NCBI GenBank assembly: GCA_000989525.1
Contig: LBON01000006.1
Span: 7,914 to 71,913 of the forward strand
Length of the DNA: 64,000 nt
Direction of reading: 5' to 3'
Origin: a candidate division TM6 bacterium GW2011_GWF2_32_72
Lineage (GTDB): Bacteria; Babelota; Babeliae; Babelales; GWF2-32-72
Shown here: piece after piece, positions 1 through 64,000 of the stretch
How positions within the stretch are numbered: the first letter of the stretch is position 1
How the letters are laid out: each line of letters starts with the position of its first letter
Translations under genes and position numbers: made by a program
Notes under the pieces: generated by a model
The model's database searches: none
Seen by the model: the letters and a program-made list of their open reading frames with translations, nothing else
What the model was told of the DNA's origin: nothing

Positions 1-916
1 CTGCTAAATATTTATTTCCAGATTTATCCCAAACAATTCCATCTCTTAATTCATTTCTAGCTACGCCTAAACCGGATGTAACAGGAGTTCCAAATGAACC
101 ACCTGTCATTGGATAAACTGAAATTTCACTGCCGCCAACATTTCTTAGTGTTGCCAAATAAGCGCCGTCTGATGTCCAATCAACGCCATAAACAATTTGA
201 CCTATTTCTACACCAGACAAAGCGTACAACGTTCCAGATGTAGGGTCTAAAGAATATGTTTGCAGTTCTGCTCCTGCGGCATTAACTGCAGAACCTAACG
301 CTAAAATATAATTTGTAGGGTTCCACGCAACTGAGTTAATATTGGCACCAACATTTACAGAATTTACTAAAGTTAAAACACCATCAACAAAAGAATAAAC
401 TGCAAGATCATTTCCGGCAGTAGTGTTCATTCCAAGAGCAATATATTTGCCGTCACCACTCCACTTAATACTGTTTACCAAATCTGCAGTTGATGCAAAG
501 TCAATCAAAGCTAATAACTTTTGGCCAGCAGGCACGGAGCCACCTCTTAAATATGTTAAAGTACCCTGCAAATCCAATATGTGATTTTTACCAGTGATAC
601 TTCCCAAAGAAAATGTTGTGGATAAACAAGTTAAATTTTGCTTTAAAATTAACTGCCCATTATTTAAATAAATTGGACCAGAAACTTGAAACAAATCATC
701 AAAAATGCAATTAGTTCTGTAATTTTGTAATTGAAAACCACCCTCTATGGACGCAAAACCTAAAATTATATTTGTGTCTATTTCTGGGAAATACTGCAAT
801 GCTGTAACTCTAGAAACGGCAGTGTTGGAACCAACAGTTGCTCCAAAGGCAATAGATGGAAATAAAACCAATATTATAAATAAAATTTTTATATTTTTTT
901 TAATTTTAAACATCAT
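1..916 (-). CDS. Secreted beta-helix/beta-propeller family protein, paralog 1 (partial; C-terminus beyond left window edge)
   Basis: Absent from the ORF track because it is open at the edge. My minus-strand translation from ATGATG (916/913): MMFKIKKNIKILFIILVLFPSIAFGATVGSNTAV...IYLNNGQLILKQNL...GKNHILDL...IKWSGDGKYIALG...VAWNPTNYILALG...VDWTSDGAYLATL. It shares the signal peptide, VGS motif, LNxGxLxL and blade motifs with ORFs 4270-11778. AGGTG lies 7 nt upstream of the ATG. Confidence 0.8.
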   Translation of the reverse strand, partial: MMFKIKKNIKILFIILVLFPSIAFGATVGSNTAVSRVTALQYFPEIDTNIILGFASIEGGFQLQNYRTNCIFDDLFQVSGPIYLNNGQLILKQNLTCLSTTFSLGSITGKNHILDLQGTLTYLRGGSVPAGQKLLALIDFASTADLVNSIKWSGDGKYIALGMNTTAGNDLAVYSFVDGVLTLVNSVNVGANINSVAWNPTNYILALGSAVNAAGAELQTYSLDPTSGTLYALSGVEIGQIVYGVDWTSDGAYLATLRNVGGSEISVYPMTGGSFGTPVTSGLGVARNELRDGIVWDKSGNKYLA

Positions 917-924
917 AAGTACAC

Positions 925-2382
925 CTATGAACTTGCAATTGAATAAGTTATTGAGCCATCCATATTTGTTGATCCAACCAAAACGGAAGAACCGATGCGT
1001 TTGAAATAAGATTTATTACCAAAATAAACAATACCATCTCCAAGATCTAAGCTTGTTGCTAAAATTAAACTAGCATTAGAATAGATCTTTAAATGATTAC
1101 CCGATGTAGGCAAATCCCAAGAACTAACATTAATATTTTTATTAACCAAATTACCCTGAAGCAAACAAAGTTTGGCTCCTTGTTCAAACTGACAAACAAT
1201 ATCATCGACAGAGTTACCAAAGAAGATGCCTTGACTGGCATCAAAATAATCAGTTGCTTCTGAACTTAAATAAGAAGTTCTTTGAATAGTTAAAGTACCT
1301 TTAGTTAATTCCAAATTGGTTACTGTATGAATTGTTGCACCATTTAAAATTAATTCAGAAGTTACATCTGTAAATTCTAATAATTGGCTAGAAGAACTTA
1401 TTGGATCGTAACTAAAAGTTAAGCCTTTATCTAAAATTAATTCACTATTTTTAAAAATGGTACTTGTTGCAACAGATTGATACGCAAAAGTATGAATGCC
1501 CTTGATTTTGACGCTATCTTTTATTTTTAATGCGCCAGAAGTAAAAGAATAATCTGAATCCAAAACCAAAGTTGAATTTTGCAATGTAATTGTAGACCCT
1601 GAATAACACTGAATATTATTTCCACCAACACTTTTTATAATTACATCTCGAATTAAAAGTGATGAATCAGAACCAACTGTTATTTGTCCAGAAGTTCCTA
1701 AATCAAGAACATTTCCATCACCACGAATTGTATTATTACCTGTTAAAGTCATAATAGAAGAAAGTTCTGTAGTTCCACCCAATTTTATTCCAGCAGAACT
1801 TGCAATAGTAATAGAACTAGTCAAATTTAAGTCTCCACCAAATTCAATCATTCTATTATTTGCATTAATAGCGCCAGAACCCGTAAAAGCTTTATCACCA
1901 GTAAACTTTAAATCGTCATTCAAGTTCACGGTACCATTATTAACAACAATATTTTGTGAAATTCTAGATTGCACAGCAACCGTGACAGATGATTCTTCCC
2001 CGCCCAACGTTATATCCCCTGTAAAAACAGGTTGACCTGACAAAGAATTTCCAGTCCCAGAAACTGTTAAATCTGTTATAGTTTCACCCGACGCAGCAAT
2101 AATTGTTCCGCCACCTTCAATTGCTGAAGATGCTGAATTTGGATCATAATTTGAAATTCCACCAAGCGGAACAAGAGCTCCGCCATTTGTAAAAGTTATG
2201 TTTGAACCAGTAACGGTTGAACTGACATCTTTATAAATTGAACCACCAAAATCTGTAATTGGATTATTAACTTGAAATGTAGCGCCAGAATGAAGAATCA
2301 GGCCTACGTTTTTACTTGTAAATTTATAAGTGGCCTGAATTTGAATAAAGAAAAATGCGAATAAAACAAATTTTTTTATCAT
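925..2382 (-). CDS. Secreted parallel-beta-helix-like protein, family paralog 2 (Gly-rich passenger-like N-half, no propeller, C-terminal extension)
   Basis: ORF 485 aa with signal peptide MIKKFVLFAFFFIQIQA. The C-half carries family motifs GDGNVLDLGTSGQITV, FAYQSVATSTIF, FSYDPISSSSQLLEFTDVTSELILNGATIH and LTKGTLTI. Its stop is 8 nt from the start of paralog 1. Confidence 0.85.
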   Translation of the reverse strand: MIKKFVLFAFFFIQIQATYKFTSKNVGLILHSGATFQVNNPITDFGGSIYKDVSSTVTGSNITFTNGGALVPLGGISNYDPNSASSAIEGGGTIIAASGETITDLTVSGTGNSLSGQPVFTGDITLGGEESSVTVAVQSRISQNIVVNNGTVNLNDDLKFTGDKAFTGSGAINANNRMIEFGGDLNLTSSITIASSAGIKLGGTTELSSIMTLTGNNTIRGDGNVLDLGTSGQITVGSDSSLLIRDVIIKSVGGNNIQCYSGSTITLQNSTLVLDSDYSFTSGALKIKDSVKIKGIHTFAYQSVATSTIFKNSELILDKGLTFSYDPISSSSQLLEFTDVTSELILNGATIHTVTNLELTKGTLTIQRTSYLSSEATDYFDASQGIFFGNSVDDIVCQFEQGAKLCLLQGNLVNKNINVSSWDLPTSGNHLKIYSNASLILATSLDLGDGIVYFGNKSYFKRIGSSVLVGSTNMDGSITYSIASS

Positions 2383-2513
2383 ACTACTCTCAATTTGTTT
2401 CCTTCTTCGCTCTTTGAGCTTCGCAGGACAGATTGTTTAAATTTGCATACGACGCTATCAATAAATACCCCAATAAGTCAACATCCAAGTAATCAAAATT
2501 TTATAAATAAATA

Positions 2514-2542
2514 TTGACGAACCAATCAATGCGTGATTTTAT
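2514..2542 (+). promoter_or_regulatory. Candidate sigma70-type promoter for the SET-domain gene
   Basis: TTGACG (2514-2519), 17-nt spacer, TTTTAT (2537-2542), about 30 nt upstream of ATG 2572, with AAGGA as a Shine-Dalgarno. AT-rich hexamers are common here, so support is weak. Confidence 0.3.
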
Positions 2543-2571
2543 GACAAATTAATCAAAAAAGGATTTTTTTA

Positions 2572-3267
2572 ATGAATAATTTACTAAAAAAACTAATAAT
2601 CATTGTTGCGCTAATTCTTTGCGTTATATTAATCAAAAAAAATATTTGGAAAAAAAATCCCGCAATCCATGACCCAAAACAAATTGAAAAAATATTTCTC
2701 CAAATAATATATTCATCTGATACAAAAATTTCTGCCGAAACAAAAAAAATCCTCGATGCCTGTGGTGTACAAAAAAATCTTAAAATGAATGGAATAATAG
2801 ATGAAAATTCACATGAATACCCTCACCTTCTACAACAGGTAATGTCGCACAAAACAGCCAAATGTTACATAAAAAAAATAAGCGATCAAGTAGGATACGG
2901 GTGCTTTGCTGCAGAAACAATCAAAGCCTATGAACTAGTCAGTGAATATACAGGATTGATAAAAACATCCGTGACTGATACACAATACAACTGGGAAATT
3001 CCATTGATGTTTTTTTACAATAACATGCCTTATTCTCTTTATATGGATGGAAAAAATTACGGTAACTTTATGCGTTTTGTTAATGCTTCAAAAAATCCAA
3101 ACATAGATGTCAGATATATTTTTGATAAATCTGGGTATCCCCATGTTCTTTACATTGCAAATAAAAACATAATTAAAGGGGAACAGCTTCTTGTAAGTTA
3201 TGGCAAAAAATATTGGGAACAAAAAGATCGCAAGTTTGTTGAATTAAACAGGTTTGATGTTTATTAA
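2572..3267 (+). CDS. SET-domain protein (lysine methyltransferase-like) with N-terminal membrane anchor/signal
   Basis: ORF 231 aa with N-terminal hydrophobic LLKKLIIIVALILCVILI. SET core: GYGCFAAETIKAYELVSEYTGLI ... MDGKNYGNFMRFVNASKNPN ... YIANKNIIKGEQLLVSYGKKYW. This fits the GxG..EYxG / RFxNHSCxPN / GEELxxDY pattern, with NHS replaced by NAS. Confidence 0.8.
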   Translation: MNNLLKKLIIIVALILCVILIKKNIWKKNPAIHDPKQIEKIFLQIIYSSDTKISAETKKILDACGVQKNLKMNGIIDENSHEYPHLLQQVMSHKTAKCYIKKISDQVGYGCFAAETIKAYELVSEYTGLIKTSVTDTQYNWEIPLMFFYNNMPYSLYMDGKNYGNFMRFVNASKNPNIDVRYIFDKSGYPHVLYIANKNIIKGEQLLVSYGKKYWEQKDRKFVELNRFDVY

Positions 3268-3276
3268 TTTTTATAA

Positions 3277-3483
3277 GGACTCGATCCTTCGACTGAAGGT
3301 AATAGCTCTTCATGAACAGGCTGATGACATCCGTCTTTATTTTTATTTCTAACTCAATATTAAAAATTTAAAAATCTAATTTAACAACAGTTTCATATTT
3401 AAAGCCTACAGAGGCTAGAACAACTCAATAAAATATAAATTAATATGACGGATGTCATCCTGAGCTAGTCGAAGGATCGAGTC
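3277..3483. mobile_element. MITE-like inverted-repeat element, copy 1 (short form, no outer ends)
   Basis: Left arm ggactcgatccttcgac...gatgacatccgtc (3277-3325). Right arm gacggatgtcatcctgagctagtcgaaggatcgagtc (3447-3483). The conserved interior ends aaaatataaattaatat. Flanked by ttataa on both sides. Confidence 0.85.
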
Positions 3484-3529
3484 ATTATAAAAAACAATTG
3501 TTTTTTGCAAGCAAATACGCCTTTACTTT

Positions 3530-3907
3530 ATGCATTTAACAATTAAAATATTATCTTTTAGATCACATATATTCAAAGGCCATGCTGTGAAACAGTTTTT
3601 TGTTTACATTCTTAAATGTCGTTGTGGAAAATTTTACACAGGATTTACATGCAATTTAGAAAGGCGGTTGAGTGAACATAACCAAGGCCTTTGTGAATAT
3701 ACAAAAGAAAGACTCCCTATTACTCTTGTCTTTCATCAAACCTTTCCCTCAATGCATGAAGCTTTTTGCGCTGAACAAAAAATTAAAGGATGGAGCCGAG
3801 ATAAAAAGAAAGCTTTAATAGATAAAAACTTTGATCTCTTATGTATTCTTTCTAAACCTGTCAAAGCTAAAAACAACTTTTTAATAAAGACTCGATCCTT
3901 CGACTAG
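3530..3907 (+). CDS. Small GIY-YIG (URI-domain, COG2827/UPF0213-like) nuclease
   Basis: ORF 125 aa. FFVYILKCRCGKFYTGFTCNLERRLSEHNQG ... AEQKIKGWSRDKK matches the GIY / YxG / R / E / W-R-KK pattern. An in-frame GTG at 3587 would give the usual short N-terminus. The last 6 codons plus TAG (3889-3907) come from the arm of repeat copy 2. Confidence 0.8.
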   Translation: MHLTIKILSFRSHIFKGHAVKQFFVYILKCRCGKFYTGFTCNLERRLSEHNQGLCEYTKERLPITLVFHQTFPSMHEAFCAEQKIKGWSRDKKKALIDKNFDLLCILSKPVKAKNNFLIKTRSFD

Positions 3908-4124
3908 CTCAGGATGACATCCGTCTTTATTTATAACTATTTTTTTGATTATTCTTTCACATCTAAAACGACTATTTAAAATATTTATCGCTATTTATAA
4001 AAATAGCCTCGATCTTAAAACTAACGAAGGATCAAATCAGTTCAAAATTATAAATAAAGACGGATGTCATCCTGAGCCAGTCGAAGGATCGAGTCCTCTT
4101 TTAAATAATTTTTGTATAAACTCT
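3889..4124. mobile_element. MITE-like inverted-repeat element, copy 2 (divergent interior, outer right end present)
   Basis: Left arm gactcgatccttcgactagctcaggatgacatccgtc (3889-3925). Right arm gacggatgtcatcctgagccagtcgaaggatcgagtcc (4059-4096), then the outer end aataatttttgtataaactct. Track ORF 3945-4142 is only a read-through of these arms. Confidence 0.8.
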
Positions 4125-4164
4125 AAAGTTATAAATTTTTGATGTGATCTCTTTTTTTTTCGAT

Positions 4165-4258
4165 TGATGTATAAAAAACAAAGTAAGTTTTGATAAGAAA
4201 TGTATAAAAATCAAAGCAAGTTTTGATCATTTATGTATAAAAATCAAAGTAAGTTTTG
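4165..4258. repeat. Three-unit 33-nt-period tandem repeat
   Basis: Units atgtataaaaa(a/t)caaag(t/c)aagttttg start at 4167, 4200 and 4233. Each has a small atcaaa/tttgat hairpin. The repeat lies just 3' of the stop (4270) of the minus-strand paralog and beside the right end of MITE copy 2. Confidence 0.8.
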
Positions 4259-4269
4259 GTAGAACCAAA

Positions 4270-6318
4270 TTAAACATTGTCGCTCAAAATAAAACCGTCA
4301 CAAATAAAATTAGACCTAAATTCAAAATTTAAATTGTTTTCTGCTATACCATTACCAAAAGAAATGCCTTCTGTAGGTAGCAAGCCTTCTGCGTAAATTG
4401 AAGGTAAATTTTTTAACCTTAATGTGCCATTTGTCAAACGCAATCCCGTTGTTGTTGAATACAAAGTTGCATTATTTAAAGTTAAAATAGATGAAGAATC
4501 AGCCATTACAAATAAATCTCTATTAGCCGTTTGGGGATCGTAAGAAAATGTTGTGCTGCATTCGAAAATTAATTCTGAATCTGATCCCAATTTCAACCCA
4601 CCACTGTTTTGTAAAACGAATTTATGCGAACCCTGAACTTTTACGGTACCGTAGATTTCAAGATTTGCGATTGGCCAAACAAGATCGTCAGAAAGTGCCA
4701 AAACGCAATTTTGCAAAGTCACCGTTGCAGAATTATCAACACAGTAAAATCGGTTAGACTGAACATTGTTTAAATAAATATTTTCTAGTTTAAGCCCTTT
4801 TGAGTCTGTCACCACAATTACGCCATTTATTAAATTTAAAATACTGTTGTTGCCATTTATTCCACAACCACCTTTAAAAGTTACACTTTTTTGTAGATCT
4901 AAATTATTATTTAAATTTAAATAAATATTTTCAAACTTATAAAAATCTGTGATATCCCAAGTTTTTACATATTTTCCGTCAGATTCACCACTGGCAACAA
5001 ATTTTCCATTATGAGAAAATCCAACAGTCCTTACCTTCTGATTAATTTCTTTATTACTCGTTAAATTCAATGTTGTATTTGATGAATTAAAACAAAAAAA
5101 TTTAAGTTCGCTTCCACCTGTTAATGTATCCTGCCCTAAAACAAGCCTGCTGCCATCTAAAGACCAAAAAACATCGTTAACTATTGAAGCTCCAACGTTT
5201 ACACTTACTGCGCTAGAAAGCGTTGTTCCATTAAAATAAACAACATTAAGCCTGTTAGTTCCAGCAGCCAAAGCTGTGGCTATTAAATTTCCAGAAGATC
5301 TATATGAAATTCCGCCAACTGTTCCCGCCATAACTAAAGAATTAACCTGTGTTAAAACGGTTCCATTAAAACTATAAACATAAAGGCTTAAGCCTTCGCC
5401 CATTACTAAATAATTATTTGAAGGGCTCCAGGCTAAACTATGCATCCCAGGAGTTGCACCTGCAACAGGGTCTGTATCAACTGTAGAAACAAATGATCCA
5501 CTAGAATTCATACTGTAAACAATCAAATTGTTTGTGACATGTTTTGTTGCTGCGGCTAGATAATTTCCGTCTGAAGACCAAGCAACACAGTTTGCATCTG
5601 CCCCAATATCTTTGCCTTCAACAAAAGTTAATGCTGGCCCTGCAGGGTTAAATCTCATTACAAAAACTTCTGAACTATTAATAACAGCCTGACTGTTTGA
5701 TTTAGCAGCAACGGCAATTAAATAATCATTTGGATGACAAGCAACATCATAAATATCCGAGTTTGTATCATAGTAAGCAACTAAATTAAGTACACCCGTA
5801 GAACTGACTGAAAAAACTTTAATTTCTTGATTGTCACCGCCTCTTCCAATTGTCACTAAATAATTGTCATCAAACATCCAATCAAGCCCCCAAACTTCTT
5901 GACCACTTAAATAGGAAGATTTTTGAGTTAGATAGGCAGGAAATGTTGCTGGACCATACAAAGCAGAAATAGTTGGTGCCAGGTCCAACATTTTTTGAGA
6001 ACCAAAACCAACAATAGATCCAAGAGATTTTATTTCTGTATCACCCTGCAAAATTAAATCGCGTGCTAAATTTAAAGTTCCACCATTTAATGAAATATCT
6101 CCAAAAACAGGCATAAAAGAATTAAATGTGCAAGTTGCACCACCTGTATCTAAAGAAAAACCAGAATCCATACCTAAAAAACCAGAAATAACATTTTCTG
6201 CATCCACGGGAAATGCTGGAGTTGAACTATTGCGAATTACAGCAGATGTTGAACCAACGGTTATGGGAATAAGAGTTTGAGTTGTAAATATAAGGAGGAA
6301 TAATATTAATTTTTTCAT
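4270..6318 (-). CDS. Secreted beta-helix + 7-bladed propeller family protein, paralog 3
   Basis: ORF 682 aa with signal peptide MKKLILFLLIFTTQTLIPITVGS. N module: GFSLDTGGATCTFNSFMPVFGDISLNGGTLNLARDL. Seven blades (LDWMFDDNYLV, VACHPNDYLIA, VAWSSDGNYLA, LAWSPSNNYLV, ISYRSSGNLIA, VFWSLDGSRLV, VGFSHNGKFVA). C module: FSYDPQTANRDLFVMADSSSILTLNNATLYSTTTGLRLTNGTL. Confidence 0.9.
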   Translation of the reverse strand: MKKLILFLLIFTTQTLIPITVGSTSAVIRNSSTPAFPVDAENVISGFLGMDSGFSLDTGGATCTFNSFMPVFGDISLNGGTLNLARDLILQGDTEIKSLGSIVGFGSQKMLDLAPTISALYGPATFPAYLTQKSSYLSGQEVWGLDWMFDDNYLVTIGRGGDNQEIKVFSVSSTGVLNLVAYYDTNSDIYDVACHPNDYLIAVAAKSNSQAVINSSEVFVMRFNPAGPALTFVEGKDIGADANCVAWSSDGNYLAAATKHVTNNLIVYSMNSSGSFVSTVDTDPVAGATPGMHSLAWSPSNNYLVMGEGLSLYVYSFNGTVLTQVNSLVMAGTVGGISYRSSGNLIATALAAGTNRLNVVYFNGTTLSSAVSVNVGASIVNDVFWSLDGSRLVLGQDTLTGGSELKFFCFNSSNTTLNLTSNKEINQKVRTVGFSHNGKFVASGESDGKYVKTWDITDFYKFENIYLNLNNNLDLQKSVTFKGGCGINGNNSILNLINGVIVVTDSKGLKLENIYLNNVQSNRFYCVDNSATVTLQNCVLALSDDLVWPIANLEIYGTVKVQGSHKFVLQNSGGLKLGSDSELIFECSTTFSYDPQTANRDLFVMADSSSILTLNNATLYSTTTGLRLTNGTLRLKNLPSIYAEGLLPTEGISFGNGIAENNLNFEFRSNFICDGFILSDNV

Positions 6319-7400
6319 TATAAACCTACATTGTCATTCAAAATTAAACCATAAAATTCTAAGTTTGCAGCACCAATTACTCTCAAATTTCCAGCTTCTG
6401 TGCCGTTGCCCAAAGAAATAGATTCAGTTTCTACCTCACCTTCTGCAAACAGATTTGAGTTGTTAGAAACAAGCAGCGTGCCTTTGGTCAAACGCAAGCC
6501 AGTTGTTGTTGAATGCAATGTTCCACCGTTAAGTTCCAAAATTGATGTCTTATCGGTAAAATCTAATAAATCTCTACTGTTTGAAACAGGAGCATAAGAA
6601 AAAGTTACATTTGAATCTAAAATCAAAGATGAGTACGAATTGATTGTAGATATTTGATTAGTTGAATAAATAAATTTACCACTTCCTGTTAACTTAAGAT
6701 CATTATCTACAGTAAATTTACCTACTGAAAAATCTAATGAATCAGAAAAAACCAAATCGACGTCTTGAAATTTAATAATAGATGTAGATGCTGCACATAT
6801 AATTCTATTATTCAAATTATTTAGATTTTTTATTTTTATATTTTTAAGAGTCAATGTTGAATTAGTGCCAACCGCAATAGCTCCTTCATTTTGCAAATCA
6901 ATACAGTGTCCACCGCCATCTAAAAGACTGTTGCCTGCAAATAAAATTGCACTTTGCAAAGATATGTCTGAATTCAAAAAGGTATTTATATTAGACCACT
7001 GATAAACTTGGATTCCAACAGCATTTACGTCACCCACCAAATATGTTTGAGAGGTAGATAAATCTAAAATATGCCCATTGCCAATTATATTTCCCATAAA
7101 ACTCATGGTGCCATTTTTTTCAAAAATAAAATCTGTAAGTAACGTTAGCGAACCACCTTTTAAATTTACAGTTCCACCCACTGGAAAAAAAGAACTAAAA
7201 TTACATGAAGTTGCAACATCAGCAAAAATAAAACCATTTCCCATAGATGCAAAACTAAGAATTGAGTTGGCATTAGTTGGAAAATTAATTTGGATCTCCC
7301 TGCTAACCCCAACATCTGAACCAATAGTAAGAGAACGAATTTGAGTTGGAATTATTATAAAAAAAAGTATTGTTAGTATCCTTTTTAACCAATTCATCAT
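6318..7400 (-). CDS. Secreted beta-helix family protein, paralog 4 (minimal member: N module + C module, no propeller)
   Basis: ORF 360 aa with signal peptide and TIGS motif. CNFSSFFPVGGTVNLKGGSLTLLTDF and GNGHILDL run straight into GGGHCIDLQNEGAIAV ... FSYAPVSNSRDLLDFTDKTSILELNGGTLHSTTTGLRLTKGTL. Its stop overlaps the start of paralog 3 by 1 nt. Confidence 0.9.
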   Translation of the reverse strand: MMNWLKRILTILFFIIIPTQIRSLTIGSDVGVSREIQINFPTNANSILSFASMGNGFIFADVATSCNFSSFFPVGGTVNLKGGSLTLLTDFIFEKNGTMSFMGNIIGNGHILDLSTSQTYLVGDVNAVGIQVYQWSNINTFLNSDISLQSAILFAGNSLLDGGGHCIDLQNEGAIAVGTNSTLTLKNIKIKNLNNLNNRIICAASTSIIKFQDVDLVFSDSLDFSVGKFTVDNDLKLTGSGKFIYSTNQISTINSYSSLILDSNVTFSYAPVSNSRDLLDFTDKTSILELNGGTLHSTTTGLRLTKGTLLVSNNSNLFAEGEVETESISLGNGTEAGNLRVIGAANLEFYGLILNDNVGL

Positions 7401-9475
7401 ATCTCCACATTCTGACTAGCTAGAAAACCAAAGATATTCAAATTAGCTTTACCATTTATGTTTAAATTATCTGATTCAATACCATTTCCAAAAATAATCC
7501 CATTGTTTGCCCAGGTTCCTGCAGAAATTAAATCGGATGTTTGATTAATATTTAAAGATCCTTTTGTTAACTGCAATCCATGATTAGAAACATAAAATTT
7601 TCCACCATTTAAACTTAGAACAGAAGTTCCATCTTCCATTTCTAATAATTGATTTGAATTTATCAATGGAGCAAAACTTAAAGTCACATTAGCATCTAAA
7701 AATAATTCTGAATTTGAATAAATTTTTCCAGATCCATTAAATAACCAGGTCCATTTTGAATCACCAGTAATTTTATTTTTTTGAACAATATCTATAGCAC
7801 CCTCTGAGAAAGTAGCCTCGTTTGAAACCAAAACTATTGCATTGCTCAAAATAAGCTTAGATGATTCATCTAATCCCCTTATATTAGTTCCTGCAATATT
7901 TATTAAATTGAGATTTTTTAAACACAAACAAGAATCAGCTGAAATTATTAAGCTTCCAGAGACCCCTAAATCAAGAGAATATCCCTGACCATCTATACAT
8001 GAAATCCCGTAGCAAGTTAATGGTTTTTTAAGTTCAACATTTGAATTCAATTTCAAGCACAAATCTGAAATATAAGAAGATGGCGAGGCAATACCATATT
8101 GATAAATCATAATTTTTGAACCTACATTGTTTGAAACCGCAATACCAATAAAATTATCATCGTGTGACCAACGAACACCTAAAACATCAGCTGAGACTAA
8201 AACATCATCAAGTAGTGTTAAACTTGGAATACCTGCATTAAATGAATAAAGTTTTAGTTCTAGAATACCCGTTGATTGCACAACAGCAATTTCATTTCCA
8301 TCTGAATTCCAATGAATCCCGTTTACCCTTGAAGCACCAACATCTTTTGCTAATAATTCTGTCAAAGAATTTGTTACAGGATTAAAAGAAATAATGCCAA
8401 GTCTAACAACACCAACGTCAAGACCAACAGCTATATAATCACTAGTTGGATGATAATCTAACGAATAAACTGTACTAATAAATGTTCTATAATTATCCGT
8501 ATAAACCAAATTGGTTCCATCAAATGTGCTGATGTCAACATATTGACCGTTGGCTACAAATATTCTTGTTCCATCGTTATTCCAACAAATTGTTTCTTTT
8601 TGACCTGGTATGGAATAAATATAAACAGTATCAAAATCTCCAAAAATACCGCTTAAAATTGCACTGACACCAACATTAGTTTCTGCTGTTCCATATGCAT
8701 AAGCCAAATAATTTCCATCTGGTCGCCAGGCAATACTGATCACACCAGGTAAAGTTTTGCCATCAACATAAGTTAAAGATTCTTCAGCAAAATTAAAGTT
8801 AAGAGTAAAAACTTCATTTCCAAAAGTTGAACCTTCTGATGTGTCATCTATACAAGCTGCCAAGATATAACTTGAAGGATGCCAACGAACACTATTTACT
8901 TTTGTGGGTGTAGAAAAAGATGCTATTTCTACAAGTTCTTCATTTTGAAATTCGAAAATTTTAATTAAACCATAAAAAAAAGTTGCCGAATAATCCAAGC
9001 CTACCGCTACATACTTATTGTCATAGGACCAATCTATACTACGAACATTTACAGTCTCTGTATCTTGATCAACAAAATTCAATGCTCCTGCAACACTCGG
9101 CAAATTACAATCTAAAAACGTTATAGTTGAAGCTAACTCCAAAGTATGATCATTCCCTATAACGTTACCAAGTGTCATTGTAGCTGGTTCTTTGAGTTTT
9201 AAATCTCTATTTAATGTTAAAGTCCCGGCATTCAAATTAAATACAGAGCCCGTTATTGGAAAATGAGAATCATAAGTACATGCAACGCTCGAATCTGCAA
9301 GGGAAAATCCACCATCTAACAAAGCAAAACCAGTAACAGAATTGGTTGTGCCTGAAAAGTTTTGAAGCGAGCTCACAAAAGTTACCGCTACATCAGAACC
9401 TACTGTCACACCAAACAATGGTAAACAGAAGTTGAACAATAAAAGAATAAAAGAAAAACTTTTACTCTTTATCAT
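7397..9475 (-). CDS. Secreted beta-helix + 7-bladed propeller family protein, paralog 5
   Basis: ORF 692 aa with signal peptide and TVGS motif. CTYDSHFPITGSVFNLNAGTLTLNRDL. Blades IDWSYDNKYVA, VRWHPSSYILA, IAWRPDGNYLA, ICWNNDGTRIF, LDYHPTSDYIA, IHWNSDGNEIA, VRWSHDDNFIG. C module: SFAPLINSNQLLEMEDGTSVLSLNGGKFY..LQLTKGSL. ATGA overlap with paralog 4. Confidence 0.9.
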   Translation of the reverse strand: MIKSKSFSFILLLFNFCLPLFGVTVGSDVAVTFVSSLQNFSGTTNSVTGFALLDGGFSLADSSVACTYDSHFPITGSVFNLNAGTLTLNRDLKLKEPATMTLGNVIGNDHTLELASTITFLDCNLPSVAGALNFVDQDTETVNVRSIDWSYDNKYVAVGLDYSATFFYGLIKIFEFQNEELVEIASFSTPTKVNSVRWHPSSYILAACIDDTSEGSTFGNEVFTLNFNFAEESLTYVDGKTLPGVISIAWRPDGNYLAYAYGTAETNVGVSAILSGIFGDFDTVYIYSIPGQKETICWNNDGTRIFVANGQYVDISTFDGTNLVYTDNYRTFISTVYSLDYHPTSDYIAVGLDVGVVRLGIISFNPVTNSLTELLAKDVGASRVNGIHWNSDGNEIAVVQSTGILELKLYSFNAGIPSLTLLDDVLVSADVLGVRWSHDDNFIGIAVSNNVGSKIMIYQYGIASPSSYISDLCLKLNSNVELKKPLTCYGISCIDGQGYSLDLGVSGSLIISADSCLCLKNLNLINIAGTNIRGLDESSKLILSNAIVLVSNEATFSEGAIDIVQKNKITGDSKWTWLFNGSGKIYSNSELFLDANVTLSFAPLINSNQLLEMEDGTSVLSLNGGKFYVSNHGLQLTKGSLNINQTSDLISAGTWANNGIIFGNGIESDNLNINGKANLNIFGFLASQNVEI

Positions 9476-11775
9476 TTGCCTTCTCCTGAAGATATAAATG
9501 AATAATTAATTGTACCAAGAGGGTGGGTGGAGCCAATAAGTTCCGCGGCATCAATAAATGTTAAATTTAAATTGTCACCCAACATAAGAACGCCCGATTG
9601 CATATTCATAGTATTTGTTAAAACTAATTCAGTATCATCATTCATATAAATAACAGAAGTAGAAACAGGCATTTTTAAAGAAGAAGGTAAAATGTTTTTG
9701 TAATTCAAAATACCAGAATCAACTGTCAAGCAAACACCTGGGTTTATTCTAAAAATTAAATCTTCTTCTGCATTTGAATTACCAAAAGAAATTCCCTGTA
9801 ATGTTGAAGATATCTCTGGATCATAAGAAGATGCAAAAATAGAGTCTTCTTTAAACAGCAATGTGCCCTTTGTAAGTTCTAAAGGTACAGCAGCATATAA
9901 AGATGCCCCCATAAACTTTAATCTTGCTGAAGAATCTTCCAACTGAAATAGATTGCCTGCTTTGGATAAAGGATCGTAAGAAAACGTAAATCCAGCATCT
10001 AATTCTATTTTTGTTTCATGCAAAACAGTACTTGTTTGGTTTGATTGATAAATAAAACTATAATCTCCAGTAAAGAAAACATAATTCTTAAACCAAATAG
10101 CACCTGTATCAAAATTAAAATCTTGAATTTGATTCCAATTTACATCTTTAAGAGTCAAAACTCCTGTATCTAAACATGTAATATTTGAATCTGAAATATT
10201 TTTTACAACAATATTATCTAAAGTTAATTTAGAATTAGACCAAACAATCAAACTGCCCGTTTCTGTAAGATCTAAAATGTGTCCATTGCCAAAAAAGCTA
10301 CAATCTCCAACAAATACAATTGGATTTCGAAGTTGTAAATTTTCACTAAGCCTCATATGCACATTGCTAAAAACATATTGTGGGATACTTGTGTAAATAG
10401 CGATAGCAGGACTTACTTCTTCTTTAGTACTTAAAGAATTTCCTGCTACTAAATAATCATTAGAATTAGACCAACGCACAGAACCCACATCTGCTGATAT
10501 TTTTCTTTGCGCGACTAAACTAAGCGTTGGATTATCAGCATCAAAATTAAATAATGAAAGTTCCAAATAATTTTTATTAAACTGTTGCCCAATTACTAAA
10601 CTGCAACAAATTGGATTCCATGCAACAGCATTAACTGCTGATGTTCCAACATCATAAACACAGGCTTGAGTTAAACTATTTGCAACCGAATCAAACTCAT
10701 AAATTCTTAATTTATTATTTCCCGAACTCAAACCGACTGCAATATATGTACCAGAAGGAGCCCAATCAAGTGAACCTCCATCGGCACCAATATTTATTCC
10801 TGCTGTACTTGTTATAGCTGCTCCATCAAAATAAAAAATCATAAGGTCTGTAGCCGAACCCGAATCTTCTGCCATGCAAACTGCCAAATAATCGCCCGAA
10901 AAATCCCAACAAACACCTTTATTAGCAACAGCTCTGCTCCCACTAATATCGTATGTAACTCCTGTTCCAAAAACACCTGCTGTCATGGGATAAATAATTA
11001 ACTCACTATCTGAAGTTTGTTTTACACAAGCCAAATAAGTTCCTGCTTTATTCCAAGCAACTCCACGCACAGTATCTGTAAAATTTTTAGAATCTATTTG
11101 TGTAAATGAATTATCCAATGAATCAAATTCATACGTAAAAATTTCATCACCAGAACCGGCTTCTGTAGAAATAGCCAAAATATATTCTGCAGGACTCCAT
11201 CTAACACTTGTAACAACTTTACTCAAAGCAAAAGATGCTACTTCATTTAAAGAACCATTCAAAAATGAATATACCTTAACACCATTTGAAGAATTGAATC
11301 CAACAGCCACATATTTGTCATTGTGAGAAAAATCCAAAGTTAAAACGTCTGCCAAGGTTTCTTTAGATGAAATCAAGTTCAATCGATTATTTACAACCAT
11401 ATCACCCTGCAAGCATGTAATAGAAGTTGTTAAATCAATAAGATAACCATTTCCAGAAATGCTCCCCATAGACTGGAAAGAACAAATATTTGCCAAATTA
11501 AAATCACGTGAAAGCATGAAATGTCCACCATTGAAATTAATACTTCCAGAAGGCGGAAAAAAACTATCATATGTACAATAACAATCTGAATCTTCTAATG
11601 AAAAACCAGCTTCAACAACAGTAAAACCACCTATTGTATTTTGTTGATATTTAGAAAAATTAATTGGTGATGTTGCTCGGAAAACATTGACGTTTGAACC
11701 AAGTTTTATGGCATTTATTTGAGAAAAAACAAACACACAAAAAAGAAATAAATATTTTTTATTGAAAATCTTCAT
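9472..11775 (-). CDS. Secreted beta-helix + 7-bladed propeller family protein, paralog 6 (with C-terminal extension)
   Basis: Track ORF of 768 aa starts at TTG 11778. ATG at 11775 with GGAG 7 nt upstream is more likely. KLGS motif, CTYDSFFPPSGSINFNGGHFMLSRDF, seven blades (e.g. VAWNKAGTYLA, LDWAPSGTYIA), then FSYDPLSKAGNLFQLEDSSARLKFMGASLY..LELTKGTL and a roughly 90-aa tail shared with paralogs 2 and 7. Confidence 0.9.
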   Translation of the reverse strand: MKIFNKKYLFLFCVFVFSQINAIKLGSNVNVFRATSPINFSKYQQNTIGGFTVVEAGFSLEDSDCYCTYDSFFPPSGSINFNGGHFMLSRDFNLANICSFQSMGSISGNGYLIDLTTSITCLQGDMVVNNRLNLISSKETLADVLTLDFSHNDKYVAVGFNSSNGVKVYSFLNGSLNEVASFALSKVVTSVRWSPAEYILAISTEAGSGDEIFTYEFDSLDNSFTQIDSKNFTDTVRGVAWNKAGTYLACVKQTSDSELIIYPMTAGVFGTGVTYDISGSRAVANKGVCWDFSGDYLAVCMAEDSGSATDLMIFYFDGAAITSTAGINIGADGGSLDWAPSGTYIAVGLSSGNNKLRIYEFDSVANSLTQACVYDVGTSAVNAVAWNPICCSLVIGQQFNKNYLELSLFNFDADNPTLSLVAQRKISADVGSVRWSNSNDYLVAGNSLSTKEEVSPAIAIYTSIPQYVFSNVHMRLSENLQLRNPIVFVGDCSFFGNGHILDLTETGSLIVWSNSKLTLDNIVVKNISDSNITCLDTGVLTLKDVNWNQIQDFNFDTGAIWFKNYVFFTGDYSFIYQSNQTSTVLHETKIELDAGFTFSYDPLSKAGNLFQLEDSSARLKFMGASLYAAVPLELTKGTLLFKEDSIFASSYDPEISSTLQGISFGNSNAEEDLIFRINPGVCLTVDSGILNYKNILPSSLKMPVSTSVIYMNDDTELVLTNTMNMQSGVLMLGDNLNLTFIDAAELIGSTHPLGTINYSFISSGEGK

Positions 11776-11778
11776 CAA

Positions 11779-14700
11779 CTAACTCCAAGTATCGGTATAA
11801 ATCAATGCCCCATGAGCTATAGAATCACCAGTCAAAAATGCATCATCTCCTGTTGCAAAAGTGACATTGTCCTCAAATTCCAGTGTTCCATTTCCAAGAT
11901 TCAAAGATTCATGTAAAGAAAATCTAGTATTGGACATAAAATACAACTTGCAAGAAGAAGCAGTCATACCCCAAGAAGCAGGCAATAAATTTTTATAGGC
12001 CAAATTACCTGAAGATATTATTAATCCTGCACCAGGAACAATTTCGCAATTTAAATCATTAATTGAAGTCAAGCCATCTCCAAAAACAAAACCCTGATCA
12101 GAAATATTTAATTCTGGATCTGTGTCTGCAACTAGTATTGAATCTTTACGAACCAACAATGTTCCTTTTGTTAAATCCATAACAGTTGTTGTATAAATAG
12201 TTGCTCCATTTAAAAGCAATGTTGACGTCCAATCTTTAAATTCCAAAAGATTTGTTTGTCTTGATGATGGATCATAACTAAATGTGAAATCTGAATCCAA
12301 CCTTAATCTTGATTTAGTTAAAATAGTACTAGTTTGAGCTGACTCATAAACAAAAATATGGTCCCCACGCATATTTACATCTGTCTTAAATTCAAAAGAA
12401 CCATTTTCAAAAATATAATCACCACTTTGTACCCAAACAACATTTTGTAAAATAATTTTACTATCTGCAGCACATTCAATATTGGCATTTGCTATATTTT
12501 CTATAATTAAATTCTTAATTGTAAGTACTGAATTCGGAGCAACAACAATTTTACCAACATCACATAAAGCAAGTGTATTCATTTCTCCATGAATAATACA
12601 GTGACCGCTAAAGGTCCAAGTCGAACATAAATTAACTTGTGCATCAAACTCTAATACCCCATTATTTCCAATCCAAGCAATTGTACTTGTCCAAGTCAAA
12701 TCTTGTGGTCCAAGAATCAAACTATACGAGGCAAGATCAACATTTCCGCCAACATCAAACTTAGCGTTAGCTGCGCACTGTAAATTATGTGCTAATTTAA
12801 CAGTCCCTCCATTTAAAGAAACATCATTATGCATCAAACCATCAGTTGCCAAAACCATATCGTACAAAGGTCCTCCCAAAATAATTTTTCCTGAAAAACC
12901 ACCCGATCCATAAAATCCTGTATTTGCGCCGTTAACAACAAGATACAATGGCATTGTACCCTTTGTCATAAACACATAATCATCATCAAACATCGTATAA
13001 ACATATGCTTGATACTGCTTTGCCTTAATATCAAAAAGTGTTTGAGGCCAAGAAACTATTGCAGAGCTATAATCCAAAACAACCCCACTTCTTACAGATA
13101 AATCTGGCACTAAATGTGATTCTAAATTCAAGCCCATATTGGGAAAAGTTATATCTTGATTTATGTGAATATAAGAATTGTTTTTACGTTTTAACATACA
13201 TGAAGCAGATTGTGACTGAATACAATTTGGCAAATAGTTGTTGTAAGTAAACCAACCACTGTTATGAATAATTGTTGCTCCCGGATTAAACTTAAAGTAG
13301 GCATCATACCCTTCTTGACCATTGCCAAGAACTAAGCCTGTCTCTGATGTTGAACCTTCCATATCCATAGTCACCACATTATTAAAAAACAAATCCCCTT
13401 TGAGTAAATTCATACCAGAAGTTGTAATAATAAAACCACAATCGTCAAATGTTAATTTTGATGAAATATTTTCAAACTCAAGTGGTTCAACACCATTTTT
13501 TCTACCTATTTTAATTGTTGCTTTATCAGCAATTTTTAGTTCTGATTGACAAGCAATAGTGCTAGTCATATAGCTTTCATATAAAAATGAATACGAGCCT
13601 TTTAAATCAACATTTCGAACAAAATAAAAAGAACCTGTATCAAATGTATAATCACCAAATAAAATACCTGAAACATTTTCTAAAATTATTTTTGAACCAT
13701 TTCCCAAACATTTTAAATTGTTTTCTTTTAAACCACATAAACAAAGATTTTTAAACTTAAGGGTTACTCCATCTTCCACAACAATTTGCCCGGTATCGGC
13801 AAAATGCAGAACACCTCCGTCACCAAAAATTGTTGTATCACCAGAAAACGTCCATGTTGAAGCTAATGACATTTTTGAATTAAAATTAATAGATCCATTA
13901 TTAGAAAGCCAATCAATTGTGCTAGTCCAAGTTAAATCACTAGGCCCAAAGATAAATTGATGCGTACCAATATCTACCCTACCTGAGCCTGTTAAAATAA
14001 TATCTTTATCTAATTTTAGATCTCTTGTTAAAATTATTTTGCCATTGTTCATTAAAATATTAGATCTAAGTAAATCGTTAAAACCACAAGAAAGCTCTGC
14101 GTTAGAATCAGCCAAAGTTAAATAACCGGCAAAACCGCCTAAACCTTGAATAATATTTCCATCATTTTGAACAACTAATACTAATGGCAAGGATCCAGAA
14201 GTAAGCTCAATCAAATGATCGCCACCTAAAATATAATACCATTGCCCTTGTTGACGACTTGTGAGTTCAAAACCAGCGTTTGGCAAACGAACTTTAACTC
14301 CATCATAAGTTAGATATTTTCCTGCAGCCACAGAAATGGGTGAAACCAATAAAGATGTAAACTCTAAAACCATTTGTGGAAATACAATATCTGTATCAAC
14401 GCGAATTTTAGAATTTAGCCCTCGAATTAATCTAGCCGTGTCTGAAGTTGCTTTTAACTTATCTGCTTCATAATTATTATAAACAACCCAGCCTCTGTTT
14501 AATAAAACTGAGGCTCCTGAATCAAATCTAAAAACAGAATCTTCTGCTTCTATACCCGTGCCAATTCTCAAACCATTTAATGATGAAGTCGATTCCATTT
14601 CAACAACAACACTTCTTTCAAGCTCGATTGTTCCTTTTGAAAAAGTAATACCTGAACCAGTTATAAGTAAATTACAATTGTCCAACTTAAAACATGAAGT

Positions 14701-15528
14701 ATTATCTTCAAAAACAAGGGGTTGAATATCAGAATTTTCATCATGTCTGCCAACAGCAATTCTACAATCGTCCGTTACGCACAATCTAGAATGATTATGA
14801 ATACTACTACTTTGCGAACTAGAATAAATAAATGTATGTGACCCAACCAACTCAACATCATTTAAAAACTGGATAGACCCAAAAGAAAAAGTGTAATCTT
14901 CAGAAAGAACTATTTTGACATTATCTAAAATAATATTTGACGAATCATCTACACAATACAAACTGCTGCAACAAAAATTTGATAAAGTTACATCTTTAAG
15001 CCTCAATGATGAGCCTGAATCAACAACTATTTTTCCAGTTGAATCAAAGTCTATGCTAAAACCATTTGCCGCTAACTCTGAAGAACCTTTGACTGTAATT
15101 GTAGATTTTAATTCAACATCTGAACGTAATGTAGCTTTTAAATCTTCCAAGATAACATCAACACTATTAATTGAAGAAACAGATGGGGCAAGATCTGCAA
15201 GATGATTATAACCATAGATATGACCCAATGTGACTAAATTAACAACATCATGCAAAATTATATTTTCAACTAAATAAAGATTTCCACCATTTAAATTTAA
15301 ATCACCGGAAACTGGATAAACCGAAGAAAATGTACACGAGGTAGCATTATCTTCCAATGCAAAGCCTTCTTTGAACCAAGCAAAACCACAAGCTTCATTA
15401 TCAGAATCACTAGCTGGAAATATATAACACGTTTCTGTTGAAACAGAATCATAAGAACCTATAACCACGGCTAATAAATTATTTATAAAAAAAACTGATA
15501 AAAACAAGATTATTTTTTTCATCATCAT
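11779..15528 (-). CDS. Secreted beta-helix family protein, paralog 7 (three tandem internal modules, no propeller)
   Basis: The longest ORF is 1258 aa from 15555. The ATG triplet at 15528/15525/15522, preceded by AAGAGAG, gives the signal peptide MKKIILFLSVFFINNLLAVVIGS. Three modules each carry LNGGxxxL, GxGxxLxFxxxGxIVV, FxYxSxxxSxI and GWxxYNNY. Only the last keeps FSYDPSSRQTNLLEFKDWTSTLLLNGATIY..LTKGTL. Confidence 0.9.
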   Translation of the reverse strand: MMMKKIILFLSVFFINNLLAVVIGSYDSVSTETCYIFPASDSDNEACGFAWFKEGFALEDNATSCTFSSVYPVSGDLNLNGGNLYLVENIILHDVVNLVTLGHIYGYNHLADLAPSVSSINSVDVILEDLKATLRSDVELKSTITVKGSSELAANGFSIDFDSTGKIVVDSGSSLRLKDVTLSNFCCSSLYCVDDSSNIILDNVKIVLSEDYTFSFGSIQFLNDVELVGSHTFIYSSSQSSSIHNHSRLCVTDDCRIAVGRHDENSDIQPLVFEDNTSCFKLDNCNLLITGSGITFSKGTIELERSVVVEMESTSSLNGLRIGTGIEAEDSVFRFDSGASVLLNRGWVVYNNYEADKLKATSDTARLIRGLNSKIRVDTDIVFPQMVLEFTSLLVSPISVAAGKYLTYDGVKVRLPNAGFELTSRQQGQWYYILGGDHLIELTSGSLPLVLVVQNDGNIIQGLGGFAGYLTLADSNAELSCGFNDLLRSNILMNNGKIILTRDLKLDKDIILTGSGRVDIGTHQFIFGPSDLTWTSTIDWLSNNGSINFNSKMSLASTWTFSGDTTIFGDGGVLHFADTGQIVVEDGVTLKFKNLCLCGLKENNLKCLGNGSKIILENVSGILFGDYTFDTGSFYFVRNVDLKGSYSFLYESYMTSTIACQSELKIADKATIKIGRKNGVEPLEFENISSKLTFDDCGFIITTSGMNLLKGDLFFNNVVTMDMEGSTSETGLVLGNGQEGYDAYFKFNPGATIIHNSGWFTYNNYLPNCIQSQSASCMLKRKNNSYIHINQDITFPNMGLNLESHLVPDLSVRSGVVLDYSSAIVSWPQTLFDIKAKQYQAYVYTMFDDDYVFMTKGTMPLYLVVNGANTGFYGSGGFSGKIILGGPLYDMVLATDGLMHNDVSLNGGTVKLAHNLQCAANAKFDVGGNVDLASYSLILGPQDLTWTSTIAWIGNNGVLEFDAQVNLCSTWTFSGHCIIHGEMNTLALCDVGKIVVAPNSVLTIKNLIIENIANANIECAADSKIILQNVVWVQSGDYIFENGSFEFKTDVNMRGDHIFVYESAQTSTILTKSRLRLDSDFTFSYDPSSRQTNLLEFKDWTSTLLLNGATIYTTTVMDLTKGTLLVRKDSILVADTDPELNISDQGFVFGDGLTSINDLNCEIVPGAGLIISSGNLAYKNLLPASWGMTASSCKLYFMSNTRFSLHESLNLGNGTLEFEDNVTFATGDDAFLTGDSIAHGALIYTDTWS

Positions 15529-15653
15529 TACTCTCTTTTTAGGCGAATTATTCAAAAGTTAACAACTATCAAGTTGATTAACCGTAGTCAAGACAATAGC
15601 CCCACATGTTTATAACAAGTGAGGCTAAAATCTAGAAAGGATGTGGATGAAAT

Positions 15654-17102
15654 CTAATTAGAACTCATATAACCAGCATGGAGCAAGTTTTCCAACTCTT
15701 CATTTAAAGCGTCAACTTGATCACAGGCTGTATATAAAGTTCTTTGCATACTCTTTAAAAATTCAGCTTTTTTATCAGACTTTCTTAACGAAGCTAACTG
15801 AGCAAATTCAAGTGCAGATTTGTAAACCAATTCAACACATGCAGGGCAAAATGTTAACAAAGAGTCTCTTTCTTTAATTTTCATTTCAACAGCTTTTTTA
15901 TCTTCTTTAAGAACATTGTCGATGATTTCTGTTTCAACACTTAACAAGCGCTCAATTTCTTTAACACTGCGACCATTATAATCACGACTACCTCTAAGCT
16001 TATCTAAAGAATCTTTAAATAAATTTTGGCCACGAACATATCGAATTCCTTTAGGAGAAGCTTCTGAAGCTGCACTAACTGGCATTACATAGCCTTCTTC
16101 AAATATTTCATAATTTTTTAATTTTTTTTCTTTAGGAGAAAGGGTCTTGTAAGTTTCTTTCTTTATATTATAAGCAATATCATTTTGAAGTCTTTGTTTA
16201 CGCTCCCAAGCCTCAAACTCTTTTTGCTTTTCCAGTCTCTCTTGCCTTATTGCTTCTTGTTCTCTTCTTAAAGCTTCTCTTGCTTGCGCCAACTGCAAGA
16301 CAGCTTCTTTTTTTTGTTGAACAAGTTCTTGTTGTTTTTGTTTTTTTGCTGTTTTTTCCGACTCTTTAACTTGTTTATTTAATTCTTTTTGTTTTTCGCG
16401 AGCTTGTTTTTCTGCATCTTTTTTCAATTTTTTTTCTTTTTTTATCGCTTCATTATTTATTCGACGCTGTTCTTTTTCTTTCTTGCGTGCCAACTTTTTA
16501 AGGTTTTGTTCCTCATTTTTTTTGTTTTTTTCATCTTTTTGTTCTTGTTTTAATTCTTCTTTATTCCCTTGGTCTTCTTTTTTTATAAAACGGTGAGAAG
16601 ATTCAGTTGGTTTACTAAATAATGAACACCAAAAACCAGTTGGCTCAACAGACTCATCTTTTTTTTCGTTAACCAATTTATTTTTCGTTTTTTTGTCTAC
16701 TTTTCTTGCTTCCTTTTTATCCTGTTTTTCCTGAGCCATCTTTTGACGATTTGATTCTTTTTGTAATTCACGCTCTAACTTTTCTGCTTCCTTACGCTGC
16801 TCAACCAAAGCCCTTTCTTTTTCTCTTGCCTGAACTCGAGCCTTTTCTTCAGCCTCCTTGCGCTGTTTTTCTCTTTCTTGTTCACGAATTTTGGCTTTAC
16901 GCAATTCTTCTTTTTGACGAATTTTTAATTCAGCAGGACTTATTTCTTCAGAAAAAAACAAAGACTTAATTGAATACCATGTTTTACCAAAAGCACCAGC
17001 TTCATCTACAGTATTTTCTGCCTTAATTAAACAAAAACTATAAAAACTCAAAAACAATAAAAATAATCTTATTTTCCACATTCTTTGCTCCTTATTTTTC
17101 AA
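15654..17102 (-). CDS. Secreted K/E/Q/R-rich coiled-coil-like protein, unknown function
   Basis: ORF 482 aa with hydrophobic N-terminus WKIRLFLLFLSFYSFCLIKA. A long charged low-complexity stretch (REQEREKQRKEAEEKARVQAREKERALVEQRKEAEKLERELQKE...) is followed by a non-repetitive C-terminal region of about 170 aa. Antisense track ORF 16706-16969 is spurious. Confidence 0.75.
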   Translation of the reverse strand: MKNKEQRMWKIRLFLLFLSFYSFCLIKAENTVDEAGAFGKTWYSIKSLFFSEEISPAELKIRQKEELRKAKIREQEREKQRKEAEEKARVQAREKERALVEQRKEAEKLERELQKESNRQKMAQEKQDKKEARKVDKKTKNKLVNEKKDESVEPTGFWCSLFSKPTESSHRFIKKEDQGNKEELKQEQKDEKNKKNEEQNLKKLARKKEKEQRRINNEAIKKEKKLKKDAEKQAREKQKELNKQVKESEKTAKKQKQQELVQQKKEAVLQLAQAREALRREQEAIRQERLEKQKEFEAWERKQRLQNDIAYNIKKETYKTLSPKEKKLKNYEIFEEGYVMPVSAASEASPKGIRYVRGQNLFKDSLDKLRGSRDYNGRSVKEIERLLSVETEIIDNVLKEDKKAVEMKIKERDSLLTFCPACVELVYKSALEFAQLASLRKSDKKAEFLKSMQRTLYTACDQVDALNEELENLLHAGYMSSN

Positions 17103-17196
17103 TAATCAACTCAAAACCCAAATTAAACTACATATACATAATCACCATAAACGAATCAATATTTATTCCAAAAGGTCAAGTTTTATTTTTTATCAA

Positions 17197-18864
17197 CTAA
17201 AAAAAACACCTTAAAAACATCCAAAATGAATTATATGTAAAAATACCTGAAACCAAGGGAAGATATTTTTCAGTATCGTTTATAAACCAAGAAATTATAC
17301 TACCCAAAATTAAGCCTATACAATAATCAAGAGGCATTAAAAAACCACTTAAAATTAACATTGAATTTTGATTACACAAAAATAAAATATACCCAAATAT
17401 TGAACCAAGAAGCGCTACCCACAAATTAAAACTATTAAAATTTATCAACAAAGCTCTTATCTGTGCTCTTTGCGCAAGTAATTCATCTGAACCCAATCCA
17501 AAATTTTTAATAAGAAGCCAAAGAACTATTCCAACAAATAAAGAACTAACAATTAAGCCCAAAGCTTGATATCTCACCAACTTATTTTTTTCAAGATCCA
17601 ATAACAGCCCAATTTTTCTGCCAAATAAAACATCTACCGCCACACCAATACTAACTTCTACAAATGTTGCTATAAAAGTAATTTGCACAAATCCTGAATC
17701 AAAAATAAATAGTGCCGGAACCATTACAAATGTAGCAAAGCGACCTAATGGCGCCAGACCGGTGTTTCCTGCTATATAAACAACCTGATAAATAGCGACT
17801 ACGACACCAAAAAAAAGATAAAGTTGCTGCCAAATAGACATTTCAAAAAAATAAAAAAAGGAAATAACAAATGGAGTATAAATTACGATTTCCCAAAATC
17901 TTAAACGTGATGCCTTATCACCAATCATTTCCCAAGCTTTCCGCTTTAACCAAAAATTCTTAATACCATTTATTATAAATCTAGGGGCACTCATAAATCC
18001 TAATGAAGCACTAGTAAAAATCATACCACTGCAAAATGCCAATAAAAAATCGGGAGATTCAATATCAGAAAAGAAAAAATGTTCTATAGGATCTACTAAA
18101 AAATATTTAGTTGCAGTTCCTATAAATAAAGGTAACCCAACATACTTACCAGCAACAAAACCTATGCTAAGCAATAAAGGCATAGTATCAAAATGAAATT
18201 TTACAGCCGGAAAACATACTGAAAAATTTTGGCCACAAATACAAAAAGGATTCCAAAGAGTTAAGACCCGAGGCAACACCCGAACTCCAAACCACTTAAT
18301 CTGTAAAACTGAATAAAACGCCGCACAGGCAAATCCAATCATTAATTCTTTAGCTTTTTTAAATTTTTCTTGCGCATTTATTAAGCCAGCCACCATCTGC
18401 GCAACTGGAAAACGCAAACCTTCTTCAATAAGAACTTCATGTTCTAATAAATTTGCAAAAATGAATCCAAAGCCTCCAGCAACCAAGGACAAACAAAACA
18501 CGATGGATACAAAATAAAAAGGAGATTGCAACCACGAATTAAAAACTTGAGGAGCAAGAAAATATAATGTAGGAAAAGAAAAACCAAAAGCCGTACCAAT
18601 AATGCCACCAATAGAACCAGAAATCACAACCAACGCCAACGCCTCTTTTTTAAATTCATGGCGCAATACACCTCGAAAAAAAAATGAGGTCATCAATACT
18701 AATGTAGGAGCAACCCAAGGACCAAAGGGGACAACCATAGAAATGTAAGTCATAACAGCCACAGAAAAAACAGCTGCCGCTATACTGGTAAAAAAAACCA
18801 ATAACTTCACACAACTCCCTTTACAGTTACTATAAAAAAACAGTAAAATCCTGCAAAGAAGCAA
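17197..18864 (-). CDS. Polytopic membrane transporter (possibly OPT-family-like)
   Basis: ORF 555 aa with many hydrophobic segments throughout. EEGLRFPVAQMVAGLI recalls the OPT-family FP-x-G-x-A segment. The family call is from memory only. The true start may lie downstream of 18864. Confidence 0.7.
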   Translation of the reverse strand: MLLCRILLFFYSNCKGSCVKLLVFFTSIAAAVFSVAVMTYISMVVPFGPWVAPTLVLMTSFFFRGVLRHEFKKEALALVVISGSIGGIIGTAFGFSFPTLYFLAPQVFNSWLQSPFYFVSIVFCLSLVAGGFGFIFANLLEHEVLIEEGLRFPVAQMVAGLINAQEKFKKAKELMIGFACAAFYSVLQIKWFGVRVLPRVLTLWNPFCICGQNFSVCFPAVKFHFDTMPLLLSIGFVAGKYVGLPLFIGTATKYFLVDPIEHFFFSDIESPDFLLAFCSGMIFTSASLGFMSAPRFIINGIKNFWLKRKAWEMIGDKASRLRFWEIVIYTPFVISFFYFFEMSIWQQLYLFFGVVVAIYQVVYIAGNTGLAPLGRFATFVMVPALFIFDSGFVQITFIATFVEVSIGVAVDVLFGRKIGLLLDLEKNKLVRYQALGLIVSSLFVGIVLWLLIKNFGLGSDELLAQRAQIRALLINFNSFNLWVALLGSIFGYILFLCNQNSMLILSGFLMPLDYCIGLILGSIISWFINDTEKYLPLVSGIFTYNSFWMFLRCFF

Positions 18865-18889
18865 ATTTAATTATTAAATAAGGATTTCA

Positions 18890-20131
18890 ATGAAAATAAA
18901 TATAATAAGTACTCCTAATAGAAGATCGCTCACTTGTCTAGCTTTTATTTTTTTTTGCAACATAAATGGACAACCTGAATTTGATTATAATTTATGCAAT
19001 ACAGATCTAGAACCTCATTTCACAGGTCAAAATCCTCTTGATTACGATCAAGAATACAATCCACATAAAGATGTATTACCAGATGAAAGACCAGAACTTC
19101 GCTGTGAAATAGAAAATTGGGAAACCGAAAATTACACCGATCCTTTATTTAAGCCTCGATACCTAAAACAAAGCAAACGTGTAAACCAAGATTTACAAGA
19201 AATTTTTGGATTCGAAAAAATTACATTTTGCTCAGTCGAACAATCAATTAAAAATGCATATATTCTTAAGGGCTTAATACAAATTAATCCAAATAATAAA
19301 AAAATTATTATTTGTGCTGGCGGTTTTTTACCCGGCAATAAAGAAGGTTTAGCCGTTTTGCGCAGACATTTTCCAGAAGATCATGACATGTTGTTATTTG
19401 ATTTCAGACATAGAGGAGAAAGTGGAGGCAAACTAATGGAGCCTTTATTTAAAATAAAAAAAATATCAGGCTTTATATCTAATACAATGTCTCTTGCTAA
19501 TCCAATTAACTGGTGCTACAGAACAGGAGCCATAAAAGATGCTCAAAACATAATCGATCACATAGGCAACTACGGGGTTGAAGAATATAAAGATGTTTTA
19601 GGTGCAATAAATTATGTAAATATTTTCTACCCAAAAAAAGAAATCATATTATTTGGATTATGCTCAGGAGCATTCCATTCAGTACATGCTCTATTGCATT
19701 TATCAGAAAAAGAAATGAGCAACTGCAATATTAAAGGTGCTATTTTTGATAGCCTATGGGGCAACATAGAAGAAACAGGAATCCATGCTGCACAAGCAGA
19801 GCTACTTAATAAAGGATTCATATCTACGTCACTTTACTATAGCTTACAATTTTTAAACTGGTCCATTGTACATGAAAAACTAGAAAAAAATAAATCAACA
19901 ACTTCATTATTTGGCAAAATGCAAAAACTAAACAATTTCCCTATGCTAATTATGCATTGTGTAGAAGATACTTACACACCAATTGATCAAATAAAACAAC
20001 TTCTTTCAGAAATTGAAGATCAATCAAATATAACATTCTGGGAAATTACAAACTCAAGACATCCTTATAATCAATTCAAACAAAAATATGAATATGTAAA
20101 ACATGTACGAAAATTTTTAAAAAATATTTAA
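18890..20131 (+). CDS. Alpha/beta-hydrolase-fold protein with signal-like N-terminus (Cys in the nucleophile elbow)
   Basis: ORF 413 aa. EIILFGLCSGAFHS has a G-x-C-x-G elbow. Downstream are HCVEDTYTPID (acid) and NSRHPYN (His). The N-terminus is SLTCLAFIFFCNINGQ. The 3' end (gtacgaaaattt at 20105-20116) resembles the outer end of the abutting repeat. Confidence 0.75.
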   Translation: MKINIISTPNRRSLTCLAFIFFCNINGQPEFDYNLCNTDLEPHFTGQNPLDYDQEYNPHKDVLPDERPELRCEIENWETENYTDPLFKPRYLKQSKRVNQDLQEIFGFEKITFCSVEQSIKNAYILKGLIQINPNNKKIIICAGGFLPGNKEGLAVLRRHFPEDHDMLLFDFRHRGESGGKLMEPLFKIKKISGFISNTMSLANPINWCYRTGAIKDAQNIIDHIGNYGVEEYKDVLGAINYVNIFYPKKEIILFGLCSGAFHSVHALLHLSEKEMSNCNIKGAIFDSLWGNIEETGIHAAQAELLNKGFISTSLYYSLQFLNWSIVHEKLEKNKSTTSLFGKMQKLNNFPMLIMHCVEDTYTPIDQIKQLLSEIEDQSNITFWEITNSRHPYNQFKQKYEYVKHVRKFLKNI

Positions 20132-20512
20132 GAACTTATACGAAAATTTAAAAACACTGATTTTTTTACATCAGAAAAAGACTCGTCCTTCGATACAAAT
20201 CCTTACTGCGTTCGGATTCACTCAGGATGAGATCCTTCGACTAGCTCAAGATGACATCCGTCATATTAATTTATATTTTGTTTCATTGTTTTAGTGCTGT
20301 AGCCTAAACAATATGATTATTATTAAATAACGTTCTCCACGGGTTTTAAGCCATGGTATCCTAAACATTCCTAATGAAATTCACTAATTATTTTAAAAAA
20401 AAAGACGGATGTCATTCTAAGCTAGTCGAAGGATCTCATCCTGAGTGAATCCGAACGCAGTAAGGATTTGTATCGAAGGACGAGTCCTTTTAATAATTTT
20501 CGTACAAACTCT
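20131..20512. mobile_element. MITE-like inverted-repeat element, copy 3 (full length, long composite arms on both sides)
   Basis: The outer end agaacttatacgaaaatttaaaaacactgattttttt starts on the stop codon of the hydrolase gene. Arms: gactcgtccttcgatacaaatccttactgcgttcggattcactcaggatgagatccttcgactagctcaagatgacatccgtc (20180-20262) and its complement (20404-20487). The right end is ttttcgtacaaactct. Confidence 0.9.
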
Positions 20513-20517
20513 AACAT

Positions 20518-20553
20518 AAAACTAGAGGGCCCAAAAAAGGCCCTCTAGTTTTG
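20518..20553. terminator. Bidirectional rho-independent terminator
   Basis: Perfect 11-bp stem actagagggcc / ggccctctagt (20521-20531, 20539-20549) with loop caaaaaa. A-run upstream and T-run downstream. It sits between the hydrolase/MITE and the convergent 84-aa gene. Confidence 0.7.
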
Positions 20554-20609
20554 ATTAAATTAAAATTAATTAACTAAATTTTTTAATTTAATTTTGTTGA
20601 TACAATTAT

Positions 20610-20864
20610 TTATTTCTTTAAATAAAAAAGTGTGCCTAAAGATAATATTGCACAGGAACCCGCAACAAGCGGTCTTAAAGACATAGACTTATCAGAAATA
20701 AAAACTGGTTTTTCTGCTGAATCCGCAAACATCGCGTCTACATCAACCGCAGAATTAGGTTGAAATTCAAAAACGGCTGGTCTTTTTTCAACAGTTTTAT
20801 TTTCATTCGCTAATAAAGATTCAGCACCTATTCCTAATAACAAAAGCAAAGCCAATTTTTTCAT
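20610..20864 (-). CDS. Small secreted/membrane protein, unknown function
   Basis: ORF 84 aa with signal peptide MKKLALLLLLGIGAESLLA and C-terminal hydrophobic segment LVAGSCAILSLGTLFYL. Confidence 0.6.
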   Translation of the reverse strand: MKKLALLLLLGIGAESLLANENKTVEKRPAVFEFQPNSAVDVDAMFADSAEKPVFISDKSMSLRPLVAGSCAILSLGTLFYLKK

Positions 20865-21016
20865 AAAAAACCCTTCATTAAAAATATAAAACTAGGGCAA
20901 GCTTAATACAAATCCCAACATATGCAAGAAATCATTGTATCCTTTTTTTATTTCTTATTAATTAAACAAATAATTAAGATTAAAACTAAAATTTAATCCG
21001 CTCACAAACAATTTTA

Positions 21017-21047
21017 TGCAAACAAAAGGCTCCAAATAAGGAGCCTT
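21017..21047 (-). terminator. Rho-independent terminator of the 269-aa gene
   Basis: Stem aaggctcc / ggagcctt (21026-21033, 21040-21047). On the minus strand it is followed by ttttgtttg, 29 nt after the stop at 21076. Confidence 0.55.
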
Positions 21048-21075
21048 GATAATTTATTATGCTAAATAATTCTTA

Positions 21076-21885
21076 TTATTTAGCTGGCTTATTTACATAT
21101 TTATCCATAAACAATTTAACTTTATCTGGTATAGAATATAAGAAGGAACCCAAGAACATATTGATTTCTGTTAAAATATTATTAAAATCTTCAAAACTTT
21201 TAACTTCTTTTTTTAATCGATCAACTTCTTTTCCATTTTTTTCATAAGCAAAAATTTTAAGATAACTATTTTCAAGTTGACCCTCTTTAACATATTCATC
21301 CACCAACTCTTTGACAATATCCTTCATCGCTTGAACATAAGAAATAAACATTTGGTTCGTTTTAATAAATTCATCCATAACCTCTTTTAAACCTGCATTT
21401 AAAATAGGTGTTAGATCATGACCATCTACCAATTTATTCCATTCAGCATCAAATAAATCTTTATCATCTTCATAAAGATCCATTAATGAAGAACGCTTTG
21501 GTTGCAAATCAATCAATCTATCTTTTTCAAGTTTTACTAAATCTTGAAGACTGAATTTTTTGTCACCAATCTGAAATAAACCTTCTCTTTTTTTTGTTTT
21601 AGGATCCATTTTTCCAATTATTATGTCTTGAATATGGGCTCTAAGCTTAAAGATTTTTCCAACCGTTTCTAATTGCAATAAACCAGCGGTTTCATTAATC
21701 ACTTTTATTATTGGATGCGTGAACTTTATTTTGTCTAATTTAATCTTGCTTTCAGCTTTTTTTTGAGAAATATTTTCAACACTATCATCCAGAGACAATG
21801 AATTTTCAGGTGCCGCATCTGCGGAAAAGACCGATGAAATCAAAAATAATGGTGTTGCAACAATTAAAACTTTTTTAATTTTCAT
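21076..21885 (-). CDS. Secreted protein, unknown function
   Basis: ORF 269 aa with signal peptide MKIKKVLIVATPLFLISSVFSADA. No recognisable motif. Antisense track ORF 21059-21247 is spurious. Confidence 0.75.
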   Translation of the reverse strand: MKIKKVLIVATPLFLISSVFSADAAPENSLSLDDSVENISQKKAESKIKLDKIKFTHPIIKVINETAGLLQLETVGKIFKLRAHIQDIIIGKMDPKTKKREGLFQIGDKKFSLQDLVKLEKDRLIDLQPKRSSLMDLYEDDKDLFDAEWNKLVDGHDLTPILNAGLKEVMDEFIKTNQMFISYVQAMKDIVKELVDEYVKEGQLENSYLKIFAYEKNGKEVDRLKKEVKSFEDFNNILTEINMFLGSFLYSIPDKVKLFMDKYVNKPAK

Positions 21886-21914
21886 TTAAAAACTCCCTTT
21901 AATAAAATTATTTC

Positions 21915-23657
21915 TTAATAATTACACTCTAACTTCAATCCTATGGAAAAATCTTTTCCTATGCCCTGACTTGCAAATGTTTTATCACCATTTAAAGATA
22001 AAATTAAACTATAAGTAGGCTTTGTAACTTTATAGCTAAGACCACCAAAAGCCTTTATTTGATATGCATTAACTGTTTCGGCCCATGGTCTATGAAGATT
22101 CAAACCAAATCCCTGAGGCGTTTTTATATCATTCACAACCATTTTTGTTTTATACCAAAAATCCATACCTGTATTAAAATCAAAAACGTCTGCCAAGGTT
22201 AACCAAATTCCATTAAAAGATTTTAACGCTATTCCTTGCCAAACGCTTGAATCAAACACAAAAGGGAAAAACTTTGTATTAAATTTATCATTTAAAAATG
22301 CATTGTTTTCAATAATATTTTGTAAATTTTTAATTTCTTGAGGGCTATTTACATACCAATTACGGTCATAATCCTTTTTTTGATCTTGAGCTAAAAAGAA
22401 AAGTTTTTCATTGTTTGGAACAAAAAACTCAATCTCAGATTTATTTTTAAACACCAACCGTCTATGCACTTCAAAACAAGGAGAAACGAATAATCCCAAA
22501 CTAAGTGTTTTAGCACCAAAGCCTCGATCCAACAAATTAGATCCTAGATGATCCATAATACTAGTTCCAAGATCCATAATATAATCCTGCAATCTAGCCG
22601 TTACTTCTTCCATGATCTTTTCTTCACCTTCATGCTTTTTCCAGTATTCTAAAATTCGCTCAAGAACAGCAAAATCTGCATGAAATCCGTTTTGTTTTTT
22701 AAATGGATGCTCACCAATAAGACCCGAATGCTTCCAAGCAGTTGGAATTGTTACATCTAAACCCAAATTAAAATCAACTGGCCCTAAACTAAAAAAATAT
22801 CTTTCCAAACTTAATCTCAAGTCACCTACACCAATGCTGTCGCACAATAAATGATCTTTTGCAAACTTCTTAAACAATTTATCGGATGAAGTCTTGTTTT
22901 GCGCCTGAGTTTGCGCTTCATTTTCTTCATCATAAACACTCTCATCAGGCTTATCATCTCCAAATTTAAGAAGGCCTGAGTTTTCCAATTTTTTTTGATC
23001 TGACCAACTTAACCAATAATGTCTAAGCATAAAAAAGGCTGGTAATTTAACATTTAATAAACAATTTTTAATAAATAAATTGTAATCAAACATAAAACCC
23101 AGCTTCCATTCCAAAACCTTTATTTTTCTAAAAAAATGTAACAAGTCTGGAATTTGCGCAACACCTTTAAGTGTTTGAAATTCGGGACTTGTTATTCTTT
23201 CCATTAATTTTGAATTGTCAAAATTAACATAAGAATCAATTTGTGAACTATCTTTTGTAAAATACATGCCTGGAGTGTGATTGAAAAACAATGTTGCTCC
23301 AAAGGACCATTTATTCATTCTAAAATAATTAATTCCATCTTTTGAACAGAAAAATTGAGGCCAGTCTTGAATCGCGCGTGTAACAAATTGGTTGGTTCTT
23401 AAAAAAATACCTTCGGGCAAAACTTCCTGCGCCTTTAAATTTACAATCAACATTGTTGCAAATTCTTCTGGCGTTGGACTTCTAAAAACGGAATCATCCG
23501 GTAAATCATCTAAAAAGCCAGGCAAAACACCGTCATCATCAGTCGAGAAATAATCATAATCTTCAATATCTGAAGCATTTAAAGAAACTGTCAAAAACAC
23601 AACTAAAAACAATCTAAAAAACCAAGAGCCTTTATCTAGCATAATAATCTTCACCAA
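21915..23657 (-). CDS. Secreted protein, candidate outer-membrane beta-barrel
   Basis: ORF 580 aa with N-terminal hydrophobic FFRLFLVVFLTVSLNA. The C-terminal third shows alternating-pattern strands and ends ...FSIGLKLECNY with a terminal aromatic, as in many OMPs. Function unknown. Confidence 0.75.
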   Translation of the reverse strand: MVKIIMLDKGSWFFRLFLVVFLTVSLNASDIEDYDYFSTDDDGVLPGFLDDLPDDSVFRSPTPEEFATMLIVNLKAQEVLPEGIFLRTNQFVTRAIQDWPQFFCSKDGINYFRMNKWSFGATLFFNHTPGMYFTKDSSQIDSYVNFDNSKLMERITSPEFQTLKGVAQIPDLLHFFRKIKVLEWKLGFMFDYNLFIKNCLLNVKLPAFFMLRHYWLSWSDQKKLENSGLLKFGDDKPDESVYDEENEAQTQAQNKTSSDKLFKKFAKDHLLCDSIGVGDLRLSLERYFFSLGPVDFNLGLDVTIPTAWKHSGLIGEHPFKKQNGFHADFAVLERILEYWKKHEGEEKIMEEVTARLQDYIMDLGTSIMDHLGSNLLDRGFGAKTLSLGLFVSPCFEVHRRLVFKNKSEIEFFVPNNEKLFFLAQDQKKDYDRNWYVNSPQEIKNLQNIIENNAFLNDKFNTKFFPFVFDSSVWQGIALKSFNGIWLTLADVFDFNTGMDFWYKTKMVVNDIKTPQGFGLNLHRPWAETVNAYQIKAFGGLSYKVTKPTYSLILSLNGDKTFASQGIGKDFSIGLKLECNY

Positions 23658-23825
23658 GAAAAGGGTTTAATAAAATTTAATTAATTATTTACTTCAAAAA
23701 AAATAAAGTAAAATCATAGGTTATTTATTCTACATTAGAATCTTCGTAAAATCAAAATTGCTCCAAAATGAAATTTAGGTAGAATTAATAAAAAGCCCCA
23801 AAAACTATTTAATAAAAGGATATTC

Positions 23826-24563
23826 ATGAATAACCATCTATTCAAACAACAATGCCTAATTGTTGAAGGAAACGTAGGCGCTGGTAAATCAACATTTTTA
23901 AAAATACTTCAAAAATATTTTGCTGTTCAAACGGTTTTTGAACCTCTCTATAGATGGCAACACGTTGTAGGAGATGAAAATTTATTAGATAAATTCTACA
24001 AAGATACAACAAGATGGGCGTATACCTTTCAGTCATATGCGTTCATAACAAGAGTGCTTGAACAAAAAATAAATGCAGAAAAAAACACAACCCCAGTTCA
24101 AATTCTTGAACGATCGGTTTACACAGATAGATATTGTTTTGCTAAAAATTGTTTTGAAATGGGTACAATTTCTCCACTAGAATGGGAACTTTATCAAGAA
24201 TGGTTTTCTTGGTTAGTCGATAATTACACAACAAAACCAGATGGCTTTATTTATCTTCAAACAGACCCTCAGGTCTGCTTTGACAGAATGAAAAACCGCA
24301 ATAGAACGGAAGAAAACGCAATCCCTCTTGATTATATTCAAAAACTACATAATAAACATGAAGAGTGGTTAATCAAAAAAAATGGCGTTGTTCCATATAT
24401 TGCAAACACACCAGTTTTAGTTTTAGAATGTAACGAAGATTTTGAAAACAATATCGTTCAGCAGCAACTTCACGTAGAAAAAATAGCCAAATTCTTTAAG
24501 TTGGAACACTGTTTAATTGCTAATCATGTTACAAAAGAAATAGAAATCTCTTGTAAAAAATAA
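23826..24563 (+). CDS. Deoxynucleoside kinase (dCK/dGK/dNK family)
   Basis: ORF 245 aa with P-loop EGNVGAGKSTFL. ERSVYTDRYCFAKN matches the ERS-x-x-SDRY-IFA motif of dCK/dGK-type kinases. It also has the Arg-rich lid RMKNRNRTEE. Confidence 0.9.
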   Translation: MNNHLFKQQCLIVEGNVGAGKSTFLKILQKYFAVQTVFEPLYRWQHVVGDENLLDKFYKDTTRWAYTFQSYAFITRVLEQKINAEKNTTPVQILERSVYTDRYCFAKNCFEMGTISPLEWELYQEWFSWLVDNYTTKPDGFIYLQTDPQVCFDRMKNRNRTEENAIPLDYIQKLHNKHEEWLIKKNGVVPYIANTPVLVLECNEDFENNIVQQQLHVEKIAKFFKLEHCLIANHVTKEIEISCKK

Positions 24564-24631
24564 TAAATCAGCAGTAAAATGAATTTTTCATAGATTTAAA
24601 ATCACACATACCAAAATTAGAAAGGACTAAT

Positions 24632-24880
24632 ATGGATGATTTAATGTACTATGCAAAAGCCGCCAGATATATAGCCGCCGGATTATGTATGGCAATAGGA
24701 ACTGTAGGACCTGCTCTTGGACAAGGATTTATCGGGTCAGAAACTGTAAAAAGTATCGGAAAATATCCAGAAAGTGCTAGTAAAATTCAAGGTGCTATGC
24801 TTGTTTCTATGGGTATCATAGAATCATCAGCCGTATATGCTCTTCTTATAGCAGTGCTTTTACTTTTTGTTTCCATATAA
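24632..24880 (+). CDS. atpE: F0F1 ATP synthase subunit c
   Basis: ORF 82 aa forming a two-helix hairpin: GLCMAIGTVGPALGQGFIG ... MLVSMGIIESSAVYALLIAVLLLF, with the carboxylate in IIES. Confidence 0.92.
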   Translation: MDDLMYYAKAARYIAAGLCMAIGTVGPALGQGFIGSETVKSIGKYPESASKIQGAMLVSMGIIESSAVYALLIAVLLLFVSI

Positions 24881-24901
24881 TTAAACAAAATAGGTCTTCG
24901 C

Positions 24902-25291
24902 ATGGTCGATATTAAAGGCGCATTGGCCATCAATGCCTCCATATTTGTACAAGCCATAAATTTCATAATAACTTACTTAATTCTAAAAAATTTTCTTTTC
25001 AAACCTGTTGTTAATATCATTCAAGAAGAAGAACAGGCAGAAAATCTTTTAAATTCTTCAATAAAATCCAACGAAAATGATATAAGCAAGGCCGTAGAAC
25101 ACAGAAAAAAAGACTGGAATGAATTTAAAAACACGGTAAAAGAAAAAGCCCCCGAAATAGAATCTGAACACGCATTTTTAATAGACGTTTCGCAAACACT
25201 TCAACAAACAACCATTCCAGAACAAGATGCCCATAAATTAAAAACCGAACTTACGAGTTATTTCGTCAAAAAGGTGGAAAATGAATTCTGA
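24902..25291 (+). CDS. F0F1 ATP synthase b-type subunit (b or b-prime)
   Basis: ORF 129 aa with a single N-terminal TM (IFVQAINFIITYLILKNFLFKPVVNII) and a charged helical tail. It lies between atpE and a second b-type gene. Confidence 0.8.
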   Translation: MVDIKGALAINASIFVQAINFIITYLILKNFLFKPVVNIIQEEEQAENLLNSSIKSNENDISKAVEHRKKDWNEFKNTVKEKAPEIESEHAFLIDVSQTLQQTTIPEQDAHKLKTELTSYFVKKVENEF

Positions 25292-25778
25292 TTCTTCACC
25301 AATATTTTTTTTATTTCGAGTTATAAATTTTATAATAATAGCATCAGCAGCAACTTACATATTTCACAAATATTTGCGCAAACCAATCACAGAAGAAATC
25401 AAAAATGCCATTGACAGAATACAATCGTTAATAGCCTTAAAAAAACAAAAAGACGTAGATCTTGAACTCGAAAAAACCTGTTTTGCAGAACAAATACTAA
25501 AAGAAAAAGATCTAACAAAAAAAATAAACTTCTGGATTCAAGAAAATAAAAAAGAAGAAGCCAACAAAAAAGAAACAATTTCCATAACAAAAGCGCGCAT
25601 TCAAGAAAAAATTAAAAAACAATTAGCCGAAAAAGCAAATATTGACCTTCGCAAACAAATTCTTCCAGATGTTTTAAAATCGGCCAAAAAAGAACTAACT
25701 TTAGATTTTGCAGATCAACAAAATGGTCAATTATTTTTAGACAAAATAATTGATTCTATGAAAAATGGAGAGGCCTAA
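25281..25778 (+). CDS. atpF: F0F1 ATP synthase b-type subunit
   Basis: ORF 165 aa with N-terminal TM FFLFRVINFIIIASAATYIFHKYLRKPI and a long K/E-rich helix. It overlaps the previous gene by 11 nt and abuts atpH. Confidence 0.8.
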   Translation: MNSDSSPIFFLFRVINFIIIASAATYIFHKYLRKPITEEIKNAIDRIQSLIALKKQKDVDLELEKTCFAEQILKEKDLTKKINFWIQENKKEEANKKETISITKARIQEKIKKQLAEKANIDLRKQILPDVLKSAKKELTLDFADQQNGQLFLDKIIDSMKNGEA

Positions 25779-26320
25779 TGCAATTAGAAAAAATAGCCTT
25801 ATCAAAAAAATATGCCGCCGCCTTTCTAAATTTATTCATGAATCAACTAAATGATGAAGACATAAAAAAATTTGAAACAGCCGAAACCTTTCTTAAAAAA
25901 AATCGTCGCAATATTTTCTTTTTAAGGTTCCCGAGCATTGATGCATCGTTAAAACAAAAAGTTCTTAATTTAATTTTTGAAAAGTTTCAGATCAATCCGA
26001 TACTATTTAAACTTACCGACCTACTTAAAAGTAAAAAAAGATTATTTTTGTTAAGAGAAACAATTAAACAAATTTGCATTATCTACAAAAGAAGAAAAAA
26101 CATCATAGACTTTAACATCAGTAGTTCTCATCAACTAAATGAACATCAAAAAAAGGTAATTCAAGAATTTCTTGAACACAACACAAAAAAAAATATAACA
26201 TCTTCATACAAAATTAATCCCAATTTAATCGCCGGAATTAGACTACAAAGTAACGAATTACTTTGGGAATATTCAATACAAAAAAAACTTAGATTATTGA
26301 ACAAAGAGCTAACCAATTAA
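25778..26320 (+). CDS. atpH: F0F1 ATP synthase subunit delta (OSCP)
   Basis: ORF 180 aa, correct in size and position. The N-terminus is LSKKYAAAFLNL and the C-terminus is LIAGIRLQSNELLWEYSIQKKLRLL, both typical of delta. ATGA-type coupling to the b subunit. Confidence 0.85.
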   Translation: MQLEKIALSKKYAAAFLNLFMNQLNDEDIKKFETAETFLKKNRRNIFFLRFPSIDASLKQKVLNLIFEKFQINPILFKLTDLLKSKKRLFLLRETIKQICIIYKRRKNIIDFNISSSHQLNEHQKKVIQEFLEHNTKKNITSSYKINPNLIAGIRLQSNELLWEYSIQKKLRLLNKELTN

Positions 26321-26328
26321 GGGAAACA

Positions 26329-27828
26329 ATGGATATTAAAAGCACGGACCTCATATCACTGTTTGAAAAATCCTTATCAGACCAGCCACAAAAAAAATTA
26401 GATGAAATAGGTATTGTTGTTCAAATAAGTGACAACATTTGTAAAGTACACGGACTTTCAAATGCCGTTTATAGTGAAATTGTAGACTTTGAAGGTGGCA
26501 ATAAAGGTGTAATCTTAGACTTAGATGAAGATTTTGTTTCTGTATTTTTATTATACAGAAATATAGAGGTTAATGAGCTCGAAGTAGCCAAGCGAACAGG
26601 TACAGTTTTTAAAACAATAGTTGGTGATGAACTTCTTGGCAGAACTATAAATGCACTTGGCAAACCAATTGATGCTCTTGGGCCCATCAAATACAAAGAA
26701 AAAAGACCTATACAAGTAACCGTTCCCGGGGTTACAGAAAGAAGCCCTGTAAACACTCCATTAGAAACAGGAATATTGGCCATTGACGCTCTTATTCCAA
26801 TAGGAAAAGGACAACGGGAACTAATAATTGGCAACAGAAATACAGGTAAAACAGCCATAGTTGTTGATACAATTTTAAATCAAAAAGGCAAGGATGTTAT
26901 TTGCATCTATGTTTCAATTGGTCAAAGGCAAGCCGGTCTTGCTCGAATAATTAAAACATTAGAAGAACATGGAGCTCTTGAATATTCCGTAATTATAAGC
27001 GCTGATGCCAGCGAAGCTGTTATAAATCAATACCTCGCCCCATACGTTGGAACAACAATTGCAGAATATTTCAGAGATACAAAAAAAGATGTTTTAATTA
27101 TTTATGATGATCTCACCAATCACGCAGTTGCCTATCGAGAAATGTCATTACTCATGATGAGAGCTCCCGGCCGAGAAGCTTTTCCTGGAGACGTTTTCTA
27201 CTTGCACTCAAGATTACTAGAGCGAGCCGGAAAACTCGCCGCCGGTGGATCTATAACTGCTCTTCCAATTGCTCAAGTTCAAAGCGATGATATAACAGCT
27301 TATATCCCAACAAACCTAATTTCTATTACCGACGGACAAATATTCCTTGATACAAAACTATTTAACTCAGGAATTCGTCCTGCAATCAATATTGAACTTT
27401 CAGTTTCTCGTGTAGGTGGAGCGGCTCAAACAAGCGCAGTAAAAAATATGTCAAAAGCTTTAAAACTTGAATTAGCTCAATACAGAGACCTTTTAGATTT
27501 TGCTCAATTTGGAAGTGAACTCGATGAAGTTTCACAAAGAGTGCTCGCTAAAGGCTCTATCGCTGTTGAAATTTTAAAACAAAATCAATTTATAAATTAT
27601 TCATTTATTGACGAAGCTCTAATATTATTTGCCTACAAAGAAAATTATCTCGATAAAATACCATTAAAAGAAATATCTAAATTTCTTAGAAGATATGTAA
27701 ATTATGTAAAATCCGTATATCCAGAAATATGGACAACCATACAAACAACAACGGAAATAAGCCCCGAAACAAAAAAACAACTTGCCATTGTAACTCAAGA
27801 GTTTGAGCACTTGTTTAGCTCTGAATAA
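26329..27828 (+). CDS. atpA: F0F1 ATP synthase subunit alpha
   Basis: ORF 499 aa with Walker A GNRNTGKTA, plus IYVSIGQRQ, YDDLTNHAVAYREMSLLMMRAPGREAFPGDVFYLHSRLLERA and ISITDGQIFL. Confidence 0.97.
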   Translation: MDIKSTDLISLFEKSLSDQPQKKLDEIGIVVQISDNICKVHGLSNAVYSEIVDFEGGNKGVILDLDEDFVSVFLLYRNIEVNELEVAKRTGTVFKTIVGDELLGRTINALGKPIDALGPIKYKEKRPIQVTVPGVTERSPVNTPLETGILAIDALIPIGKGQRELIIGNRNTGKTAIVVDTILNQKGKDVICIYVSIGQRQAGLARIIKTLEEHGALEYSVIISADASEAVINQYLAPYVGTTIAEYFRDTKKDVLIIYDDLTNHAVAYREMSLLMMRAPGREAFPGDVFYLHSRLLERAGKLAAGGSITALPIAQVQSDDITAYIPTNLISITDGQIFLDTKLFNSGIRPAINIELSVSRVGGAAQTSAVKNMSKALKLELAQYRDLLDFAQFGSELDEVSQRVLAKGSIAVEILKQNQFINYSFIDEALILFAYKENYLDKIPLKEISKFLRRYVNYVKSVYPEIWTTIQTTTEISPETKKQLAIVTQEFEHLFSSE

Positions 27829-27896
27829 AATCTCAAAAAAGGGCCTTGTGATTCTTTGTTTATTTGTCTATACTTATCATTATCTTTTGAAATTTT

Positions 27897-27973
<77 letters not shown>

Positions 27974-28014
27974 AAAAAACCCAATATTTCAATAAATTCA
28001 ATTAAAAAATCAAG

Positions 28015-28045
28015 CCCATAGCGCAAAAAGCCATGGGTATTTTTA
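28015..28045 (+). terminator. Rho-independent terminator after atpA and tRNA-Arg
   Basis: Stem cccatagc / gccatggg (one mismatch), loop gcaaaaa, followed by tattttta. Confidence 0.5.
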
Positions 28046-28147
28046 TTAACTCGATATATTTGATCATTTTCATAGCTTTTGCCGATCAGGTAGCATATCA
28101 CAACATATAATGTTTAAATTTAATTTTTTATGTTAAAATAGTTAATT

Positions 28148-30166
28148 ATGAATATATTTAAGCTTAAATCTCCGTTTAAACCCTCCGGGAGTCAGCCAGA
28201 AGCCATAGAAAAACTTTCTAATGGCAGACCAGGCATATCTACATTGGTTGGGGTCACGGGATCAGGAAAAACATTTACGATTGCAAATATTATTGCGGCC
28301 CAAAACAAACCTGTATTGGTTCTTTCACCAAACAAAACTTTAGCGGCCCAGCTTTATGAGGAATTTTGTCAATTCTTCCCGGAAAATAAAGTTTGCTATT
28401 TTGTAAGTTATTACGATTACTACCAGCCGGAATCTTATCTTCCCGCACAAGATATTTACATTCCAAAAGATACAAAAGTGAATTCTGAAATCGAACGATT
28501 ACGAATTGAATCAACAGCTTCTTTAATCAACAGGCAGGATACAATTATTATCGCCTCTGTTTCCTGTATTTATTCCCTTGGGGATCCAGAGGATTACCGT
28601 AATTTGGCACTCTCTTTAAATGTTGGACAAAAAATTTCACGCAGTGAATTGATTCGCAAACTTGTATTTATTCAATACGAAAGAAATGAAACAGAAAAAG
28701 CACCCGGATCATTCCAAGTTCTTGGAAACACAATTGAAGTCAATTTACCTTACCAAAAAGAAAAATTAAGAATTGAACTATTTGGAGAAAAAATAGATTC
28801 TCTTGAATGGGTACATAAACAAAATAATAATGTAATTTCTGAATTAGATAATACTTTAATTCTGCCCGCAAAACATTTTGTAACAACAGAAGAAAAAAAA
28901 GAAGCCGCCATTAAAAGTATTCGTGCAGAGTTAGAGGAATATGCCCCAACATTAGAAAATCCTTTGTATGCAGAACGACTACGAACAAGAATTAATCATG
29001 ATTTAGAAATGATTCAAGAAGTTGGCTATTGTTCAGGTATCGAAAATTATTCCACCCACTTTGAAGGTCGTGCTTCTGGCAAAGCCCCAAATTGTTTATT
29101 CGACTTCTTTCCAGAAGATTTTTTATTAATAGTAGATGAATCTCACATAGCTCTTCCTCAATTGCGAGGAATGTACGCAGGTGATAAAGCTCGCAAAAAA
29201 TCATTAATTGATTTTGGATTCCGCTTACCTTCTGCTTATGACAATCGCCCATTGAGATTTGAAGAAACCGAAAAATATTTTAAAGACGCAATTTTTGTTT
29301 CCGCAACACCTGGTGAATATGAATTACAAAGATCAACAACAATAGCCCAACAAATTATTCGACCTACCGGACTATTAGATCCTATTGTTGAAATACACCC
29401 TCGTAAAAATCAAATCGATCATCTTGTTTCTCAAATTAAAGAAAAAAAAGAAAATGGTTTTAGAACTCTTGTTACAGTCCTAACCAAAAAAATGGCCGAA
29501 GAATTAGCTAAATATCTAGAAGAACAAAAAATTAAAGTCTGTTACATGCACAGTGATATCAAAACACCACAGCGTACGGAATTATTACATAAACTTCGAC
29601 TAGGTGTGTTTGACTGCCTAGTAGGCGTTAACTTATTACGCGAGGGGCTTGATCTGCCTGAAGTTGCCCTTGTTGCGATTATGGATGCAGATGTTGAAAG
29701 TTTTTTACGTGACAGAAAATCTCTAATTCAAACAATAGGTCGTGCTGCCAGAAATACAGAGTCAAAAGTAATTTTGTATTGTGATAAAGAAACAAAATCT
29801 ATCAAAGATGCAATGGCTGAAACCAATTATAGAAGAACCTTACAGCAAGAATATAATGACAAACACAACATTACACCCAAAACAGTAAAGCGCGAAGTTT
29901 CTAAATCTATTTCTAGTTTGCAAGAAGGTATAGCTAAAGCATCTAAATTAAATAAAAAATCTACTCGAAATAAACTTCAGGAAAGTGACTCAATAAATTC
30001 TAATGATTCAATTCTTCAACAAGATTTAGATCAAAACATCAAAAAGAAACTCATTGAGCTGGAATTGGCAATGAAAGAAGCTGCTGAAAATCTAGAATTT
30101 GAAAAAGCCATTGAATTAAGAGAAGAATGGTTAGCCCTTCGACAAACTCAGGTTAATAAAGATTAA
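28148..30166 (+). CDS. uvrB: Excinuclease ABC subunit B
   Basis: ORF 672 aa. PSGSQPEAIEKL, GVTGSGKTFT (Walker A), YYDYYQPE, helicase motifs DESH and VGVNLLREGLDLPEV, and a C-terminal UVR motif LEFEKAIELREE. Confidence 0.97.
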   Translation: MNIFKLKSPFKPSGSQPEAIEKLSNGRPGISTLVGVTGSGKTFTIANIIAAQNKPVLVLSPNKTLAAQLYEEFCQFFPENKVCYFVSYYDYYQPESYLPAQDIYIPKDTKVNSEIERLRIESTASLINRQDTIIIASVSCIYSLGDPEDYRNLALSLNVGQKISRSELIRKLVFIQYERNETEKAPGSFQVLGNTIEVNLPYQKEKLRIELFGEKIDSLEWVHKQNNNVISELDNTLILPAKHFVTTEEKKEAAIKSIRAELEEYAPTLENPLYAERLRTRINHDLEMIQEVGYCSGIENYSTHFEGRASGKAPNCLFDFFPEDFLLIVDESHIALPQLRGMYAGDKARKKSLIDFGFRLPSAYDNRPLRFEETEKYFKDAIFVSATPGEYELQRSTTIAQQIIRPTGLLDPIVEIHPRKNQIDHLVSQIKEKKENGFRTLVTVLTKKMAEELAKYLEEQKIKVCYMHSDIKTPQRTELLHKLRLGVFDCLVGVNLLREGLDLPEVALVAIMDADVESFLRDRKSLIQTIGRAARNTESKVILYCDKETKSIKDAMAETNYRRTLQQEYNDKHNITPKTVKREVSKSISSLQEGIAKASKLNKKSTRNKLQESDSINSNDSILQQDLDQNIKKKLIELELAMKEAAENLEFEKAIELREEWLALRQTQVNKD

Positions 30167-30223
30167 TTTCGACTGTTTTTTTTAAATTGATTAATTAATT
30201 TAAAAATATAAAAAATTAATTAA

Positions 30224-30614
30224 GAACTTATACGAAAATTATTTAAAGGACTCGATCCTTCGACGAACTCAGGATGACATCCGTTTTAATTTTTATTCCT
30301 AATTCAATACTACGATAACATCCATCTTTATTTTTATTCGTGTGACCAGAAAACCTCAAGTCTTTTAAGCCGGGTAATGAATGGTCTCCCTTATTTCTAA
30401 TTCAATACTAAATTTTTAAAAATTTAATTTAATAATAATCACATAGTTTAAGGCTACCGAACTAGAACAACGCGATAAAATATAAATTAATATGACGGAT
30501 GTCATCCTGAGCTCGTCGAAGGATCTCATCCTGAGTGAATCCGAACGCAGTAAGGATTTGTATCGAAGGATCAAGTCCTTTTTTGATGTAAAAAATTAGT
30601 GTTTTTAAATTTTC
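30224..30614. mobile_element. MITE-like inverted-repeat element, copy 4 (full length; short left arm, long composite right arm)
   Basis: Left: agaacttatacgaaaattatttaaaggactcgatccttcgacgaactcaggatgacatccgt. Right: gacggatgtcatcctgagctcgtcgaaggatctcatcctgagtgaatccgaacgcagtaaggatttgtatcgaaggatcaagtcc (30494-30578), then ...attttcgtataaacac. It has the conserved interior plus an extra internal module. Confidence 0.9.
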
Positions 30615-30640
30615 GTATAAACACTTAATTAAAATTATTT

Positions 30641-31615
30641 TTAACTTTTAATCACTTCAAACTCATATGCATCGCGAATAATATTTCCCAAATCAGAAAA
30701 TTCCGATTTCCAACCAAGAACATCATGAACCGTACTCGCATCTGAAACTAAAACAGCTGGATCTCCTTCTCGTCGTTCACATTCTTGAATTTTTACAACC
30801 GTTCCCACAACTTGCTCAACTATATTAATTAACTCGCGCACGGAGTAACCAGTTCCAGTTCCCAAGTTAAAACAATTTGATGTGGCACCATTTAATAAAT
30901 ATTCCAGAGCCTTACAGTGAGCCGTTGCCAAATCTTTTACATGAAGGTAATCACGAATACACGTTCCATCAGGCGTTGAATAATCCGTGCCAAAAATTTT
31001 AAATTCTTTATTTTGCATAGCTGCCTTTAACAAAAGTGGAATAATATGCGTTTCAGGCTCGTGCTGTTCACCGAGCCCCTCTTCTGGAATTGCACCTGCC
31101 GCGTTAAAATAACGCAAGCCAACAAAGCTCATGCCGTAAGCATTTGCAAAATCCTCTAAAATCATTTCTACCGCAAGTTTTGTATTCCCATATGGACTTA
31201 TTGGTTTTTTTGGATGATCTTCGCGCAAGGGAAGTTTTTGAGGGGTTCCGTAGACCGCACAGCTAGAAGAAAAAATAAAATTTTTAACTTTGTGTTTTTG
31301 CATCTCTTCAAGAAGGGCAAGCGTTTTAACCACATTATTATTATAAAAATCAGCTGGATCTTTTACAGACCTGCCTACTTCTATGAATGCAGCAAAATGA
31401 AGAACTGCTTCAATTTTATTTTCTGTAAATATTTTTTTTAAAATGTCTTTATCTGCAAAATCTGCTTGAATTAATTTGGCCCAGCTGTGCTCAAATTTTT
31501 GTGCGTAAATTAATTTATCTAAAATTATAACTTCATAACCCTTTGTATGTAGAAGGTGTGCAACGCACGAACCAATGTAACCAGCTCCACCAGTAACTAA
31601 AATTGTTTTTTTCAC
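30641..31615 (-). CDS. galE: UDP-glucose 4-epimerase
   Basis: ORF 324 aa with Rossmann motif VTGGAGYIGS and catalytic SPYGNTKLAVE (YxxxK). Collinear with GalE throughout. Confidence 0.92.
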   Translation of the reverse strand: MKKTILVTGGAGYIGSCVAHLLHTKGYEVIILDKLIYAQKFEHSWAKLIQADFADKDILKKIFTENKIEAVLHFAAFIEVGRSVKDPADFYNNNVVKTLALLEEMQKHKVKNFIFSSSCAVYGTPQKLPLREDHPKKPISPYGNTKLAVEMILEDFANAYGMSFVGLRYFNAAGAIPEEGLGEQHEPETHIIPLLLKAAMQNKEFKIFGTDYSTPDGTCIRDYLHVKDLATAHCKALEYLLNGATSNCFNLGTGTGYSVRELINIVEQVVGTVVKIQECERREGDPAVLVSDASTVHDVLGWKSEFSDLGNIIRDAYEFEVIKS

Positions 31616-31740
31616 TTTGGTTTCTCTTTTTTAAGCCCATTGAATTAAAAATTGTAAGAAAATAGGTTACTTGTGAGATTTTATATTGTCCAAAAAATTA
31701 ATCTGTCTTTTAGTTCAAATGGGACAGAAAAAGTGCATAA

Positions 31741-31768
31741 AAAAGCCCCGCAATTGCGGGGCTTTTTT
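31741..31768. terminator. Rho-independent terminator (symmetric; serves the minus-strand 92-aa gene)
   Basis: aaaaaa-gccccgc-aatt-gcggggc-tttttt (stem 31745-31751 / 31756-31762), 16 nt downstream of the stop at 31784. Confidence 0.8.
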
Positions 31769-31783
31769 AGTTATAAATGAATT

Positions 31784-32062
31784 TTAATTTTTTGAGACCC
31801 ATTTATTATCTTCAAAAAATATTTTTTTACCACTCAGATACACGACTAATTGAGGTTTGGCACCACCCAATGGATACATCGTGTTTAAAATATTTATAAC
31901 GGCTGGATAGTTTTGTGCCTCAAGATTTTTGTTCATTAACTTAGAATAATATTCTTTTGAATCTTTTATAAAGCCCATCGTTTCTTTATTCAAAGAATCT
32001 AAATCGGCTTGAATCAAAAAAGTTATTAAGGCTAAACTAAAGAATAAAACTTTATTTTTCAC
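31784..32062 (-). CDS. Small secreted protein, unknown function
   Basis: ORF 92 aa with signal peptide MKNKVLFFSLALITFLIQA. A strong terminator follows it. Confidence 0.65.
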   Translation of the reverse strand: MKNKVLFFSLALITFLIQADLDSLNKETMGFIKDSKEYYSKLMNKNLEAQNYPAVINILNTMYPLGGAKPQLVVYLSGKKIFFEDNKWVSKN

Positions 32063-32075
32063 AATCGCATCCTTC

Positions 32076-32837
32076 TCAGAACATGTCGGGCGTTACACCA
32101 GTATCTTTTGTTTCTTCTGGTTTTGTTTCTGGTTGTTTAGTTTCTTCTGTTGTTGGTGTTACTGATTGTACGTCAGCGGCAAGCTCTTTTGTTTGTGCTG
32201 CAGGTTGTGTAGTCGATTGTTTTTCGACTTCTGTTGGCACACCTTCTAAGACATCTTTGACTTCTGATTCTACTGCTGCATCTTTAGCTTCAACAACATC
32301 CTCTTCTGCCGGCGTTGTACCCTTTACTTTCTTTGGTGCCATTTTATATGCTATCCCTGCTGCACCAACAGTTGCCCCACTGACCACAAGAACCACTCCC
32401 GTTTTCCATTTATTTTCTTTAGCCCATATCCAGAGATTCTTCATTTTTTTTGCAAAGAAACCAGGGTCTTTTTGTGCAGCATTTAAAGTAGATGCATCAA
32501 AAACAATTAATTTTTCTATATGTGCTTTTGCAAGAAGCCCTCCAAGCAATTCTCTTTTTTGCTCCGGTTTTAATTTATCCCAATTGTTTAATTTTTCATT
32601 GTACTTTTTTTTAACGGCATCTGTTTTAAATTTCCCAATAGCTTCTTTTAATGGAATTAATAAGTTATCCTTAATGTTAGTAAGTTCTTTTTCATCTATA
32701 TTGCTATATGTCATATTCCAATCGATTTGTCCGGCAGCTGTTAAGTTTTTTGGCATCACACCCTTTGAAGTTACGCCTTCTACGGCTACGGAACCAAGCG
32801 CCAGCATCATTATGCTTAATATGGTGAGTTTTTTCAT
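32076..32837 (-). CDS. Secreted/membrane-anchored protein with T/E/P-rich C-terminal tail, unknown function
   Basis: ORF 253 aa with signal peptide MKKLTILSIMMLALGSVAVEG, internal TM TGVVLVVSGATVGAAGIAY and a low-complexity acidic tail. The fully overlapping plus-strand ORF 32083-32877 is low-complexity antisense and was rejected. Confidence 0.75.
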   Translation of the reverse strand: MKKLTILSIMMLALGSVAVEGVTSKGVMPKNLTAAGQIDWNMTYSNIDEKELTNIKDNLLIPLKEAIGKFKTDAVKKKYNEKLNNWDKLKPEQKRELLGGLLAKAHIEKLIVFDASTLNAAQKDPGFFAKKMKNLWIWAKENKWKTGVVLVVSGATVGAAGIAYKMAPKKVKGTTPAEEDVVEAKDAAVESEVKDVLEGVPTEVEKQSTTQPAAQTKELAADVQSVTPTTEETKQPETKPEETKDTGVTPDMF

Positions 32838-33094
32838 CCCCTTCTCCTTCTATTTGTTAGGGAGGTTAAACATTTAACTCATTACTATTTAATTAAAAAG
32901 CTAGCAATATTATAAAAACAAAGTCAATAATTTGTTTTCTATTCTCAGCGCTTTTTATTTAAACTAACTGGTAAAACTTAAAAATACTTGGAATGCAGGG
33001 GCTTTATTTTTCTGATAGACTAAATAATGTTCTTTTTTGTAGGGTTGATTTTAATTAAAAAAAACCGATTATTAGCTAAAAAATAAGGAAAAAA

Positions 33095-34345
33095 ATGTTT
33101 ACAAAAGTCAAAGGTACACAGGATTTTTTAGATCTTACGCTGTTTAAATTTTTTATCGATCAATCACAAAGACACTTTTTAAATTATGATTTTACAGAAA
33201 TTGCAGTACCTATTTTAGAGTCAGTCGCACTATTTAAACGATCCCTCGGAGAAGAAACTGATGTGGTTTCAAAAGAAATGTTTATTATAAAGCCAGCTGC
33301 AGAAAGTAAAGATGAAATTTGTTTAAGACCGGAAGCCACAGCTTCAATAGTACGTGCATTTGTGGAAAATAGTGTTCAACATGCTCCATGGAAGGTGTTT
33401 ACTTACGGCCCTATGTTTAGATATGAACGACCACAAAAAGGACGGTACCGCCAGTTTCACCAAGTAAGTGTTGAAGTCATTGGTTCAAAATCCATTTTTC
33501 AGGATGCCCAATTAATTAAAATGTTTGATAGGTTATTTACAGAAAAATGTATGTTACAAAACTATGTTCTTCAAATCAATTTTTTGGGATGTCCAGAAGA
33601 TAGAAAGCTTTTTAAAGAAAAATTATATAAATTTTTAGAAAGTAAATCTGATCAAATTTGTCAAAAATGTTTGGAAAGAAAAGAAAAAAACATTCTTCGT
33701 GTTTTAGATTGTAAGATTGAAACTTGCCAAAAAAATTATGAAAAAGCACCCAAGATCACAGACAGCTTATGCGGTGAATGTTCTAAAGAATGGCAAAAAC
33801 TTCAAGAAACTTTAGAAATTCTATCAATCTCTTTTATAATTAATTCAAAATTAGTTCGTGGATTGGATTATTACAATAAAACAGTTTTTGAATTTGTAAG
33901 TGACTCTCTTGGAGCACAAAGTGCATTTTGTGCCGGCGGTCGTTATGACAATTTAGTTAAAGAAGTTGGTGCTAAAGAAGATTTTCCTTCAGTTGGTGCC
34001 GCAATTGGTATCGAACGTATGCTTCTATTATTAGAAGAAGTTCAAGATAAATTGAGTTTACCGCAACCAAAAGTTTTGACGGTGATTATGCCTGTAGAAG
34101 AAGCTCAAAATGAATTAGCTTTGCTTGTGGCAGATGAACTTCAGGCCCATAATCTTTGTACAGAAGTTATGCTAGAAGGTGATTCATTTAAAAGCATGAT
34201 GCGTAAAGCTAATAAACTTGGCGCTAAACATGTAATTATTTTGGGCGAAGATGAACAAAAAAACGGTACTTTAACCATTAAAAACATGCTTACTGGTACG
34301 CAAAATGTAATACCGCAAAGTGAAGTTGTTAAGTATCTTTCTTAG
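33095..34345 (+). CDS. hisS: Histidine--tRNA ligase
   Basis: ORF 416 aa with class II motifs LRPEATASIVRA, YGPMFRYERPQKGRYRQFHQ and GGGRYDNL, plus a C-terminal anticodon-binding domain. Confidence 0.96.
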   Translation: MFTKVKGTQDFLDLTLFKFFIDQSQRHFLNYDFTEIAVPILESVALFKRSLGEETDVVSKEMFIIKPAAESKDEICLRPEATASIVRAFVENSVQHAPWKVFTYGPMFRYERPQKGRYRQFHQVSVEVIGSKSIFQDAQLIKMFDRLFTEKCMLQNYVLQINFLGCPEDRKLFKEKLYKFLESKSDQICQKCLERKEKNILRVLDCKIETCQKNYEKAPKITDSLCGECSKEWQKLQETLEILSISFIINSKLVRGLDYYNKTVFEFVSDSLGAQSAFCAGGRYDNLVKEVGAKEDFPSVGAAIGIERMLLLLEEVQDKLSLPQPKVLTVIMPVEEAQNELALLVADELQAHNLCTEVMLEGDSFKSMMRKANKLGAKHVIILGEDEQKNGTLTIKNMLTGTQNVIPQSEVVKYLS

Positions 34346-34357
34346 CGTTTATTTAAA

Positions 34358-34655
34358 AGCTTATACAAAAATTATTTAAAGGACTCAATCCTTCGACCAG
34401 CTCAGGATGAAATCCGTCATATTAATTTATATTTTATTGCGTTGTTCTAGCCCTGTAGCCTTAAACTATGTGATTATTATTAAATTAAATTTTTAACATT
34501 TTAGTATTGAATTAGAAATAAGAAAGACCATTCATCTACTGGCTTAAAAGAAAAAATAAAGACGAATGTCATTTTAGTATTAAATTAGAAGTAAAAATAA
34601 AGACGGATGTCATCCTGGGCTTGTCGAATGATCAAGTCCGTTTTTATAATAATTC
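34358..34655. mobile_element. MITE-like inverted-repeat element, copy 5
   Basis: Left: agcttatacaaaaattatttaaaggactcaatccttcgaccagctcaggatgaaatccgtc, then interior catattaatttatattttattgcgttgttctag... There is an internal half-arm gacgaatgtcat (34561). Right arm: gacggatgtcatcctgggcttgtcgaatgatcaagtcc (34602-34639). Confidence 0.88.
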
Positions 34656-34798
34656 AGTGGAGAGACAATACCCGCTCTTGTCATGTGATTATTCTCTGAT
34701 GAAAACCAACACCAAAAGAATCTAACTATTGCTTTAGCAGAAAATCATTTGTTAAATTCTTAAATTAATAAAAATTATTTAATTAAAGGATAAGAACA

Positions 34799-35494
34799 GT
34801 GAAAAAACTTATTTTTTCTTCTATATTTTTTATATTTTTTTCCACAGAAACTGATTCCAGACTATTAAACTTTTTATCATACGAGCCCAAAACAGAAACT
34901 ATAGATAATAGTGTTCATAGTCATACTACTCACCATACAACTCAAAACAATTACAACATGGGATTCGGTTTTGAAAATAAAATAAATGCCTTTGCTCAGG
35001 GTGCATCTCAAGCCGCAAAAGCAAAATTACCTCTGATAAAAGATTTTTTAATTAATAATAAATACAAAATTACAATTGGAACTGTGGTTGTTATTTACTC
35101 CTACCTTCTATGGCAAATTACAAGTTTAAACAAAAAAATTGCCACCGGCACAACTTGGTCTTCCTGGAAAAACAACTTAACAATGAAAGAACTTTATCAA
35201 ACCTGTCACAAAAAATTAGCCGAAGAATTAATTCGAGATATTAAACTTAAATATATGGATGCAAAAAATTTTGAAAATCTTTCGGCTTCAATATTCGCTT
35301 TTTCTTCAGACATAAACAAAGAAATAAAAACACTCAAACGATACAATTTCATTGTTACATGGATAAAACGTTTTTTAATTGGTTTTGCTTTTCCAATTCA
35401 ACATATTTTATGCCTGGAAGCAGATCAAAAAATAGCCCGTCTTGAATTCATGAAGAGTTTACTATCTGAATGGATGATCGATCGGAAATCTTAA
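34799..35494 (+). CDS. Membrane-associated protein, unknown function
   Basis: ORF 231 aa with a GTG start. Signal-like MKKLIFSSIFFIFFS, a His/Thr-rich stretch HSHTTHHTTQ, and one internal TM ITIGTVVVIYSYLLWQI. Confidence 0.65.
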   Translation: MKKLIFSSIFFIFFSTETDSRLLNFLSYEPKTETIDNSVHSHTTHHTTQNNYNMGFGFENKINAFAQGASQAAKAKLPLIKDFLINNKYKITIGTVVVIYSYLLWQITSLNKKIATGTTWSSWKNNLTMKELYQTCHKKLAEELIRDIKLKYMDAKNFENLSASIFAFSSDINKEIKTLKRYNFIVTWIKRFLIGFAFPIQHILCLEADQKIARLEFMKSLLSEWMIDRKS

Positions 35495-35527
35495 TAGATA
35501 AATATCATTTAAAGCTATTTTAAACTT

Positions 35528-35785
35528 AGAGCTTATACGAAAATTATTTAAAAGACTCGATTCTTCGACTGGCTCAGAATGACATCCGTTTTTCTTTTTA
35601 TTTCTAATTCAAGACTAAAATGTTAAAAATTTAATTTAATAATAATCACACAATTAAAGTCTACAAAACTAGAACAACGATAAAATATAAATTAATATGA
35701 CAGATGTCATCCTAAGCTAGTCGAAGGATCGAGTCCTTTTTTAATGTAAAAAAATCAATATTTTTTGAATTTTTGTATAAGTTCT
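35528..35785. mobile_element. MITE-like inverted-repeat element, copy 6 (full length)
   Basis: Left: agagcttatacgaaaattatttaaaagactcgattcttcgactggctcagaatgacatccgt. Right: gacagatgtcatcctaagctagtcgaaggatcgagtcc, then ttttttaatgtaaaaaaatcaatattttttgaatttttgtataagttct. The terminal gttct overlaps the TAG stop (35784-35786) of the convergent pfkB-family gene. Confidence 0.9.
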
Positions 35786-36980
35786 AAGATACAATAAATT
35801 TTTGTAATTTTGATTTATCTATATTTCTTGCTTTGTTTTCTAACTCTTTCCAAGTCAATAACCCTGTTTTTGCATCCTCAAAAGAAACAACAGAAGATGC
35901 ATTTATTGTGGCGTTTATTATGGAATCATCTACAGAAAGTCCCTTGCTCAAACATGCTACAAAGCATGAACCAAACGAGTCTCCAGCACCTAATGTGCTA
36001 GCAACTTTTTCAGGAACAATAGCTGGAAAAAAATATGTTATTTCTTTAGTTGCAACATATGCTCCTTCATGACCATTTGTAACCACTACAATTTTAGGGC
36101 CACAAGAAAGAACCTCTTTAAAAAATTGATGCAAATTAAACATAATATTTTTGTGATAAATAAAATTTTCAAAAAGTTCTGGTGTATATTTAGATCCCGA
36201 TTTATCTGCCGCATGAAGTTGTTTGACCGAATACGTTTTTGATTCAACTAAAGAGTGCATAAATATTTTTGCTTCATCATCATTCAAAATTAATATATCT
36301 ATATTTTCTAAAGATTTTTTTAATTGATCCACAGCCTGACTGTCTGTTCTTAATTGTCCTGCCCCTGGATTCATGGCAACATCAAGACCAGATTGTTTGG
36401 CAAGCTGTGTAATTGGTTGCAACTGTTTTGCAGAATCGCCACTTAAAGAAGTTAAATAAAGTAAATCGGCATTTTTAATTAGATCATTTGGTATATCAAC
36501 ACCTTCTAAAAAGGCATTTGCACCTCTATGAACAAAAACCGTTCTATCCCCACTTAATGACGGTATAATAAAAGAAAAACCTGTTTTTACACCATCTTTA
36601 ATACCTGCGTGAACATTAATACCTTCTTTTTCTAGCTCCTCTAAAATAAACTTTCCATCAGCATCATTGCCTATCTTAAAAATAGCACTTACTTCAAATC
36701 CAAGTCGTTTAAAAGATACAGCTGTATTTGTTGACCCTCCACCAGTGTAAACGCCAACATTTGGCATCGATATTTTTTTACCTTCTTCTAACAAAATATA
36801 AGACTTTTTTTCTGTTTTTGAACTTATCTCTAAATGTTCAATTTCATCATTTTTTACAAAAACATCCTTGGTTGCACTTCCAATAGTTACAACTTTTCTT
36901 GCTTTCATCTCTTCTCCTAAACATAAAAAGTTAGTTCCAAATAACACAGCCAAAGATAATAAAGAATTTGCCTTTTTCAT
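35784..36980 (-). CDS. PfkB-family carbohydrate/nucleoside kinase (ribokinase-like)
   Basis: ORF 398 aa. GGGSTNTAVSFKRLGFEV (PfkB signature 1 region) and TLGAGDSFGSCFVACL (signature 2, xxGAGD). Two candidate starts: 36980 (GGAGAGG SD, gives a signal-like MKKANSLLSLAVLFGTNFLCLG) and 36908 (AGGAGA SD, gives MKARKVVTIGSAT). Confidence 0.88.
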   Translation of the reverse strand: MKKANSLLSLAVLFGTNFLCLGEEMKARKVVTIGSATKDVFVKNDEIEHLEISSKTEKKSYILLEEGKKISMPNVGVYTGGGSTNTAVSFKRLGFEVSAIFKIGNDADGKFILEELEKEGINVHAGIKDGVKTGFSFIIPSLSGDRTVFVHRGANAFLEGVDIPNDLIKNADLLYLTSLSGDSAKQLQPITQLAKQSGLDVAMNPGAGQLRTDSQAVDQLKKSLENIDILILNDDEAKIFMHSLVESKTYSVKQLHAADKSGSKYTPELFENFIYHKNIMFNLHQFFKEVLSCGPKIVVVTNGHEGAYVATKEITYFFPAIVPEKVASTLGAGDSFGSCFVACLSKGLSVDDSIINATINASSVVSFEDAKTGLLTWKELENKARNIDKSKLQKFIVS

Positions 36981-37276
36981 ACACCCTCTCCTTTTTTAGC
37001 TTAATTTTAAAGTTTTACAGCAAAAATTAATGTATCTAAAAAAATTATTCAGGGGCAATGGTTTTAAAAAAATAAAATATCTGCCGCCCATTAAAATGCA
37101 TTGATTTTTATAAATATAAACAAATGAATCCCAACAGAAACATATTCACTTCATTATCAAACTATTTACAAATTTATAATACTTTGCCTATAGTTTTTTA
37201 CAGTTCTAATTTTTAAAAATTAAGCTCTCATATTACCAAAGTTATCAAACAACAAATAACCAAAAAAGGAATTTTT

Positions 37277-40200
37277 ATGAATCAAAAAACACCGTTTTTT
37301 TTTACTCTTATTCTTTGCTTAATTAGCACAACCATATTTACCTCAGTCGAGTTTGAAACAATTTTACCAATTACAATTCCAGGCCTAAATATTCCTGTAG
37401 AATTAGGGATTATGGGTGAAGTCAATATGGCAACCATTGGACTATATGTAGATGCAACCATATTAAAACCAAACAGTATAGAACCATTTAGCAATATTCC
37501 AGAACTAAACAACATCCCATATTTAAATAAAATTTCTATAGCCAAAATGCGACTACGTGCAAACACAGATTTAATGAAAACACTAATAAATGCTAAAAAA
37601 TTTCCCTTAGGATGTGAGTTTGAAATTTTAGGTGAAATAACAATACTAAATAAACCAGTAGAATGCTCATTAAGAATTATCCTTAATCAGAAACAAAAAA
37701 TTCAAAATTTAATTTTATATACAAATTTACCAACTGAAATCGAACTAGCTGAACTCGCACCAGATTTAAAAGGCACCCAAGTAGACAACTTAAAAATCAA
37801 GAATCTAGGCATAATAATAGCTATGGATAAATTCACACAAAATTTTCCGGATTTAAATCTAAATATACCATTTCAACAAGGCATTTCCCTTTTTGGCACA
37901 ATAGAATCTTTAAATTTAAAAACTTTAATTGAAGCCGATCTACCAAAAGAACTTAATAGCCTTAATGGTAAAAATGTTCTCTTCATGGTACGCAATTTCA
38001 ATTTCCCCATAGAAAACACTAAAAAAAATCAATCTAAAACTACAAATACATCATTTGATATTTATGGCACATCAAAAATAATGGAAATAGATACTCTTTC
38101 ACATTTTACATTCACTAACACCAAAGAAAAAAAAGAATCTAAAAATAAATTTACTGTTGAATATGAAGGTATAACAGACCTAAAAAACATCAAACCATTT
38201 GACTACATTCCAAATTTAAAAAATTTAAAAGCCGCTGTTCCAGATGATTTTAAAAACATAGAACTTCAATCCATTGGATTTGGAATGAGTTTAAGCGCTG
38301 CAGAAAAAATGTTATACATCACAGGCGTAACTCAACTTTACAATATCCAACAACGAGTTTCTTTTTTTACTGTCGTGAATGAATCAGGAAAATCTGGTGT
38401 AATTATTCAATCACAACTAAACATGAATAACCCTTCTCTTGCAGACATGCTCAAAACATTATCAAAACCAATTAAAGAAGAAATTCCACAAATTCCAAAT
38501 ATTTTATTTAATCAAATATTACAAAATAAACTGCTTCAAATGATTAAATGTTCCGCTGCAGGATTTTTTGTATCGACTGTTCCTTATAAATACAGTTTAA
38601 GTAAAACATATGGTATCACAACTTTTAAAACTCAAATTGGCGCACCTATTATTTCAATACCAGCTGGATTTACGCCCTACGGACGCATGAGCATTAATGG
38701 AGATATAAAAAATAACAAAGTATACGGTATAGATAATCTTGTAAAAAATGCCGAAACTGATGCATACTTTTTAACATCCTATGGCCTTTCAGAAAAAGAT
38801 TGGCGCTTTACGCTGCTATTAACAAGCGGGACACTCAAATTTAATATACCTATTTTAGAAATTTCTCCGGGACTATTAAAACTTGAATTAACATTGGAAC
38901 CTGCAATATCGGCTATCATGGGAGCCAATATTAAAATCGAAAAAGACAAACCCCCTCTATTATTTTCAGCACGGCTTGGTCTTGTTCCCGCCAAATTATT
39001 AGTTAACACCGCCCTTACCATGGAAGGTCAATGGAAAAATCCATTCGGCTTTGATTACTTAACATTCAATGATATAGCCGGTGAACTTGTTTGGGATATT
39101 TCAACCAAAGCATCGGCCGGAGCAACCGGTGAAGTTGCCGGAGATACTGTTTCTGCGGGTGCTTCTGCTGGATCAAGTGGAGCTGCAAGTTCAAGTTCGG
39201 CCCCCTCAAATTTAATTGGAGGGGGCTTTACATTTAATATTGAAGTAGGCAAAGAAAATGATTCTGTAAAGAAACATTTAATATGTGCCATAAGCGGTAT
39301 TAAATTTACAGAAAACATCCTCTTTTTACTTAAACAAATCGGATCTGTTGGCAAACAAGATTTAGATAAAATAAATGATACAATTATAAATTTAATACCT
39401 ATATTACAAACAAGCTGTGAATACTTTAAAAAAATAGTACCTCTACCACACCTTAAATTAGCTAAGGCTCAAGAACGATATTTAGCCTCAAGAGGCACTC
39501 CCCAAAATAGGCCACCAGTTAAAGACCGTTTTGGATCTACTACAATAGAAGCTAATCCTTCATTAATACTCAAACAAATGTTAAATGTATCTCTGCCTTC
39601 AATACCAAACACACTAACATTTGAACAAGCACTAACAAATATAAAAAACTTCGCTCTCAATGCAAAAGAAAAAGGTAATTCTTTAAATAAATGGATGCAA
39701 ACCCTACCTGATATGGAGCTTATTAATCCAGAATTTAGATATGCATTTGAAAATGTTCGAATAGGGGAAATTAATTTTGAACGAGGTATCACTGTTCGTG
39801 GTACTTTAAATATGCTTGGTAAAAAAGCTGGCAACAACCTGGTATTAGATTTAACAGGTATTACCAATGAACGATTTATTTCAAAACTTGATCTTGGAGC
39901 AATAATATCTCCTAACTTTAAAAATCAAATTACAATCGATGGTGCAGGATTAGATGGTAAATATGGAACTGCAGATGATGGCCCAGCAGAGGCTTTAAAT
40001 TTTAATATATCAAAACAAGGTTTAATTTATACAGGCAAAATATTAATAGCACCCCTTGAATGTTCAGCAGAATGTGAAGCGCGAGTCCTAAAAGATGAAT
40101 TATCATTTAAAGGAAAATTTAAACCATTTAATCTCTTTGATATTGATTTAGAAGTACAAGGAGCCAATCAAAATATTATAATTAATGGTGCATTGAAAGC

Positions 40201-40777
40201 AGATTTTATAAGTGCATTAACAACTAAAATCAATTCTGCACTAAATACACTAGGATTAAATGAATTAAAAAAATCCCTACCAAATAAAACAATATTTAGC
40301 ATAAAATCTGCAACATTTTACTACACATCAAGTATGGCCCAAAACAATCAAACACCACGAATATCGATTTCTATGAAGATTTTAGACTCAGAAAAATCAT
40401 TTGATATGAATTGCGATATAAGAAATCTAAATCTTTGTGCTGAAAAAGTTGGTTCTCAAATATACGAAACGCTAATAAACCAAGTAAAAAAAACAACAGA
40501 GCCAACTAAACCAATAAAACCTACTGAACCAAAAGAACCAGCTAAGCCAATAGAGCCTGCCAAGCCGACAGAACCAACTAAGCCAACAGAACCTAGTAAA
40601 CCAGCAGAGCCAACTAAACAAACAGAACCAACTAAACCAGAAGAACCCGCTAAACCGAAAGAACCAACTAAACCAACGGAACCCGCTAAGCCAGGAGAAC
40701 CGCCAAAACCAACAGAGCCAGTTAAGCCAACAGAGCCTAAAAAACCAGCGACTACTCCCAAAAAACAGACATTTTAA
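37277..40777 (+). CDS. Large secreted/envelope protein, paralog A (C-terminal KPxEPx repeats), unknown function
   Basis: ORF 1166 aa with N-terminal FFFTLILCLISTTIFTS. Collinear with ORF 51469-54819 (e.g. YGITTFKTQIGAP..TPYGRMSINGDIKNNKVYGIDNLV, ENPFGFDYLTFNDIAGELVWD, DGAGLDGKYGTADDGPAE). It has an internal G/A/S-rich loop. Antisense track ORFs inside it are spurious. Confidence 0.9.
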   Translation: MNQKTPFFFTLILCLISTTIFTSVEFETILPITIPGLNIPVELGIMGEVNMATIGLYVDATILKPNSIEPFSNIPELNNIPYLNKISIAKMRLRANTDLMKTLINAKKFPLGCEFEILGEITILNKPVECSLRIILNQKQKIQNLILYTNLPTEIELAELAPDLKGTQVDNLKIKNLGIIIAMDKFTQNFPDLNLNIPFQQGISLFGTIESLNLKTLIEADLPKELNSLNGKNVLFMVRNFNFPIENTKKNQSKTTNTSFDIYGTSKIMEIDTLSHFTFTNTKEKKESKNKFTVEYEGITDLKNIKPFDYIPNLKNLKAAVPDDFKNIELQSIGFGMSLSAAEKMLYITGVTQLYNIQQRVSFFTVVNESGKSGVIIQSQLNMNNPSLADMLKTLSKPIKEEIPQIPNILFNQILQNKLLQMIKCSAAGFFVSTVPYKYSLSKTYGITTFKTQIGAPIISIPAGFTPYGRMSINGDIKNNKVYGIDNLVKNAETDAYFLTSYGLSEKDWRFTLLLTSGTLKFNIPILEISPGLLKLELTLEPAISAIMGANIKIEKDKPPLLFSARLGLVPAKLLVNTALTMEGQWKNPFGFDYLTFNDIAGELVWDISTKASAGATGEVAGDTVSAGASAGSSGAASSSSAPSNLIGGGFTFNIEVGKENDSVKKHLICAISGIKFTENILFLLKQIGSVGKQDLDKINDTIINLIPILQTSCEYFKKIVPLPHLKLAKAQERYLASRGTPQNRPPVKDRFGSTTIEANPSLILKQMLNVSLPSIPNTLTFEQALTNIKNFALNAKEKGNSLNKWMQTLPDMELINPEFRYAFENVRIGEINFERGITVRGTLNMLGKKAGNNLVLDLTGITNERFISKLDLGAIISPNFKNQITIDGAGLDGKYGTADDGPAEALNFNISKQGLIYTGKILIAPLECSAECEARVLKDELSFKGKFKPFNLFDIDLEVQGANQNIIINGALKADFISALTTKINSALNTLGLNELKKSLPNKTIFSIKSATFYYTSSMAQNNQTPRISISMKILDSEKSFDMNCDIRNLNLCAEKVGSQIYETLINQVKKTTEPTKPIKPTEPKEPAKPIEPAKPTEPTKPTEPSKPAEPTKQTEPTKPEEPAKPKEPTKPTEPAKPGEPPKPTEPVKPTEPKKPATTPKKQTF
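40495..40750 (+). repeat. In-frame 18-nt (hexapeptide KPxEPx) tandem repeat at the 3' end of paralog A
   Basis: EPTKPIKPTEPKEPAKPIEPAKPTEPTKPTEPSKPAEPTKQTEPTKPEEPAKPKEPTKPTEPAKPGEPPKPTEPVKPTEPKKP. Locally GC-richer. Antisense track ORF 40456-40761 (GLVGSVG...) is an artefact of it. Confidence 0.9.
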
Positions 40778-40790
40778 CTTATAAATAATT

Positions 40791-40859
40791 AAACTATTGG
40801 TAAATTAAATTCCGCTTTTGAAATAATTGCAAAAGCGGAATTTAATTTACCAATAGTTT
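40791..40859. terminator. 30-bp perfect inverted repeat (probable bidirectional terminator) between convergent genes
   Basis: aaactattggtaaattaaattccgcttttg (40791-40820), loop aaataattg, caaaagcggaatttaatttaccaatagttt (40830-40859). It sits 13 nt after the stop at 40777 and 9 nt before the stop at 40869. Confidence 0.6.
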
Positions 40860-40868
40860 AAGATTCGA

Positions 40869-42065
40869 TCAAAAGTTTATATCGTACATTTGCAAAATTG
40901 GCATATAAATAGCCAACATCAAAATTAAAATTAATCCGCCTAATAACAACAAAAAACACGGCAAAAGCAAATTGGTTATCGTTTTTAAACCAGATTCTAG
41001 TTGTTGTTGATATCTAACACTTATCTTTAAAAGCTGAGCACCTAACTTTTCTGATTCCTCCCCCACTTTAACAGACAATAATAAACCACTGTCAAATAAA
41101 AACGGCGAAACAACAAGGGCCTGATATAAAGAATAACCCTCAATAATCATTGAGTTAATTCGAAGAATTTCTGATTTAAAAAAAGGGCTTTTAAGTGAAG
41201 TTAAAAATAAATTTAAAGCTTGAGAAATGGGAAGCCCTGTCACTAATAAAGATCCCAAAGAACTTGTAAATAAAACTACAAAATAATTTTTTAAAACTCT
41301 CCCCAAAAAAGGCAGCCTTAAGCACAATTTTTCAATAAAACAAACTACAAAATTAATGCGTAAAATAATAAAACATAACAAAAAAACAAAAATTAAACCG
41401 ATCCAAAAATAAACATTAACACCTTCGATCAAAAAATCACTTAAAGCAAAAACAATTTTACTTAAAAGTGGCAACTTGTCAGACGATTCACCTAACATTT
41501 GTTTAAACCTGGGTACAATAAAAATCAAAATAAGAAATACAATAAATATAAAAAAAATGGCAGAAATTATAGGCATAATAAACACGGATCTTAGCTGCCG
41601 CAAAAATTTATTCCCTATATTTTTATAATCACATAATTGACGCAATGCATCTGCAAGGCGCCCGGACTCATGTCCAGTTTTAACAAGCACAACAGAAACA
41701 TCATCAAATACGTCTTCATGCTTACCAAGAGCTGAACTCAATGCGCCACCCCTTTTGACAAAACAAAATAGATGAAGAACAACACCATGAAAAAATTTAT
41801 TTTTAATTTGCTGACTTAAAACATTTAAAGCATCTAATAAAAGAACACCAGAATCCAATAAAAAAGCCAGTTCAGAAAAAAAATCTAATTTAATTTGTTG
41901 ATTAATTTTTTTAAAACCGCGCCTTGAAAATATATATTCAAAATCTAATAACACAATTCCTTGATCTAGTAACATTTGATTTAAATCTTCTTCAGAATCT
42001 GCCATTAAAAAACCACCTAACTCGATCTCATTTGAGTCAACACCCTTCCAACTAAAATATGGCAT
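40869..42065 (-). CDS. pilC: GspF/PilC-family inner-membrane platform protein (type IV pilus / type II secretion)
   Basis: ORF 398 aa with two GspF-type repeats: ALSSALGKHEDVFDDVSVVLVKTGHESGRLADAL and SLYQALVVSPFLFDSGLLLSVKVGEESEKLGAQL. Three TM segments, and the C-terminus is typical of PilC. Confidence 0.85.
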   Translation of the reverse strand: MPYFSWKGVDSNEIELGGFLMADSEEDLNQMLLDQGIVLLDFEYIFSRRGFKKINQQIKLDFFSELAFLLDSGVLLLDALNVLSQQIKNKFFHGVVLHLFCFVKRGGALSSALGKHEDVFDDVSVVLVKTGHESGRLADALRQLCDYKNIGNKFLRQLRSVFIMPIISAIFFIFIVFLILIFIVPRFKQMLGESSDKLPLLSKIVFALSDFLIEGVNVYFWIGLIFVFLLCFIILRINFVVCFIEKLCLRLPFLGRVLKNYFVVLFTSSLGSLLVTGLPISQALNLFLTSLKSPFFKSEILRINSMIIEGYSLYQALVVSPFLFDSGLLLSVKVGEESEKLGAQLLKISVRYQQQLESGLKTITNLLLPCFLLLLGGLILILMLAIYMPILQMYDINF

Positions 42066-42081
42066 AAATTCTCCTCTTTTC

Positions 42082-42372
42082 TCACATTAAAAGACTTTTT
42101 TGTAGTTCTACCCCTAAAAGTTTTAAAACTTCCGCTTGCTCCAAATCTGTTTCAATTTTGATTCTTTTGTTCCGAACGATTTCCCCTGTCAAAATATCCA
42201 CATTTTTTTGCGGGACCCCCAAAAGTTTAGATATACCTTTTACAAGCTCTTTATTAGCCAAACCCTTCTCTGGAGCGCTCTTTAGAAAGCATTTCAACAG
42301 ACCTGCCTTGTCTACAACAAAACCAAATTTGCCCGAACTTGGTATAACTTTAACCTCAATAATTACAGCCAT
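42082..42372 (-). CDS. yggU: DUF167/YggU-family protein
   Basis: ORF 96 aa. VKVIPSSGKFGFV...LKSAPEKGLANKELVKGISKLLGVPQKNVDILTGEIVRNKRIKIE fits the YggU pattern (G-x-AN..L...L......V.I..G..SR.K.I). Confidence 0.8.
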   Translation of the reverse strand: MAVIIEVKVIPSSGKFGFVVDKAGLLKCFLKSAPEKGLANKELVKGISKLLGVPQKNVDILTGEIVRNKRIKIETDLEQAEVLKLLGVELQKSLLM

Positions 42373-42507
42373 ATATCATATCTTTCACTCAAAACAATAA
42401 ATATGAACCCTTAACAAACTCGAATAATAAGCCAATATACAAAATAACTTGCATAAAATTATATATATTTTATCCTTTTCCTATTGTTTGAAATCTAAAT
42501 TTGGTGT

Positions 42508-42599
42508 GGAGAGGTGGCTGAGTGGTCGAAAGCGCTTGCCTGCTAAGTGAGTATACTGGGAAACTAGTATCGAGGGTTCGAATCCCTTCCTCTCCACCA
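42508..42599 (+). tRNA. tRNA-Ser (anticodon GCU)
   Basis: Acceptor GGAGAGG/CCTCTCC, anticodon loop CTGCTAA, long variable arm, T loop TTCGAAT, encoded ACCA. Track ORF 42481-42684 (minus) is spurious. Confidence 0.92.
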
Positions 42600-42617
42600 T
42601 TTTTTTGGCAAATTTAT

Positions 42618-42694
42618 GCGCCCATAGCTCAATTGGATAGAGCGTTAGACTACGGATCTGAAGGTTTGAGGTTCGACTCCTCATGGGCGCACCA
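42618..42694 (+). tRNA. tRNA-Arg (anticodon ACG)
   Basis: Acceptor GCGCCCA/TGGGCGC, D arm GCTC/GAGC, anticodon loop CTACGGA, T arm TGAGG-TTCGACT-CCTCA, encoded ACCA. Confidence 0.93.
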
Positions 42695-42759
42695 ATGATT
42701 GGAATACTTGATTTTAAAGCAAACTCAAGCTAAAATTGCCAAATATAATTGAAATTATT

Positions 42760-42851
42760 GGAGAGATGGCTGAGCGGTCGAAAGCGACGGTCTTGAAAAC
42801 CGTAGTCCCGTGAAAGCGGGACCGTGGGTTCGAATCCCACTCTCTCCTCCA
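42760..42851 (+). tRNA. tRNA-Ser (anticodon UGA)
   Basis: Acceptor GGAGAGA/TCTCTCC, anticodon stem ACGGT/ACCGT with loop CTTGAAA, long variable arm GTCCCGTGAAAGCGGGAC, T loop TTCGAAT, encoded CCA. Confidence 0.92.
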
Positions 42852-42861
42852 TAAACTAAAA

Positions 42862-42890
42862 AGGTCTAGCAAAATGCTAGGCCTTTTTTA
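42862..42890 (+). terminator. Rho-independent terminator after the tRNA cluster
   Basis: aggtctagca / tgctaggcct stem (one G-U pair), followed by tttttt. Confidence 0.7.
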
Positions 42891-42938
42891 ATACCATTAA
42901 ATATTGCACATCAATCTTAAATTTGCTTAATATTTCGT

Positions 42939-43195
42939 AGAGCTTATACGAAAATTATTTAAAGGACTCGATCCTTCGACTAGCTCAGAATGACATCCGT
43001 CCTTATTTCATTTCTAACTCAATATTAAAAAATTAAAAATTTAATTTAACAACGAGCCCACAGTTTAAGCCTGCAAAGGTTAAATCCTCTCAATAAAATA
43101 TAAATTAATATGACGGATGTCATCCTAAGCTAGTCGAAGGATCGAGTCATTTTTGGTATTAAAAATAAATGTTTTTGAATTTTCATATAAGCTTA
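42939..43195. mobile_element. MITE-like inverted-repeat element, copy 7 (full length)
   Basis: Left: agagcttatacgaaaattatttaaaggactcgatccttcgactagctcagaatgacatccgtc. Right: gacggatgtcatcctaagctagtcgaaggatcgagtc (43112-43148), then ...gaattttcatataagctt. The track extension of the crcB ORF back to 43153 reads through this end. Confidence 0.9.
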
Positions 43196-43236
43196 TAGTT
43201 ATTGAATATCAATCATTAAAAATAATAGGAACAAAT

Positions 43237-43620
43237 ATGAATATCTTTAAATATCTAACCATAATTTTTATTGGTGGTGGAATTGGGGCCATATTAAGGG
43301 CATTATTAATGACAATTCTTATAAATAAAACACCCTTTTTCCCAAACACATTTATTATCAATATTGTTGGTTGTATATTTTTAGGTTTTTTATTTCAAAT
43401 GTTTCTTACAAATTCAAATATATCCCCGAGTTACCAAATATTCTTAACCACCGGTATACTTTCTGCATTTACAACATTCTCTACATTTTCTCTCGAACTC
43501 GTCACAATGTTAGAAACAGGCGCACAAATTTTAGCAATTTTTTATGCAATATCTTCTTTAATATTTGGAATTAGTGGAATTTTTTTAGGAAAGTTTTTAG
43601 GCAAAATATTATTTAGTTAA
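43237..43620 (+). CDS. crcB: Fluoride ion channel CrcB/FluC
   Basis: I chose the ATG at 43237 (MNIFKYLTIIFIGGGIGAILRA), 127 aa. It has the characteristic GGxxGAxxR and ILSAFTTFSTFS motifs and four TM segments. The stop is followed directly by MITE copy 8. Confidence 0.88.
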   Translation: MNIFKYLTIIFIGGGIGAILRALLMTILINKTPFFPNTFIINIVGCIFLGFLFQMFLTNSNISPSYQIFLTTGILSAFTTFSTFSLELVTMLETGAQILAIFYAISSLIFGISGIFLGKFLGKILFS

Positions 43621-43928
43621 TACGAAAATTATTAAAAGGACTCGATCCTTCGACTAACTCAGGATGAAATCCGTCATGTTAATTTATATTTATTAAGTTG
43701 CTCTAGCATCTGTAAATTTAAAATATAAAGCTGTTATTAAATTAATTCACCAAAACAGAATGTTTAACTTTTTAATATTGAGTTAAAAATAAAAATAAAG
43801 ACGGATTTCATCCTGAGCTAGTCGAAGGATCTCATTCTGAGTGAATCCGAACGCAGTAAGGATTTGTATCGAAGGACGAGTCCTTTTTTGATATTAAAAA
43901 CAAGTGTTTTTGATTTTTTATAAACTCT
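43621..43928. mobile_element. MITE-like inverted-repeat element, copy 8 (truncated outer left end, long composite right arm)
   Basis: tacgaaaattattaaaaggactcgatccttcgactaactcaggatgaaatccgtc starts one nt after the crcB TAA. Right arm: gacggatttcatcctgagctagtcgaaggatctcattctgagtgaatccgaacgcagtaaggatttgtatcgaaggacgagtcc (43800-43883), then ...tgattttttataaactct. Confidence 0.9.
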
Positions 43929-43941
43929 AAATTAACAAAAT

Positions 43942-46698
43942 TTACTTACTAATATCCTTCCATGTTTTTCCTGATCGCAAACAAACTTCTAATGGCACAT
44001 TCCAATCGGTTACATTTTGTAAAATATCTTGTGTAATTTTTTGAACATCTTCTACATATTTTTTTGGCACAGAAATTACAAGTTCATCATGAATTTGCAA
44101 AATAATTTTTGCACCTAAATTTATTTCTGCAAACTTTTTTTCCAAATTTATCATACCAATCTTCATAACTTCTGCAGCAGAGCCTTGTGCGCGAGTATTG
44201 ATTGCTATTCGTTTTGCAAGCTCATATAAATTTTTATTATTTTCATAAATTCCAGGAATATCTCTTTTTCGGCCAAGCCATGTCTTTACATAACCATGTT
44301 TTTTTGTTTCTTCAATTGTTTTTTCCATCCATTCAGAAACACCTGGATATTGTGCAAAATATTTTTCTATAAATTCTTTTGCATCACTCAAAGAAATTTT
44401 TAAATCTTTTGAAAGACCGTATGGAGTCAATCCATACAAAATACTAAAATTAATTCTTTTACCAACCTGTCGCTGAGCATGTGTAACATCTTCAAATTTT
44501 TCATCAAACAAACCGGCTGCTGTCATTGCATGAATATCTAAGCCTTTTTCAAATGCAGAAAGAAGACGTTTATCCTGAGAAAGGTAAGCAAGAACACGCA
44601 ATTCAATCTGTGAGTAGTCTGCAGAAATAAAAACGTCACCAACACCAGCTTTAAAAGCTTCTCGTATTTCTGAACCGTAACCACCATCCGCTGGAACATT
44701 TTGTAAATTTGGACTTGTACTAGAAAGCCTACCTGTTGCAACGGCAACTTGATTATAATTTGTATGAATTTTTTTTGTAAATGGATTTATAAATTCTGGC
44801 AAAGCCTCAATGTATGTACTTTTTAATTTATAAAGTTCACGATAACTTAAAATCAAACCTGGCACAGGATGAAGTTTTGCAAGAACTTCCAAAACTTCTT
44901 GATCCGTTGAATATCCTGTTTTTTTTCCGCTCTTTTTTTGAACAGGCAAACCAAGCTGATTAAATAATAGATCTTCAATTTGTTTTGGAGAATTTAAATT
45001 AATATCTTGATTTGAACTTCCAATTAAACCTAAAATTTCTTTTTTTAATTTTGATAAATCGTGATCAACTTTTTTTCCAAGATTTTCTAATTCATCTTTT
45101 GCAACAAAAATTCCAGCCATTTCCATGTTACATAAAACATCAACAATTGGATGTTCACACTCATAATACAGCTTTTCAACACCCTCTTCTTTAAGTTTTT
45201 TTTCTAATATTTTTTTTAATCTAAATGTTTGATGTGCATCTGCGGCCGCATATTGCGTAGCAAGATCTAAAGGCACGTAAGAAAAATCTTTATATTTATT
45301 ATCTTTAACAACATCTTCAAAATTTAACATCGGTTCATTGAAATAAAATTCAGATAAATATTTAAGTCCAACTCGCTGCCAATCTTTTACAATTAATTTT
45401 GCTGCAATCAAAGTATCAAAATGAAATTCACCAATATCCCAACCTGCATTTTTTAAAACTTCTTTATCAAACTTGGCATGATGAAATATTTTTTTTATTG
45501 AATATTTTTCAAAAACTTTTTTTAATTCCGCAAATACAACATCTTTAGAAAGTTGAAAGTCAGCGGTTTCATGACCTACTGGAATATAGTATGAACAGCC
45601 TTCTTCCATGCATAAAGAAATTCCAACAAATTTATCTTGCAAAGGCATAACACCTGTTGTTTCTGTATCAATAGCAACTTCTTTTGCTTGAGAAATTTTA
45701 TTACACAAATCATCTAAACCAATTTTGGTGGTTACACAAATAAAATTATATTTGCTTGCCATCGCCTCTGTTTTTTTTTCTGCCGCAAAAATTGAAGCTT
45801 GACCAAAATCTTGCAATTCTTGATCCGAAACTTCAGGTTTCATGTCCGCCAAAAGTGATTTAAATTCCAATTCTTCAAAAAGCGGTCTGGCAGAGCTCCA
45901 TGAGCCGAAATCAAATTTAAGCAACGTTTTTGAAATTTCCAGGTTCAAATATTGCAACAAAAATAAATCGCGGCTTAAAAAGGCATTTTTTTCGTTATCT
46001 TCTAAAGCCTTTCTGGTTCGTGGTTTTGAAACTTCATCCAGGTTTTCGTATAAATCTTCAAGAGAATCAAACTGAGTCACGAGCTCAAGAGCACCCTTTT
46101 GCCCAATTCCATGAACTCCCGGAATATTATCCGAAGTATCGCCTAAAAGTGCAAAATAAAATGGAAGTTTTGTAACATCAAAACCTATTTTTTCTGTAAA
46201 TGATTTTTTGTCCAAAATCAAATCTTTGAATGAATCATAAAGATAAATTTTTTCACTTGTCAGAGCTTGACCCATATCTTTATCTGAAGTTATCAAAACA
46301 ACATTCAAACCTTCTTTACTCAAATCTTTAGCAATAGAAAACATCAAATCATCGGCTTCTATACCTTGCTTTGCTACTTGTTTTAAACCAATTAAATTTG
46401 CAAATTCAACTATTTTTTCTTTTTGCTCAAATAAATCACTTGGTGGAGCCTGGCGTGTAGCCTTGTACTCAGGAAAAACCTCATGCCGAGTTGTTTTCCC
46501 CTTACTATCCCAAACCAAAGCCATATACATTGGATCAAATTTTTGTGCCAACTTTTTGATCATTCTACAAAAACTATAAACAGCCTGAACAGGCTTTCCA
46601 GATGTTGTATGAATTGGTCTCATACCATAATATGCACGATATAAAAAGGACGAACCATCAATTAAAAAAACTGTTTTCTTAGAGTCAAAATTCATCAA
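43942..46698 (-). CDS. polA: DNA polymerase I
   Basis: ORF 918 aa with an N-terminal 5'-3' exonuclease (LIDGSSFLYRAYY, GDTSDNIPGV), a 3'-5' exo region (IDTETTG), and polymerase motifs ADYSQIELRVLA, RQVGKRINFSILYG and QIHDELV. Confidence 0.97.
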   Translation of the reverse strand: MMNFDSKKTVFLIDGSSFLYRAYYGMRPIHTTSGKPVQAVYSFCRMIKKLAQKFDPMYMALVWDSKGKTTRHEVFPEYKATRQAPPSDLFEQKEKIVEFANLIGLKQVAKQGIEADDLMFSIAKDLSKEGLNVVLITSDKDMGQALTSEKIYLYDSFKDLILDKKSFTEKIGFDVTKLPFYFALLGDTSDNIPGVHGIGQKGALELVTQFDSLEDLYENLDEVSKPRTRKALEDNEKNAFLSRDLFLLQYLNLEISKTLLKFDFGSWSSARPLFEELEFKSLLADMKPEVSDQELQDFGQASIFAAEKKTEAMASKYNFICVTTKIGLDDLCNKISQAKEVAIDTETTGVMPLQDKFVGISLCMEEGCSYYIPVGHETADFQLSKDVVFAELKKVFEKYSIKKIFHHAKFDKEVLKNAGWDIGEFHFDTLIAAKLIVKDWQRVGLKYLSEFYFNEPMLNFEDVVKDNKYKDFSYVPLDLATQYAAADAHQTFRLKKILEKKLKEEGVEKLYYECEHPIVDVLCNMEMAGIFVAKDELENLGKKVDHDLSKLKKEILGLIGSSNQDINLNSPKQIEDLLFNQLGLPVQKKSGKKTGYSTDQEVLEVLAKLHPVPGLILSYRELYKLKSTYIEALPEFINPFTKKIHTNYNQVAVATGRLSSTSPNLQNVPADGGYGSEIREAFKAGVGDVFISADYSQIELRVLAYLSQDKRLLSAFEKGLDIHAMTAAGLFDEKFEDVTHAQRQVGKRINFSILYGLTPYGLSKDLKISLSDAKEFIEKYFAQYPGVSEWMEKTIEETKKHGYVKTWLGRKRDIPGIYENNKNLYELAKRIAINTRAQGSAAEVMKIGMINLEKKFAEINLGAKIILQIHDELVISVPKKYVEDVQKITQDILQNVTDWNVPLEVCLRSGKTWKDISK

Positions 46699-47056
46699 AT
46701 TACCTCTGCACTTTAAATTTAGTAAAACTTATAAATAATTAAAAGTTTACCTTAAATTAAAACTAAATTCGAATGCATAAATTTTTTAGAGACCAACCCC
46801 ATTTTTTTGATTCTATTGTTGATTGTTCTTCATAAAAAATTTGTATTACATTTTCGAAATAATTTTCAACATCACTAGTCTCAAAAACTCGAATTGTTCT
46901 TTAAAACAACCATATATAATTTCCACTGACCGCTCAAATGAAATTAAACCATACACACAAACAATGACATCCTTCATAACTTAAATGCCATGAAAGATGT
47001 CATTGTTATATTTACAAAACAAAGTTGTAAATTATATATCAGGCTCAAAAAACCCC

Positions 47057-48232
47057 TTAATTAAAACTGTATCTGACCGTAGCACAACACCAATTTTCAA
47101 AATCGTCAGTCATATTTACAACAACGCATGAATTGGACCTAAATCGACCACTAGATAAAGTAATTGTATTAACCATACCAATGTTATTATTTTGTGTATT
47201 AATTCTATGGGCCCCATATAGCCAAATATCTTTTGCAAACACATTATAATGCTGATGACCTCTAAAAATAGCCTTTAAGGCAAAATTCTTAGATTTAAGA
47301 TTTACAATACTTTTTAATAATACGTCCTTATCCATGACCAAACTATCTTTAATTGGATAAAAACCATCAATATACCCCCAATTAAAATCTGGAACTATAT
47401 TATGTAAATTGATTCCATATCTCACATATTGATATTTTTCAGGTATCCTAAAAAATTTAATCTCATTTTTTTGTTGAACTGATTGCTCTAAAAAATTTTT
47501 AAGTTCAGGCATGTCACAAAAAGCACTATGAGACGCACAAATAAAATTTACAAATCCCTTAGCGTTTTCTACACCAAAAAATACTGCCAGAGGTAAATTA
47601 AAAATAAATTTTCGCAATGCTATCCAAGCATCTGGTATTAACACATTTAAATTTGTATTAACATTCCTAAATATTAAATTGTATTGTTCACAATCATCAG
47701 GACTATTTATAGACCAAGTATCATCATGGTTTCCGCGAGTTAAAAAAACATTGTAAGGATTAGCTATTTTTAATTTTGCAAGTAAATATACAACTGTTTC
47801 TGAATACAAGCCTCTATCACAAAAATCACCCGTAAAAAATAAATTTACACTCATTCCATTGGTAGCAAATATTTCATAGTCATCAGAAATAATAATAAAA
47901 TTCGTAGCAACTAAAGCATCCAAAATATTTATCAAAGAATGAATATCTCCATGAATATCGCCTATAAAAATAGAACACTGCGGTGCTTTTGTAACAATTG
48001 AAGCAACTGTAAACAAACCATTATTAAACAAATTGGAAGCTTTATTCATAACATCCACAAATTCTTGTGCATCCAAAAACGAATAAACTTTTTTATTTTT
48101 ATCACCAACAGATTCAACTGGATCGTATAAATTCAAACAATGATCACAAAACTGCTGATATGTTAACTCCGCTAATAAATTAGCGTAAAAGCTAACAACC
48201 AAAAATAAAAAAAAATATTTGAACAACTTCAT
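47057..48232 (-). CDS. PPP-family metallophosphatase (Ser/Thr phosphatase-like) with signal peptide
   Basis: ORF 391 aa with signal peptide MKLFKYFFLFLVVSFYANLLA. Motifs in order: GDIHGD (GDxHG), GDFCDRG (GDxxDRG), RGNHDD (GNH[DE]), FRGHQH. Confidence 0.85.
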   Translation of the reverse strand: MKLFKYFFLFLVVSFYANLLAELTYQQFCDHCLNLYDPVESVGDKNKKVYSFLDAQEFVDVMNKASNLFNNGLFTVASIVTKAPQCSIFIGDIHGDIHSLINILDALVATNFIIISDDYEIFATNGMSVNLFFTGDFCDRGLYSETVVYLLAKLKIANPYNVFLTRGNHDDTWSINSPDDCEQYNLIFRNVNTNLNVLIPDAWIALRKFIFNLPLAVFFGVENAKGFVNFICASHSAFCDMPELKNFLEQSVQQKNEIKFFRIPEKYQYVRYGINLHNIVPDFNWGYIDGFYPIKDSLVMDKDVLLKSIVNLKSKNFALKAIFRGHQHYNVFAKDIWLYGAHRINTQNNNIGMVNTITLSSGRFRSNSCVVVNMTDDFENWCCATVRYSFN

Positions 48233-48256
48233 TACAAACCCCCATTTATTATTTAA

Positions 48257-48616
48257 TTAAGAAACTAGGCACAATCTCCCGGCTACCGATGTTTTTTCCT
48301 TTTTATCTTTTTTGGGAAAAGACATTAATGCATCTAATCCTTCTCTGAAAAGGCTTATAACGTTTTTGCATAAATTTAAACAAAATTTAAACGCATCAAA
48401 ATTCAAAAAATCTATAAACCCAATATCCCAATAACTAGAACAATTTCGAGTTTCATCGACAGACAAAACTTTACCAACAAACTCAGAAAATCTTAGCCCA
48501 TATGACTCAACTTTATTGAGTTCAAAACAACAAACCACACAAAAAAAAGCTTGTTGTACTAATAAAAAAAGAAATAATATGAATTTAAATTTATCCATCA
48601 TTTTTCCATCAAACAA
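48257..48616 (-). CDS. Small membrane/secreted protein, unknown function
   Basis: ORF 119 aa with hydrophobic FKFILFLFLLVQQAFFCVVCCF near the N-terminus. The start is ambiguous (three Met within the first seven residues). Confidence 0.5.
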   Translation of the reverse strand: MFDGKMMDKFKFILFLFLLVQQAFFCVVCCFELNKVESYGLRFSEFVGKVLSVDETRNCSSYWDIGFIDFLNFDAFKFCLNLCKNVISLFREGLDALMSFPKKDKKEKTSVAGRLCLVS

Positions 48617-48764
48617 AAATATTTTAATAGCCTTATTTTTAGTTTAACTTATTAAAAACAATTGCCACAACAAAAGGATATTTTAGGCATAAAAACACAT
48701 GGATTAAGCAAATACCTGACATTTTAATTTATATACTTAAATGTGATGCTTTATTTATGATTTT

Positions 48765-48927
48765 GTACGAAAATTATTAATTTGACTCAATCCTTCGACA
48801 AACTCAGAATGAAATCCTTTTTTATAATAGTTTTGATGGGTAAAGTCTGCTCTGACCATAAAATTATTTATTAGTAAAAATTTTTAAAAAAGACAGATTT
48901 CATTCTGAGCCTGTCGAAGGATTGAGT
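48765..48927. mobile_element. MITE-like inverted-repeat element, copy 9 (miniature; arms only, unrelated short interior)
   Basis: Left: gtacgaaaattattaatttgactcaatccttcgacaaactcagaatgaaatcc. Right: gacagatttcattctgagcctgtcgaaggattgagt (48892-48927). It ends 2 nt before the stop of the HIT gene. Confidence 0.8.
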
Positions 48928-48929
48928 TA

Positions 48930-49268
48930 TTATTTTTTAGATTTTTTGTTCGAAAGAACATGAAAATGAAGATGAAACACTTCTTGACCGGCATCTTTGC
49001 CACTATTAACCTGCAATCTAAAATCGCCATTGTCTTCTAGATCTTGAGCTAATTCTTTGGCCATTAACACCATTTCAGCCACTAAAGATTTATCCAAAAC
49101 ATCTAATGATTGAATATCTTGAACATGTTTTTTAGGAATAATTAAATAATGAGATAGAGCCTTTGGGTAAAGGTCTTTTAGAACTATCAACTCATCGGTT
49201 TCTTTAACAAACTGTACTGGAATTTCTTTTGAAATTATTTTGCAGAAAATGCAATTTTGTATACTCAT
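48930..49268 (-). CDS. HIT-family (HinT-like) nucleotide hydrolase
   Basis: ORF 112 aa. CIFCKII at the N-terminus and the histidine triad HLHFHVL near the C-terminus. Confidence 0.9.
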   Translation of the reverse strand: MSIQNCIFCKIISKEIPVQFVKETDELIVLKDLYPKALSHYLIIPKKHVQDIQSLDVLDKSLVAEMVLMAKELAQDLEDNGDFRLQVNSGKDAGQEVFHLHFHVLSNKKSKK

Positions 49269-49283
49269 AGGCCCTTTTTAATA

Positions 49284-49370
49284 TGGTACCAGGGGTCGGA
49301 ATCGAACCGACATGATGTCACCACCGCGAGATTTTGAGTCTCGTGCGTCTACCAATTTCGCCACCCTGGC
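49284..49370 (-). tRNA. tRNA-Leu (anticodon CAA)
   Basis: Reverse complement: GCCAGGGTGGCGAAATTGGTAGACGCACGAGACTCAAAATCTCG-(long variable arm)-GTCGGTTCGATTCCGAC-CCCTGGT-ACCA. The anticodon loop is CTCAAAA. Confidence 0.92.
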
Positions 49371-49429
49371 CTAAAAAATCAAAGAACAAAAAAAGTGTAC
49401 ATTAAAAGGGGTTTGCCGTCAAATGAAGT

Positions 49430-49466
49430 CAAAAAAAAGAGGATCTAAAATAAATCCTCTTTTTTA
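49430..49466. terminator. Rho-independent terminator (symmetric) downstream of the proline-rich gene
   Basis: aaaaaaaa-gaggat-ctaaaataa-atcctc-tttttt (stem 49439-49444 / 49454-49459), 18 nt past the stop at 49484 on the minus strand. Confidence 0.7.
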
Positions 49467-49483
49467 CGTAAAGCTTATAAATT

Positions 49484-50542
49484 TTAATTCAAAAATTCTT
49501 TATTTAAGGTTGATACAACTTTAGTCTTATCAGACTCATTTTTGTGCTCATTTATACGCTTAATAATATCACCTTTTAAAAGGCGTTGTCCTTTAAAACG
49601 ATTTGCTAGCTGTCCAGCCTGAATAGGCTTTAAACCTGTATCAACAAGAGCTACTTTAATATCCGCAACATCTTCATCTGTAAGCGGCGCAACTGTTGGC
49701 TGAGTTTGTGATGTTGCCACTGGTTGTTTTACACTTGGCTCAGTTTTCACTTCCGATTTTGGAACTACAACAGCCTTTTGCTCCGGTGCAGTTTCTGTCT
49801 TGGTCCCTGCCGGAGTTTTTCTTAGAGGCCTTTTAAGATCGGCTACAGACACGGTGAAATCTTGTTCTTGAGATTTTTTTGGAACGACTTCAACCTTATT
49901 AGACCCTTGCAAAGCTTTTCTTCGTTCTTGTTTCTCTTGAGCTTCCCTAAGTTCCTTCATCATATCTGACTCTGAACCTGCAGCAGTCGGAGATTTTGGT
50001 GTTACTGCCTTTGAAGGAGTCACATCTGTTTTGGCACCTACAATTGAAGCAGGCAAACCTTTTCCTGGAGGAGGTGGTGGAGGTGGCGGTGTACCAACTT
50101 TTGAACCAGTCGAAGCTTTTCCTGAAGGAGGTGGTGGAGGAGCTTGCGGTACAATACCTGATTTTGGCATCGCTGGTGGTTGTGGAGCAGTGTTTGAAAC
50201 AGTCGAACCTTTTTGAGAACCTGCTCCTGGCGGTGATAGAGGTGGCGGTACAATACCCGTTTTTGGCATCACTGCTGGACTCACTTTTGGAACAACTGAA
50301 CTTGATGTCTCTAGCCGGCAAGATGTACAAGCAGAAGGCTCTTCTCCGTTTGCAATTTTTAAATTATCCGTCAAATAATTTAAATTTGATTTCAAAATAG
50401 ACAATTTAGGTTGGAGTTCAAGATTGGAATTTTGCTTTTTTAAACTATCTTCTATCTTGCTTAATTCAGAATTAATTTGGGCAAAATCGGCATTCAAAAA
50501 TAAAAACCAACTAAATAAACAACTAATTATAATTATTCTCAC
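49484..50542 (-). CDS. Secreted proline-rich protein (three polyproline tracts), paralogous N-terminus to the WH2 protein
   Basis: ORF 352 aa with signal peptide MRIIIISCLFSWFLFLNA. MPKTGIVPPPLSPPGAG, MPKSGIVPQAPPPPPSGK, GTPPPPPPPPGKGLP, then SDMMKELREAQEKQERRKAL. Four overlapping track ORFs (49947-50400, both strands) are artefacts of the GC-rich repeat. Confidence 0.88.
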   Translation of the reverse strand: MRIIIISCLFSWFLFLNADFAQINSELSKIEDSLKKQNSNLELQPKLSILKSNLNYLTDNLKIANGEEPSACTSCRLETSSSVVPKVSPAVMPKTGIVPPPLSPPGAGSQKGSTVSNTAPQPPAMPKSGIVPQAPPPPPSGKASTGSKVGTPPPPPPPPGKGLPASIVGAKTDVTPSKAVTPKSPTAAGSESDMMKELREAQEKQERRKALQGSNKVEVVPKKSQEQDFTVSVADLKRPLRKTPAGTKTETAPEQKAVVVPKSEVKTEPSVKQPVATSQTQPTVAPLTDEDVADIKVALVDTGLKPIQAGQLANRFKGQRLLKGDIIKRINEHKNESDKTKVVSTLNKEFLN

Positions 50543-50562
50543 GGTACTAACTCCTACTCATC

Positions 50563-51138
50563 CTAATCATCATTCCATCCACCTTCATCTTCATCATCTT
50601 CATCCGTAGCAGGAATTAACCACTTACGTCTTTCAGCTAACCTCTTTTCCAAAATTTCCTCTTTTGTTTCTTTTGCTGAAACAACTGGCTTCTCATTGAG
50701 TTTACGATCCTCAACTTTCTTCAAAGTTGTACCCTTTTTAATTTCTTTCATAAGATCTGCTCTTGTTCCAGTTTTTTCTGAAGAAGGCTTCTCATTGAGT
50801 TTACGATCCTCAACTTTCTTCAAAGTTGTACCTTTTTTAATTTCATCCATAAGATCGACGTTATCTGAAGAAATCTTCTCGCTGGCTTTCTGAGCTTCAA
50901 TAGGTTTTAAGTTCCCAACACAACATTTCGGAGTTCCACCCTCTGTTATGCTCACAACATCCGATAAAAAATTTGCACGAACTTCTAATTTTTTTCTCTC
51001 ACTAGATTCAGGAAGTTCTGCAACTTGCAACTTCAATTTGTTTAAAGTTTCTTTAATGTCGCTAGAAACTGCTACGGCCAAACAACTACCGGAAAACAAA
51101 CTCAAACAACATAAAAACAAATATCTCATAAAAAACAA
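50563..51138 (-). CDS. Secreted protein with two tandem WH2 motifs + C-like helix + acidic Trp tail (WCA-like, actin/Arp2/3-targeting candidate)
   Basis: ORF 191 aa with signal peptide MFFMRYLFLCCLSLFSGSCLA. NVDLMDEIKKGTTLKKVEDRKLNEKP (nt 50809-50862) and RADLMKEIKKGTTLKKVEDRKLNEKP (nt 50710-50763) form a 99-nt direct repeat. C-terminus: EEILEKRLAERRKWLIPATDEDDEDEGGWNDD. Confidence 0.88.
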   Translation of the reverse strand: MFFMRYLFLCCLSLFSGSCLAVAVSSDIKETLNKLKLQVAELPESSERKKLEVRANFLSDVVSITEGGTPKCCVGNLKPIEAQKASEKISSDNVDLMDEIKKGTTLKKVEDRKLNEKPSSEKTGTRADLMKEIKKGTTLKKVEDRKLNEKPVVSAKETKEEILEKRLAERRKWLIPATDEDDEDEGGWNDD

Positions 51139-51225
51139 TCTCCTTTAAAAATATTTTTCATACAAAATAAATTTCTAAATCACGTTATTAACTTGTCAAA
51201 AAAAAATCAATTATTTCGCTAAATA

Positions 51226-51362
51226 AGCTTTTAGTAAAACTATTTAAATAACTTGATACTTCGACTATATCAAAATAACACCCACCATTAGTTTTATTTA
51301 TACTTCAAGAATAAGTTGAAAATTTAATTAACTTAGAACTTATACGAAAACTATTTACAAAT
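51226..51362. repeat. Decayed remnants of the MITE-like element
   Basis: agcttttagtaaaactatttaaataacttgatacttcgactatatcaaaataacacccacc aligns by eye with agcttatacgaaaattatttaaaggactcgatccttcgactagctcagaatgacatccgtc. A second isolated outer end, agaacttatacgaaaactattta, is at 51335. Confidence 0.6.
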
Positions 51363-51468
51363 TAATAATCAAACACATATAGTATCCAATAGATCTGTTT
51401 AAAAAAAATACTGTTACAAATTTTAATTTCTTAATGTTTCGCAATCACTCACTAAAAAAGGAGTTTTA

Positions 51469-54400
51469 ATGAAAAATAAAATGTTTATTTTATTAACATT
51501 TATACTTGGTTCCATAAACTTCATAACAATTACATCAGGAGATAATATAAAGAACTTTCAATATAACATCCCGGGAATAAATCAACCTTTTGAACTTGCA
51601 ATTCCAACAAATCTTGATTTAACAAAAACAAATATTTTAATTGAAACAATTATCAACACACCTAGCAGCTTTCAACCATTTAAAAACGATCCAACATTAA
51701 ATGCCATTCCATTTATAAATGCAATCAATCTATCTAAAATTAAACTAAGAGCAAAATCTGAAATCATACAACTTATTAAAAACAAACAAACACTTCCTGC
51801 AGAATATATGATTGAAATTGTAGGTGAAGTTAACATGTTCAATAAACCCCTAAATTGCACATTAACTATTAAATTTGAAAAAAACACACTTAAAAATATT
51901 ATTGCCTCAATAATTCTTCCAAACGATTCTAATCTTATTAATCTTTCTCCAGAGCTTACAAATACCACTGCCGCAAAACTAAAATTCAAAAATCTTGGCA
52001 TAATAATTTGTTTAAACGATTGCACAGAAAAGTTTACCGACCTAAATATAAACATCCCCGATTTTAAAGCACCATTCCCAAAAGGCGCCTCCCTAATCGG
52101 AATCATTGAATCGTTTGACCCTAACACACTAATTCAAAATTTACCTAAAGAACTAGATGGTCTAAAAAACACGCCTGCCATATTACTTAAAAAGAATTTT
52201 AATCTTACTGCTCAAAATAAACCAATTGCGAACAATAGCACATTTGAAGTTTATGGCGCCTCCAAAATAAAGGGCATACAAGCACTTTCCTGCTTTTACT
52301 ACGAAACAACAAAAACGCAAAAAAAATATTTTTTCAAATATAAAGGCTTAACAAATGCAAAAAGCATAAATCCATACGATGACATTGAAGAATTAACAAC
52401 TCTAAAATATTTAATACCTGAAAACTTAAAAAATATAAAAGCCGATACCGTTGAATTTAACCTGGTGCTCTATGCAAAAGAAAAAGTAATATACTACACA
52501 ATACAAACCCGCCTATTTGGCATACAACAAACACTTAGTTTTTTTCCAGTAAAAACTGAAGAGGGAAAATCTGGTTTAGTTATACAATCCATGTTTAATA
52601 AAGAAAAAATATCTTTAGCTGAGATGTTTAACATTCTTAAAAATGCAATTATGCAAGAAACACCAGCGTTTACAGCCGCAATATTTGATCAATTCCTTAA
52701 AAATATAATTTTTACATCAACAATATGTTCTTCCTCCGGATTCATCTTTTCATCTTTACCATACATGTTTAATGTAAGCAGAGAATATGGAATAACAACA
52801 TTTAAAACAAATGATGGTTTACCACTTGCTTTAGATAAAGGGCTAACACCATATGGCCGAATGCTCATGGAAGGTGAGATTAAAGTTAATAAAGTTTTTG
52901 GAACAGATAATCTTATTAGTGATATTGGAAAAGAACTATTTTTTATTGGAAATATAAAACCAATGAATTTAAGCCTAATACATTTGATTACTGAGGGTAG
53001 ACTTAAATTTGATTTTCCTTTTATAAAAATTGCGCCCTCCTTATTAAAAACAGAAATTTCATTAAAATTCGGGCTCACAGCAATCACACCAACCGTTGCA
53101 GCAATTGTTGGCGTAAATATACAACCAGAAAAAAACAAGCCGCCACTATTTTTCTCTGGAAGACTGCAAGTCTTCCCAACCGATATGATTATTAGAACAG
53201 CTCTTACAATGCAAGGCGTATGGGAAAATCCATTCGGATTTGAATACCTGACTTTCTATAATATGGCAGGACAACTCGATTGGGATTTTACTGCAAAAAC
53301 TACTGCTGCCACAGGAACAGAAGCCGTGGCAACAGCTGCTTCAGCTGGCGCAGCAACAGGAAAGGGTGGAGGGGCCGCAAGTGGAACCGCAACACCAGCT
53401 CATTTAGTTGGTGTAGGTTTTACATTTGACGTTGAAGTTGGTAAAAAAAATGATCCATTAAAAAAAGAAATTAAATGCGGATTTAATATAATAAAAAAAA
53501 TAACCAACCTTTTATTGAGCATAAAACTTTTGGGAACATTAGGAAAAAAAGATCTAAACCGAACCACAGATTTGCTCATTAATCTTTCCTCAATTATTCA
53601 AACTAGCTTCAATGCTTTCAACCAACAAATACAACTCAATGAAATGCCCGCAAAAAATATTTCTAAAAATGTGCCCGCCAAAGAACAATCATTTCTTGAA
53701 TTATTATTAAATACACCACTGCCTAGCAAAACCGTTTCTTTATCTATAAATCAAGCTATGAATGATATACAAACTTTTGCAAACAAATCCAAAGCTCAAG
53801 GTGATAGTTTGGGTAAATGGATAAAAACACTACCAGAAATGACCTTAATAGATCCTGAATTCAAGTTCGGCTTTAATAATATTGCAATAGGAGAAATCGT
53901 CTACCCACGAGGCATAAAAATTTATGGCATTTTAGACACACTAGGGGCAAAATCTGGGGTCAACATAAAAATAAATACAGATGGCATAATCTGTGAAAGT
54001 TTCATCCCCAAACTTGATCTTGGAGCACTAATTTCCAATGAATTTAAAAATCAAATCATTATAGATGGGGCCGGCATAGATGGAAAATATGGCACAAAAG
54101 ATGATGGTCCAGCAGAAACAATAAAACTCACATTCAAGGAACAAGGCGCTATCTTAACTGGAAAAGTTAATATCAAACCTTTAAACAGTTTTATTGAAAC
54201 TGAAGTTAGAATTCTTAAAGATGAATTCTCATGCAAAGGAATTTACAAACCATATGGCCCAACTTATGAAATTGAATTAGATATTCATGGCGAAATAACA
54301 GATAATAATCCCGATATTTTAATAAAGGGCACATTTAAATCGGATTTATTAAAAGAACTCAACAACCAAATTGAAGCACATCTCAAAGAATTAAATAAAA

Positions 54401-54819
54401 ATAATCCACAACCATTTAAACCAAATCAAAACTTATTTAGCGTAAATTCAGCAACAATTGAACATTCAGTAAGCCAAGCAATTCAAGGAAACAATCCAAA
54501 AATAATAGTTCAAGGTACGGTATTAGGTGAACCACGAACATTCACGATAGAAAGTAATATAAAAGACCTAAAATACTATTCAACCAACATAGCCTCTCAA
54601 ATATATAAAACACTTAATTCTGCGGGACAAAATCCCAGTTTAACACCACCGCCAATACAACCATCTCAAACTACAGAATTAAAAAAAACTGAAGAAAATA
54701 ATACAAGAGCAATCAATAATTTTAATGCTGTTAACAAACCCATAAACGATAGGTTATCTGGTATTATTGAGGCTGCGGCAAAAAAACAACTGCGCATTGA
54801 AATAATGGTGGAAAAATAA
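51469..54819 (+). CDS. Large secreted/envelope protein, paralog B, unknown function
   Basis: ORF 1116 aa with N-terminal MFILLTFILGSINFITITSG. Collinear with 37277-40777 (YGITTFKTNDGLP..TPYGRMLMEGEIKVNKVFGTDNLI, ENPFGFEYLTFYNMAGQLDWD, DGAGIDGKYGTKDDGPAE). Same G/A/T-rich loop position. It lacks the KPxEPx tail. Confidence 0.9.
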   Translation: MKNKMFILLTFILGSINFITITSGDNIKNFQYNIPGINQPFELAIPTNLDLTKTNILIETIINTPSSFQPFKNDPTLNAIPFINAINLSKIKLRAKSEIIQLIKNKQTLPAEYMIEIVGEVNMFNKPLNCTLTIKFEKNTLKNIIASIILPNDSNLINLSPELTNTTAAKLKFKNLGIIICLNDCTEKFTDLNINIPDFKAPFPKGASLIGIIESFDPNTLIQNLPKELDGLKNTPAILLKKNFNLTAQNKPIANNSTFEVYGASKIKGIQALSCFYYETTKTQKKYFFKYKGLTNAKSINPYDDIEELTTLKYLIPENLKNIKADTVEFNLVLYAKEKVIYYTIQTRLFGIQQTLSFFPVKTEEGKSGLVIQSMFNKEKISLAEMFNILKNAIMQETPAFTAAIFDQFLKNIIFTSTICSSSGFIFSSLPYMFNVSREYGITTFKTNDGLPLALDKGLTPYGRMLMEGEIKVNKVFGTDNLISDIGKELFFIGNIKPMNLSLIHLITEGRLKFDFPFIKIAPSLLKTEISLKFGLTAITPTVAAIVGVNIQPEKNKPPLFFSGRLQVFPTDMIIRTALTMQGVWENPFGFEYLTFYNMAGQLDWDFTAKTTAATGTEAVATAASAGAATGKGGGAASGTATPAHLVGVGFTFDVEVGKKNDPLKKEIKCGFNIIKKITNLLLSIKLLGTLGKKDLNRTTDLLINLSSIIQTSFNAFNQQIQLNEMPAKNISKNVPAKEQSFLELLLNTPLPSKTVSLSINQAMNDIQTFANKSKAQGDSLGKWIKTLPEMTLIDPEFKFGFNNIAIGEIVYPRGIKIYGILDTLGAKSGVNIKINTDGIICESFIPKLDLGALISNEFKNQIIIDGAGIDGKYGTKDDGPAETIKLTFKEQGAILTGKVNIKPLNSFIETEVRILKDEFSCKGIYKPYGPTYEIELDIHGEITDNNPDILIKGTFKSDLLKELNNQIEAHLKELNKNNPQPFKPNQNLFSVNSATIEHSVSQAIQGNNPKIIVQGTVLGEPRTFTIESNIKDLKYYSTNIASQIYKTLNSAGQNPSLTPPPIQPSQTTELKKTEENNTRAINNFNAVNKPINDRLSGIIEAAAKKQLRIEIMVEK

Positions 54820-55023
54820 CATTTTATCAGTTATCCACAAATAAACCTTCAATATGCCAAATATATCTTATAACGCGATCTAATAGTCTTTTCTAACAAA
54901 ATATAATCATGCAATTTTAACACTTAAAAAAAGCCTATTTGACAAGAATTGTACGTTTGTTATAATATAAAGAATTAATTGATATATAAACAAATAATAA
55001 CTCTAAATGAGAGGTTTTAAGCA

Positions 55024-55395
55024 ATGAAAAAATCAATATACGTTTCACTTTTATCTTTAATCGCCACCCTGTGTTTAGCATCAGATAAACAAGAAAAAAT
55101 GAAACACGTACAATCATTAGCAACAATAGAAGTTGCTATGTTAATGAACAAGCACAATAATTCAGAATTCGACCCAATAGAATTAAACAAACTTACTAGA
55201 AGTGCCTCAGCTATAATGTTTCAAAATCTCAACAAATGTGGCAGAAAAACACCATTAACAAGAAAAGGCACACCACTAACTCCGAATTTAAAAAGAATTC
55301 AAAGCTTAGATAAACTCAATCTAGATCCTTGTGAAGATGGAGAAGCAGACCGCATAAATTGGTCTCAAACCCCAGTTAAAAACATTAATCTTTAA
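55024..55395 (+). CDS. Small secreted protein, paralog pair member 1
   Basis: ORF 123 aa with signal peptide MKKSIYVSLLSLIATLCLA. The C-terminal LKRIQSLDKLNLDPCEDGEADRINW is related to LKRVQNTYARMSDPLEGGEANYM of the next ORF. It has its own terminator. Confidence 0.65.
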   Translation: MKKSIYVSLLSLIATLCLASDKQEKMKHVQSLATIEVAMLMNKHNNSEFDPIELNKLTRSASAIMFQNLNKCGRKTPLTRKGTPLTPNLKRIQSLDKLNLDPCEDGEADRINWSQTPVKNINL

Positions 55396-55411
55396 TTAAA
55401 CAATACAAAAA

Positions 55412-55443
55412 AGCCTCGACATTAAAATCGAGGCTTTTTTTAT
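55412..55443 (+). terminator. Rho-independent terminator
   Basis: agcctcga-cattaaaa-tcgaggct followed by tttttttat, 17 nt after the stop. Confidence 0.8.
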
Positions 55444-55557
55444 GCCCAAAATTCATCCCCGCCGCCAACAACAATAAAGATCGGTAAAATCATTGACCCC
55501 GCTTATCAAAAAACCTTAAAATTAAAGTATATTATTATATTAAAAAGGGGGTTAATC

Positions 55558-55995
55558 ATGAAAAGCGTCATTATAGCTTTGGTTGCTATATTTTTATTAA
55601 ATGAACCACAAGTACTAATTGCTAAAACTAATCTCACAAAACAAGACACAAACATAAGTTGTAAAAAGCCAACACAATCATCAACAAAAAAAGCACAAAA
55701 TATAACTAATAAAATTACTGGTGTTTCAGTTGCTTCCCTAATTACCCTTGCATGTGGATTTGCCGCAATAAAAAAACAAACAGACCATCCTGAAATAGAA
55801 AAAAATAAAAAAACAACAATTTATGAGCCAGAACAAATCAAATTGCCAACCTCTTTACCTAAAAAAAGAACCATAAATTATTCTGCCAAAGCAGAAAATC
55901 CAGCCCTAAAAAGAGTACAAAATACATATGCTAGAATGAGCGATCCTTTAGAAGGTGGAGAAGCTAATTATATGAAAAAGACCAACAAGCTTTAA
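55558..55995 (+). CDS. Small secreted/membrane protein, paralog pair member 2
   Basis: ORF 145 aa with signal peptide MKSVIIALVAIFLLNEPQVLIA, internal TM VSVASLITLACGFAAI, and a shared C-terminal motif. GGGGG sits 8 nt upstream of the ATG. Confidence 0.65.
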   Translation: MKSVIIALVAIFLLNEPQVLIAKTNLTKQDTNISCKKPTQSSTKKAQNITNKITGVSVASLITLACGFAAIKKQTDHPEIEKNKKTTIYEPEQIKLPTSLPKKRTINYSAKAENPALKRVQNTYARMSDPLEGGEANYMKKTNKL

Positions 55996-56021
55996 ATAAA
56001 AGACTAAACTCTTAAATAACC

Positions 56022-56060
56022 AAATAAAAAGCCTCGCGTTTTCTGCGAGGCTTTTTATTT
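56022..56060. terminator. Bidirectional rho-independent terminator between the small ORF and leuS
   Basis: aaataaaaa-gcctcgc-gttttct-gcgaggc-tttttattt. Confidence 0.8.
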
Positions 56061-56076
56061 ATTAAACTATCAAAGT

Positions 56077-58515
56077 CTAAATCACAAAATTAATCAATTT
56101 GTTCGGTACAAAAATAACACGTTTAATGTCTGCTCCTTCAAGCCATTTGGCAACTTCTTTTCGAGCAAGATTTTCTGCCAAATCTTTTGCGCAATCACGA
56201 GCTACCAATATTGTGCCTCTAGTTTTTCCACCAACTTGAATTCCAATAGTAACTTCATCTTGAATCGCCATTTGAGGATCAAATTTTGGCCAAGCAGAGT
56301 TTTTTAACTTTTGGTTACAGATTTTTTCCATCAATTCACTACCAGCATAAGGAGCCATAATAGAAATAGAGGCAAAAACTTTTTCTGCTGATTCTTTACT
56401 AATTTTCATTTTGTCAGATATTAAATCATTTACAAATTCCATTGCCGCAGCAACGGCTGTATTTGTTTTATATTCAATTAATCTTTCTTGATATTCTTTT
56501 AAAAACCTATGAACTCGCTTTGTTACAATAAGCTCTTCTTTATCTGTATAATTTTTTGTATCTACAAAGAAATTCCAAAATTTACTCAAAAATCTTCTAA
56601 TGCCTTCAATTCCGGCATCCTGCCACTCAACATCAAGTTCAGGTGGCCCCATGAACAACATAAACGTTCTTAGACAGTCTGTTCCATATTTTTCAATGAT
56701 ATCATCCGGATTAACAACATTTCCTTTAGATTTGGACATTTTTTCAACCTGTCCACTTTTTTCTGAATATTTAAGAACCATGCCTTGATTAAATAATTGC
56801 GTAAACGGTTCATTGAAGGGTAAAAAGCCAAGATCATGAAGAACTTTGATGTAAAATCTAGAATAAAGTAAATGCAAAATTGCGTGCTCAATGCCGCCAA
56901 CATAAAAATCAACCGGCAACCAGTATTCCATATCCTTTTTATCAAACGGCTTATCTTTTAAATCAACATTTGGATATCTCAAAAAATACCAACAAGAACC
57001 TGCCCATTGAGGCATTGTATTTGTTTCACGCTTTGCAGCTCCACCACAAGATGGACAAGTTGTGTTAACCCAATCTTTAATTCCCGCCAAAGGAGATTCA
57101 CCAGTACCCGTTGGTTGATATTTTTCAACTTTTGGTAACATAACAGGAAGTTGATCTTCTGGAACTGGTACAACGCCACATTTTTTACAATGAACAACTG
57201 GAATTGGCTCACCCCAATATCTTTGACGTGAAAAAATCCAATCCCTTAATTTATAATTAATTTTTTTAGATCCGATTCTTTTATCTTCCAAAAACTTTAG
57301 CATTTTTTCAAAGCCTTCTGTTTTTGCATCAAGACCATTCAAAAATCCACTGTTTATCATTTTACCGTCACCAGAAAATGCTTCTTCAAGACGACCGGAA
57401 CTATTTATTATTGCATCATCTGAACTAATAACCTGAACAATTGGAAGAGAGTGTTTTTTTGCAAATGCAAAATCTCGTTCATCATGCGCAGGAACACACA
57501 TAATTACGCCAGTACCATAATCTTTTAATACATAACTGGCTAAATAAAGTGGAATTTGTTGACCATTTATCGGATTAGTTGCATAACTTCCAGTAAAAAC
57601 ACCGTCCTTAGTTTTATCAAGCATTCTATCGAAGTTAGACATTTTTTTAACTTGATCTAAATATTTTTCAACATATGCTTTTTGGTCTGCCGTAACAAAA
57701 TTCCAAACATCACTGTGATCTGGAGCCATAACCATAAAAGTTGCACCGAACAAAGTATCTGGTCGAGTTGTAAAAACTTTTAAATTTTTTTGATTATCAA
57801 AAATATCTTCAATTAAAAAATTGACTTCTGCGCCAATGCTTCTGCCAATCCAATTGCGTTGCATCAATTTAACTTTTTCTGGCCAATCAAGTTGATCCAA
57901 ATCATTCAAAAGAGGCTCTGCATATTTTGTTATTTTTAACATCCACTGCTTAATTGTTTTTTGTTCAACCTGTGAACCACATCGCTCACATTTGCCATCA
58001 ATAACCTCTTCATTTGCCAAACCAGTCAAACAAGAAATACACCAATTAATTGGTGTTTCTGCCTCGTAGGCAAGGCCAGCTTTAAACATTTGTAAAAAGA
58101 TCCATTGAGTCCATTTATAATAATTTGGATCTGTTGTGTTTACTTCTTTATCCCAGTCATATATTGCAGTAATTTTACGTAACTGAGCTTTAAAGTTAGC
58201 AACGTTTTCTGCTGTGCTTTTTTCTGGGTGCACACCTTGTTGAATAGCGTAATTTTCTGCCGGAAGACCAAAGGCATCCCAGCCCATTGGATGAAGAACA
58301 TTATAACCTTCAAGCCATTTCATTCGAGCATAAAGATCTGAAAAAACATAACCCTTCCAATGTCCAACATGAAGTCCTGAGCCGGATGGATATGGAAACA
58401 TATCTAAACAATAATATTTTTTACCATCCCCGGTTGGCCTTGTTTTTGCATCGGGCTCTTTTTCCCAAATTTTCTGCCACTTATTTTCAATATCTTTAAA
58501 GTTATATTCCATCAT
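56077..58515 (-). CDS. leuS: Leucine--tRNA ligase
   Basis: ORF 812 aa. [16 protein letters not shown] (HIGH-type), an editing domain ([19 protein letters not shown]), KMSKSKGN, and Zn-finger-like CxxC pairs. Internal track ORFs on both strands are spurious. Confidence 0.97.
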
Positions 58516-58618
58516 CTTCCTTAATATTTTCCCAAAAATAGTTCATTGAATTATTGAGCTTAACACAATATTTTACCGCAGTGAAATCTGATTCAAAATA
58601 TAAAAATTTTGGTAAATT

Positions 58619-59086
58619 TTACCTTTTACTCAACTCCTCATTATATTTAGCCAAAAATTCATTAATAAATTTTAAATCGTTTGATCGAAACCTATTTATA
58701 TCAAGCCATTTCTTTTTTTGATTTTCAACCGCCTTAACAGCTGGCAGTGATGATAATTTCTCAACATCACTCGGCGATGAAAGATCTAAGTTATCTTCTT
58801 CAGAACGCTCTAAACATGAATTAACCAAATTAGAAATAAATTCTTCTGTCGTTGGCATTACGCCACCCTGTTTTTCAACCAACTTATCTGCGGCCTTCAA
58901 CAAATCATCTGTTTTTGGCAAGCGCTCCAAATCTTTTAAGGTGATCGTTCCAATAGAATAAAATTGCAAAATAGCAACGCCAACCTTTAAACCACGTACA
59001 AATTCTGGGCTAATATTTTGATCAGACGCTTCAAGACTAAAAATTAAAACCAATAAACAAACAAAATATATCCTCATAAAAATCAA
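58619..59086 (-). CDS. Secreted protein, unknown function
   Basis: ORF 155 aa with signal peptide MIFMRIYFVCLLVLIFSLEA. Confidence 0.65.
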   Translation of the reverse strand: MIFMRIYFVCLLVLIFSLEASDQNISPEFVRGLKVGVAILQFYSIGTITLKDLERLPKTDDLLKAADKLVEKQGGVMPTTEEFISNLVNSCLERSEEDNLDLSSPSDVEKLSSLPAVKAVENQKKKWLDINRFRSNDLKFINEFLAKYNEELSKR

Positions 59087-59152
59087 TAGCTTCGCTTTTA
59101 AATAAAATATTGTTTAACATAAAATATTAATTCATACACTCAAGGAATAAAA

Positions 59153-59755
59153 ATGAACTTAAAACAAGACGAGTTAATTTTAGCAGTCAAAAAGGATATC
59201 ATACTTCCAAAAAACCTAGCATGGCAAGGATTGCAAATAAATAACTCAGAAAAAATATTAGATTTAATTAATAATAATCAAGACTTTTTATTAAGGTCCT
59301 GCCTAGAAACAGACCCAAATTACAAACAAATAATCTCTTACATGATTTTTAAACATAAAAATAAATATTTCCTAACTCAAAGAAAATCTTCCGCCTCAGA
59401 ACAAAGACTTAAAAACAAGTATTCCCTGGGAATAGGCGGGCATATAAAAAAAGAAGATGTCAATTCAAATTCAGCATTTGATTGGACGTTACGCGAGTTT
59501 GAAGAAGAAATTTTTTATGATGGAAATTTAAAAATTTCTACAATTGGTTTTTTAAATGATGATTCCAATGCCGTTGGCCAGGTACATTTGGGAATGGTTC
59601 TTCTTTTGGAAGGCGATTCACCAAATATACAAATAAAATCTGAATTAAAAAGTGGAACACTTACTACGCTTGCAGAATGTCAAATGCTTTACAAAAATAT
59701 GGAAAGTTGGAGTCAAATTGTTTTAGACTTTTTATTAAAAGAATCTTTACTATAG
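59153..59755 (+). CDS. Nudix-superfamily-like hydrolase (non-canonical Nudix box)
   Basis: ORF 200 aa. GIGGHIKKED...WTLREFEEEIFY resembles Gx5E...REUxEExGU, but the spacer is longer than the canonical 7 residues. Assignment is tentative. Confidence 0.6.
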   Translation: MNLKQDELILAVKKDIILPKNLAWQGLQINNSEKILDLINNNQDFLLRSCLETDPNYKQIISYMIFKHKNKYFLTQRKSSASEQRLKNKYSLGIGGHIKKEDVNSNSAFDWTLREFEEEIFYDGNLKISTIGFLNDDSNAVGQVHLGMVLLLEGDSPNIQIKSELKSGTLTTLAECQMLYKNMESWSQIVLDFLLKESLL

Positions 59756-59804
59756 ATCTTTTATAATTTATAAAAAATCTAATTCACAAAAAAGGGAGAA
59801 CAAA

Positions 59805-60530
59805 ATGTACATTTTAAGAATTGGAAAACTTTTGGATGGACTAAAATATGATACAATTGCAGAGCCAAAAAAATTCAATTATTTTTTTTCAATTATTTTT
59901 TTAATGGTTATTGGAATATTAAGAACTAATTGGATGCAAGAAGTTTATACATATTTTTATGACCTCTTAAACATGGGGATTGTACAAGCCGGTCATAAAG
60001 ATCTTGTTATTCCAATATATAACTATCTTGACCGAATGTTTGATATTACGGTATCTGTAATTGTTTTATGTGGAATAATTATTTGTTATCAAATCAATAA
60101 ACGAGGCGATAATAAATATTTTATTGATCGCTTTGTCTGCCTAAGCATACCTTTATTCATACGCGCAGCATGGATCTTTTTTTTATCATACCTTACAACT
60201 CTCATAGTAACACTTGGCTTTATGACAGCAAAATTACTCGTTGCAGCAAAAGTTCCTGTTAATAAACTTATTGTAGAAAGCATCGCGGCACCACTGATTA
60301 AAAAAGGCTTAGAACCTGTTTCGGCGGCGCTAAGCAAAGATATAGGCATATTCGAACAACTTTCTCAAGCCCAAGGCGTTATTGAAAATTTTGATAGACT
60401 AAGCTTTTGGATGCATATTTCTGCATGTATCTGTTCAATATTAGTTTTCGCAGTATTTTTTACCTGGATGATATGGAGTTTTAAAATAATTGCCAGCAAA
60501 GAAAAAAGTTGTTCTATTAACAAAGCATGA
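59805..60530 (+). CDS. Polytopic membrane protein, unknown function
   Basis: ORF 241 aa with at least five hydrophobic segments (FFSIIFLMVIGIL, VSVIVLCGIIICY, IRAAWIFFLSYLTTLIVTLGFM, ISACICSILVFAVFFTWMIW). GGGAG sits upstream of the ATG. Confidence 0.7.
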   Translation: MYILRIGKLLDGLKYDTIAEPKKFNYFFSIIFLMVIGILRTNWMQEVYTYFYDLLNMGIVQAGHKDLVIPIYNYLDRMFDITVSVIVLCGIIICYQINKRGDNKYFIDRFVCLSIPLFIRAAWIFFLSYLTTLIVTLGFMTAKLLVAAKVPVNKLIVESIAAPLIKKGLEPVSAALSKDIGIFEQLSQAQGVIENFDRLSFWMHISACICSILVFAVFFTWMIWSFKIIASKEKSCSINKA

Positions 60531-60533
60531 ATT

Positions 60534-60866
60534 AGAACTTTTACAAAATCCAAAAACACTGATTTTTCATATCAAAAAAGGACTCGATCCTTCGACCAGC
60601 TCAGGATGAAATCCGTCACATTAATTTATATTTTATTGCGGTGTTCTAGTTCTGTAGCCTTAAACTATGTGATTATTATTAAATTTTTAACATCTTAACT
60701 GAATCAGGAAATAAAAAGAAAGACGGATTTCATCTTAGTATTGAATTAGAAATGATGTCTTCTACGGCATAAACTTTGTTTGTTCCTAAACTTTTCTAAT
60801 GATGTTCACTGATTGTTAATAAAAATAACGTCGAAGGATCTAGTCCTTTAAATAATCTTATAGGCC
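60534..60866. mobile_element. MITE-like inverted-repeat element, copy 10 (carries a private ~95-nt internal module; right arm truncated)
   Basis: agaacttttacaaaatccaaaaacactgatttttcatatcaaaaaaggactcgatccttcgaccagctcaggatgaaatccgtc... An internal gacggatttcat is followed by cttagtattgaattagaaatgatgtcttctacggcataaactttgtttgttcctaaacttttctaatgatgttcactgattgttaataaaaata and then only gtcgaaggatctagtcc. Confidence 0.88.
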
Positions 60867-60881
60867 CTTAAAACAAGTCGC

Positions 60882-60911
60882 CCAGGTTAAGCAACTTTGA
60901 ACTTAACCTGG
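60882..60911 (-). terminator. Candidate terminator hairpin of the 587-aa gene
   Basis: ccaggttaag / cttaacctgg 10-bp perfect stem with a 10-nt loop, 31 nt after the stop at 60942. The T-run on the minus strand is displaced (gcgacttgtttt). Confidence 0.4.
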
Positions 60912-60941
60912 ATACTTTTATTCACCAATTATCAATTCTTT

Positions 60942-62705
60942 CTATTCACCAGTTTTTCTTTTTTTAATAGAAGCTTCAGCAGCTTTTTTATCAACCTCAT
61001 CCCAATCTATTTTTTCAAGGTCGCTTTCATCTAAACCTCTTTTAAAAGACGGCCTCTTCTCTTCCAACGGCATCATTTCTTCCATCGACTTAAGAGTTTG
61101 TACAAAATCTTCTTTCCATTTTTTAAAGTCCTCTTTCATCTTTTTAGATTTTTCAGAACCCTCCAAACTTACTGGGTATGGTCCATGTTCTTGTAAAAAC
61201 AACTCCCATTCTTGTTTTAATGTTTCTTGCCTAATTTTAGCTTTATCGTCTAATTCAACAGGCCTTTCTATTTCTTTTTTCTCCAGAATTGGACCTCTCA
61301 CAAAATTTTCTGACGCTTCACTCTTTTCTATCCAATGGCCAGATTGTCTTTGCCAAGCAATCCCTGTATCCTTACAAGGAACATCCTCTTTTACAAACTC
61401 ATTCAAACGTCTAAGAGAATGCGCCCTATCAGAGGTCACGCGATTCAAGCCACCATTGTCAATCCAGTCCGCCATCATTAAGTTAAATTCTTCATTAAAT
61501 TCTTTTTGGAAATTATCTTTTGCCTCTTTGGTTAGCTCATTTAATCTATATTCAAATATTTTTACACCTATTTCTGGATTAAAGAACTCCGATAAAAGAA
61601 CAATACGCACTTGAAGTTGATCAAGCAATCCATCAAATTTATTTTCAAGATGATGCGGTTTATTTTTAAAACTTAAACCAAAAATTACTATTTTATCTTG
61701 ATTTTCTCTCATGCATTTTTCATCTTTGCATACAATTATATTCTTTAAATCAATTTCTAAAACGGTACCCATCAGATATGCATCAAGAACATCTGATATT
61801 CTTGGATGCCGTTTTTTTGCTTCATCAAAACTGCCAACTAATTTACAACGATAAGGGGTTCCAAAAGAATGCGAAAGATAAACAAAATCATTAACCTTGG
61901 TTTTTGGAATAAATATTTGATACAAAACACCGCCCTTGCTTGAGCCGTAATATTTTTTCCAAATTGAATTTAGTTTATCAATTTTACTTTCCAACAAACC
62001 AATAGATTCGGTAAAAAGCTTCAGCTTCTGAATTATTTTAGCATCAACACTTTTTTTACGTAAAAACATAGAAAAAGATGAATTGGACCACCTTGAATTA
62101 TTACCAAACAAAGTCAAATTAACTGAAAGTAAATCTTTTTTTATGCACCCTAAACTGTCATCCCAGTGACCATCTTTAAATATTTCTTTTTCCCAATAAT
62201 CTATAAATTGATCCTGTGTTATAAATTGCTGCGATACCTCTTTTTTAGGTCTAAACCAAGAAAAATCTTTTGTATGTATTTGTTCATTCACCAGATTTTC
62301 AAACATAGTATAGATTTTAAAAACAAAACCTAAATCTGAATTACCACCATGATAAAAAACATAGTAATCTTGAAAAAATTCCTTTTCGCGCTGCAAAGCT
62401 TTTTCTGCTACTGCAATAATTTTTTGGTCCTCGCCTACGGGCTTCCTATCACCAAGTATAGAAATCATCTCTGCTGGCGAATGCTTTCCAAAAAGCGTCA
62501 TATGTTTTTCTGAAATAGTTTGGCTTTGCAACTGTTCAGAAATATTTTTAACATTTTTCCTGCTCTCTTTATCTTGTTGCTCTTGTTGAAACTCAATATT
62601 TACAGCTCGTTTGTTCAATATATCCTGAGTTCTAGGTAAATTGCTACCCATAATTTGAAGCTGAACACCCAACAAAACCACAAGAGCTAAAAATAATTTC
62701 TTCAT
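60942..62705 (-). CDS. Secreted protein, unknown function (bracketed by two near-identical repeat copies)
   Basis: ORF 587 aa with signal peptide MKKLFLALVVLLGVQLQIMG. No recognisable catalytic motif. The charged C-terminal region ends ...AAEASIKKRKTGE. Confidence 0.8.
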   Translation of the reverse strand: MKKLFLALVVLLGVQLQIMGSNLPRTQDILNKRAVNIEFQQEQQDKESRKNVKNISEQLQSQTISEKHMTLFGKHSPAEMISILGDRKPVGEDQKIIAVAEKALQREKEFFQDYYVFYHGGNSDLGFVFKIYTMFENLVNEQIHTKDFSWFRPKKEVSQQFITQDQFIDYWEKEIFKDGHWDDSLGCIKKDLLSVNLTLFGNNSRWSNSSFSMFLRKKSVDAKIIQKLKLFTESIGLLESKIDKLNSIWKKYYGSSKGGVLYQIFIPKTKVNDFVYLSHSFGTPYRCKLVGSFDEAKKRHPRISDVLDAYLMGTVLEIDLKNIIVCKDEKCMRENQDKIVIFGLSFKNKPHHLENKFDGLLDQLQVRIVLLSEFFNPEIGVKIFEYRLNELTKEAKDNFQKEFNEEFNLMMADWIDNGGLNRVTSDRAHSLRRLNEFVKEDVPCKDTGIAWQRQSGHWIEKSEASENFVRGPILEKKEIERPVELDDKAKIRQETLKQEWELFLQEHGPYPVSLEGSEKSKKMKEDFKKWKEDFVQTLKSMEEMMPLEEKRPSFKRGLDESDLEKIDWDEVDKKAAEASIKKRKTGE

Positions 62706-62807
62706 TAAATTTTCCTTTTTTAAAAACAGTTAATAACTTTTTAAAATGTTAAATTATGCGTAATCAAAAAAGCAACAGATAAGAATAATAAGAAGAAGAA
62801 GAAGAAG

Positions 62808-64000: not shown

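Follow-up and report, generated by a model that had tools for sequence, protein, structure and literature searches.

A putative Ssn-type nuclease-hairpin module next to a lineage-typical SET gene in a gap of a TM6 (Dependentiae) paralog array

The gap at 2383-4269 in an array of paralogous genes from a TM6 (Dependentiae) genome is best read, with a probability that we put at roughly 0.8, as inter-operon space that holds two separate things: a SET-domain gene typical of the lineage, and an Ssn-SRM module, that is, a GIY-YIG nuclease gene with its hairpin repeats. The block would then be a new example of an Ssn nuclease-repeat system in TM6/Dependentiae, rather than a transposon with cargo. The present analysis shows directly the anatomy of the locus, the homology of the protein, a gene-hairpin association that spans phyla, and covariation in the hairpin stem.

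Introduction

Ssn nucleases cut ssDNA adjoining a hairpin repeat, which flanks their own gene and is present in hundreds of copies per genome (PMC11893778). Cutting is strand-specific and confined to ssDNA, enzymes of the family do not bind RNA, and the systems are enriched in symbionts (PMC11893778). The family is defined by CDD cd10448 (GIY-YIG_unchar_3), and its Neisseria members have a role in the control of transformation (PMC11893778). SsnA of Neisseria meningitidis is a single-domain GIY-YIG protein of 94 aa, encoded in an NTS-ssnA-NTS architecture (Chenal et al. 2025, PMC11893778); the NTS has a conserved GC stem of 8 bp and a short loop (PMC11893778).

Results

Layout of the gap and the paralog array

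An earlier note, made from the sequence of the window (the whole 64-kb stretch of DNA that was analysed), described a plus-strand succession of SET gene, repeat, GIY-YIG gene, repeat and three-unit 33-nt tandem repeat that interrupts a minus-strand paralog array at 2383-4269. This layout is real, and every element listed was recovered at or close to the place assigned to it (Table 1). The six paralogs in the window are true homologs with pairwise identities of 29-38%, and the array extends to the left of the window on the contig, with at least four more complete paralogs and one partial copy. The tight packing reported for the array holds at the junctions 6318, 7397-7400, 9472-9475 and 11778/11779, where genes overlap or abut, but gaps of up to 44 nt occur left of the window.

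Table 1. Features of the gap, its flanks and the dispersed repeat family (coordinates refer to the window)
Feature	Coordinates	Strand	Remarks
Paralog, 485 aa	925..2382	-	ORF; left edge of gap; 31-36% identical to other paralogs; first gene of the array's downstream part
Divergent intergenic region, 189 nt	2383..2571		Presumed promoters for paralog and SET; no repeat arm found
SET-domain gene, 231 aa	2572..3267	+	PF00856 E=2.2e-17; hydrophobic N-terminus; putative secreted lysine methyltransferase
Hairpin-repeat doublet copy 1	3276..3483		Left arm 3278-3345, right arm 3447-3483
SRM-type hairpin upstream of nuclease gene	3455..3478	+	TCATCC-TGAGCTAGTCGAA-GGATC; exact motif match
ssn-like GIY-YIG nuclease gene	3530..3907	+	PF01541 E=2.9e-13; 125 aa from ATG 3530, 105 aa from GTG 3590
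Hairpin-repeat doublet copy 2, inverted	3889..4124		Arms 3889-3925 and 4059-4095; outer terminal repeat about 4096-4124
SRM-type hairpin downstream of nuclease gene, inverted	3894..3917	-	Exact motif match; overlaps the gene's stop codon
33-nt tandem repeat, 2.8-3 units	4163..4261		88% matches; 4167-4258 by TRF; ATCAAA/TTTGAT palindrome in each unit
Paralog, 682 aa, WD40 beta-propeller	4270..6318	-	ORF; right edge of gap; last gene of the array's upstream part
Doublet	20181..20484		Extended-loop hairpins at both ends
Doublet	30249..30577		Between uvrB and epimerase gene
Doublet	34382..34638		Downstream of hisS
Doublet	35554..35735		Between ORF 34799-35494 and pfkB-family kinase gene
Doublet	42965..43148		Between tRNA cluster and crcB
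Doublet	43639..43884		Downstream of crcB
Doublet, short, more diverged	48784..48928		Beside HIT-family gene
Doublet, inverted orientation	60581..60845		97% like 62832-63090
Doublet, partner of 60581-60845	62832..63090		Pair flanks ORF 60942-62705

The block may have been inserted secondarily into a once-continuous array. No close relative of the flanking paralog was found in the protein collection: the best match outside its own genome is 37% identical, and a paralog within that genome is 67% identical. Among metagenome contigs, an exact 30-mer from the end of paralog 3 (the one at the right edge of the gap) had no match, and a protein-based scan returned no relative of the flanking paralog. 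A search of the gap found no remnants of paralogs, and the gap therefore did not arise by decay of a paralog. The gap region shows no enrichment of promoter-like sites (8 found, 12±4 in shuffles), and the single weak minus-strand site within 2383-2571, at 2461-2432, does not rise above chance. Two small opposite-strand ORFs in one of the related arrays were considered as an analogous island and set aside, as they look like spurious calls.

The tandem repeat has a period of 33, and 9-12 nt separate its end from the stop codon of the paralog 4270-6318, much as the earlier note had it. Its unit occurs nowhere else in the window, its folding is weak (z of -0.9 to -1.3), and the terminator scan does not call it as a terminator. 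The outer terminal repeat and the 3' end of the ssn-like gene were each considered as a source of the units and rejected, the similarity being too weak (tblastn E=0.34).

The SET gene

The SET gene and the left half of the paralog array are transcribed in divergent directions. Its product carries a complete SET domain (PF00856 positions 1-105 of 105), with the catalytic domains of EHMT2, MLL and EZH2 as best PDB relatives and a Candidatus Babeliales SET protein (38% identity) as nearest named relative. The hydrophobic segment at the N-terminus suggests export, and the sequence points to a product that is probably a secreted or membrane-anchored lysine methyltransferase.

The earlier note had proposed the SET gene as possible cargo of the mobile DNA, and had named the GC and codon-usage skew of the island as a check. 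The gene turns out to be native in composition, with GC of 0.300 and GC3 of 0.254 (window genes: 0.323±0.029 and 0.225±0.033) and a codon-usage deviation typical for its length. Moreover, no repeat lies to its left, its stop codon is 10 nt outside copy 1, and its nearest named relative is from the Babeliales. By the note's own test, namely whether the SET gene resembles the core genome in composition and phylogeny, the native composition and the lineage-consistent relatives count against a foreign island. Nothing supports a cargo role, and nothing links the SET gene to mobile DNA.

The nuclease gene and its bracket

The GIY-YIG gene is the only one of its type in the window. PF01541 covers residues 23-93 of the protein and no other domain is present; GTG 3590 is listed as an alternative start because homologs align from about residue 21. 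The catalytic tyrosines and the metal-binding residue are intact: Y6, Y16, R26 and E62 (numbering of the alignment) are invariant among 40 aligned sequences that include the window protein. Its best matches among solved structures are the UPF0213 proteins 1zg2 and 1ywl, which may belong to a sister CDD family. With a GIY-YIG ORF that is bracketed by NTS repeats it shares 35% identity (E=2e-13), and that ORF scores E=1.2e-16 against an HMM built from the homologs of the window protein. A Babeliales relative has the same gene bracket, formed by an extended-loop hairpin that is also present in the window. The protein is probably a nuclease of the Ssn type, from which its activity, strand specificity and biological role would follow by analogy.

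The last ~15 codons of the gene and its stop fall inside the repeat, and the downstream hairpin forms with 3447-3494 a 48-nt inverted repeat (96%) around the gene. The upstream hairpin has the same position and orientation in homologous loci; 111 nt separate it from the gene's conserved core, against the usual ~25-50 nt in those loci. Each of the two doublets, called MITE copies in the earlier note, gives one arm to the bracket of the nuclease gene. Copy 1 has its left arm in sense orientation on the minus strand, with a loop that is broken by an insertion, and of the other doublets it most resembles 42965-43148 (87% over 163 nt; 0.90 in a separate comparison). Copy 2 has its core at 3889-4095 and reaches about 4124 with the outer terminal repeat. 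Both copies are present, each with inverted arms, but they are members of a dispersed family rather than specific to the gap. Nor do they form a matched pair: only the arms are common to both, and the spacers are unrelated and represent different subfamilies. ORF 3945-4142 represents read-through of the hairpin.

A hairpin that accompanies the gene across phyla

A motif scan returned 102 stretches of viral contigs (about 1 Mb) in which no GIY-YIG ORF was found, and the link between gene and repeat was therefore approached from the gene side, with 80 homologous loci of many phyla that were fetched by protein homology alone. Within 200 nt of the gene, the strict hairpin occurs on the upstream side in 37 of these loci and on the downstream side in 38; 32 loci have it on both sides. 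The usual geometry pairs an upstream plus-strand copy with a downstream minus-strand copy. Across the 80 loci its density is 3.07 per kb near the gene and 0.095 per kb further off, a 32-fold difference.

The hairpin consists of a variable stem of 4 bp and a conserved loop of 13 nt, TGAGCYTGTCGAA. Among 195 unique instances, stem positions 1-3 are paired in 93% and position 4 in 67%. The paired fraction over the four positions is 0.865, compared with 0.559±0.014 when partners are shuffled; a control in which the 3' partner was slid gave 0.22-0.70 per position. Thirty-one distinct, fully paired stems carry the identical loop. Enrichment and covariation together indicate that the hairpins beside the nuclease gene are not coincidental. 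Nearest-neighbour folding does not return the 4-bp stem as the minimum-energy structure, so that covariation is what supports it, and DNA folding of single arms gave weak, unconvincing structures.

The published SRM pattern, HGTCWYN(0-2)YYVSBRHN(0-5)WNVSBRGN(0-2)RNCYNB, has no match in the window and none within 200 nt of the 80 homologs, whereas the NTS itself matches. The TGAGCYTGTCGAA-loop hairpin is a different class from the NTS, with a short covarying stem and a long conserved loop.

A dispersed family of doublets

The window contains 19 canonical hairpins, and motif counts gave 20 and 18 matches where shuffles lead one to expect 0. The hairpins are packaged into at least 11 inverted doublets. 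Hairpins and doublets are all intergenic, and the doublets include some beside hisS, uvrB and crcB; most are located at 3' ends or between convergent genes, and T-rich tracts follow their arms. They measure about 145-330 bp, with inner arms of 37-70 nt and outer ends AGAGCTTATACGAAAAT / ATTTTCGTATAAGCTCT, and in every complete doublet the arms lie on opposite strands, minus for the left arm and plus for the right. These REPIN/MITE-like elements occupy at least nine intergenic gaps of the window besides the nuclease locus, and have the terminal inverted repeats, small size and lack of coding capacity of MITEs. Their outer ends, in AT-rich flanks, show no consistent target-site duplication, and the window has no IS element encoding a cognate transposase; the GIY-YIG nuclease gene is the sole gene associated with doublets.

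Rfam at gathering thresholds finds only tRNAs in the window. At permissive thresholds the repeats match, weakly, only plant miRNA-precursor families, i.e. generic long hairpins. A hammerhead-like reading of the CUGAG...CGAA loop was discarded, since the core does not fit on inspection and no Rfam ribozyme matches.

Discussion

The module in the window resembles the Ssn/NTS systems in several ways: a single-domain GIY-YIG protein of about 95-105 aa, a gene bracketed by inverted hairpins, a hairpin with many intergenic copies and a host from a symbiont-type lineage. The hairpin itself has a 5' GTCAT head and a 3' ATC tail around the stem, as the NTS does, and nothing else in common with the SRM pattern. 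It departs from the NTS in its 4-bp variable stem and 13-nt conserved loop, which escape that pattern, and in its packaging as doublets that include a spacer and outer terminal repeats. The system also differs in its host phylum, Dependentiae.

Judging by the characterised enzymes of Neisseria, N. elongata, N. wadsworthii and Wolbachia, the nuclease would bind the hairpin only in single-stranded DNA, and only on the strand that presents GTCAT-stem-loop-stem. Predicted ssDNA substrates would carry GACGGATGTCATCCTGAGCTAGTCGAAGGATC or AGACGGATGTCATCCTGAGCTAGTCGAAGGATCGAGTC. The enzyme would then cut a few nucleotides 5' of the hairpin, presumably in ssDNA intermediates of replication, recombination or DNA uptake, and it is possibly responsible for the spread of the repeat. 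The TM6 lineage is thought to be intracellular, and hence the role in transformation control that is seen in Neisseria may not apply.

The earlier note's mobile-DNA reading survives for the GIY-YIG gene and its repeats, which look like a selfish or domesticated repeat-nuclease module, so that repeat-associated DNA has colonised the gap; for the SET gene as cargo it finds no support. That the whole 1.9-kb block is one composite element, bounded by the MITEs, which landed in a formerly continuous operon with the SET gene on board, appears improbable to us. Such an element would fit a block that lies on the opposite strand and is the one large interruption of a tightly packed array, and it would fit the absence of paralog remnants. 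Paralogs are tightly packed in three distantly related arrays as well, although these are only about 27-35% identical to the window array and not orthologous to it. The recently duplicated doublets at 60581 and 62832 also illustrate that copies can bracket a gene. Against the composite element, both doublets of the gap lie to the right of the SET gene and none to its left, and copies 1 and 2 are each closer to copies elsewhere than to each other. Since doublets occur throughout the window, they do not mark the block at 2383-4269, and the SET gene is native in GC, GC3 and codon usage, with a nearest named relative from the same order.

Two further readings dissociate the repeats from the nuclease. 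The repeats could act at the RNA level, as REP-like terminators or as hairpins that stabilise mRNA; their intergenic positions, mostly at 3' ends or between convergent genes, the T-rich tracts after the arms and the long inverted doublets, which would fold in RNA and whose weak Rfam matches are long-hairpin miRNA precursors, are all as expected on that account. We nevertheless consider it very improbable. The copies around the nuclease gene are inverted, so that a transcript would contain the motif at one place and its complement at the other, an arrangement that suggests recognition at the DNA level; across phyla the loop is conserved and the stem variable, unlike in generic terminators; the terminator scan of the region finds none; and the published Ssn enzymes do not bind RNA. 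A secondary effect of the doublets on termination may exist. Less credible still is a free-standing homing endonuclease of the T4 Seg or I-TevI kind with repeats nearby by coincidence. GIY-YIG domains do occur in homing endonucleases (PMC1564403), and the gene, small and isolated, lies on the opposite strand. Yet the protein is a bare catalytic domain that lacks a DNA-binding module, its relatives are of the minimal Slx1-like/UPF0213 type, and the covarying hairpins are 32-fold enriched beside its homologs in many phyla. An Ssn-type module remains our preferred reading of the nuclease gene and its repeats.

The doublets invite comparison with two kinds of known element. In REPIN-RAYT systems, REP doublets coexist with a single-copy IS200/IS605-like tyrosine transposase. 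The window module likewise combines a single enzyme gene flanked by the repeat with many non-autonomous, inverted, intergenic doublets, and recognition of a hairpin on single-stranded DNA would, by analogy, be another common trait. However, the window enzyme is a GIY-YIG nuclease and not an HUH/Y1 transposase, and we know of no strand-transfer chemistry for a GIY-YIG nuclease of the Ssn type. With the Correia/NEMIS MITEs the doublets share short length, AT-richness, lack of coding capacity, terminal inverted repeats and intergenic positions, often at 3' gene ends; unlike these, they come without a consistent target-site duplication or a cognate transposase IS in the window, and their core hairpin is common to other phyla. 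It is conceivable, if rather unlikely, that the doublets are non-autonomous elements which the single GIY-YIG Ssn nuclease copies in trans in a REPIN-like manner, that the ssn module entered the paralog array by such an event, and that the TGAGCYTGTCGAA-loop hairpin is a distinct, cross-phyla recognition class missed by the SRM definition. If true, a nuclease class that is not known to transpose DNA would be driving a REPIN-like system.

The findings would add Dependentiae (TM6) to the range of the Ssn nuclease-hairpin system, which was described in 2025. Among the open-access texts that were searched we found a single paper on the system, and Dependentiae are not among its named examples. In many phyla, a large group of Ssn-like genes comes with a second hairpin class that escapes the published pattern; surveys of the repeats are therefore likely to be incomplete, as is the catalogue of enzyme-site pairs that have been proposed as ssDNA tools.

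Bacterial SET-domain effectors include LegAS4/RomA of Legionella and NUE of Chlamydia, and the product of the SET gene shares with them a SET catalytic domain and a lineage thought to be host-associated. Its similarity to LegAS4 is weak (2.3e-11, 43.1 bits against the LegAS4/AnkI effector equivalog NF043024) and confined to the SET region. It lies far below the curated family cut-off of 550 bits and, unlike LegAS4, lacks ankyrin repeats. Located beside a large array of secreted WD40 proteins, it is a reasonable candidate for a host-targeting effector.

For annotation, the hairpin repeats explain a family of spurious peptides (HPEPVEGS, SFD..., AQDD...) as well as assembly breaks at repeats.

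A GIY-YIG nuclease gene bracketed by its hairpins

The earlier note described the plus-strand block at 2383-4269 as a SET gene, a repeat, a GIY-YIG gene, a second repeat and a tandem repeat; this layout is correct, and all elements are present, while the note's interpretation is supported in part. Most informative in the block is a probable Ssn-SRM module in a TM6 genome, a nuclease gene with its cognate hairpin repeat; going by the names attached to the SET and GIY-YIG protein records, the organism is candidate division TM6 (Dependentiae) bacterium GW2011_GWF2_32_72. Around the GIY-YIG gene, copy 1 (with its right arm) and copy 2 (with its left arm) make up an inverted repeat of 48 nt at 96%, and the gene ends inside this repeat, final codons and stop codon included. 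None of the residues invariant in the family alignment (Y6, Y16, R26, E62) is missing from the protein, whose closest solved structures are the UPF0213 proteins 1zg2 and 1ywl; UPF0213 proteins were grouped with bacterial Slx1-like minimal GIY-YIG domains in an earlier survey (PMC1564403).

Array genes, block elements and hairpin repeats (window positions, except for L108, a Babeliales genome locus)
Feature	Position	Strand	Detail
Paralog	925-2382	-	
Paralog	4270-6318	-	
Paralog	6318-7400	-	
Paralog	7397-9475	-	
Paralog	9472-11778	-	
Paralog	11779-15555	-	
SET gene	2572-3267	+	PF00856, E=2.2e-17
Repeat copy 1	3276-3483		
GIY-YIG gene	3530-3907	+	PF01541, E=2.9e-13
Repeat copy 2	3889-4095		
33-nt tandem repeat	4163-4261		2.8 units, 88% matches
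Doublet starts	3276, 3889, about 20200, 30249, 34382, 35554, 42965, 43639, 48784, 60581, 62832		
Extended-loop hairpins, window	~20181-20240, 20425-20484, 30521-30577, 43832-43884		
Extended-loop hairpins, L108	~4880-4918, ~5299-5352		

SsnA of Neisseria meningitidis is a 94-aa single-domain GIY-YIG protein (CDD cd10448) whose binding to the hairpin repeat NTS (CGTCATTCCCGCGMAVGCGGGAATCYRG) requires single-stranded DNA and is limited to one strand, and whose cut falls immediately upstream of the hairpin (Chenal et al., 2025, Nat Commun 16:2388, PMC11893778). The same study reports the gene order NTS-ssnA-NTS, hundreds of NTS copies, homologs across phyla flanked by related motifs (SRM) and an enrichment of symbionts among SRM-rich genomes; it notes a resemblance to REP/RAYT and treats mobility or domestication as hypothesis only (PMC11893778). 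The gene-repeat architecture in the window matches NTS-ssnA-NTS. A link at the protein level was sought by scanning viral contigs with an NTS-like pattern, which led to a locus (L281) with a GIY-YIG ORF (7823-8134) bracketed by inverted NTS at 7786 (+) and 8141 (-). This ORF matches an HMM of the window protein's homologs (E=1.2e-16) and the window protein itself (35% identity over 78 residues, E=2e-13). By analogy with the published enzymes, we infer what the activity, strand specificity and role of the window nuclease may be.

The association holds across phyla. Eighty homologous loci were fetched by protein homology alone, without regard to the hairpin, from Nitrospinota, Ignavibacteria, Bacteroidota, Chloroflexota, Cloacimonadota, Alpha- and Gammaproteobacteria, Desulfobacterota, Campylobacterota and Babeliales, and scored for the form stem-TGAG[CT]NNNNCGAA-stem. 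A hairpin lies within 200 nt upstream of the gene at 37 of the 80 loci, downstream at 38 and on both sides at 32. Near the gene the density is 3.07 per kb, 32 times the 0.095 per kb seen at greater distance. The usual geometry, with the upstream copy on the plus strand and the downstream copy on the minus strand, is also that of the window. The L108 homolog is bracketed by an extended-loop hairpin, a form present in the window too.

In homologs from other phyla the N- or C-terminus bears an unusual tail (GSSTSSD, FDSAQQDD or HTELVEV, for example). Peptides of this kind, HPEPVEGS among them, are seen in window ORF 3945-4142 and the database proteins P0013, P0015, P0016, P0072, P0079 and P0090. 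Read by eye, the tails and ORF 3945-4142 look like translations of the hairpin repeat, and such tails probably reflect gene calling that wrongly lengthened the annotated GIY-YIG proteins.

A hairpin class missed by the published pattern

The published SRM search pattern has no match in the window or near the 80 homologs. The window hairpin shares a GTCAT head and an ATC tail with NTS. Otherwise its stem is short and variable and its loop, of 13 nt, conserved, whereas in NTS the stem is long and conserved and the loop short. What is new here is a probable further member of the system described in 2025, with a hairpin class that its pattern misses.

Among 195 unique hairpins, pairing is seen in 93% at stem positions 1-3 and in 67% at position 4. 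The paired fraction of 0.865 exceeds the 0.559+-0.014 obtained with shuffled partners, and 31 distinct stems are fully paired. Comparison of these sequences indicates a stem that covaries and a loop that stays constant. GTC precedes the stem. Support for the 4-bp stem is purely comparative, because energy-based folding does not pick it. In an extended-loop variant, TCATCCTGAG-TGAATCCGAACGCAGTAAGGATTTGTA-TCGAAGGA, the CYTG loop centre is replaced by a nested small hairpin; such hairpins directly adjoin standard ones.

An exact scan of viral contigs for TCATCCTGAGCNNNNCGAAGGATC returned 102 stretches with unrelated flanks, against a chance expectation below 1 (back-of-envelope, assuming a collection of ~45 Gb). 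None of these stretches (L005-L106) contains a GIY-YIG or ssn-like ORF. They carry the 24-nt hairpin core exactly, often in high-GC contigs and frequently as close inverted pairs.

Mobile island or dispersed repeats

The repeats belong to a genome-wide family. Counts of the two copies' terminal motifs across the window are 20 and 18, versus 0 in shuffles, and BLAST and motif scans found 11 inverted doublets, all intergenic, several with housekeeping neighbours (uvrB, hisS, a pfkB kinase gene, a tRNA cluster, crcB). Each has a minus-sense left arm, a spacer of variable sequence and a plus-sense right arm; complete doublets also carry outer terminal repeats AGAGCTTATACGAAAAT ... ATTTTCGTATAAGCTCT. 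The closest match of copy 1 is 42965-43148, and the spacer of copy 2 is unrelated to that of copy 1, the arms being the sole part in common. The repeats, once read as the mark of a mobile insertion, therefore do not set the block apart as a discrete element: the same doublets sit in ordinary intergenic gaps. Flanking of a gene by doublets is not special to the island either, since crcB (fluoride-channel gene, 43153-43620) has one on each side (42965-43148 and 43639-43884). The doublets 60581-60845 and 62832-63090, 97% alike and in opposite orientation, bracket ORF 60942-62705 (587 aa, no Pfam match), an arrangement suggestive of a recent duplication around a gene. An independent assembly of this locus from short reads, L001, breaks off at window 3453, within copy 1's right arm, as a multi-copy repeat would lead one to expect.

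The SET gene had been proposed as cargo. It lies outside both doublets, with no repeat on its left, and its composition is native (GC 0.300, GC3 0.254 and codon-usage deviation all within the range of similar-length window genes). A word-indexed search with the protein returned only itself; an exhaustive one gave 427 relatives at E<=1e-10, most of them 200-260 aa long, with identity no higher than 45% in the top 150. Only one of the ten best matches has a named organism, and it is a Candidatus Babeliales SET protein. Given its position, composition and relatives, we see no evidence for cargo, and the gene is probably native. A hydrophobic N-terminus precedes a complete SET domain, whose best solved relatives are the eukaryotic EHMT2, MLL and EZH2 catalytic domains; the match to the SET part of Legionella LegAS4/AnkI is weak, far below cut-off. 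Instead of cargo, we favour a lineage-typical gene, encoding a putative and possibly exported methyltransferase, with a divergent control region in common with the array's left half.

Did the block break up an array that was formerly unbroken? The tight packing ascribed to the paralogs holds right of 4270, where neighbours overlap or abut, and loosens left of the window, where L001 adds at least 4 complete paralogs and 1 partial one with gaps of up to 44 nt. The six window paralogs are 29-38% identical to each other. Paralogs are also tightly packed in the nearest relatives available (L002, L003, L004), which are ~27-35% identical to the window's and not orthologous; no closer relative of the flanking paralogs was found in the protein collection and metagenome contigs. 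The gap holds no paralog remnant. Promoter-like sites in the region are no commoner than in shuffles (8 versus 12+-4), and a terminator scan called none there. We put insertion into a formerly continuous operon at somewhat below even odds; secondary colonisation of the gap by the ssn module is plausible.

Other features

The 33-nt unit is confined to this one tandem repeat, with nothing similar elsewhere in the window. The tandem repeat directly follows the stop codon of the paralog at 4270, and each of its three units has an ATCAAA/TTTGAT palindrome and then a T-rich run on the minus strand; the units could be weak AT-rich terminators or protein-binding sites. The paralogs (925-15555 and L001) begin with a signal-like segment, often contain a WD40 beta-propeller and share a conserved C-terminal region. 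GW2011_GWF2_32_72 has a large family of them, including one relative with the annotation autotransporter adhesin; outside this genome all relatives are distant (<=37% identity). Within ORF 37277-40777, a coding tandem repeat at 40490-40747 (18, 36 or 54-nt period, up to 13.6 copies) encodes a Pro/Thr/Lys/Glu-rich repeat.

What the first reader, a model, noticed from the sequence alone, without database searches (positions are those of the whole stretch)
3277..4124. GIY-YIG nuclease gene nested between two copies of the inverted-repeat element; its ORF ends inside a repeat arm
The order is arm-interior-arm (3277-3483), the GIY-YIG ORF (3530-3907), then arm-interior-arm plus an outer end (3889-4124). 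The last six codons (K-T-R-S-F-D) and the TAG stop lie within the arm sequence gactcgatccttcgactag. This is the only enzyme gene physically embedded in the repeat family in this window, and no transposase or integrase is visible. It could therefore be the family's mobilising or homing nuclease, or the autonomous parent bounded by 3277 and 4124. From memory, small COG2827-type GIY-YIG genes in other bacteria are often flanked by GC-richer palindromes of similar reading (..FDKLR(V/M)T.. / ..LSLSKG..). I cannot verify that here.
Basis: partly seen in the sequence, partly recalled or inferred. Interest (0 to 1): 0.75.

Follow-up and report, generated by a model that had tools for sequence, protein, structure and literature searches.

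The report
Ssn-like nuclease flanked by hairpin repeats
A small GIY-YIG nuclease gene in a Dependentiae (TM6) genome sits between two perfect inverted copies of a hairpin repeat scattered through the genome, which makes it a divergent relative of the recently described Ssn single-stranded-DNA nucleases, paired with a different and apparently undescribed target motif.

Summary
A single-domain GIY-YIG gene (3530-3907, + strand; likely true start GTG 3587) lies between two inverted-repeat elements, and its stop codon falls inside an arm. The window has about 11 such elements, one GIY-YIG gene and no transposase.

The arrangement matches the "repeat-ssnA-repeat" layout published for Ssn nucleases (Chenal et al. 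2025, PMC11893778), which cut single-stranded DNA beside a hairpin repeat. This case differs in three ways:
- The protein is only 36% identical to gonococcal SsnA and belongs to a separate subfamily (KGWSRxKK signature).
- The published Ssn-related motif pattern finds nothing here or beside 80 homologues.
- That subfamily is instead linked, across phyla, to another hairpin: (G/C/T)TC(A/G)-NN-CTGAGC-YTG-TCGAAG-NN. It lies within 200 nt of 58 of 80 genes and on both sides of 39, and its stem shows strong covariation.

The two arms next to the gene are identical to each other and to the family consensus.

The idea of a mobilising nuclease or autonomous parent is not shown. Other genes are bracketed in the same way. 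The arms face the opposite way in the short elements than they do around the gene. The short elements also carry their own outer terminal repeats.

Verdict: a new variant of a known kind, of moderate interest.

The parts
3278..3335 (-). Left arm of element 1. It is disrupted: 3278-3294 and 3323-3335 match the arm, and a 28-nt insertion (3295-3322) replaces the CTGAGC core.
3336..3446 (+). Interior module M1 of element 1, shared with elements at 30249, 35554, 42965 and, inverted, 34382, 60581, 62832 and 20220.
3447..3483 (+). Upstream cognate hairpin motif, which is the right arm of element 1: GACGGATGTCATCCTGAGCTAGTCGAAGGATCGAGTC. It has 0 mismatches to the leave-one-out family consensus. The inverted repeat with 3878-3925 extends to 3494 (48 nt, 96% complementary).
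3530..3907 (+). Single-domain GIY-YIG nuclease ORF (125 aa as annotated). The probable real start is GTG 3587, preceded by AAAGG at 3575-3579, which gives MKQFFVYILKC and matches the family N-terminus MKxYxVYILKC. Every residue invariant across the 41 aligned sequences is by definition present (Y26, Y36, G38, R46, E82, K86, W88, S89, R90, K92). The last ~18 residues are not conserved among homologues, and the last five codons and stop lie in the arm.
3889..3925 (-). Downstream cognate hairpin motif, which is the left arm of element 2. It is identical to 3447-3483 in reverse complement and contains the gene's stop codon.
3926..4058 (.). Interior of element 2, unique in the window.
4059..4095 (+). 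Right arm of element 2 (1 mismatch to the consensus).
4096..4124 (-). Outer end of element 2, including the outer terminal repeat AGAGTTTATACAAAAATT (4107-4124). No partner exists on the left of the composite.
20131..20512 (-). Complete element with both outer terminal repeats. Both arms carry a second, tandem 'type B' motif with a hairpin-extended loop (TCATCCTGAG-TGAATCCGAACGCAGTAAGGATT-TGTATCGAAGGA).
30223..30625 (+). Complete element with both outer repeats. The right arm carries the type B extension.
34356..34638 (+). Element whose interior module is inverted relative to its outer flanks.
35528..35785 (+). Complete 258-bp element. One arm shows a compensatory stem change (ATTC...GAAT).
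42939..43195 (+). Complete 257-bp element immediately upstream of crcB.
43639..43885 (+). Element immediately downstream of crcB. Its right arm carries the type B extension.
48784..48928 (.). Short, most diverged element (7 mismatches per arm).
60581..60845 (-). Element whose second arm has lost its 5' half (GTCAT...CTGAGC deleted).
62806..63090 (+). Element with the same half-arm deletion and an inverted interior.

Best explanation
The ORF encodes a small, stand-alone GIY-YIG nuclease of a subfamily I call 'type 2' (signature YILKCxDxSYYTG...KGWSRxKK). It is a sister group of the experimentally characterised Ssn single-stranded-DNA nucleases. The 37-nt arms are its cognate site: a structured hairpin with a 5' GTCA tag, a short stem whose sequence is free to vary, and an invariant CTGAGC-YTG-TCGAAG module. 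That module can close as C-G, T-A, tandem G.A/A.G and G-C around a 5-nt loop.

By analogy with Ssn, the protein would bind this hairpin when the DNA is single-stranded (at replication forks, during repair, or on incoming DNA) and cut a few nucleotides 5' of the tag. In these elements that position is the arm/interior boundary.

The gene keeps one perfect copy of the site on each side, with the tags pointing away from the gene. This is the layout seen for this subfamily in many phyla. In this Dependentiae genome the site has also been built into mosaic intergenic elements of about 250-400 bp.

What is shown and what is inferred:
- Shown here: the gene-motif linkage, the hairpin covariation, the homology to SsnA, and the perfection of the gene-proximal arms.
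- Inferred: binding and cleavage of single-stranded DNA, and any effect on recombination, inversion or spread of the elements.
For: - **The protein.** It is a single GIY-YIG domain. Its closest relatives are ~95-110 aa, and it carries every residue invariant in the 41-sequence alignment. It is 36% identical to N. gonorrhoeae SsnA over 81 aa (pairwise E 3e-15; E about 1e-11 at proteome scale with 83% query cover). That SsnA ortholog was recovered as a 94-aa gene inside an array of 16 NTS repeats.
- **Gene to motif.** In 80 homologue loci from named genomes, 127 of 163 core-motif hits lie within 200 nt of the gene. 58 of 80 loci have at least one such hit and 39 of 80 have hits on both sides. 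The most frequent layout is + strand upstream and - strand downstream, as in the window.
- **Motif to gene.** Among 80 metagenomic loci carrying the motif, from organisms of 31-69% GC, the 5 type-2 GIY-YIG genes present are all within 120 nt of it.
- **Specificity.**
  - Type-1 genes (Neisseria, Azospirillum, Rhizobium) are flanked by the published SRM and never by the type-2 core.
  - Type-2 genes (Sphingomonas, Methylobacterium, this window) show the reverse.
  - UPF0213 genes (YazA, Listeria) have no repeats.
- **Structure.** On 134 distinct instances, the two stem pairs next to the invariant core are paired in 128 and 130 sequences, each with 4-5 pair types. The covariation score is 0.381 against 0.124 in shuffles (0 of 500 reach it), and the slid controls are far lower.
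- **In the window.** The two arms touching the gene are identical and have 0 mismatches to the consensus of the other 18 arms, which have 1-7.
- **Published biochemistry.** Ssn enzymes bind the hairpin as single-stranded DNA only and cut just upstream of it. Their genes are typically flanked by the repeat (PMC11893778).
Against: - No biochemistry exists for this subfamily.
- The published degenerate SRM pattern gives 0 hits in the window and 0 within 500 nt of the gene in the 80 homologue loci.
- A distance tree puts the subfamily in its own clade, nearer UPF0213 than SsnA when midpoint-rooted.
- With standard nearest-neighbour DNA parameters, a single arm does not fold convincingly better than shuffles (z -1.7 to -0.6), because the stem depends on tandem G.A pairs.
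- 22 of 80 homologue loci show no core motif within 200 nt of the gene.
- Related Dependentiae contigs carry the same elements (L116, L117), yet no nuclease closer than 63% identity to this one was found in the protein database.
Confidence: 0.7

Rival explanations
1. One reading: the nuclease is the mobilising or homing enzyme of the repeat family, and 3277-4124 (or the minimal arm-gene-arm unit 3447-3925) is the autonomous parent of the short elements. That would be a GIY-YIG analogue of the RAYT/REPIN system.
For: - The arm-gene-arm unit has 48-nt, 96% complementary terminal inverted repeats.
- The gene-proximal arms are the best copies in the window.
- No transposase is present in the window.
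- The neighbourhoods of type-2 genes are not conserved: 39 of 80 loci share no homologous neighbour with any other locus.
- A type-1 cassette sits between sufB and sufC in Azospirillum, as an inserted element would.
- The Ssn authors note the IS-like layout.
Against: - The arm orientation is opposite in the short elements (tags inward) and around the gene (tags outward), so the short elements are not deletion derivatives.
- The composite lacks a left outer repeat.
- GIY-YIG enzymes hydrolyse DNA and form no covalent intermediate (established knowledge of the superfamily), so they cannot perform strand transfer on their own.
- Because the arms are inverted, each strand of an element carries only one cleavable site.
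- The demonstrated role of SsnA is restriction of transforming single-stranded DNA.
Confidence: 0.17
2. The ~250-400 bp elements are ordinary miniature inverted-repeat transposable elements, moved in trans by a transposase encoded elsewhere in the genome that recognises the outer terminal repeats (TA)GAGCTTATACGAAAATT. The nuclease sites inside them are passengers. This is compatible with the main explanation for the gene and arms.
For: - The outer 18-mer has 12 hits against 0.24 expected, forming four complete inverted pairs that bound units of 257-403 bp.
- The alignment of 11 copies shows that homology extends through these ends, and a TA dinucleotide adjoins them in most copies.
Against: - No transposase is present in 64 kb.
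- TA cannot be told apart from part of the repeat, and TA is common in a 32% GC genome.
- Several copies have only one outer repeat or none.
- Interiors are inverted or swapped between copies, which suggests recombination at the arms rather than clean transposition.
Confidence: 0.3
3. Chance juxtaposition: a housekeeping UPF0213-type gene happens to lie between two insertions of an abundant intergenic repeat.
For: - About 11 of roughly 50 intergenic regions carry an element, and three other genes are bracketed in the same way.
- The protein also resembles UPF0213 proteins of known structure (1zg2, E 5.7e-14).
Against: - The cross-phylum linkage of this subfamily to the same motif holds in both search directions.
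- The gene-proximal arms are perfect.
- UPF0213 genes sit in a conserved trmNF-yazA-rsmI operon without repeats, unlike this gene.
Confidence: 0.03
4. The motif acts as RNA, for example as an mRNA-end hairpin, a terminator or a processing site, and the protein acts on RNA or regulates its own transcript.
For: - Most elements lie just downstream of genes or between convergent genes.
- The whole element folds as one long hairpin (-47.7 kcal/mol, z -10.6).
- Covariation cannot distinguish RNA from single-stranded DNA.
Against: - The two copies flanking the gene are on opposite strands, so only one would be in the sense transcript.
- No terminator-like site was found, and no Rfam family matches at gathering score.
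- SsnA does not bind or cut RNA.
Confidence: 0.08

Closest known systems
Ssn nucleases with NTS/SRM repeats (Chenal et al. 2025, Nat Commun, PMC11893778; N. meningitidis SsnA, CDD family cd10448)
   Same: - A single-domain GIY-YIG protein of about 95-110 aa.
- A gene flanked on both sides by inverted copies of a directional hairpin repeat with a 5' (C/T)GTCA tag.
- The same repeat dispersed through intergenic DNA and bracketing other genes.
- Enrichment in symbiont genomes.
- 36% identity to gonococcal SsnA.
   Different: - A separate protein clade (KGWSRxKK rather than REKQLKxWxRxWK).
- The published SRM pattern does not match.
- The hairpin has an invariant 15-nt CTGAGC-YTG-TCGAAG module with probable tandem G.A pairs, instead of an 8-bp perfect palindrome.
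- Here the repeats form the inner arms of larger mosaic elements that have their own outer terminal repeats.
- No biochemistry is available.
CGTC-tagged REPs, neisserial dRS3 mosaic clusters and Rickettsia palindromic elements (Di Nocera et al. 2013, PMC3733652)
   Same: - Short tagged hairpins, often in inverted pairs with conserved spacers.
- Mostly downstream of genes and mosaic in organisation.
- No dedicated transposase found.
   Different: - The tag here is TGTC/GTCA.
- The stem is shorter and imperfect.
- In the elements the tags face inward, an arrangement that is rare for CGTC REPs. Around the gene they face outward.
REP/REPIN-RAYT systems
   Same: - A single-copy enzyme gene flanked by the dispersed hairpin repeats it recognises.
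- The repeats occur as inverted doublets.
- The site is probably recognised as single-stranded DNA.
   Different: - The enzyme is a hydrolytic GIY-YIG nuclease, not an HUH tyrosine transposase.
- There is no GTAG tag.
- No strand-transfer chemistry is available.
UPF0213 proteins (B. subtilis YazA, E. coli YhbQ, BH0048 = PDB 1zg2, EF2693 = PDB 1ywl)
   Same: - The closest solved structures by sequence (E 5.7e-14 and 5.4e-11).
- Shared YxLxC...YTG...YT..R.P signature.
   Different: - The two UPF0213 genes examined (B. subtilis yazA and its Listeria homologue) lie in a conserved trmNF-yazA-rsmI operon with no flanking repeats.
- They lack the GWSR motif.

Membership tests
Ssn nuclease family (Chenal 2025) | Single-domain GIY-YIG protein under 150 aa | tested here: met
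   Pfam PF01541 covers residues 23-93 and there is no other domain. The protein is 125 aa as annotated, or 106 aa from GTG 3587.
Ssn nuclease family (Chenal 2025) | BLASTP hit to N. meningitidis SsnA at E <= 1e-10 with >= 75% query cover, searched per genome | tested here: met
   Against the gonococcal ortholog: E 3.7e-12 to 1.2e-11 at database sizes of 3e5-1e6 residues, covering query residues 5-82 of 94 (83%). This is borderline, and most of the protein's closest relatives fail (1e-9 to 1e-4).
Ssn nuclease family (Chenal 2025) | Top CDD assignment is cd10448 (GIY-YIG_unchar_3) | not testable with these tools
   No CDD/rpsblast is available. A neighbour-joining tree puts the protein in its own clade between SsnA-type and UPF0213 proteins.
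Ssn nuclease family (Chenal 2025) | Gene flanked within 500 bp by the published SRM pattern HGTCWYN(0-2)YYVSBRHN(0-5)WNVSBRGN(0-2)RNCYNB | tested here: not met
   0 matches in the whole window, although the same regular expression finds the NTS. There are 0 matches within 500 nt of the gene in the 80 homologue loci. The pattern does match beside type-1 genes.
Ssn nuclease family (Chenal 2025) | Gene flanked on both sides by inverted copies of a directional hairpin repeat that is also dispersed in the genome | tested here: met
   Arms 3447-3483 (+) and 3889-3925 (-), 19 arms in the window, a cross-phylum association, and covariation of the stem.
Ssn nuclease family (Chenal 2025) | Sequence-specific cleavage of single-stranded DNA only, a few nucleotides 5' of the repeat | not testable with these tools
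   Needs the purified protein and oligonucleotide substrates.
UPF0213 (YazA/YhbQ) | Sequence similarity to UPF0213 proteins | tested here: met
   1zg2 E 5.7e-14 and 1ywl E 5.4e-11. However, identity is only 29-39% in plasmid-collection hits to Bacillus and Listeria UPF0213-type genes, against 41-60% (median about 50%) within its own subfamily.
UPF0213 (YazA/YhbQ) | Conserved housekeeping operon context (trmNF-yazA-rsmI in Bacillota) | tested here: not met
   The window gene lies between a SET-domain gene and a WD40 surface-protein gene. The neighbourhoods of its relatives are not conserved.
MITE of a TA-targeting DDE transposon (IS630/Tc1-like) | Terminal inverted repeats bounding a short non-coding unit | tested here: met
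   Four complete pairs of the outer 18-mer bound units of 257-403 bp.
MITE of a TA-targeting DDE transposon (IS630/Tc1-like) | TA target-site duplication | tested here: inconclusive
   TA adjoins the outer repeats in most copies. It cannot be separated from the repeat itself without empty sites.
MITE of a TA-targeting DDE transposon (IS630/Tc1-like) | A transposase gene with matching ends in the same genome | not testable with these tools
   None is present in the 64-kb window. The rest of the assembly could not be fetched.
REPIN/RAYT | HUH tyrosine transposase flanked by GTAG-tagged REPs | tested here: not met
   No Y1 transposase domain is in the window, and the tag is GTCA rather than GTAG.
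GIY-YIG homing endonucleases (I-TevI type) | Nuclease domain joined to a separate DNA-binding domain, encoded in an intron or a phage intergenic site | tested here: not met
   The protein has a single domain, and TIGR01453 scores only 14.7 bits against a cut-off of 56. No group I or II intron family matched in the window at Rfam gathering score (only tRNAs), and none appeared in the relaxed 3200-4200 scan.

The most novel reading that the evidence does not exclude
A second lineage of small GIY-YIG nucleases, distinct from the tested Ssn enzymes, has co-evolved across bacterial phyla with its own structured single-stranded-DNA site. That site is the CTGAGC-YTG-TCGAAG hairpin behind the ubiquitous 'FDKLRMT / LSLSKG' junk ORFs. 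The hairpin-gene-hairpin cassette would be a selfish, mobile unit whose nuclease also drives the spread, inversion and reshuffling of hairpin-bounded elements. If so, this is a transposase-free, nuclease-plus-repair route to repeat proliferation, analogous to RAYT/REPIN but chemically different.
Probability: 0.15. Interest if true: 0.85.

Novelty: new variant of a known kind. Interest (0 to 1): 0.5.

Why it matters
- **Extension of the Ssn principle.** If the pairing is real, the idea of one small nuclease with one dispersed hairpin site extends to a separate protein clade with a different, very widely conserved site.
- **New tool candidates.** It would offer new enzyme/site pairs for single-stranded-DNA tools.
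- **A long-noticed repeat explained.** It would account for a repeat that generates spurious ORF tails in genomes from 31% to 69% GC.
- **Testable questions.** It gives a concrete candidate protein for two questions: what maintains or spreads tag-bearing hairpin repeats that lack a transposase (CGTC-type REPs, Rickettsia-like palindromic elements), and why such repeats are so abundant in intracellular symbionts such as Dependentiae.

Tried and rejected
- **Rfam.** At gathering score it found only tRNAs in the window. At relaxed thresholds the only hits are plant microRNA precursor models matching any long AT-rich hairpin, all far below their cut-offs. I rejected these as artefacts.
- **Published SRM pattern.** No hits.
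- **Single-arm folding.** Folding with DNA parameters is not better than shuffles, so the structure argument rests on covariation.
- **Terminator and promoter scans.** Nothing above background.
- **Supplementary tables of the Ssn paper.** Not held, so I could not check whether this motif variant appears there.
- **Literature search.** A full-text search for the motif sequence found no paper.
- **Exact-protein lookup of P0001.** Not on record, so the rest of the 92.5-kb contig and the rest of the assembly were not examined.
- **Related Dependentiae contigs L116 and L117.** They share only the repeat elements with the window, so no empty-site or insertion-polymorphism test was possible.
- **Region 40490-40861.** It looked like another family member in the self-comparison, but it is a coding proline/threonine-rich tandem repeat plus an unrelated palindrome.
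- **Apparent target-site duplication.** I considered reading the 10-nt TCGAAGGATC duplication in the right arm of element 30249 as a target-site duplication. I rejected that because it is a head-to-tail second motif copy, as seen in tandem arrays elsewhere.
Full report
**Source and observation.**
The window comes from candidate division TM6 (Dependentiae) bacterium GW2011_GWF2_32_72. The ORF product is 100% identical to a protein of that genome annotated, misleadingly, as "Excinuclease ABC subunit C". The sequence is 31-34% GC throughout.

- Element 1 spans 3278-3483.
- A GIY-YIG ORF spans 3530-3907 (Pfam PF01541, E 2.9e-13).
- Element 2 has arms at 3889-3925 and 4059-4095, plus an outer end reaching 4124.
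- The TAG stop and the last five codons lie inside the arm.

The repeat family is real:
- The arm 17-mer has 22 hits against 0.04 expected, and the 19-mer has 21 against 0.
- There are 19 full-length 37-nt arms in about 11 elements.
- Only one GIY-YIG gene is in the window.
- None of the 44 ORFs of at least 90 aa has a transposase, integrase or recombinase domain.

- The left arm of element 1 is broken by a 28-nt insertion.
- Homologue alignments start at residue ~20. A GTG at 3587, preceded by AAAGG, gives MKQFFVYILKC, which matches the family consensus MKxYxVYILKC, so the true start is probably there.
- The last ~18 residues are not conserved among homologues. The last five codons and the stop lie in the arm, and the ~7 codons before them lie in the element's outer flank.
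- crcB (43153-43620), ORF 34799-35494 and ORF 60942-62705 are also bracketed by two elements. Bracketing in this window alone is therefore not significant.

**What is already known.**
A literature search led to Chenal et al. 2025 (PMC11893778). They reported the following:
- N. meningitidis SsnA is a 94-aa single-domain GIY-YIG protein (CDD cd10448).
- It binds a directional hairpin repeat, NTS (CGTCATTCCCGCGMAVGCGGGAATCYRG), only as single-stranded DNA, and cuts a few nucleotides upstream of it.
- ssnA homologues in many bacteria are flanked by such "Ssn-related motifs" (SRM): 71% have at least one and 42% have them on both sides.
- The authors note that the repeat-ssnA-repeat layout looks like an insertion sequence and compare it with REP/RAYT.
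- The demonstrated role in Neisseria is restriction of transforming single-stranded DNA.
- Species with many SRMs are enriched in symbionts.

Di Nocera et al. 2013 (PMC3733652) had classed dRS3 and some Rickettsia palindromic elements as "CGTC-tagged REPs" with no dedicated transposase.

**Is this an Ssn/SRM pair?**
In reverse complement the arm reads GACGGAT-GTCAT-CCTGAGCTAGTCGAAGG-ATC-GAGTC. It has the same GTCAT tag and the same ATC following the hairpin as NTS.

The published degenerate SRM pattern nevertheless gives no hit in the window. It also gives none within 500 nt of the gene in 80 homologue loci fetched from named genomes.

I recovered a real SsnA for comparison from a gonococcal chromosome misfiled as a plasmid. 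It is a 94-aa gene inside an array of 16 NTS copies. The comparison gives:
- The window protein is 36% identical to it over 81 aa.
- At proteome-size search space the E-value is about 1e-11 with 83% cover. That just passes the paper's BLAST criterion, while most of the protein's closest relatives fail it.
- A distance tree separates three groups: SsnA-type ("type 1"), the window's subfamily ("type 2", with the YILKCxDxSYYTG and KGWSRxKK signatures), and UPF0213 proteins such as YazA and BH0048. Type 2 lies between the other two.
- The CDD assignment could not be tested.

**A distinct motif for the type-2 subfamily.**
Around the 80 homologue loci, a different motif is concentrated at the gene: (G/C/T)TC(A/G)-NN-CTGAGC-YTG-TCGAAG-NN.
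- Of 163 core hits in 682 kb, 127 lie within 200 nt of the gene.
- 58 of 80 loci have at least one such hit, and 39 have hits on both sides.
- The most frequent layout is the + strand upstream and the - strand downstream, as in the window.
- The closest homologue (63% identity, locus L201) and a Babeliales genome (L002) show the same layout. L002 uses a variant with a hairpin-extended loop, like the window's "type B" arms.

The 80 loci that were read come from organisms of 31-69% GC. They contain five type-2 GIY-YIG genes, all within 120 nt of the motif.

The pairing is specific:

| Gene type | Examples | Published SRM nearby | Type-2 core nearby |
|---|---|---|---|
| Type 1 | Neisseria, Azospirillum, Rhizobium | yes | no |
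| Type 2 | Sphingomonas, Methylobacterium, this window | no | yes |
| UPF0213 | B. subtilis YazA, Listeria | no | no |

The UPF0213 genes sit in a conserved trmNF-yazA-rsmI operon.

On 134 distinct motif instances, the invariant 15-nt module is closed by stem pairs that covary:
- The two pairs next to the module are paired in 128 and 130 sequences, each with 4-5 pair types.
- The covariation score is 0.381 against 0.124 in shuffles (0 of 500 reach it).
- Slid controls score 0.05-0.17.

The module itself can pair as C-G, T-A, G.A, A.G and G-C around a 5-nt loop. Standard folding parameters undervalue this arrangement.

No paper in the searchable library contains the motif sequence.

**In-window evidence for a link.**
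The two arms that touch the gene are identical to each other and have no mismatch to the leave-one-out consensus of the other 18 arms. The others have 1-7 mismatches. One arm elsewhere carries a compensatory ATTC...GAAT change.

**Anatomy of the elements.**
Aligning 11 copies with their flanks shows that the repeated unit is larger than arm-interior-arm. It reads:

(TA)GAGCTTATACGAAAATT-ATTTAAAG-[arm]-interior-[arm]-CTTTTTTGATGTAAAAAATCAGTGTTTTTG-AATTTTCGTATAAGCTC(TA)

- The unit therefore has an outer terminal inverted repeat of about 18 nt. This 18-mer has 12 hits against 0.24 expected and forms four complete pairs bounding units of 257-403 bp.
- In the elements the GTCAT tags face the interior. 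Around the gene they face away from it.
- The interior module is inverted relative to the outer flanks in two copies.
- Some arms carry a second, tandem motif.
- Two copies have lost exactly the 5' half of one arm.
- The composite 3277-4124 has an outer repeat only on its right, and the interior of element 2 is unique.

These facts argue against the composite being the parent of the short elements. They leave room for an unlinked transposase acting on the outer repeats. Two other Dependentiae contigs (L116, L117) carry the same element family at 77-99% identity.

**Mechanism.**
Best supported (0.7): a cognate nuclease-hairpin pair that works like Ssn.
- The protein binds the hairpin in single-stranded DNA and cuts 5' of the tag. 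In these elements that position is the arm/interior boundary.
- The perfect flanking copies are maintained with the gene.
- Whether the outcome is restriction of incoming DNA, recombination and inversion at the arms, or spread of the repeats is not known.

The variable neighbourhoods of type-2 genes are consistent with the cassette being mobile: 39 of 80 loci share no homologous neighbour with any other locus. So is a type-1 cassette lying between sufB and sufC. Neither observation shows that the nuclease is the agent.

**Verdict.**
The kind is known (Ssn with SRM repeats). The protein subfamily, the motif and the composite elements are a new variant of it.

Noticed in passing
window 4163-4261: Three tandem 33-nt copies (ATTGATGTATAAAAAACAAAGTAAGTTTTGATA; copies 82-100% identical to the reference) lie 39 nt beyond the outer end of element 2. 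They resemble the element's right outer segment (TTGATGTAAAAAATCAGTGTTTTTGAAT).
   Followed up: no
window 925-15555 (- strand): A run of six large paralogous ORFs (360-1258 aa) with hydrophobic, signal-peptide-like N-termini and shared C-terminal motifs. Three of them have WD40 beta-propeller hits. They resemble a surface or effector protein family. A SET-domain protein (2572-3267) and a WH2-motif protein (50563-51138) are further eukaryote-like genes, as I would expect for an intracellular symbiont.
   Followed up: partly
window 43153-43195: The TTG start listed for the crcB ORF lies inside the outer terminal repeat of element 42939-43195, and the Pfam match begins at residue 37. The real crcB start is probably further downstream. 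No fluoride riboswitch was found by Rfam.
   Followed up: no
window 40490-40750 and 40790-40860: A proline/threonine/lysine-rich tandem coding repeat (EPTKP-like units) lies at the end of the 1166-aa ORF. It is followed by a perfect ~30-bp palindrome (AAACTATTGGTAAATTAAATTCCGCTTTTG...) unrelated to the arm family.
   Followed up: partly
L060 (Ignavibacteriota chromosome CP053447.1), about 4700-5560: The type-2 GIY-YIG gene sits in the middle of a regular 74-nt-period array. There are four motif copies upstream and four downstream, all on the same strand, and 13 copies in 10 kb. The layout is array-like, quite unlike the inverted pair seen elsewhere.
   Followed up: no
L088, L094, L086 (metagenome contigs): Head-to-tail tandem arrays of the bare 24-nt motif (GGATGTCATCCTGAGCTTGTCGAA)n occur, and the end of one stem runs straight into the next tag.
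   Followed up: no
L125, L131, L139, L144-L146, L156, L161 (metagenome contigs, GC about 0.44-0.47): In many of these contigs (GC about 0.44-0.47) the motif is followed by a second conserved segment (GCGCGTAGGGCC.ACCCACCATGG-like). This suggests a larger repeat unit built on the same hairpin in another lineage.
   Followed up: no
L036 1619-1699, L040 6498-6605, L029 6305-6332: Canonical published-type SRM hairpins occur in Sphingomonas and Dehalococcoidia loci that also carry a type-2 gene, but far from that gene. Both repeat systems can therefore coexist in one genome.
   Followed up: partly
L081 (NZ_CP119140.1): A 2.17-Mb N. gonorrhoeae chromosome is filed as a plasmid in the plasmid collection. 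That is how the SsnA locus could be retrieved.
   Followed up: yes

Follow-up and report, generated by a model that had tools for sequence, protein, structure and literature searches.

The window analysed here is a stretch of 64,000 nucleotides from a contig of the candidate division TM6 bacterium GW2011_GWF2_32_72. The locus within it comprises two reverse-strand genes, p1 and p2, a terminator and a tRNA gene (Table 1). The open reading frame described earlier at 50563..51138 (reverse strand) exists and translates exactly as stated, and that observation as a whole is confirmed; its start is the part that needs revision. The mechanical ORF reaches a TTG at 51138, but the most likely start is the ATG at 51129, giving 188 residues, since the ribosome-binding site precedes the ATG by 10 nt but is a mere 1 nt away from the TTG. 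The stop codon, TAG, occupies 50563-50565. The product is identical to the NCBI hypothetical protein UR26_C0006G0042 of the TM6 bacterium, whose record likewise has 188 residues. p1 is the first gene of a two-gene operon with p2.

Table 1. Features of the p1-p2 locus (positions in the window).
Feature	Position	Strand	Basis and remarks
Shine-Dalgarno site AAAGGAGA	51139..51146	(-)	Direct sequence reading; 10 nt upstream of ATG 51129
Gene p1	50563..51129	(-)	ORF, NCBI match, ATG+RBS; 188-aa precursor, predicted layout SP-Nmodule-WH2-WH2-C-A
Putative signal peptide of p1 MRYLFLCCLSLFSGSCLAVA	51070..51129	(-)	Sequence and hydropathy
N-terminal module of p1	50869..51069	(-)	Predicted helical hairpin (helices 26-40, 46-65), then vicinal Cys72-Cys73
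WH2 motif 1 SDNVDLMDEIKKGTTLKKVEDRKL	50797..50868	(-)	Pfam WH2; WH2 HMM 37.2 bits; aligned to first N-WASP WH2
WH2 motif 2 TRADLMKEIKKGTTLKKVEDRKL	50698..50766	(-)	Pfam best stretch 123-146; WH2 HMM 35.5 bits; 99-nt repeat
C (central/connector) region, amphipathic basic helix KEEILEKRLAERRKWLIPA	50608..50664	(-)	Alignments, CA profile, AF2 helix 159-171
A (acidic) region TDEDDEDEGGWNDD	50566..50607	(-)	Net charge -9; single Trp188, four residues from C-terminus
Gene p2	49484..50542	(-)	ORF, 352 aa; co-transcribed with p1
Intrinsic terminator, hairpin and U-tract	49430..49468	(-)	RNA fold; ends p1-p2 operon
tRNA-Leu(CAA)	49284..49370	(-)	ARAGORN; directly downstream of p1-p2 operon

The signal peptide and N-domain claimed for p1 are both present: hydropathy reveals a hydrophobic N-terminus, and AF2 folds about 55 residues into a helical hairpin (pLDDT 75-82 for its helices). 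SPase-I likely cleaves between AVA and VSS, a site deduced from the sequence; the less favoured alternative is a lipobox-like SGS-C at Cys19, which would leave surface anchoring possible. Once the signal peptide is cleaved, p1 retains no recognisable membrane or surface anchor. The N-module is homologous, as judged by alignment, to that of p2: the local alignment scores 58 against 24.9 +/- 4.8 for shuffled sequences, none of 3000 reaching that value. Besides p2, no relative of the module was found among 1.84 billion representative proteins, in the N-termini of the bacterial proteins P0003, P0015 and P0016 discussed below, or as an additional paralogue within the window.

The two WH2 units of p1, DLMDEIKKGTTLKKVEDRKLNEKP and DLMKEIKKGTTLKKVEDRKLNEKP, are encoded by a direct repeat with a period of 99 nt, whose 71-nt core (50687-50757 and 50786-50856) is 96% identical. 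The Pfam search proposed beforehand returned WH2 (PF02205) above its gathering cut-off (38.3 against 23.1 bits, E = 9.2e-10) over two stretches. It was the sole domain in the scan, which detected neither WH1/EVH1 nor GBD/CRIB. With a WH2 HMM built from other proteins, p1 was the only match among 839 six-frame ORFs of the window. The pattern reads L96-M97-x-x-I100 ... L106-K-K-V109 in the first copy and L129-M130-x-x-I133 ... L139-K-K-V142 in the second; both copies align residue by residue to the WH2s of N-WASP, and their AF2 helices begin at residues 94 and 127. The Pfam score and the direct repeat bear out the claim of two tandem WH2 motifs. A third assembly (L006) ends inside the repeat, so that the WH2 copy number could be collapsed by one, and p1 may have an extra copy that was lost in assembly.

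Both the C region EEILEKRLAERRKWLI and the terminal ATDEDDEDEGGWNDD are found in p1. The former fits the pattern L-x3-L-A-E-R-x-K-x-[IL] of WASP C helices through L164, L168, A169, E170, R171, K173 and L175. Taken by itself, the C-A segment reaches 15.7 bits with a profile made from ten C-A tails of eukaryotic WASPs, a score that none of 2000 composition-preserving shuffles attained (maximum 10.8, mean -0.9, standard deviation 2.6). An acidic, Trp-bearing C-terminus occurs in p1 alone among the 169 window ORFs of at least 60 residues, and the Trp column is invariant over an alignment of nine W-W-C-A sequences; the residues directly before the Trp are Gly-Gly, not acidic ones. The basic amphipathic C helix and the acidic terminus with a single Trp, both part of the original prediction, thus stand. 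The N-terminal hydrophobic contacts of the N-WASP C helix are made by I463 and V464 (PMC7274804). These first two hydrophobic positions are not kept in p1, where they align to K160 and E161, and its C helix therefore looks shorter than the canonical one; I163 may compensate for the missing pair. In the AF2 model, helices form exactly at the two WH2 N-helices and the C region, with the remainder disordered, as would be expected for a WCA.

How close is this arrangement to that of a eukaryotic nucleation-promoting factor (NPF)? In a phmmer search of the PDB, N-WASP ranked first (3m3n_W, E = 1e-6). In the Arp2/3 cryo-EM structure 6uhc_H, N-WASP residues 399-496, the whole V-V-C-A, align to residues 90-191 of the p1 query, collinearly over the entire module. 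Like the VVCA of N-WASP and WASP, p1 carries a tandem pair of WH2 motifs, each with an L-[LM]-x-x-I helix and LKKV; the linkers between the WH2s and from WH2 to C are similar in length. The C helix of the form L...LAER.K.[IL] is likewise shared, as is an acidic tail whose single Trp lies 3-4 residues before the end. Residues I13, L19, G49, L52, L80 and W101 are invariant in the nine-sequence alignment, which has the LAER motif in common, and the W-W-C-A elements follow in this order, with short linkers, at the extreme C-terminus of p1. An exhaustive phmmer search of 1.84 billion representative proteins yielded 17 matches at E <= 1e-3. All of them cover only p1 residues ~72-191, and most end at their own C-terminus. 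The only relatives in this search are the C-terminal WCA modules of genuine WASP proteins and a few bacterial proteins; the eukaryotic matches P0004, P0005 and P0014 have WH1+PBD+WH2 architecture, and WASP proteins with WH1 and PBD are the best full-length matches.

The likeness ends with the module. [quoted passage not shown]

Proteins of this kind are already known, among them RickA, ActA, BimA and p78/83. RickA, also from an obligate intracellular bacterium, is an NPF mimic with WH2, C and A regions that activates Arp2/3 directly (PMC11077975; PMC13481308). It has no Sec signal peptide and a large N-terminal region (~95 aa repeat) that encloses a G-actin-binding domain (PMC11077975). In contrast, p1 has a hydrophobic N-terminal signal followed by only a ~55-aa helical hairpin, and is about one third the size of RickA. 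RickA carries a proline-rich region on the same polypeptide. It was absent from the 17 phmmer matches (E <= 1e-3, 1.84 billion representatives), and there is accordingly no sign of common descent with p1 outside the module. Listeria ActA and Burkholderia thailandensis BimA are surface or secreted proteins that activate Arp2/3 directly via actin-binding and acidic or CA-like elements, as p1 is predicted to do. ActA begins with a Sec signal peptide, but it is a membrane-anchored protein of a monoderm with its elements in another order, and its own chain bears FPPPP repeats that bind EVH1; BimA belongs to the trimeric autotransporters. In p1 there is no anchor and no autotransporter domain.

Could p1 instead act on actin without Arp2/3? 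Its WH2s might act like those of Spire, Cobl, VopL/VopF, TARP or RavH, or like thymosin-beta, and nucleate or sequester actin, with an incidental acidic tail. Both WH2s score highly, Spire is among the weak PDB matches (3ue5_B, E = 0.19), and the Cys-bearing N-module could dimerise, possibly doubling the WH2s to four. Tandem-WH2 bacterial nucleators are, moreover, well documented (PMC13481308). VopL/VopF of Vibrio, TARP of Chlamydia and RavH of Legionella share with p1 the use of eukaryote-like WH2 motifs for actin binding. They differ in that they nucleate independently of Arp2/3, lack a C-A tail, are substrates of T3SS or T4SS, and possess at least three WH2 or WH2-like units or a dimerisation or lipid-binding domain. 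The known tandem-WH2 nucleators, which lack a CA, have at least three WH2s or else a domain dedicated to dimerisation; p1 has two WH2s only and a significant C-A tail, which is WASP-like by itself and lies at the very C-terminus, spaced in the canonical way. The closest relatives of p1 are WASP tails, not Spire or Cobl. We therefore regard an Arp2/3-independent action as unlikely.

Three of the bacterial matches, P0003, P0015 and P0016, come from metagenomic contigs on which their genes are flanked by bacterial housekeeping genes. Like p1, they have a signal- or anchor-like N-terminus and a Pfam WH2 above threshold, and their tails end in acidic DDDEWND, SDEDWEEE or DDQSDWE. The WASP CA profile matches the tails of P0003 (18.3 bits) and P0015 (15.1 bits) too; P0016, with a weak C region, scores 3.4 bits. 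They differ from p1 in length (374-574 aa), in carrying proline-rich stretches in cis and in their unrelated N-terminal domains; P0016 has about six WH2-like units. No lineage-specific proteins common to their contigs and the window were found. Three such proteins on unrelated bacterial contigs suggest that a signal- or anchor-bearing WH2-(C)-A strategy is commoner in uncultured bacteria than the literature indicates.

p1 does not stand alone. It has no proline-rich tract itself, but the adjoining p2 of its operon carries such tracts. p2 starts with GTG, 20 nt from the p1 stop and 8 nt after an AGGAG ribosome-binding site. The terminator behind it folds at -16.1 kcal/mol (z = -3.8), with no shuffle out of 200 as stable. 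The p2 product has a signal peptide, an N-module as in p1 that contains a C-x-x-C pair, and a disordered stretch rich in proline with the tracts PPPLSPP, PPPPP and PPPPPPPP-GKGLP (about 50063-50293). In the AF2 model, a helix at 193-209 is followed by a small C-terminal helical domain (residues 289-351, 49487-49678), for which Foldseek gave no match in the PDB at E <= 0.001. p2 matched no Pfam domain, nor the WH2 or CA HMM. Degenerate WH2 or C remnants in p2 (DMMKEL..., ERRKAL, ADLKRPLRKT) were considered and rejected, as both HMMs stayed blank. A tail-to-tail alignment of p1 and p2 is marginal (14 of 3000 shuffles score as high). P0015 as a fusion of p2 and p1 was likewise discarded: its N-terminal likeness to p2 is not significant (E = 0.063; 45 of 1000 shuffles).

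Based on the shared helical, Cys-bearing N-module and on poly-proline tracts of the profilin/SH3/EVH1-binding type, it is probable that p2 provides a WASP-like machine with its proline-rich arm, whether by pairing with p1 or by being targeted to the same place. More tentatively, and with a probability that we put as low, the two proteins may constitute a split, Sec-exported WASP-like machine. Their N-modules would pair or co-target, and the W-W-C-A and poly-proline arms, the latter recruiting profilin-actin and SH3 or EVH1 ligands, would jointly assemble branched actin in a protist host, either at the bacterium or at its vacuole.

Does p1 belong to the bacterium at all? Eukaryotic contamination would make it a fragment of a protist WASP misjoined to a bacterial contig; the module is otherwise typical of eukaryotes, and one assembly breaks within the repeat. 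The contig is bacterial, with PolA, HIT, tRNA-Leu, LeuRS and a T2SS-F gene in the flanks. p1 is 100% identical in other assemblies, and a 9-kb neighbourhood (1116-aa gene, p1, p2, HIT, metallophosphatase, PolA) is the same in separate assemblies. p1 is, moreover, free of introns and bacterial-like in GC content; a Shine-Dalgarno site precedes it, its signal peptide is bacterial, and its N-module has a paralogue in the next gene. On the bacterial context and the identical re-assemblies we reject a chimera, the chance of which we consider negligible. The tRNA-Leu(CAA) gene beside the operon is a possible integration hotspot.

The TM6 bacteria, or Dependentiae, are a widespread phylum of obligate protist parasites; they rely on Sec and a type II secretion system, which is core to the phylum, and their candidate effectors have so far been mostly ankyrin-repeat proteins and orphans (PMC6561590). 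Given this reliance, the Sec signal of p1 is not the oddity it was first taken for, as candidate effectors of the phylum bear Sec signals and almost all orphan or eukaryote-like proteins of the window have a signal-like N-terminus. A Sec signal alone brings a diderm protein only to the periplasm. No recognisable secretion signal for the step beyond the periplasm was detected in p1.

Homologues of p1 and p2 were sought more widely: a word-indexed search of 5.8 billion clusters returned only self-matches, and neither GTDB genomes nor JGI metagenomes nor IMG/VR yielded anything in pattern scans. p1 and p2 are thus orphans, and conservation cannot be used as evidence of function. This orphan status, with no orthologues found, is in keeping with a p1 that has no role in the host, whether as a eukaryote-derived fragment, recently gained or in decay, or as a protein of the periplasm or envelope that makes no use of its WCA likeness. 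The adjoining tRNA gene, a typical site for foreign DNA, and a Sec signal insufficient by itself for host delivery fit the same account. Against it, p1 has an unbroken reading frame preceded by a strong RBS, and it comes with an operon partner and a terminator; the functional residues of both WH2s, of C and of A are all kept; and the GC content of p1 (35.6%) is near that of the genome (32.1%). A decaying fragment, furthermore, would not retain an in-frame bacterial signal peptide together with a complete module. We judge a protein devoid of host function very unlikely.

We consider it reasonably probable that p1 is a constitutively active WCA-type Arp2/3 nucleation-promoting factor, a Sec-exported effector whose C-terminal 100 residues form an N-WASP-type W-W-C-A. 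In vitro, the WCA is both required and enough to activate Arp2/3, and it is more potent as a dimer (PMC7274804); constitutive activity is expected of p1 because it has no WH1, GBD or other autoinhibitory domain. In the mechanism that we propose, the signal peptide would be cleaved and p1 would pass the outer membrane, likely via the T2SS, with vesicles as an alternative route. In the host cytoplasm each WH2 would bind one actin monomer, with its helix (L96/M97/I100, and L129/M130/I133 in the second copy) in the cleft that subdomains 1 and 3 form and LKKV after it. Through L164, L168, R171 and L175, the amphipathic C helix would dock onto Arp2 and/or Arp3, and Trp188 in the acidic tail would enter basic pockets of ArpC1 and Arp3. 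Arp2/3 would thereby be pushed to its active conformation and branched actin filaments seeded; uptake, motility or remodelling around the bacterium may be the cellular outcome.

The same biochemistry would equally be required of a diffusible decoy. Over-expressed free WCA or WA fragments are classical dominant-negative reagents for Arp2/3-dependent processes. An unanchored WCA could titrate or mislocalise Arp2/3 and G-actin, blocking phagocytosis, phagosome maturation or host motility, and p1 has no recognisable anchor after removal of its signal peptide. However, the N-module held in common with a poly-proline operon partner suggests an assembled, localised machine, and the lipobox-like site would still permit attachment to the surface. 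The data fit decoy and activator alike; we deem the decoy improbable. p1 is probably an effector that hijacks host actin.

Apparently, p1 is the first such effector proposed for the Dependentiae. Our literature search found no paper joining Dependentiae with WH2 and none of relevance on TM6 and WH2, and the top-ranked literature for Dependentiae with Arp2, WASP or NPF contained no Dependentiae paper. No host-manipulation protein of this phylum has a demonstrated function, and p1 provides a precise hypothesis that can be tested in the test tube, namely that Dependentiae hijack the host Arp2/3 complex. WCA mimicry has until now been known from Rickettsia, Listeria, Burkholderia and baculoviruses; if the hypothesis is true, its range would also take in protist hosts, another phylum and export of the Sec/T2SS type. 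The 100-residue module of p1 is a candidate natural minimal NPF, and the N-module that p1 has in common with its poly-proline partner p2 offers a natural experiment on the cooperation of the proline-rich and WCA arms of WASP on separate chains. Should the two proteins indeed form a split machine, Dependentiae would gain an Arp2/3-based entry or motility system, and p1-p2 would be one example of an unrecognised, polyphyletic set of signal-peptide WCA proteins (with P0003, P0015 and P0016) in uncultured bacteria.

Direct translation of the p1 ORF confirms the layout originally predicted for this protein, a signal peptide and N-domain followed by the WH2-WH2-central-acidic (W-W-C-A, or WCA) tail of WASP-type nucleation-promoting factors (NPFs). 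Because the spacing of the Shine-Dalgarno sequence fits an internal ATG and not the TTG at which the mechanical ORF starts, the true product is most likely the 188-residue protein annotated in the public record. There p1 is identical to the hypothetical protein UR26_C0006G0042 of candidate division TM6 bacterium GW2011_GWF2_32_72 (Dependentiae), and its WH2 Pfam match is already precomputed in databases. GC content is 35.6% for the p1 gene and 32.1% for the window.

Features of the p1-p2 locus, of the remaining window and of contigs from other assemblies (L001-L004, L006)
Feature	Position	Strand	Description
p1 mechanical ORF	50563-51138	-	TTG start
p1 gene	50563-51129	-	188 aa from ATG 51129 (most likely start); stop codon 50563-50565
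p1 N-terminus			hydrophobic, then ~65-residue N-domain
p1 WH2 units			two, near-identical, DLM(D/K)EIKKGTTLKKVEDRKLNEKP
p1 basic stretch			after WH2 units, EEILEKRLAERRKWLI
p1 C-terminal end			ATDEDDEDEGGWNDD
Shine-Dalgarno	51139-51146	-	AAAGGAGA; 10 nt upstream of ATG 51129, 1 nt from TTG
WH2 repeat core	50687-50757, 50786-50856		71 nt
p2 gene	49484-50542	-	352 aa, GTG start
p2 N-terminal part			signal peptide, predicted helical hairpin, C-x-x-C pair
p2 proline-rich region			long, disordered; tracts PPPLSPP, PPPPP, PPPPPPPP-GKGLP
p2 helix	residues 193-209
p2 C-terminal domain	residues 289-351		small, helical, pLDDT ~80
Hairpin + U-tract	49430-49468		downstream of p2
tRNA-Leu(CAA)	49284-49370	-	directly past terminator of p1-p2 operon
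T2SS-F-type gene	40869-42065	-	GspF/PilC-type inner-membrane platform protein
SET-domain protein	2572-3267	+	231 aa
WD40 cluster	4270-11778	-	682, 692 and 768 aa, plus 360-aa orphan
Paralogous orphans	51469-54819, 37277-40777	+	1116 and 1166 aa, putatively secreted
Overlapping ORFs	32076-32837, 32083-32877	-, +	~255 aa each
P0003/P0015/P0016 loci	L001 94-1818; L002 10001-11125; L003 10001-11134 (= L004 8091-9224)
L006 end	L006 1-154		maps to window 50563-50716

Are the repeats of p1 genuine WH2 motifs? Pfam WH2 (PF02205) recognizes two stretches of the protein at 38.3 bits (gathering cut-off 23.1), in keeping with the two copies proposed. When the 839 six-frame ORFs of the window are scanned with a WH2 HMM trained on 28 units from elsewhere, in other proteins, p1 is the sole match (37.2 and 35.5 bits). 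In a phmmer search of all PDB sequences the top match to p1 is N-WASP (3m3n_W, E = 1e-6); the L-M-x-x-I helix positions and LKKV of the two align residue for residue. Both units are encoded by a direct repeat whose period is 99 nt and whose core is 96% identical. Since the copies differ at only three bases, one synonymous change and a two-base change of the D/K codon, the repeat points to recent duplication or gene conversion. An independent assembly of the locus, L006, ends exactly inside the second WH2 repeat. The repeat therefore hampers assembly from short reads, and p1 may in truth have more than two WH2 copies, an extra one having been collapsed.

Because no Pfam model covers the C-A region, it was scored apart from WH2, on a CA profile made from ten eukaryotic WASP tails. 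Residues 148-191 of p1 reach 15.7 bits, a score attained by none of 2000 composition-preserving shuffles (maximum 10.8, mean -0.9, sd 2.6). Within the window, p1 stands alone among 169 ORFs both in matching this profile and in having an acidic C-terminus that contains Trp. The suggested likeness to the C/connector and A regions is likewise borne out: residues 90-191 are collinear with N-WASP 399-496, the entire V-V-C-A, in 6uhc_H, the N-WASP chain of an NPF-bound Arp2/3 cryo-EM structure. We aligned nine W-W-C-A sequences: p1, a short fragment, two proteins from bacterial contigs and the C-termini of five eukaryotic WASP-type proteins. Invariant are the Ile, Leu, Gly and Leu of WH2, a single Leu in the C helix, and the Trp; p1 and the other segments also have an L...LAER.K.[IL] signature in common. 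A single-sequence AlphaFold model of p1, whose overall confidence is low (pLDDT 57) as expected for a largely disordered protein, has helices at both WH2 N-helices and, in the C region, over residues 159-171. In N-WASP, four hydrophobic residues of the C helix face the Arps, I463 and V464 among them (PMC7274804). As K160 and E161 stand at these last two positions in p1, its C helix may be shorter than that of N-WASP, with I163 as a possible substitute. Tandem WH2s might instead nucleate or sequester actin independently of Arp2/3. We consider this unlikely, given that the C-A tail is significant by itself and that p1 has two WH2s only; both traits also set p1 apart from VopL/VopF, TARP and RavH.

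Which other proteins share this tail? With phmmer, 1.84 billion representatives were searched exhaustively; 17 proteins matched at E <= 1e-3, all over residues ~72-191 of p1, most of them in alignments that reach the hit's own C-terminus. None matches the p1 N-domain, for which the search gave no relative. The full-length eukaryotic relatives P0004 (recorded as Wiskott-Aldrich syndrome protein of the beetle Zophobas morio), P0005 and P0014 combine WH1, PBD and WH2 in Pfam; P0009 looks like a WASP truncated at its N-terminus, and several others are short WCA fragments. P0003, P0015 and P0016 start with a signal/anchor-like hydrophobic segment, carry multiple WH2 motifs (Pfam WH2 present) and end in DDDEWND, SDEDWEEE and DDQSDWE, respectively. 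Bacterial housekeeping genes surround them on their contigs: HflX, UvrD, TrpRS, PGM and an ankyrin protein for P0003, GyrA, DprA, RuvB and YebC for P0015, and ThyX, FtsW, MurD and IleRS for P0016. CA-profile scores are 18.3, 15.1 and 3.4 bits, and a WASP-like C region is predicted in two of the three, P0003 and P0015. Their N-terminal domains are unrelated to that of p1, which makes p1 one of several independent bacterial proteins that join a signal/anchor segment to a WH2-(C)-A tail.

A gap of 20 nt separates the p1 stop codon from the GTG of p2; an AGGAG site precedes this start by 8 nt, and a strong hairpin with U-tract (-16.1 kcal/mol, z = -3.8) lies behind p2. On these grounds we regard p1-p2 as a bicistronic unit. 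Since a tRNA gene adjoins and tRNA genes are common integration sites, the operon may lie on acquired DNA. Residues 24-82 of p1 and 20-80 of p2 give a gapless 50-residue alignment with a score of 58, reached by none of 3000 shuffles (24.9 +/- 4.8), and the two N-domains are homologous. No match to p2 was found in Pfam, the WH2 HMM or the CA profile, no homologue beyond p2 itself in a sequence search of 5.8 billion clusters, and no structural match to its C-terminal domain by Foldseek against the PDB. In WASP, formins and ActA-type proteins, poly-proline tracts like those of p2 serve as binding sites for profilin, SH3 or EVH1 domains. The operon therefore encodes two exported proteins that share one N-module and differ in their eukaryote-like tails, W-W-C-A in p1 and poly-proline in p2. 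WASP, P0003, P0015 and P0016 hold a proline-rich stretch and WCA in one chain, as does the single polypeptide of RickA, whereas here they are split over two.

Could a eukaryote-like gene have entered this contig by misassembly? The window is unmistakably bacterial, with PolA, a HIT protein, a metallophosphatase, LeuRS, HisRS, UvrB, ATP synthase alpha, Lon, a T2SS-F/PilC-type protein and five tRNAs. The neighborhood of the 1116-aa gene, p1, p2, HIT, metallophosphatase and PolA recurs without a single mismatch in two further assemblies, one of groundwater from ENA and one of another run from Logan, which excludes a chimera. These identical re-assemblies, together with the bacterial gene signals, make an assembly artefact extremely improbable. 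A non-functional or purely periplasmic p1 is distinctly improbable too, set against the intact module, the ribosome-binding site and the operon.

The Sec-type signal had originally been singled out as an oddity, and this view did not stand for Dependentiae. A type II secretion system belongs to the TM6 core genome (PMC4776705), and in cultured Chromulinavorax destructans signal peptides occur on 44% of CDS and 78% of ankyrin-repeat proteins; Sec-dependent secretion and vesicles have been put forward by the authors as the means of delivery in that organism (PMC6561590). The T2SS-F-type gene of the window (Pfam T2SSF, 129.6 bits) is consistent with this core T2SS/type IV pilus machinery (PMC4776705). 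Cleavage of p1 probably falls between AVA and VSS, and lipoprotein anchoring through a lipobox-like SGS-C at Cys19 is possible.

Nearly every orphan or eukaryote-like protein of the window has a signal-like N-terminus. This holds for the SET-domain protein, the three WD40 propellers and both ~1100-aa paralogues. The SET protein (Pfam SET, 63.8 bits; strongly hydrophobic N-terminal segment) is a candidate effector of the eukaryote-like lysine-methyltransferase type. The three tandem WD40 beta-propeller proteins and their accompanying orphan, all with signal-like N-termini, are followed by a 1258-aa orphan; the cluster suggests that a family of secreted, eukaryote-like repeat proteins has expanded here. 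The 1116- and 1166-aa orphans, in which no Pfam domain was found, are paralogous along their full length, with 40% identity across 1108 residues, and one is divergently transcribed from the WH2 operon. Elsewhere, two opposite-strand ORFs overlap almost completely.

Because the module elements are retained and an autoinhibitory domain is absent, p1 is probably a constitutively active NPF. WCA is required and sufficient for Arp2/3 activation in vitro, and more potent as a dimer; each Arp2/3 complex takes up two NPFs, whose C helices contact Arp2 and Arp3 with their hydrophobic face and whose conserved Trp is lodged between an Arg and a Pro in pockets of ArpC1 and Arp3 (PMC7274804). In p1, the role of the WH2 pair would be to supply actin monomers, and that of C-A to engage Arp2/3. 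The shared N-module might plausibly pair or cluster p1 and p2 through the vicinal cysteines of p1 and the C-x-x-C of p2, which would raise potency and recruit the poly-proline arm. For the host cell, the result may be induced uptake of the bacterium, movement driven by actin, or remodelling in its surroundings. Alternatively, p1 might act as a diffusible decoy by which Arp2/3 is mislocalised. This reading shares the biochemistry of an NPF and differs in its cell biology; the data agree with either, and we hold the decoy to be as unlikely as Arp2/3-independent action.

In proposed function, the N-WASP VVCA module is closest to p1 and RickA is the closest bacterial system. Membership in the WASP family is ruled out, since p1 lacks the WH1 and GBD of that family (Pfam); orthology with RickA is improbable, since RickA has a large N-terminal repeat region and no Sec signal (PMC11077975) and the p1 N-domain gave no relative in the search of representatives. 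ActA and BimA have an anchor or autotransporter domain, and p1 has neither. Our literature search found no paper tying Dependentiae to WH2, WASP, Arp2/3 or NPFs. By its sequence, p1 would belong with the pathogen-encoded WCA-type Arp2/3 activators and is not mechanistically unprecedented. What is unusual is a new phylum for WCA mimicry, with protist hosts, Sec-type export, and the placement of the proline-rich arm on a second protein, paralogous and co-transcribed. The case has good support and lends itself to direct testing.
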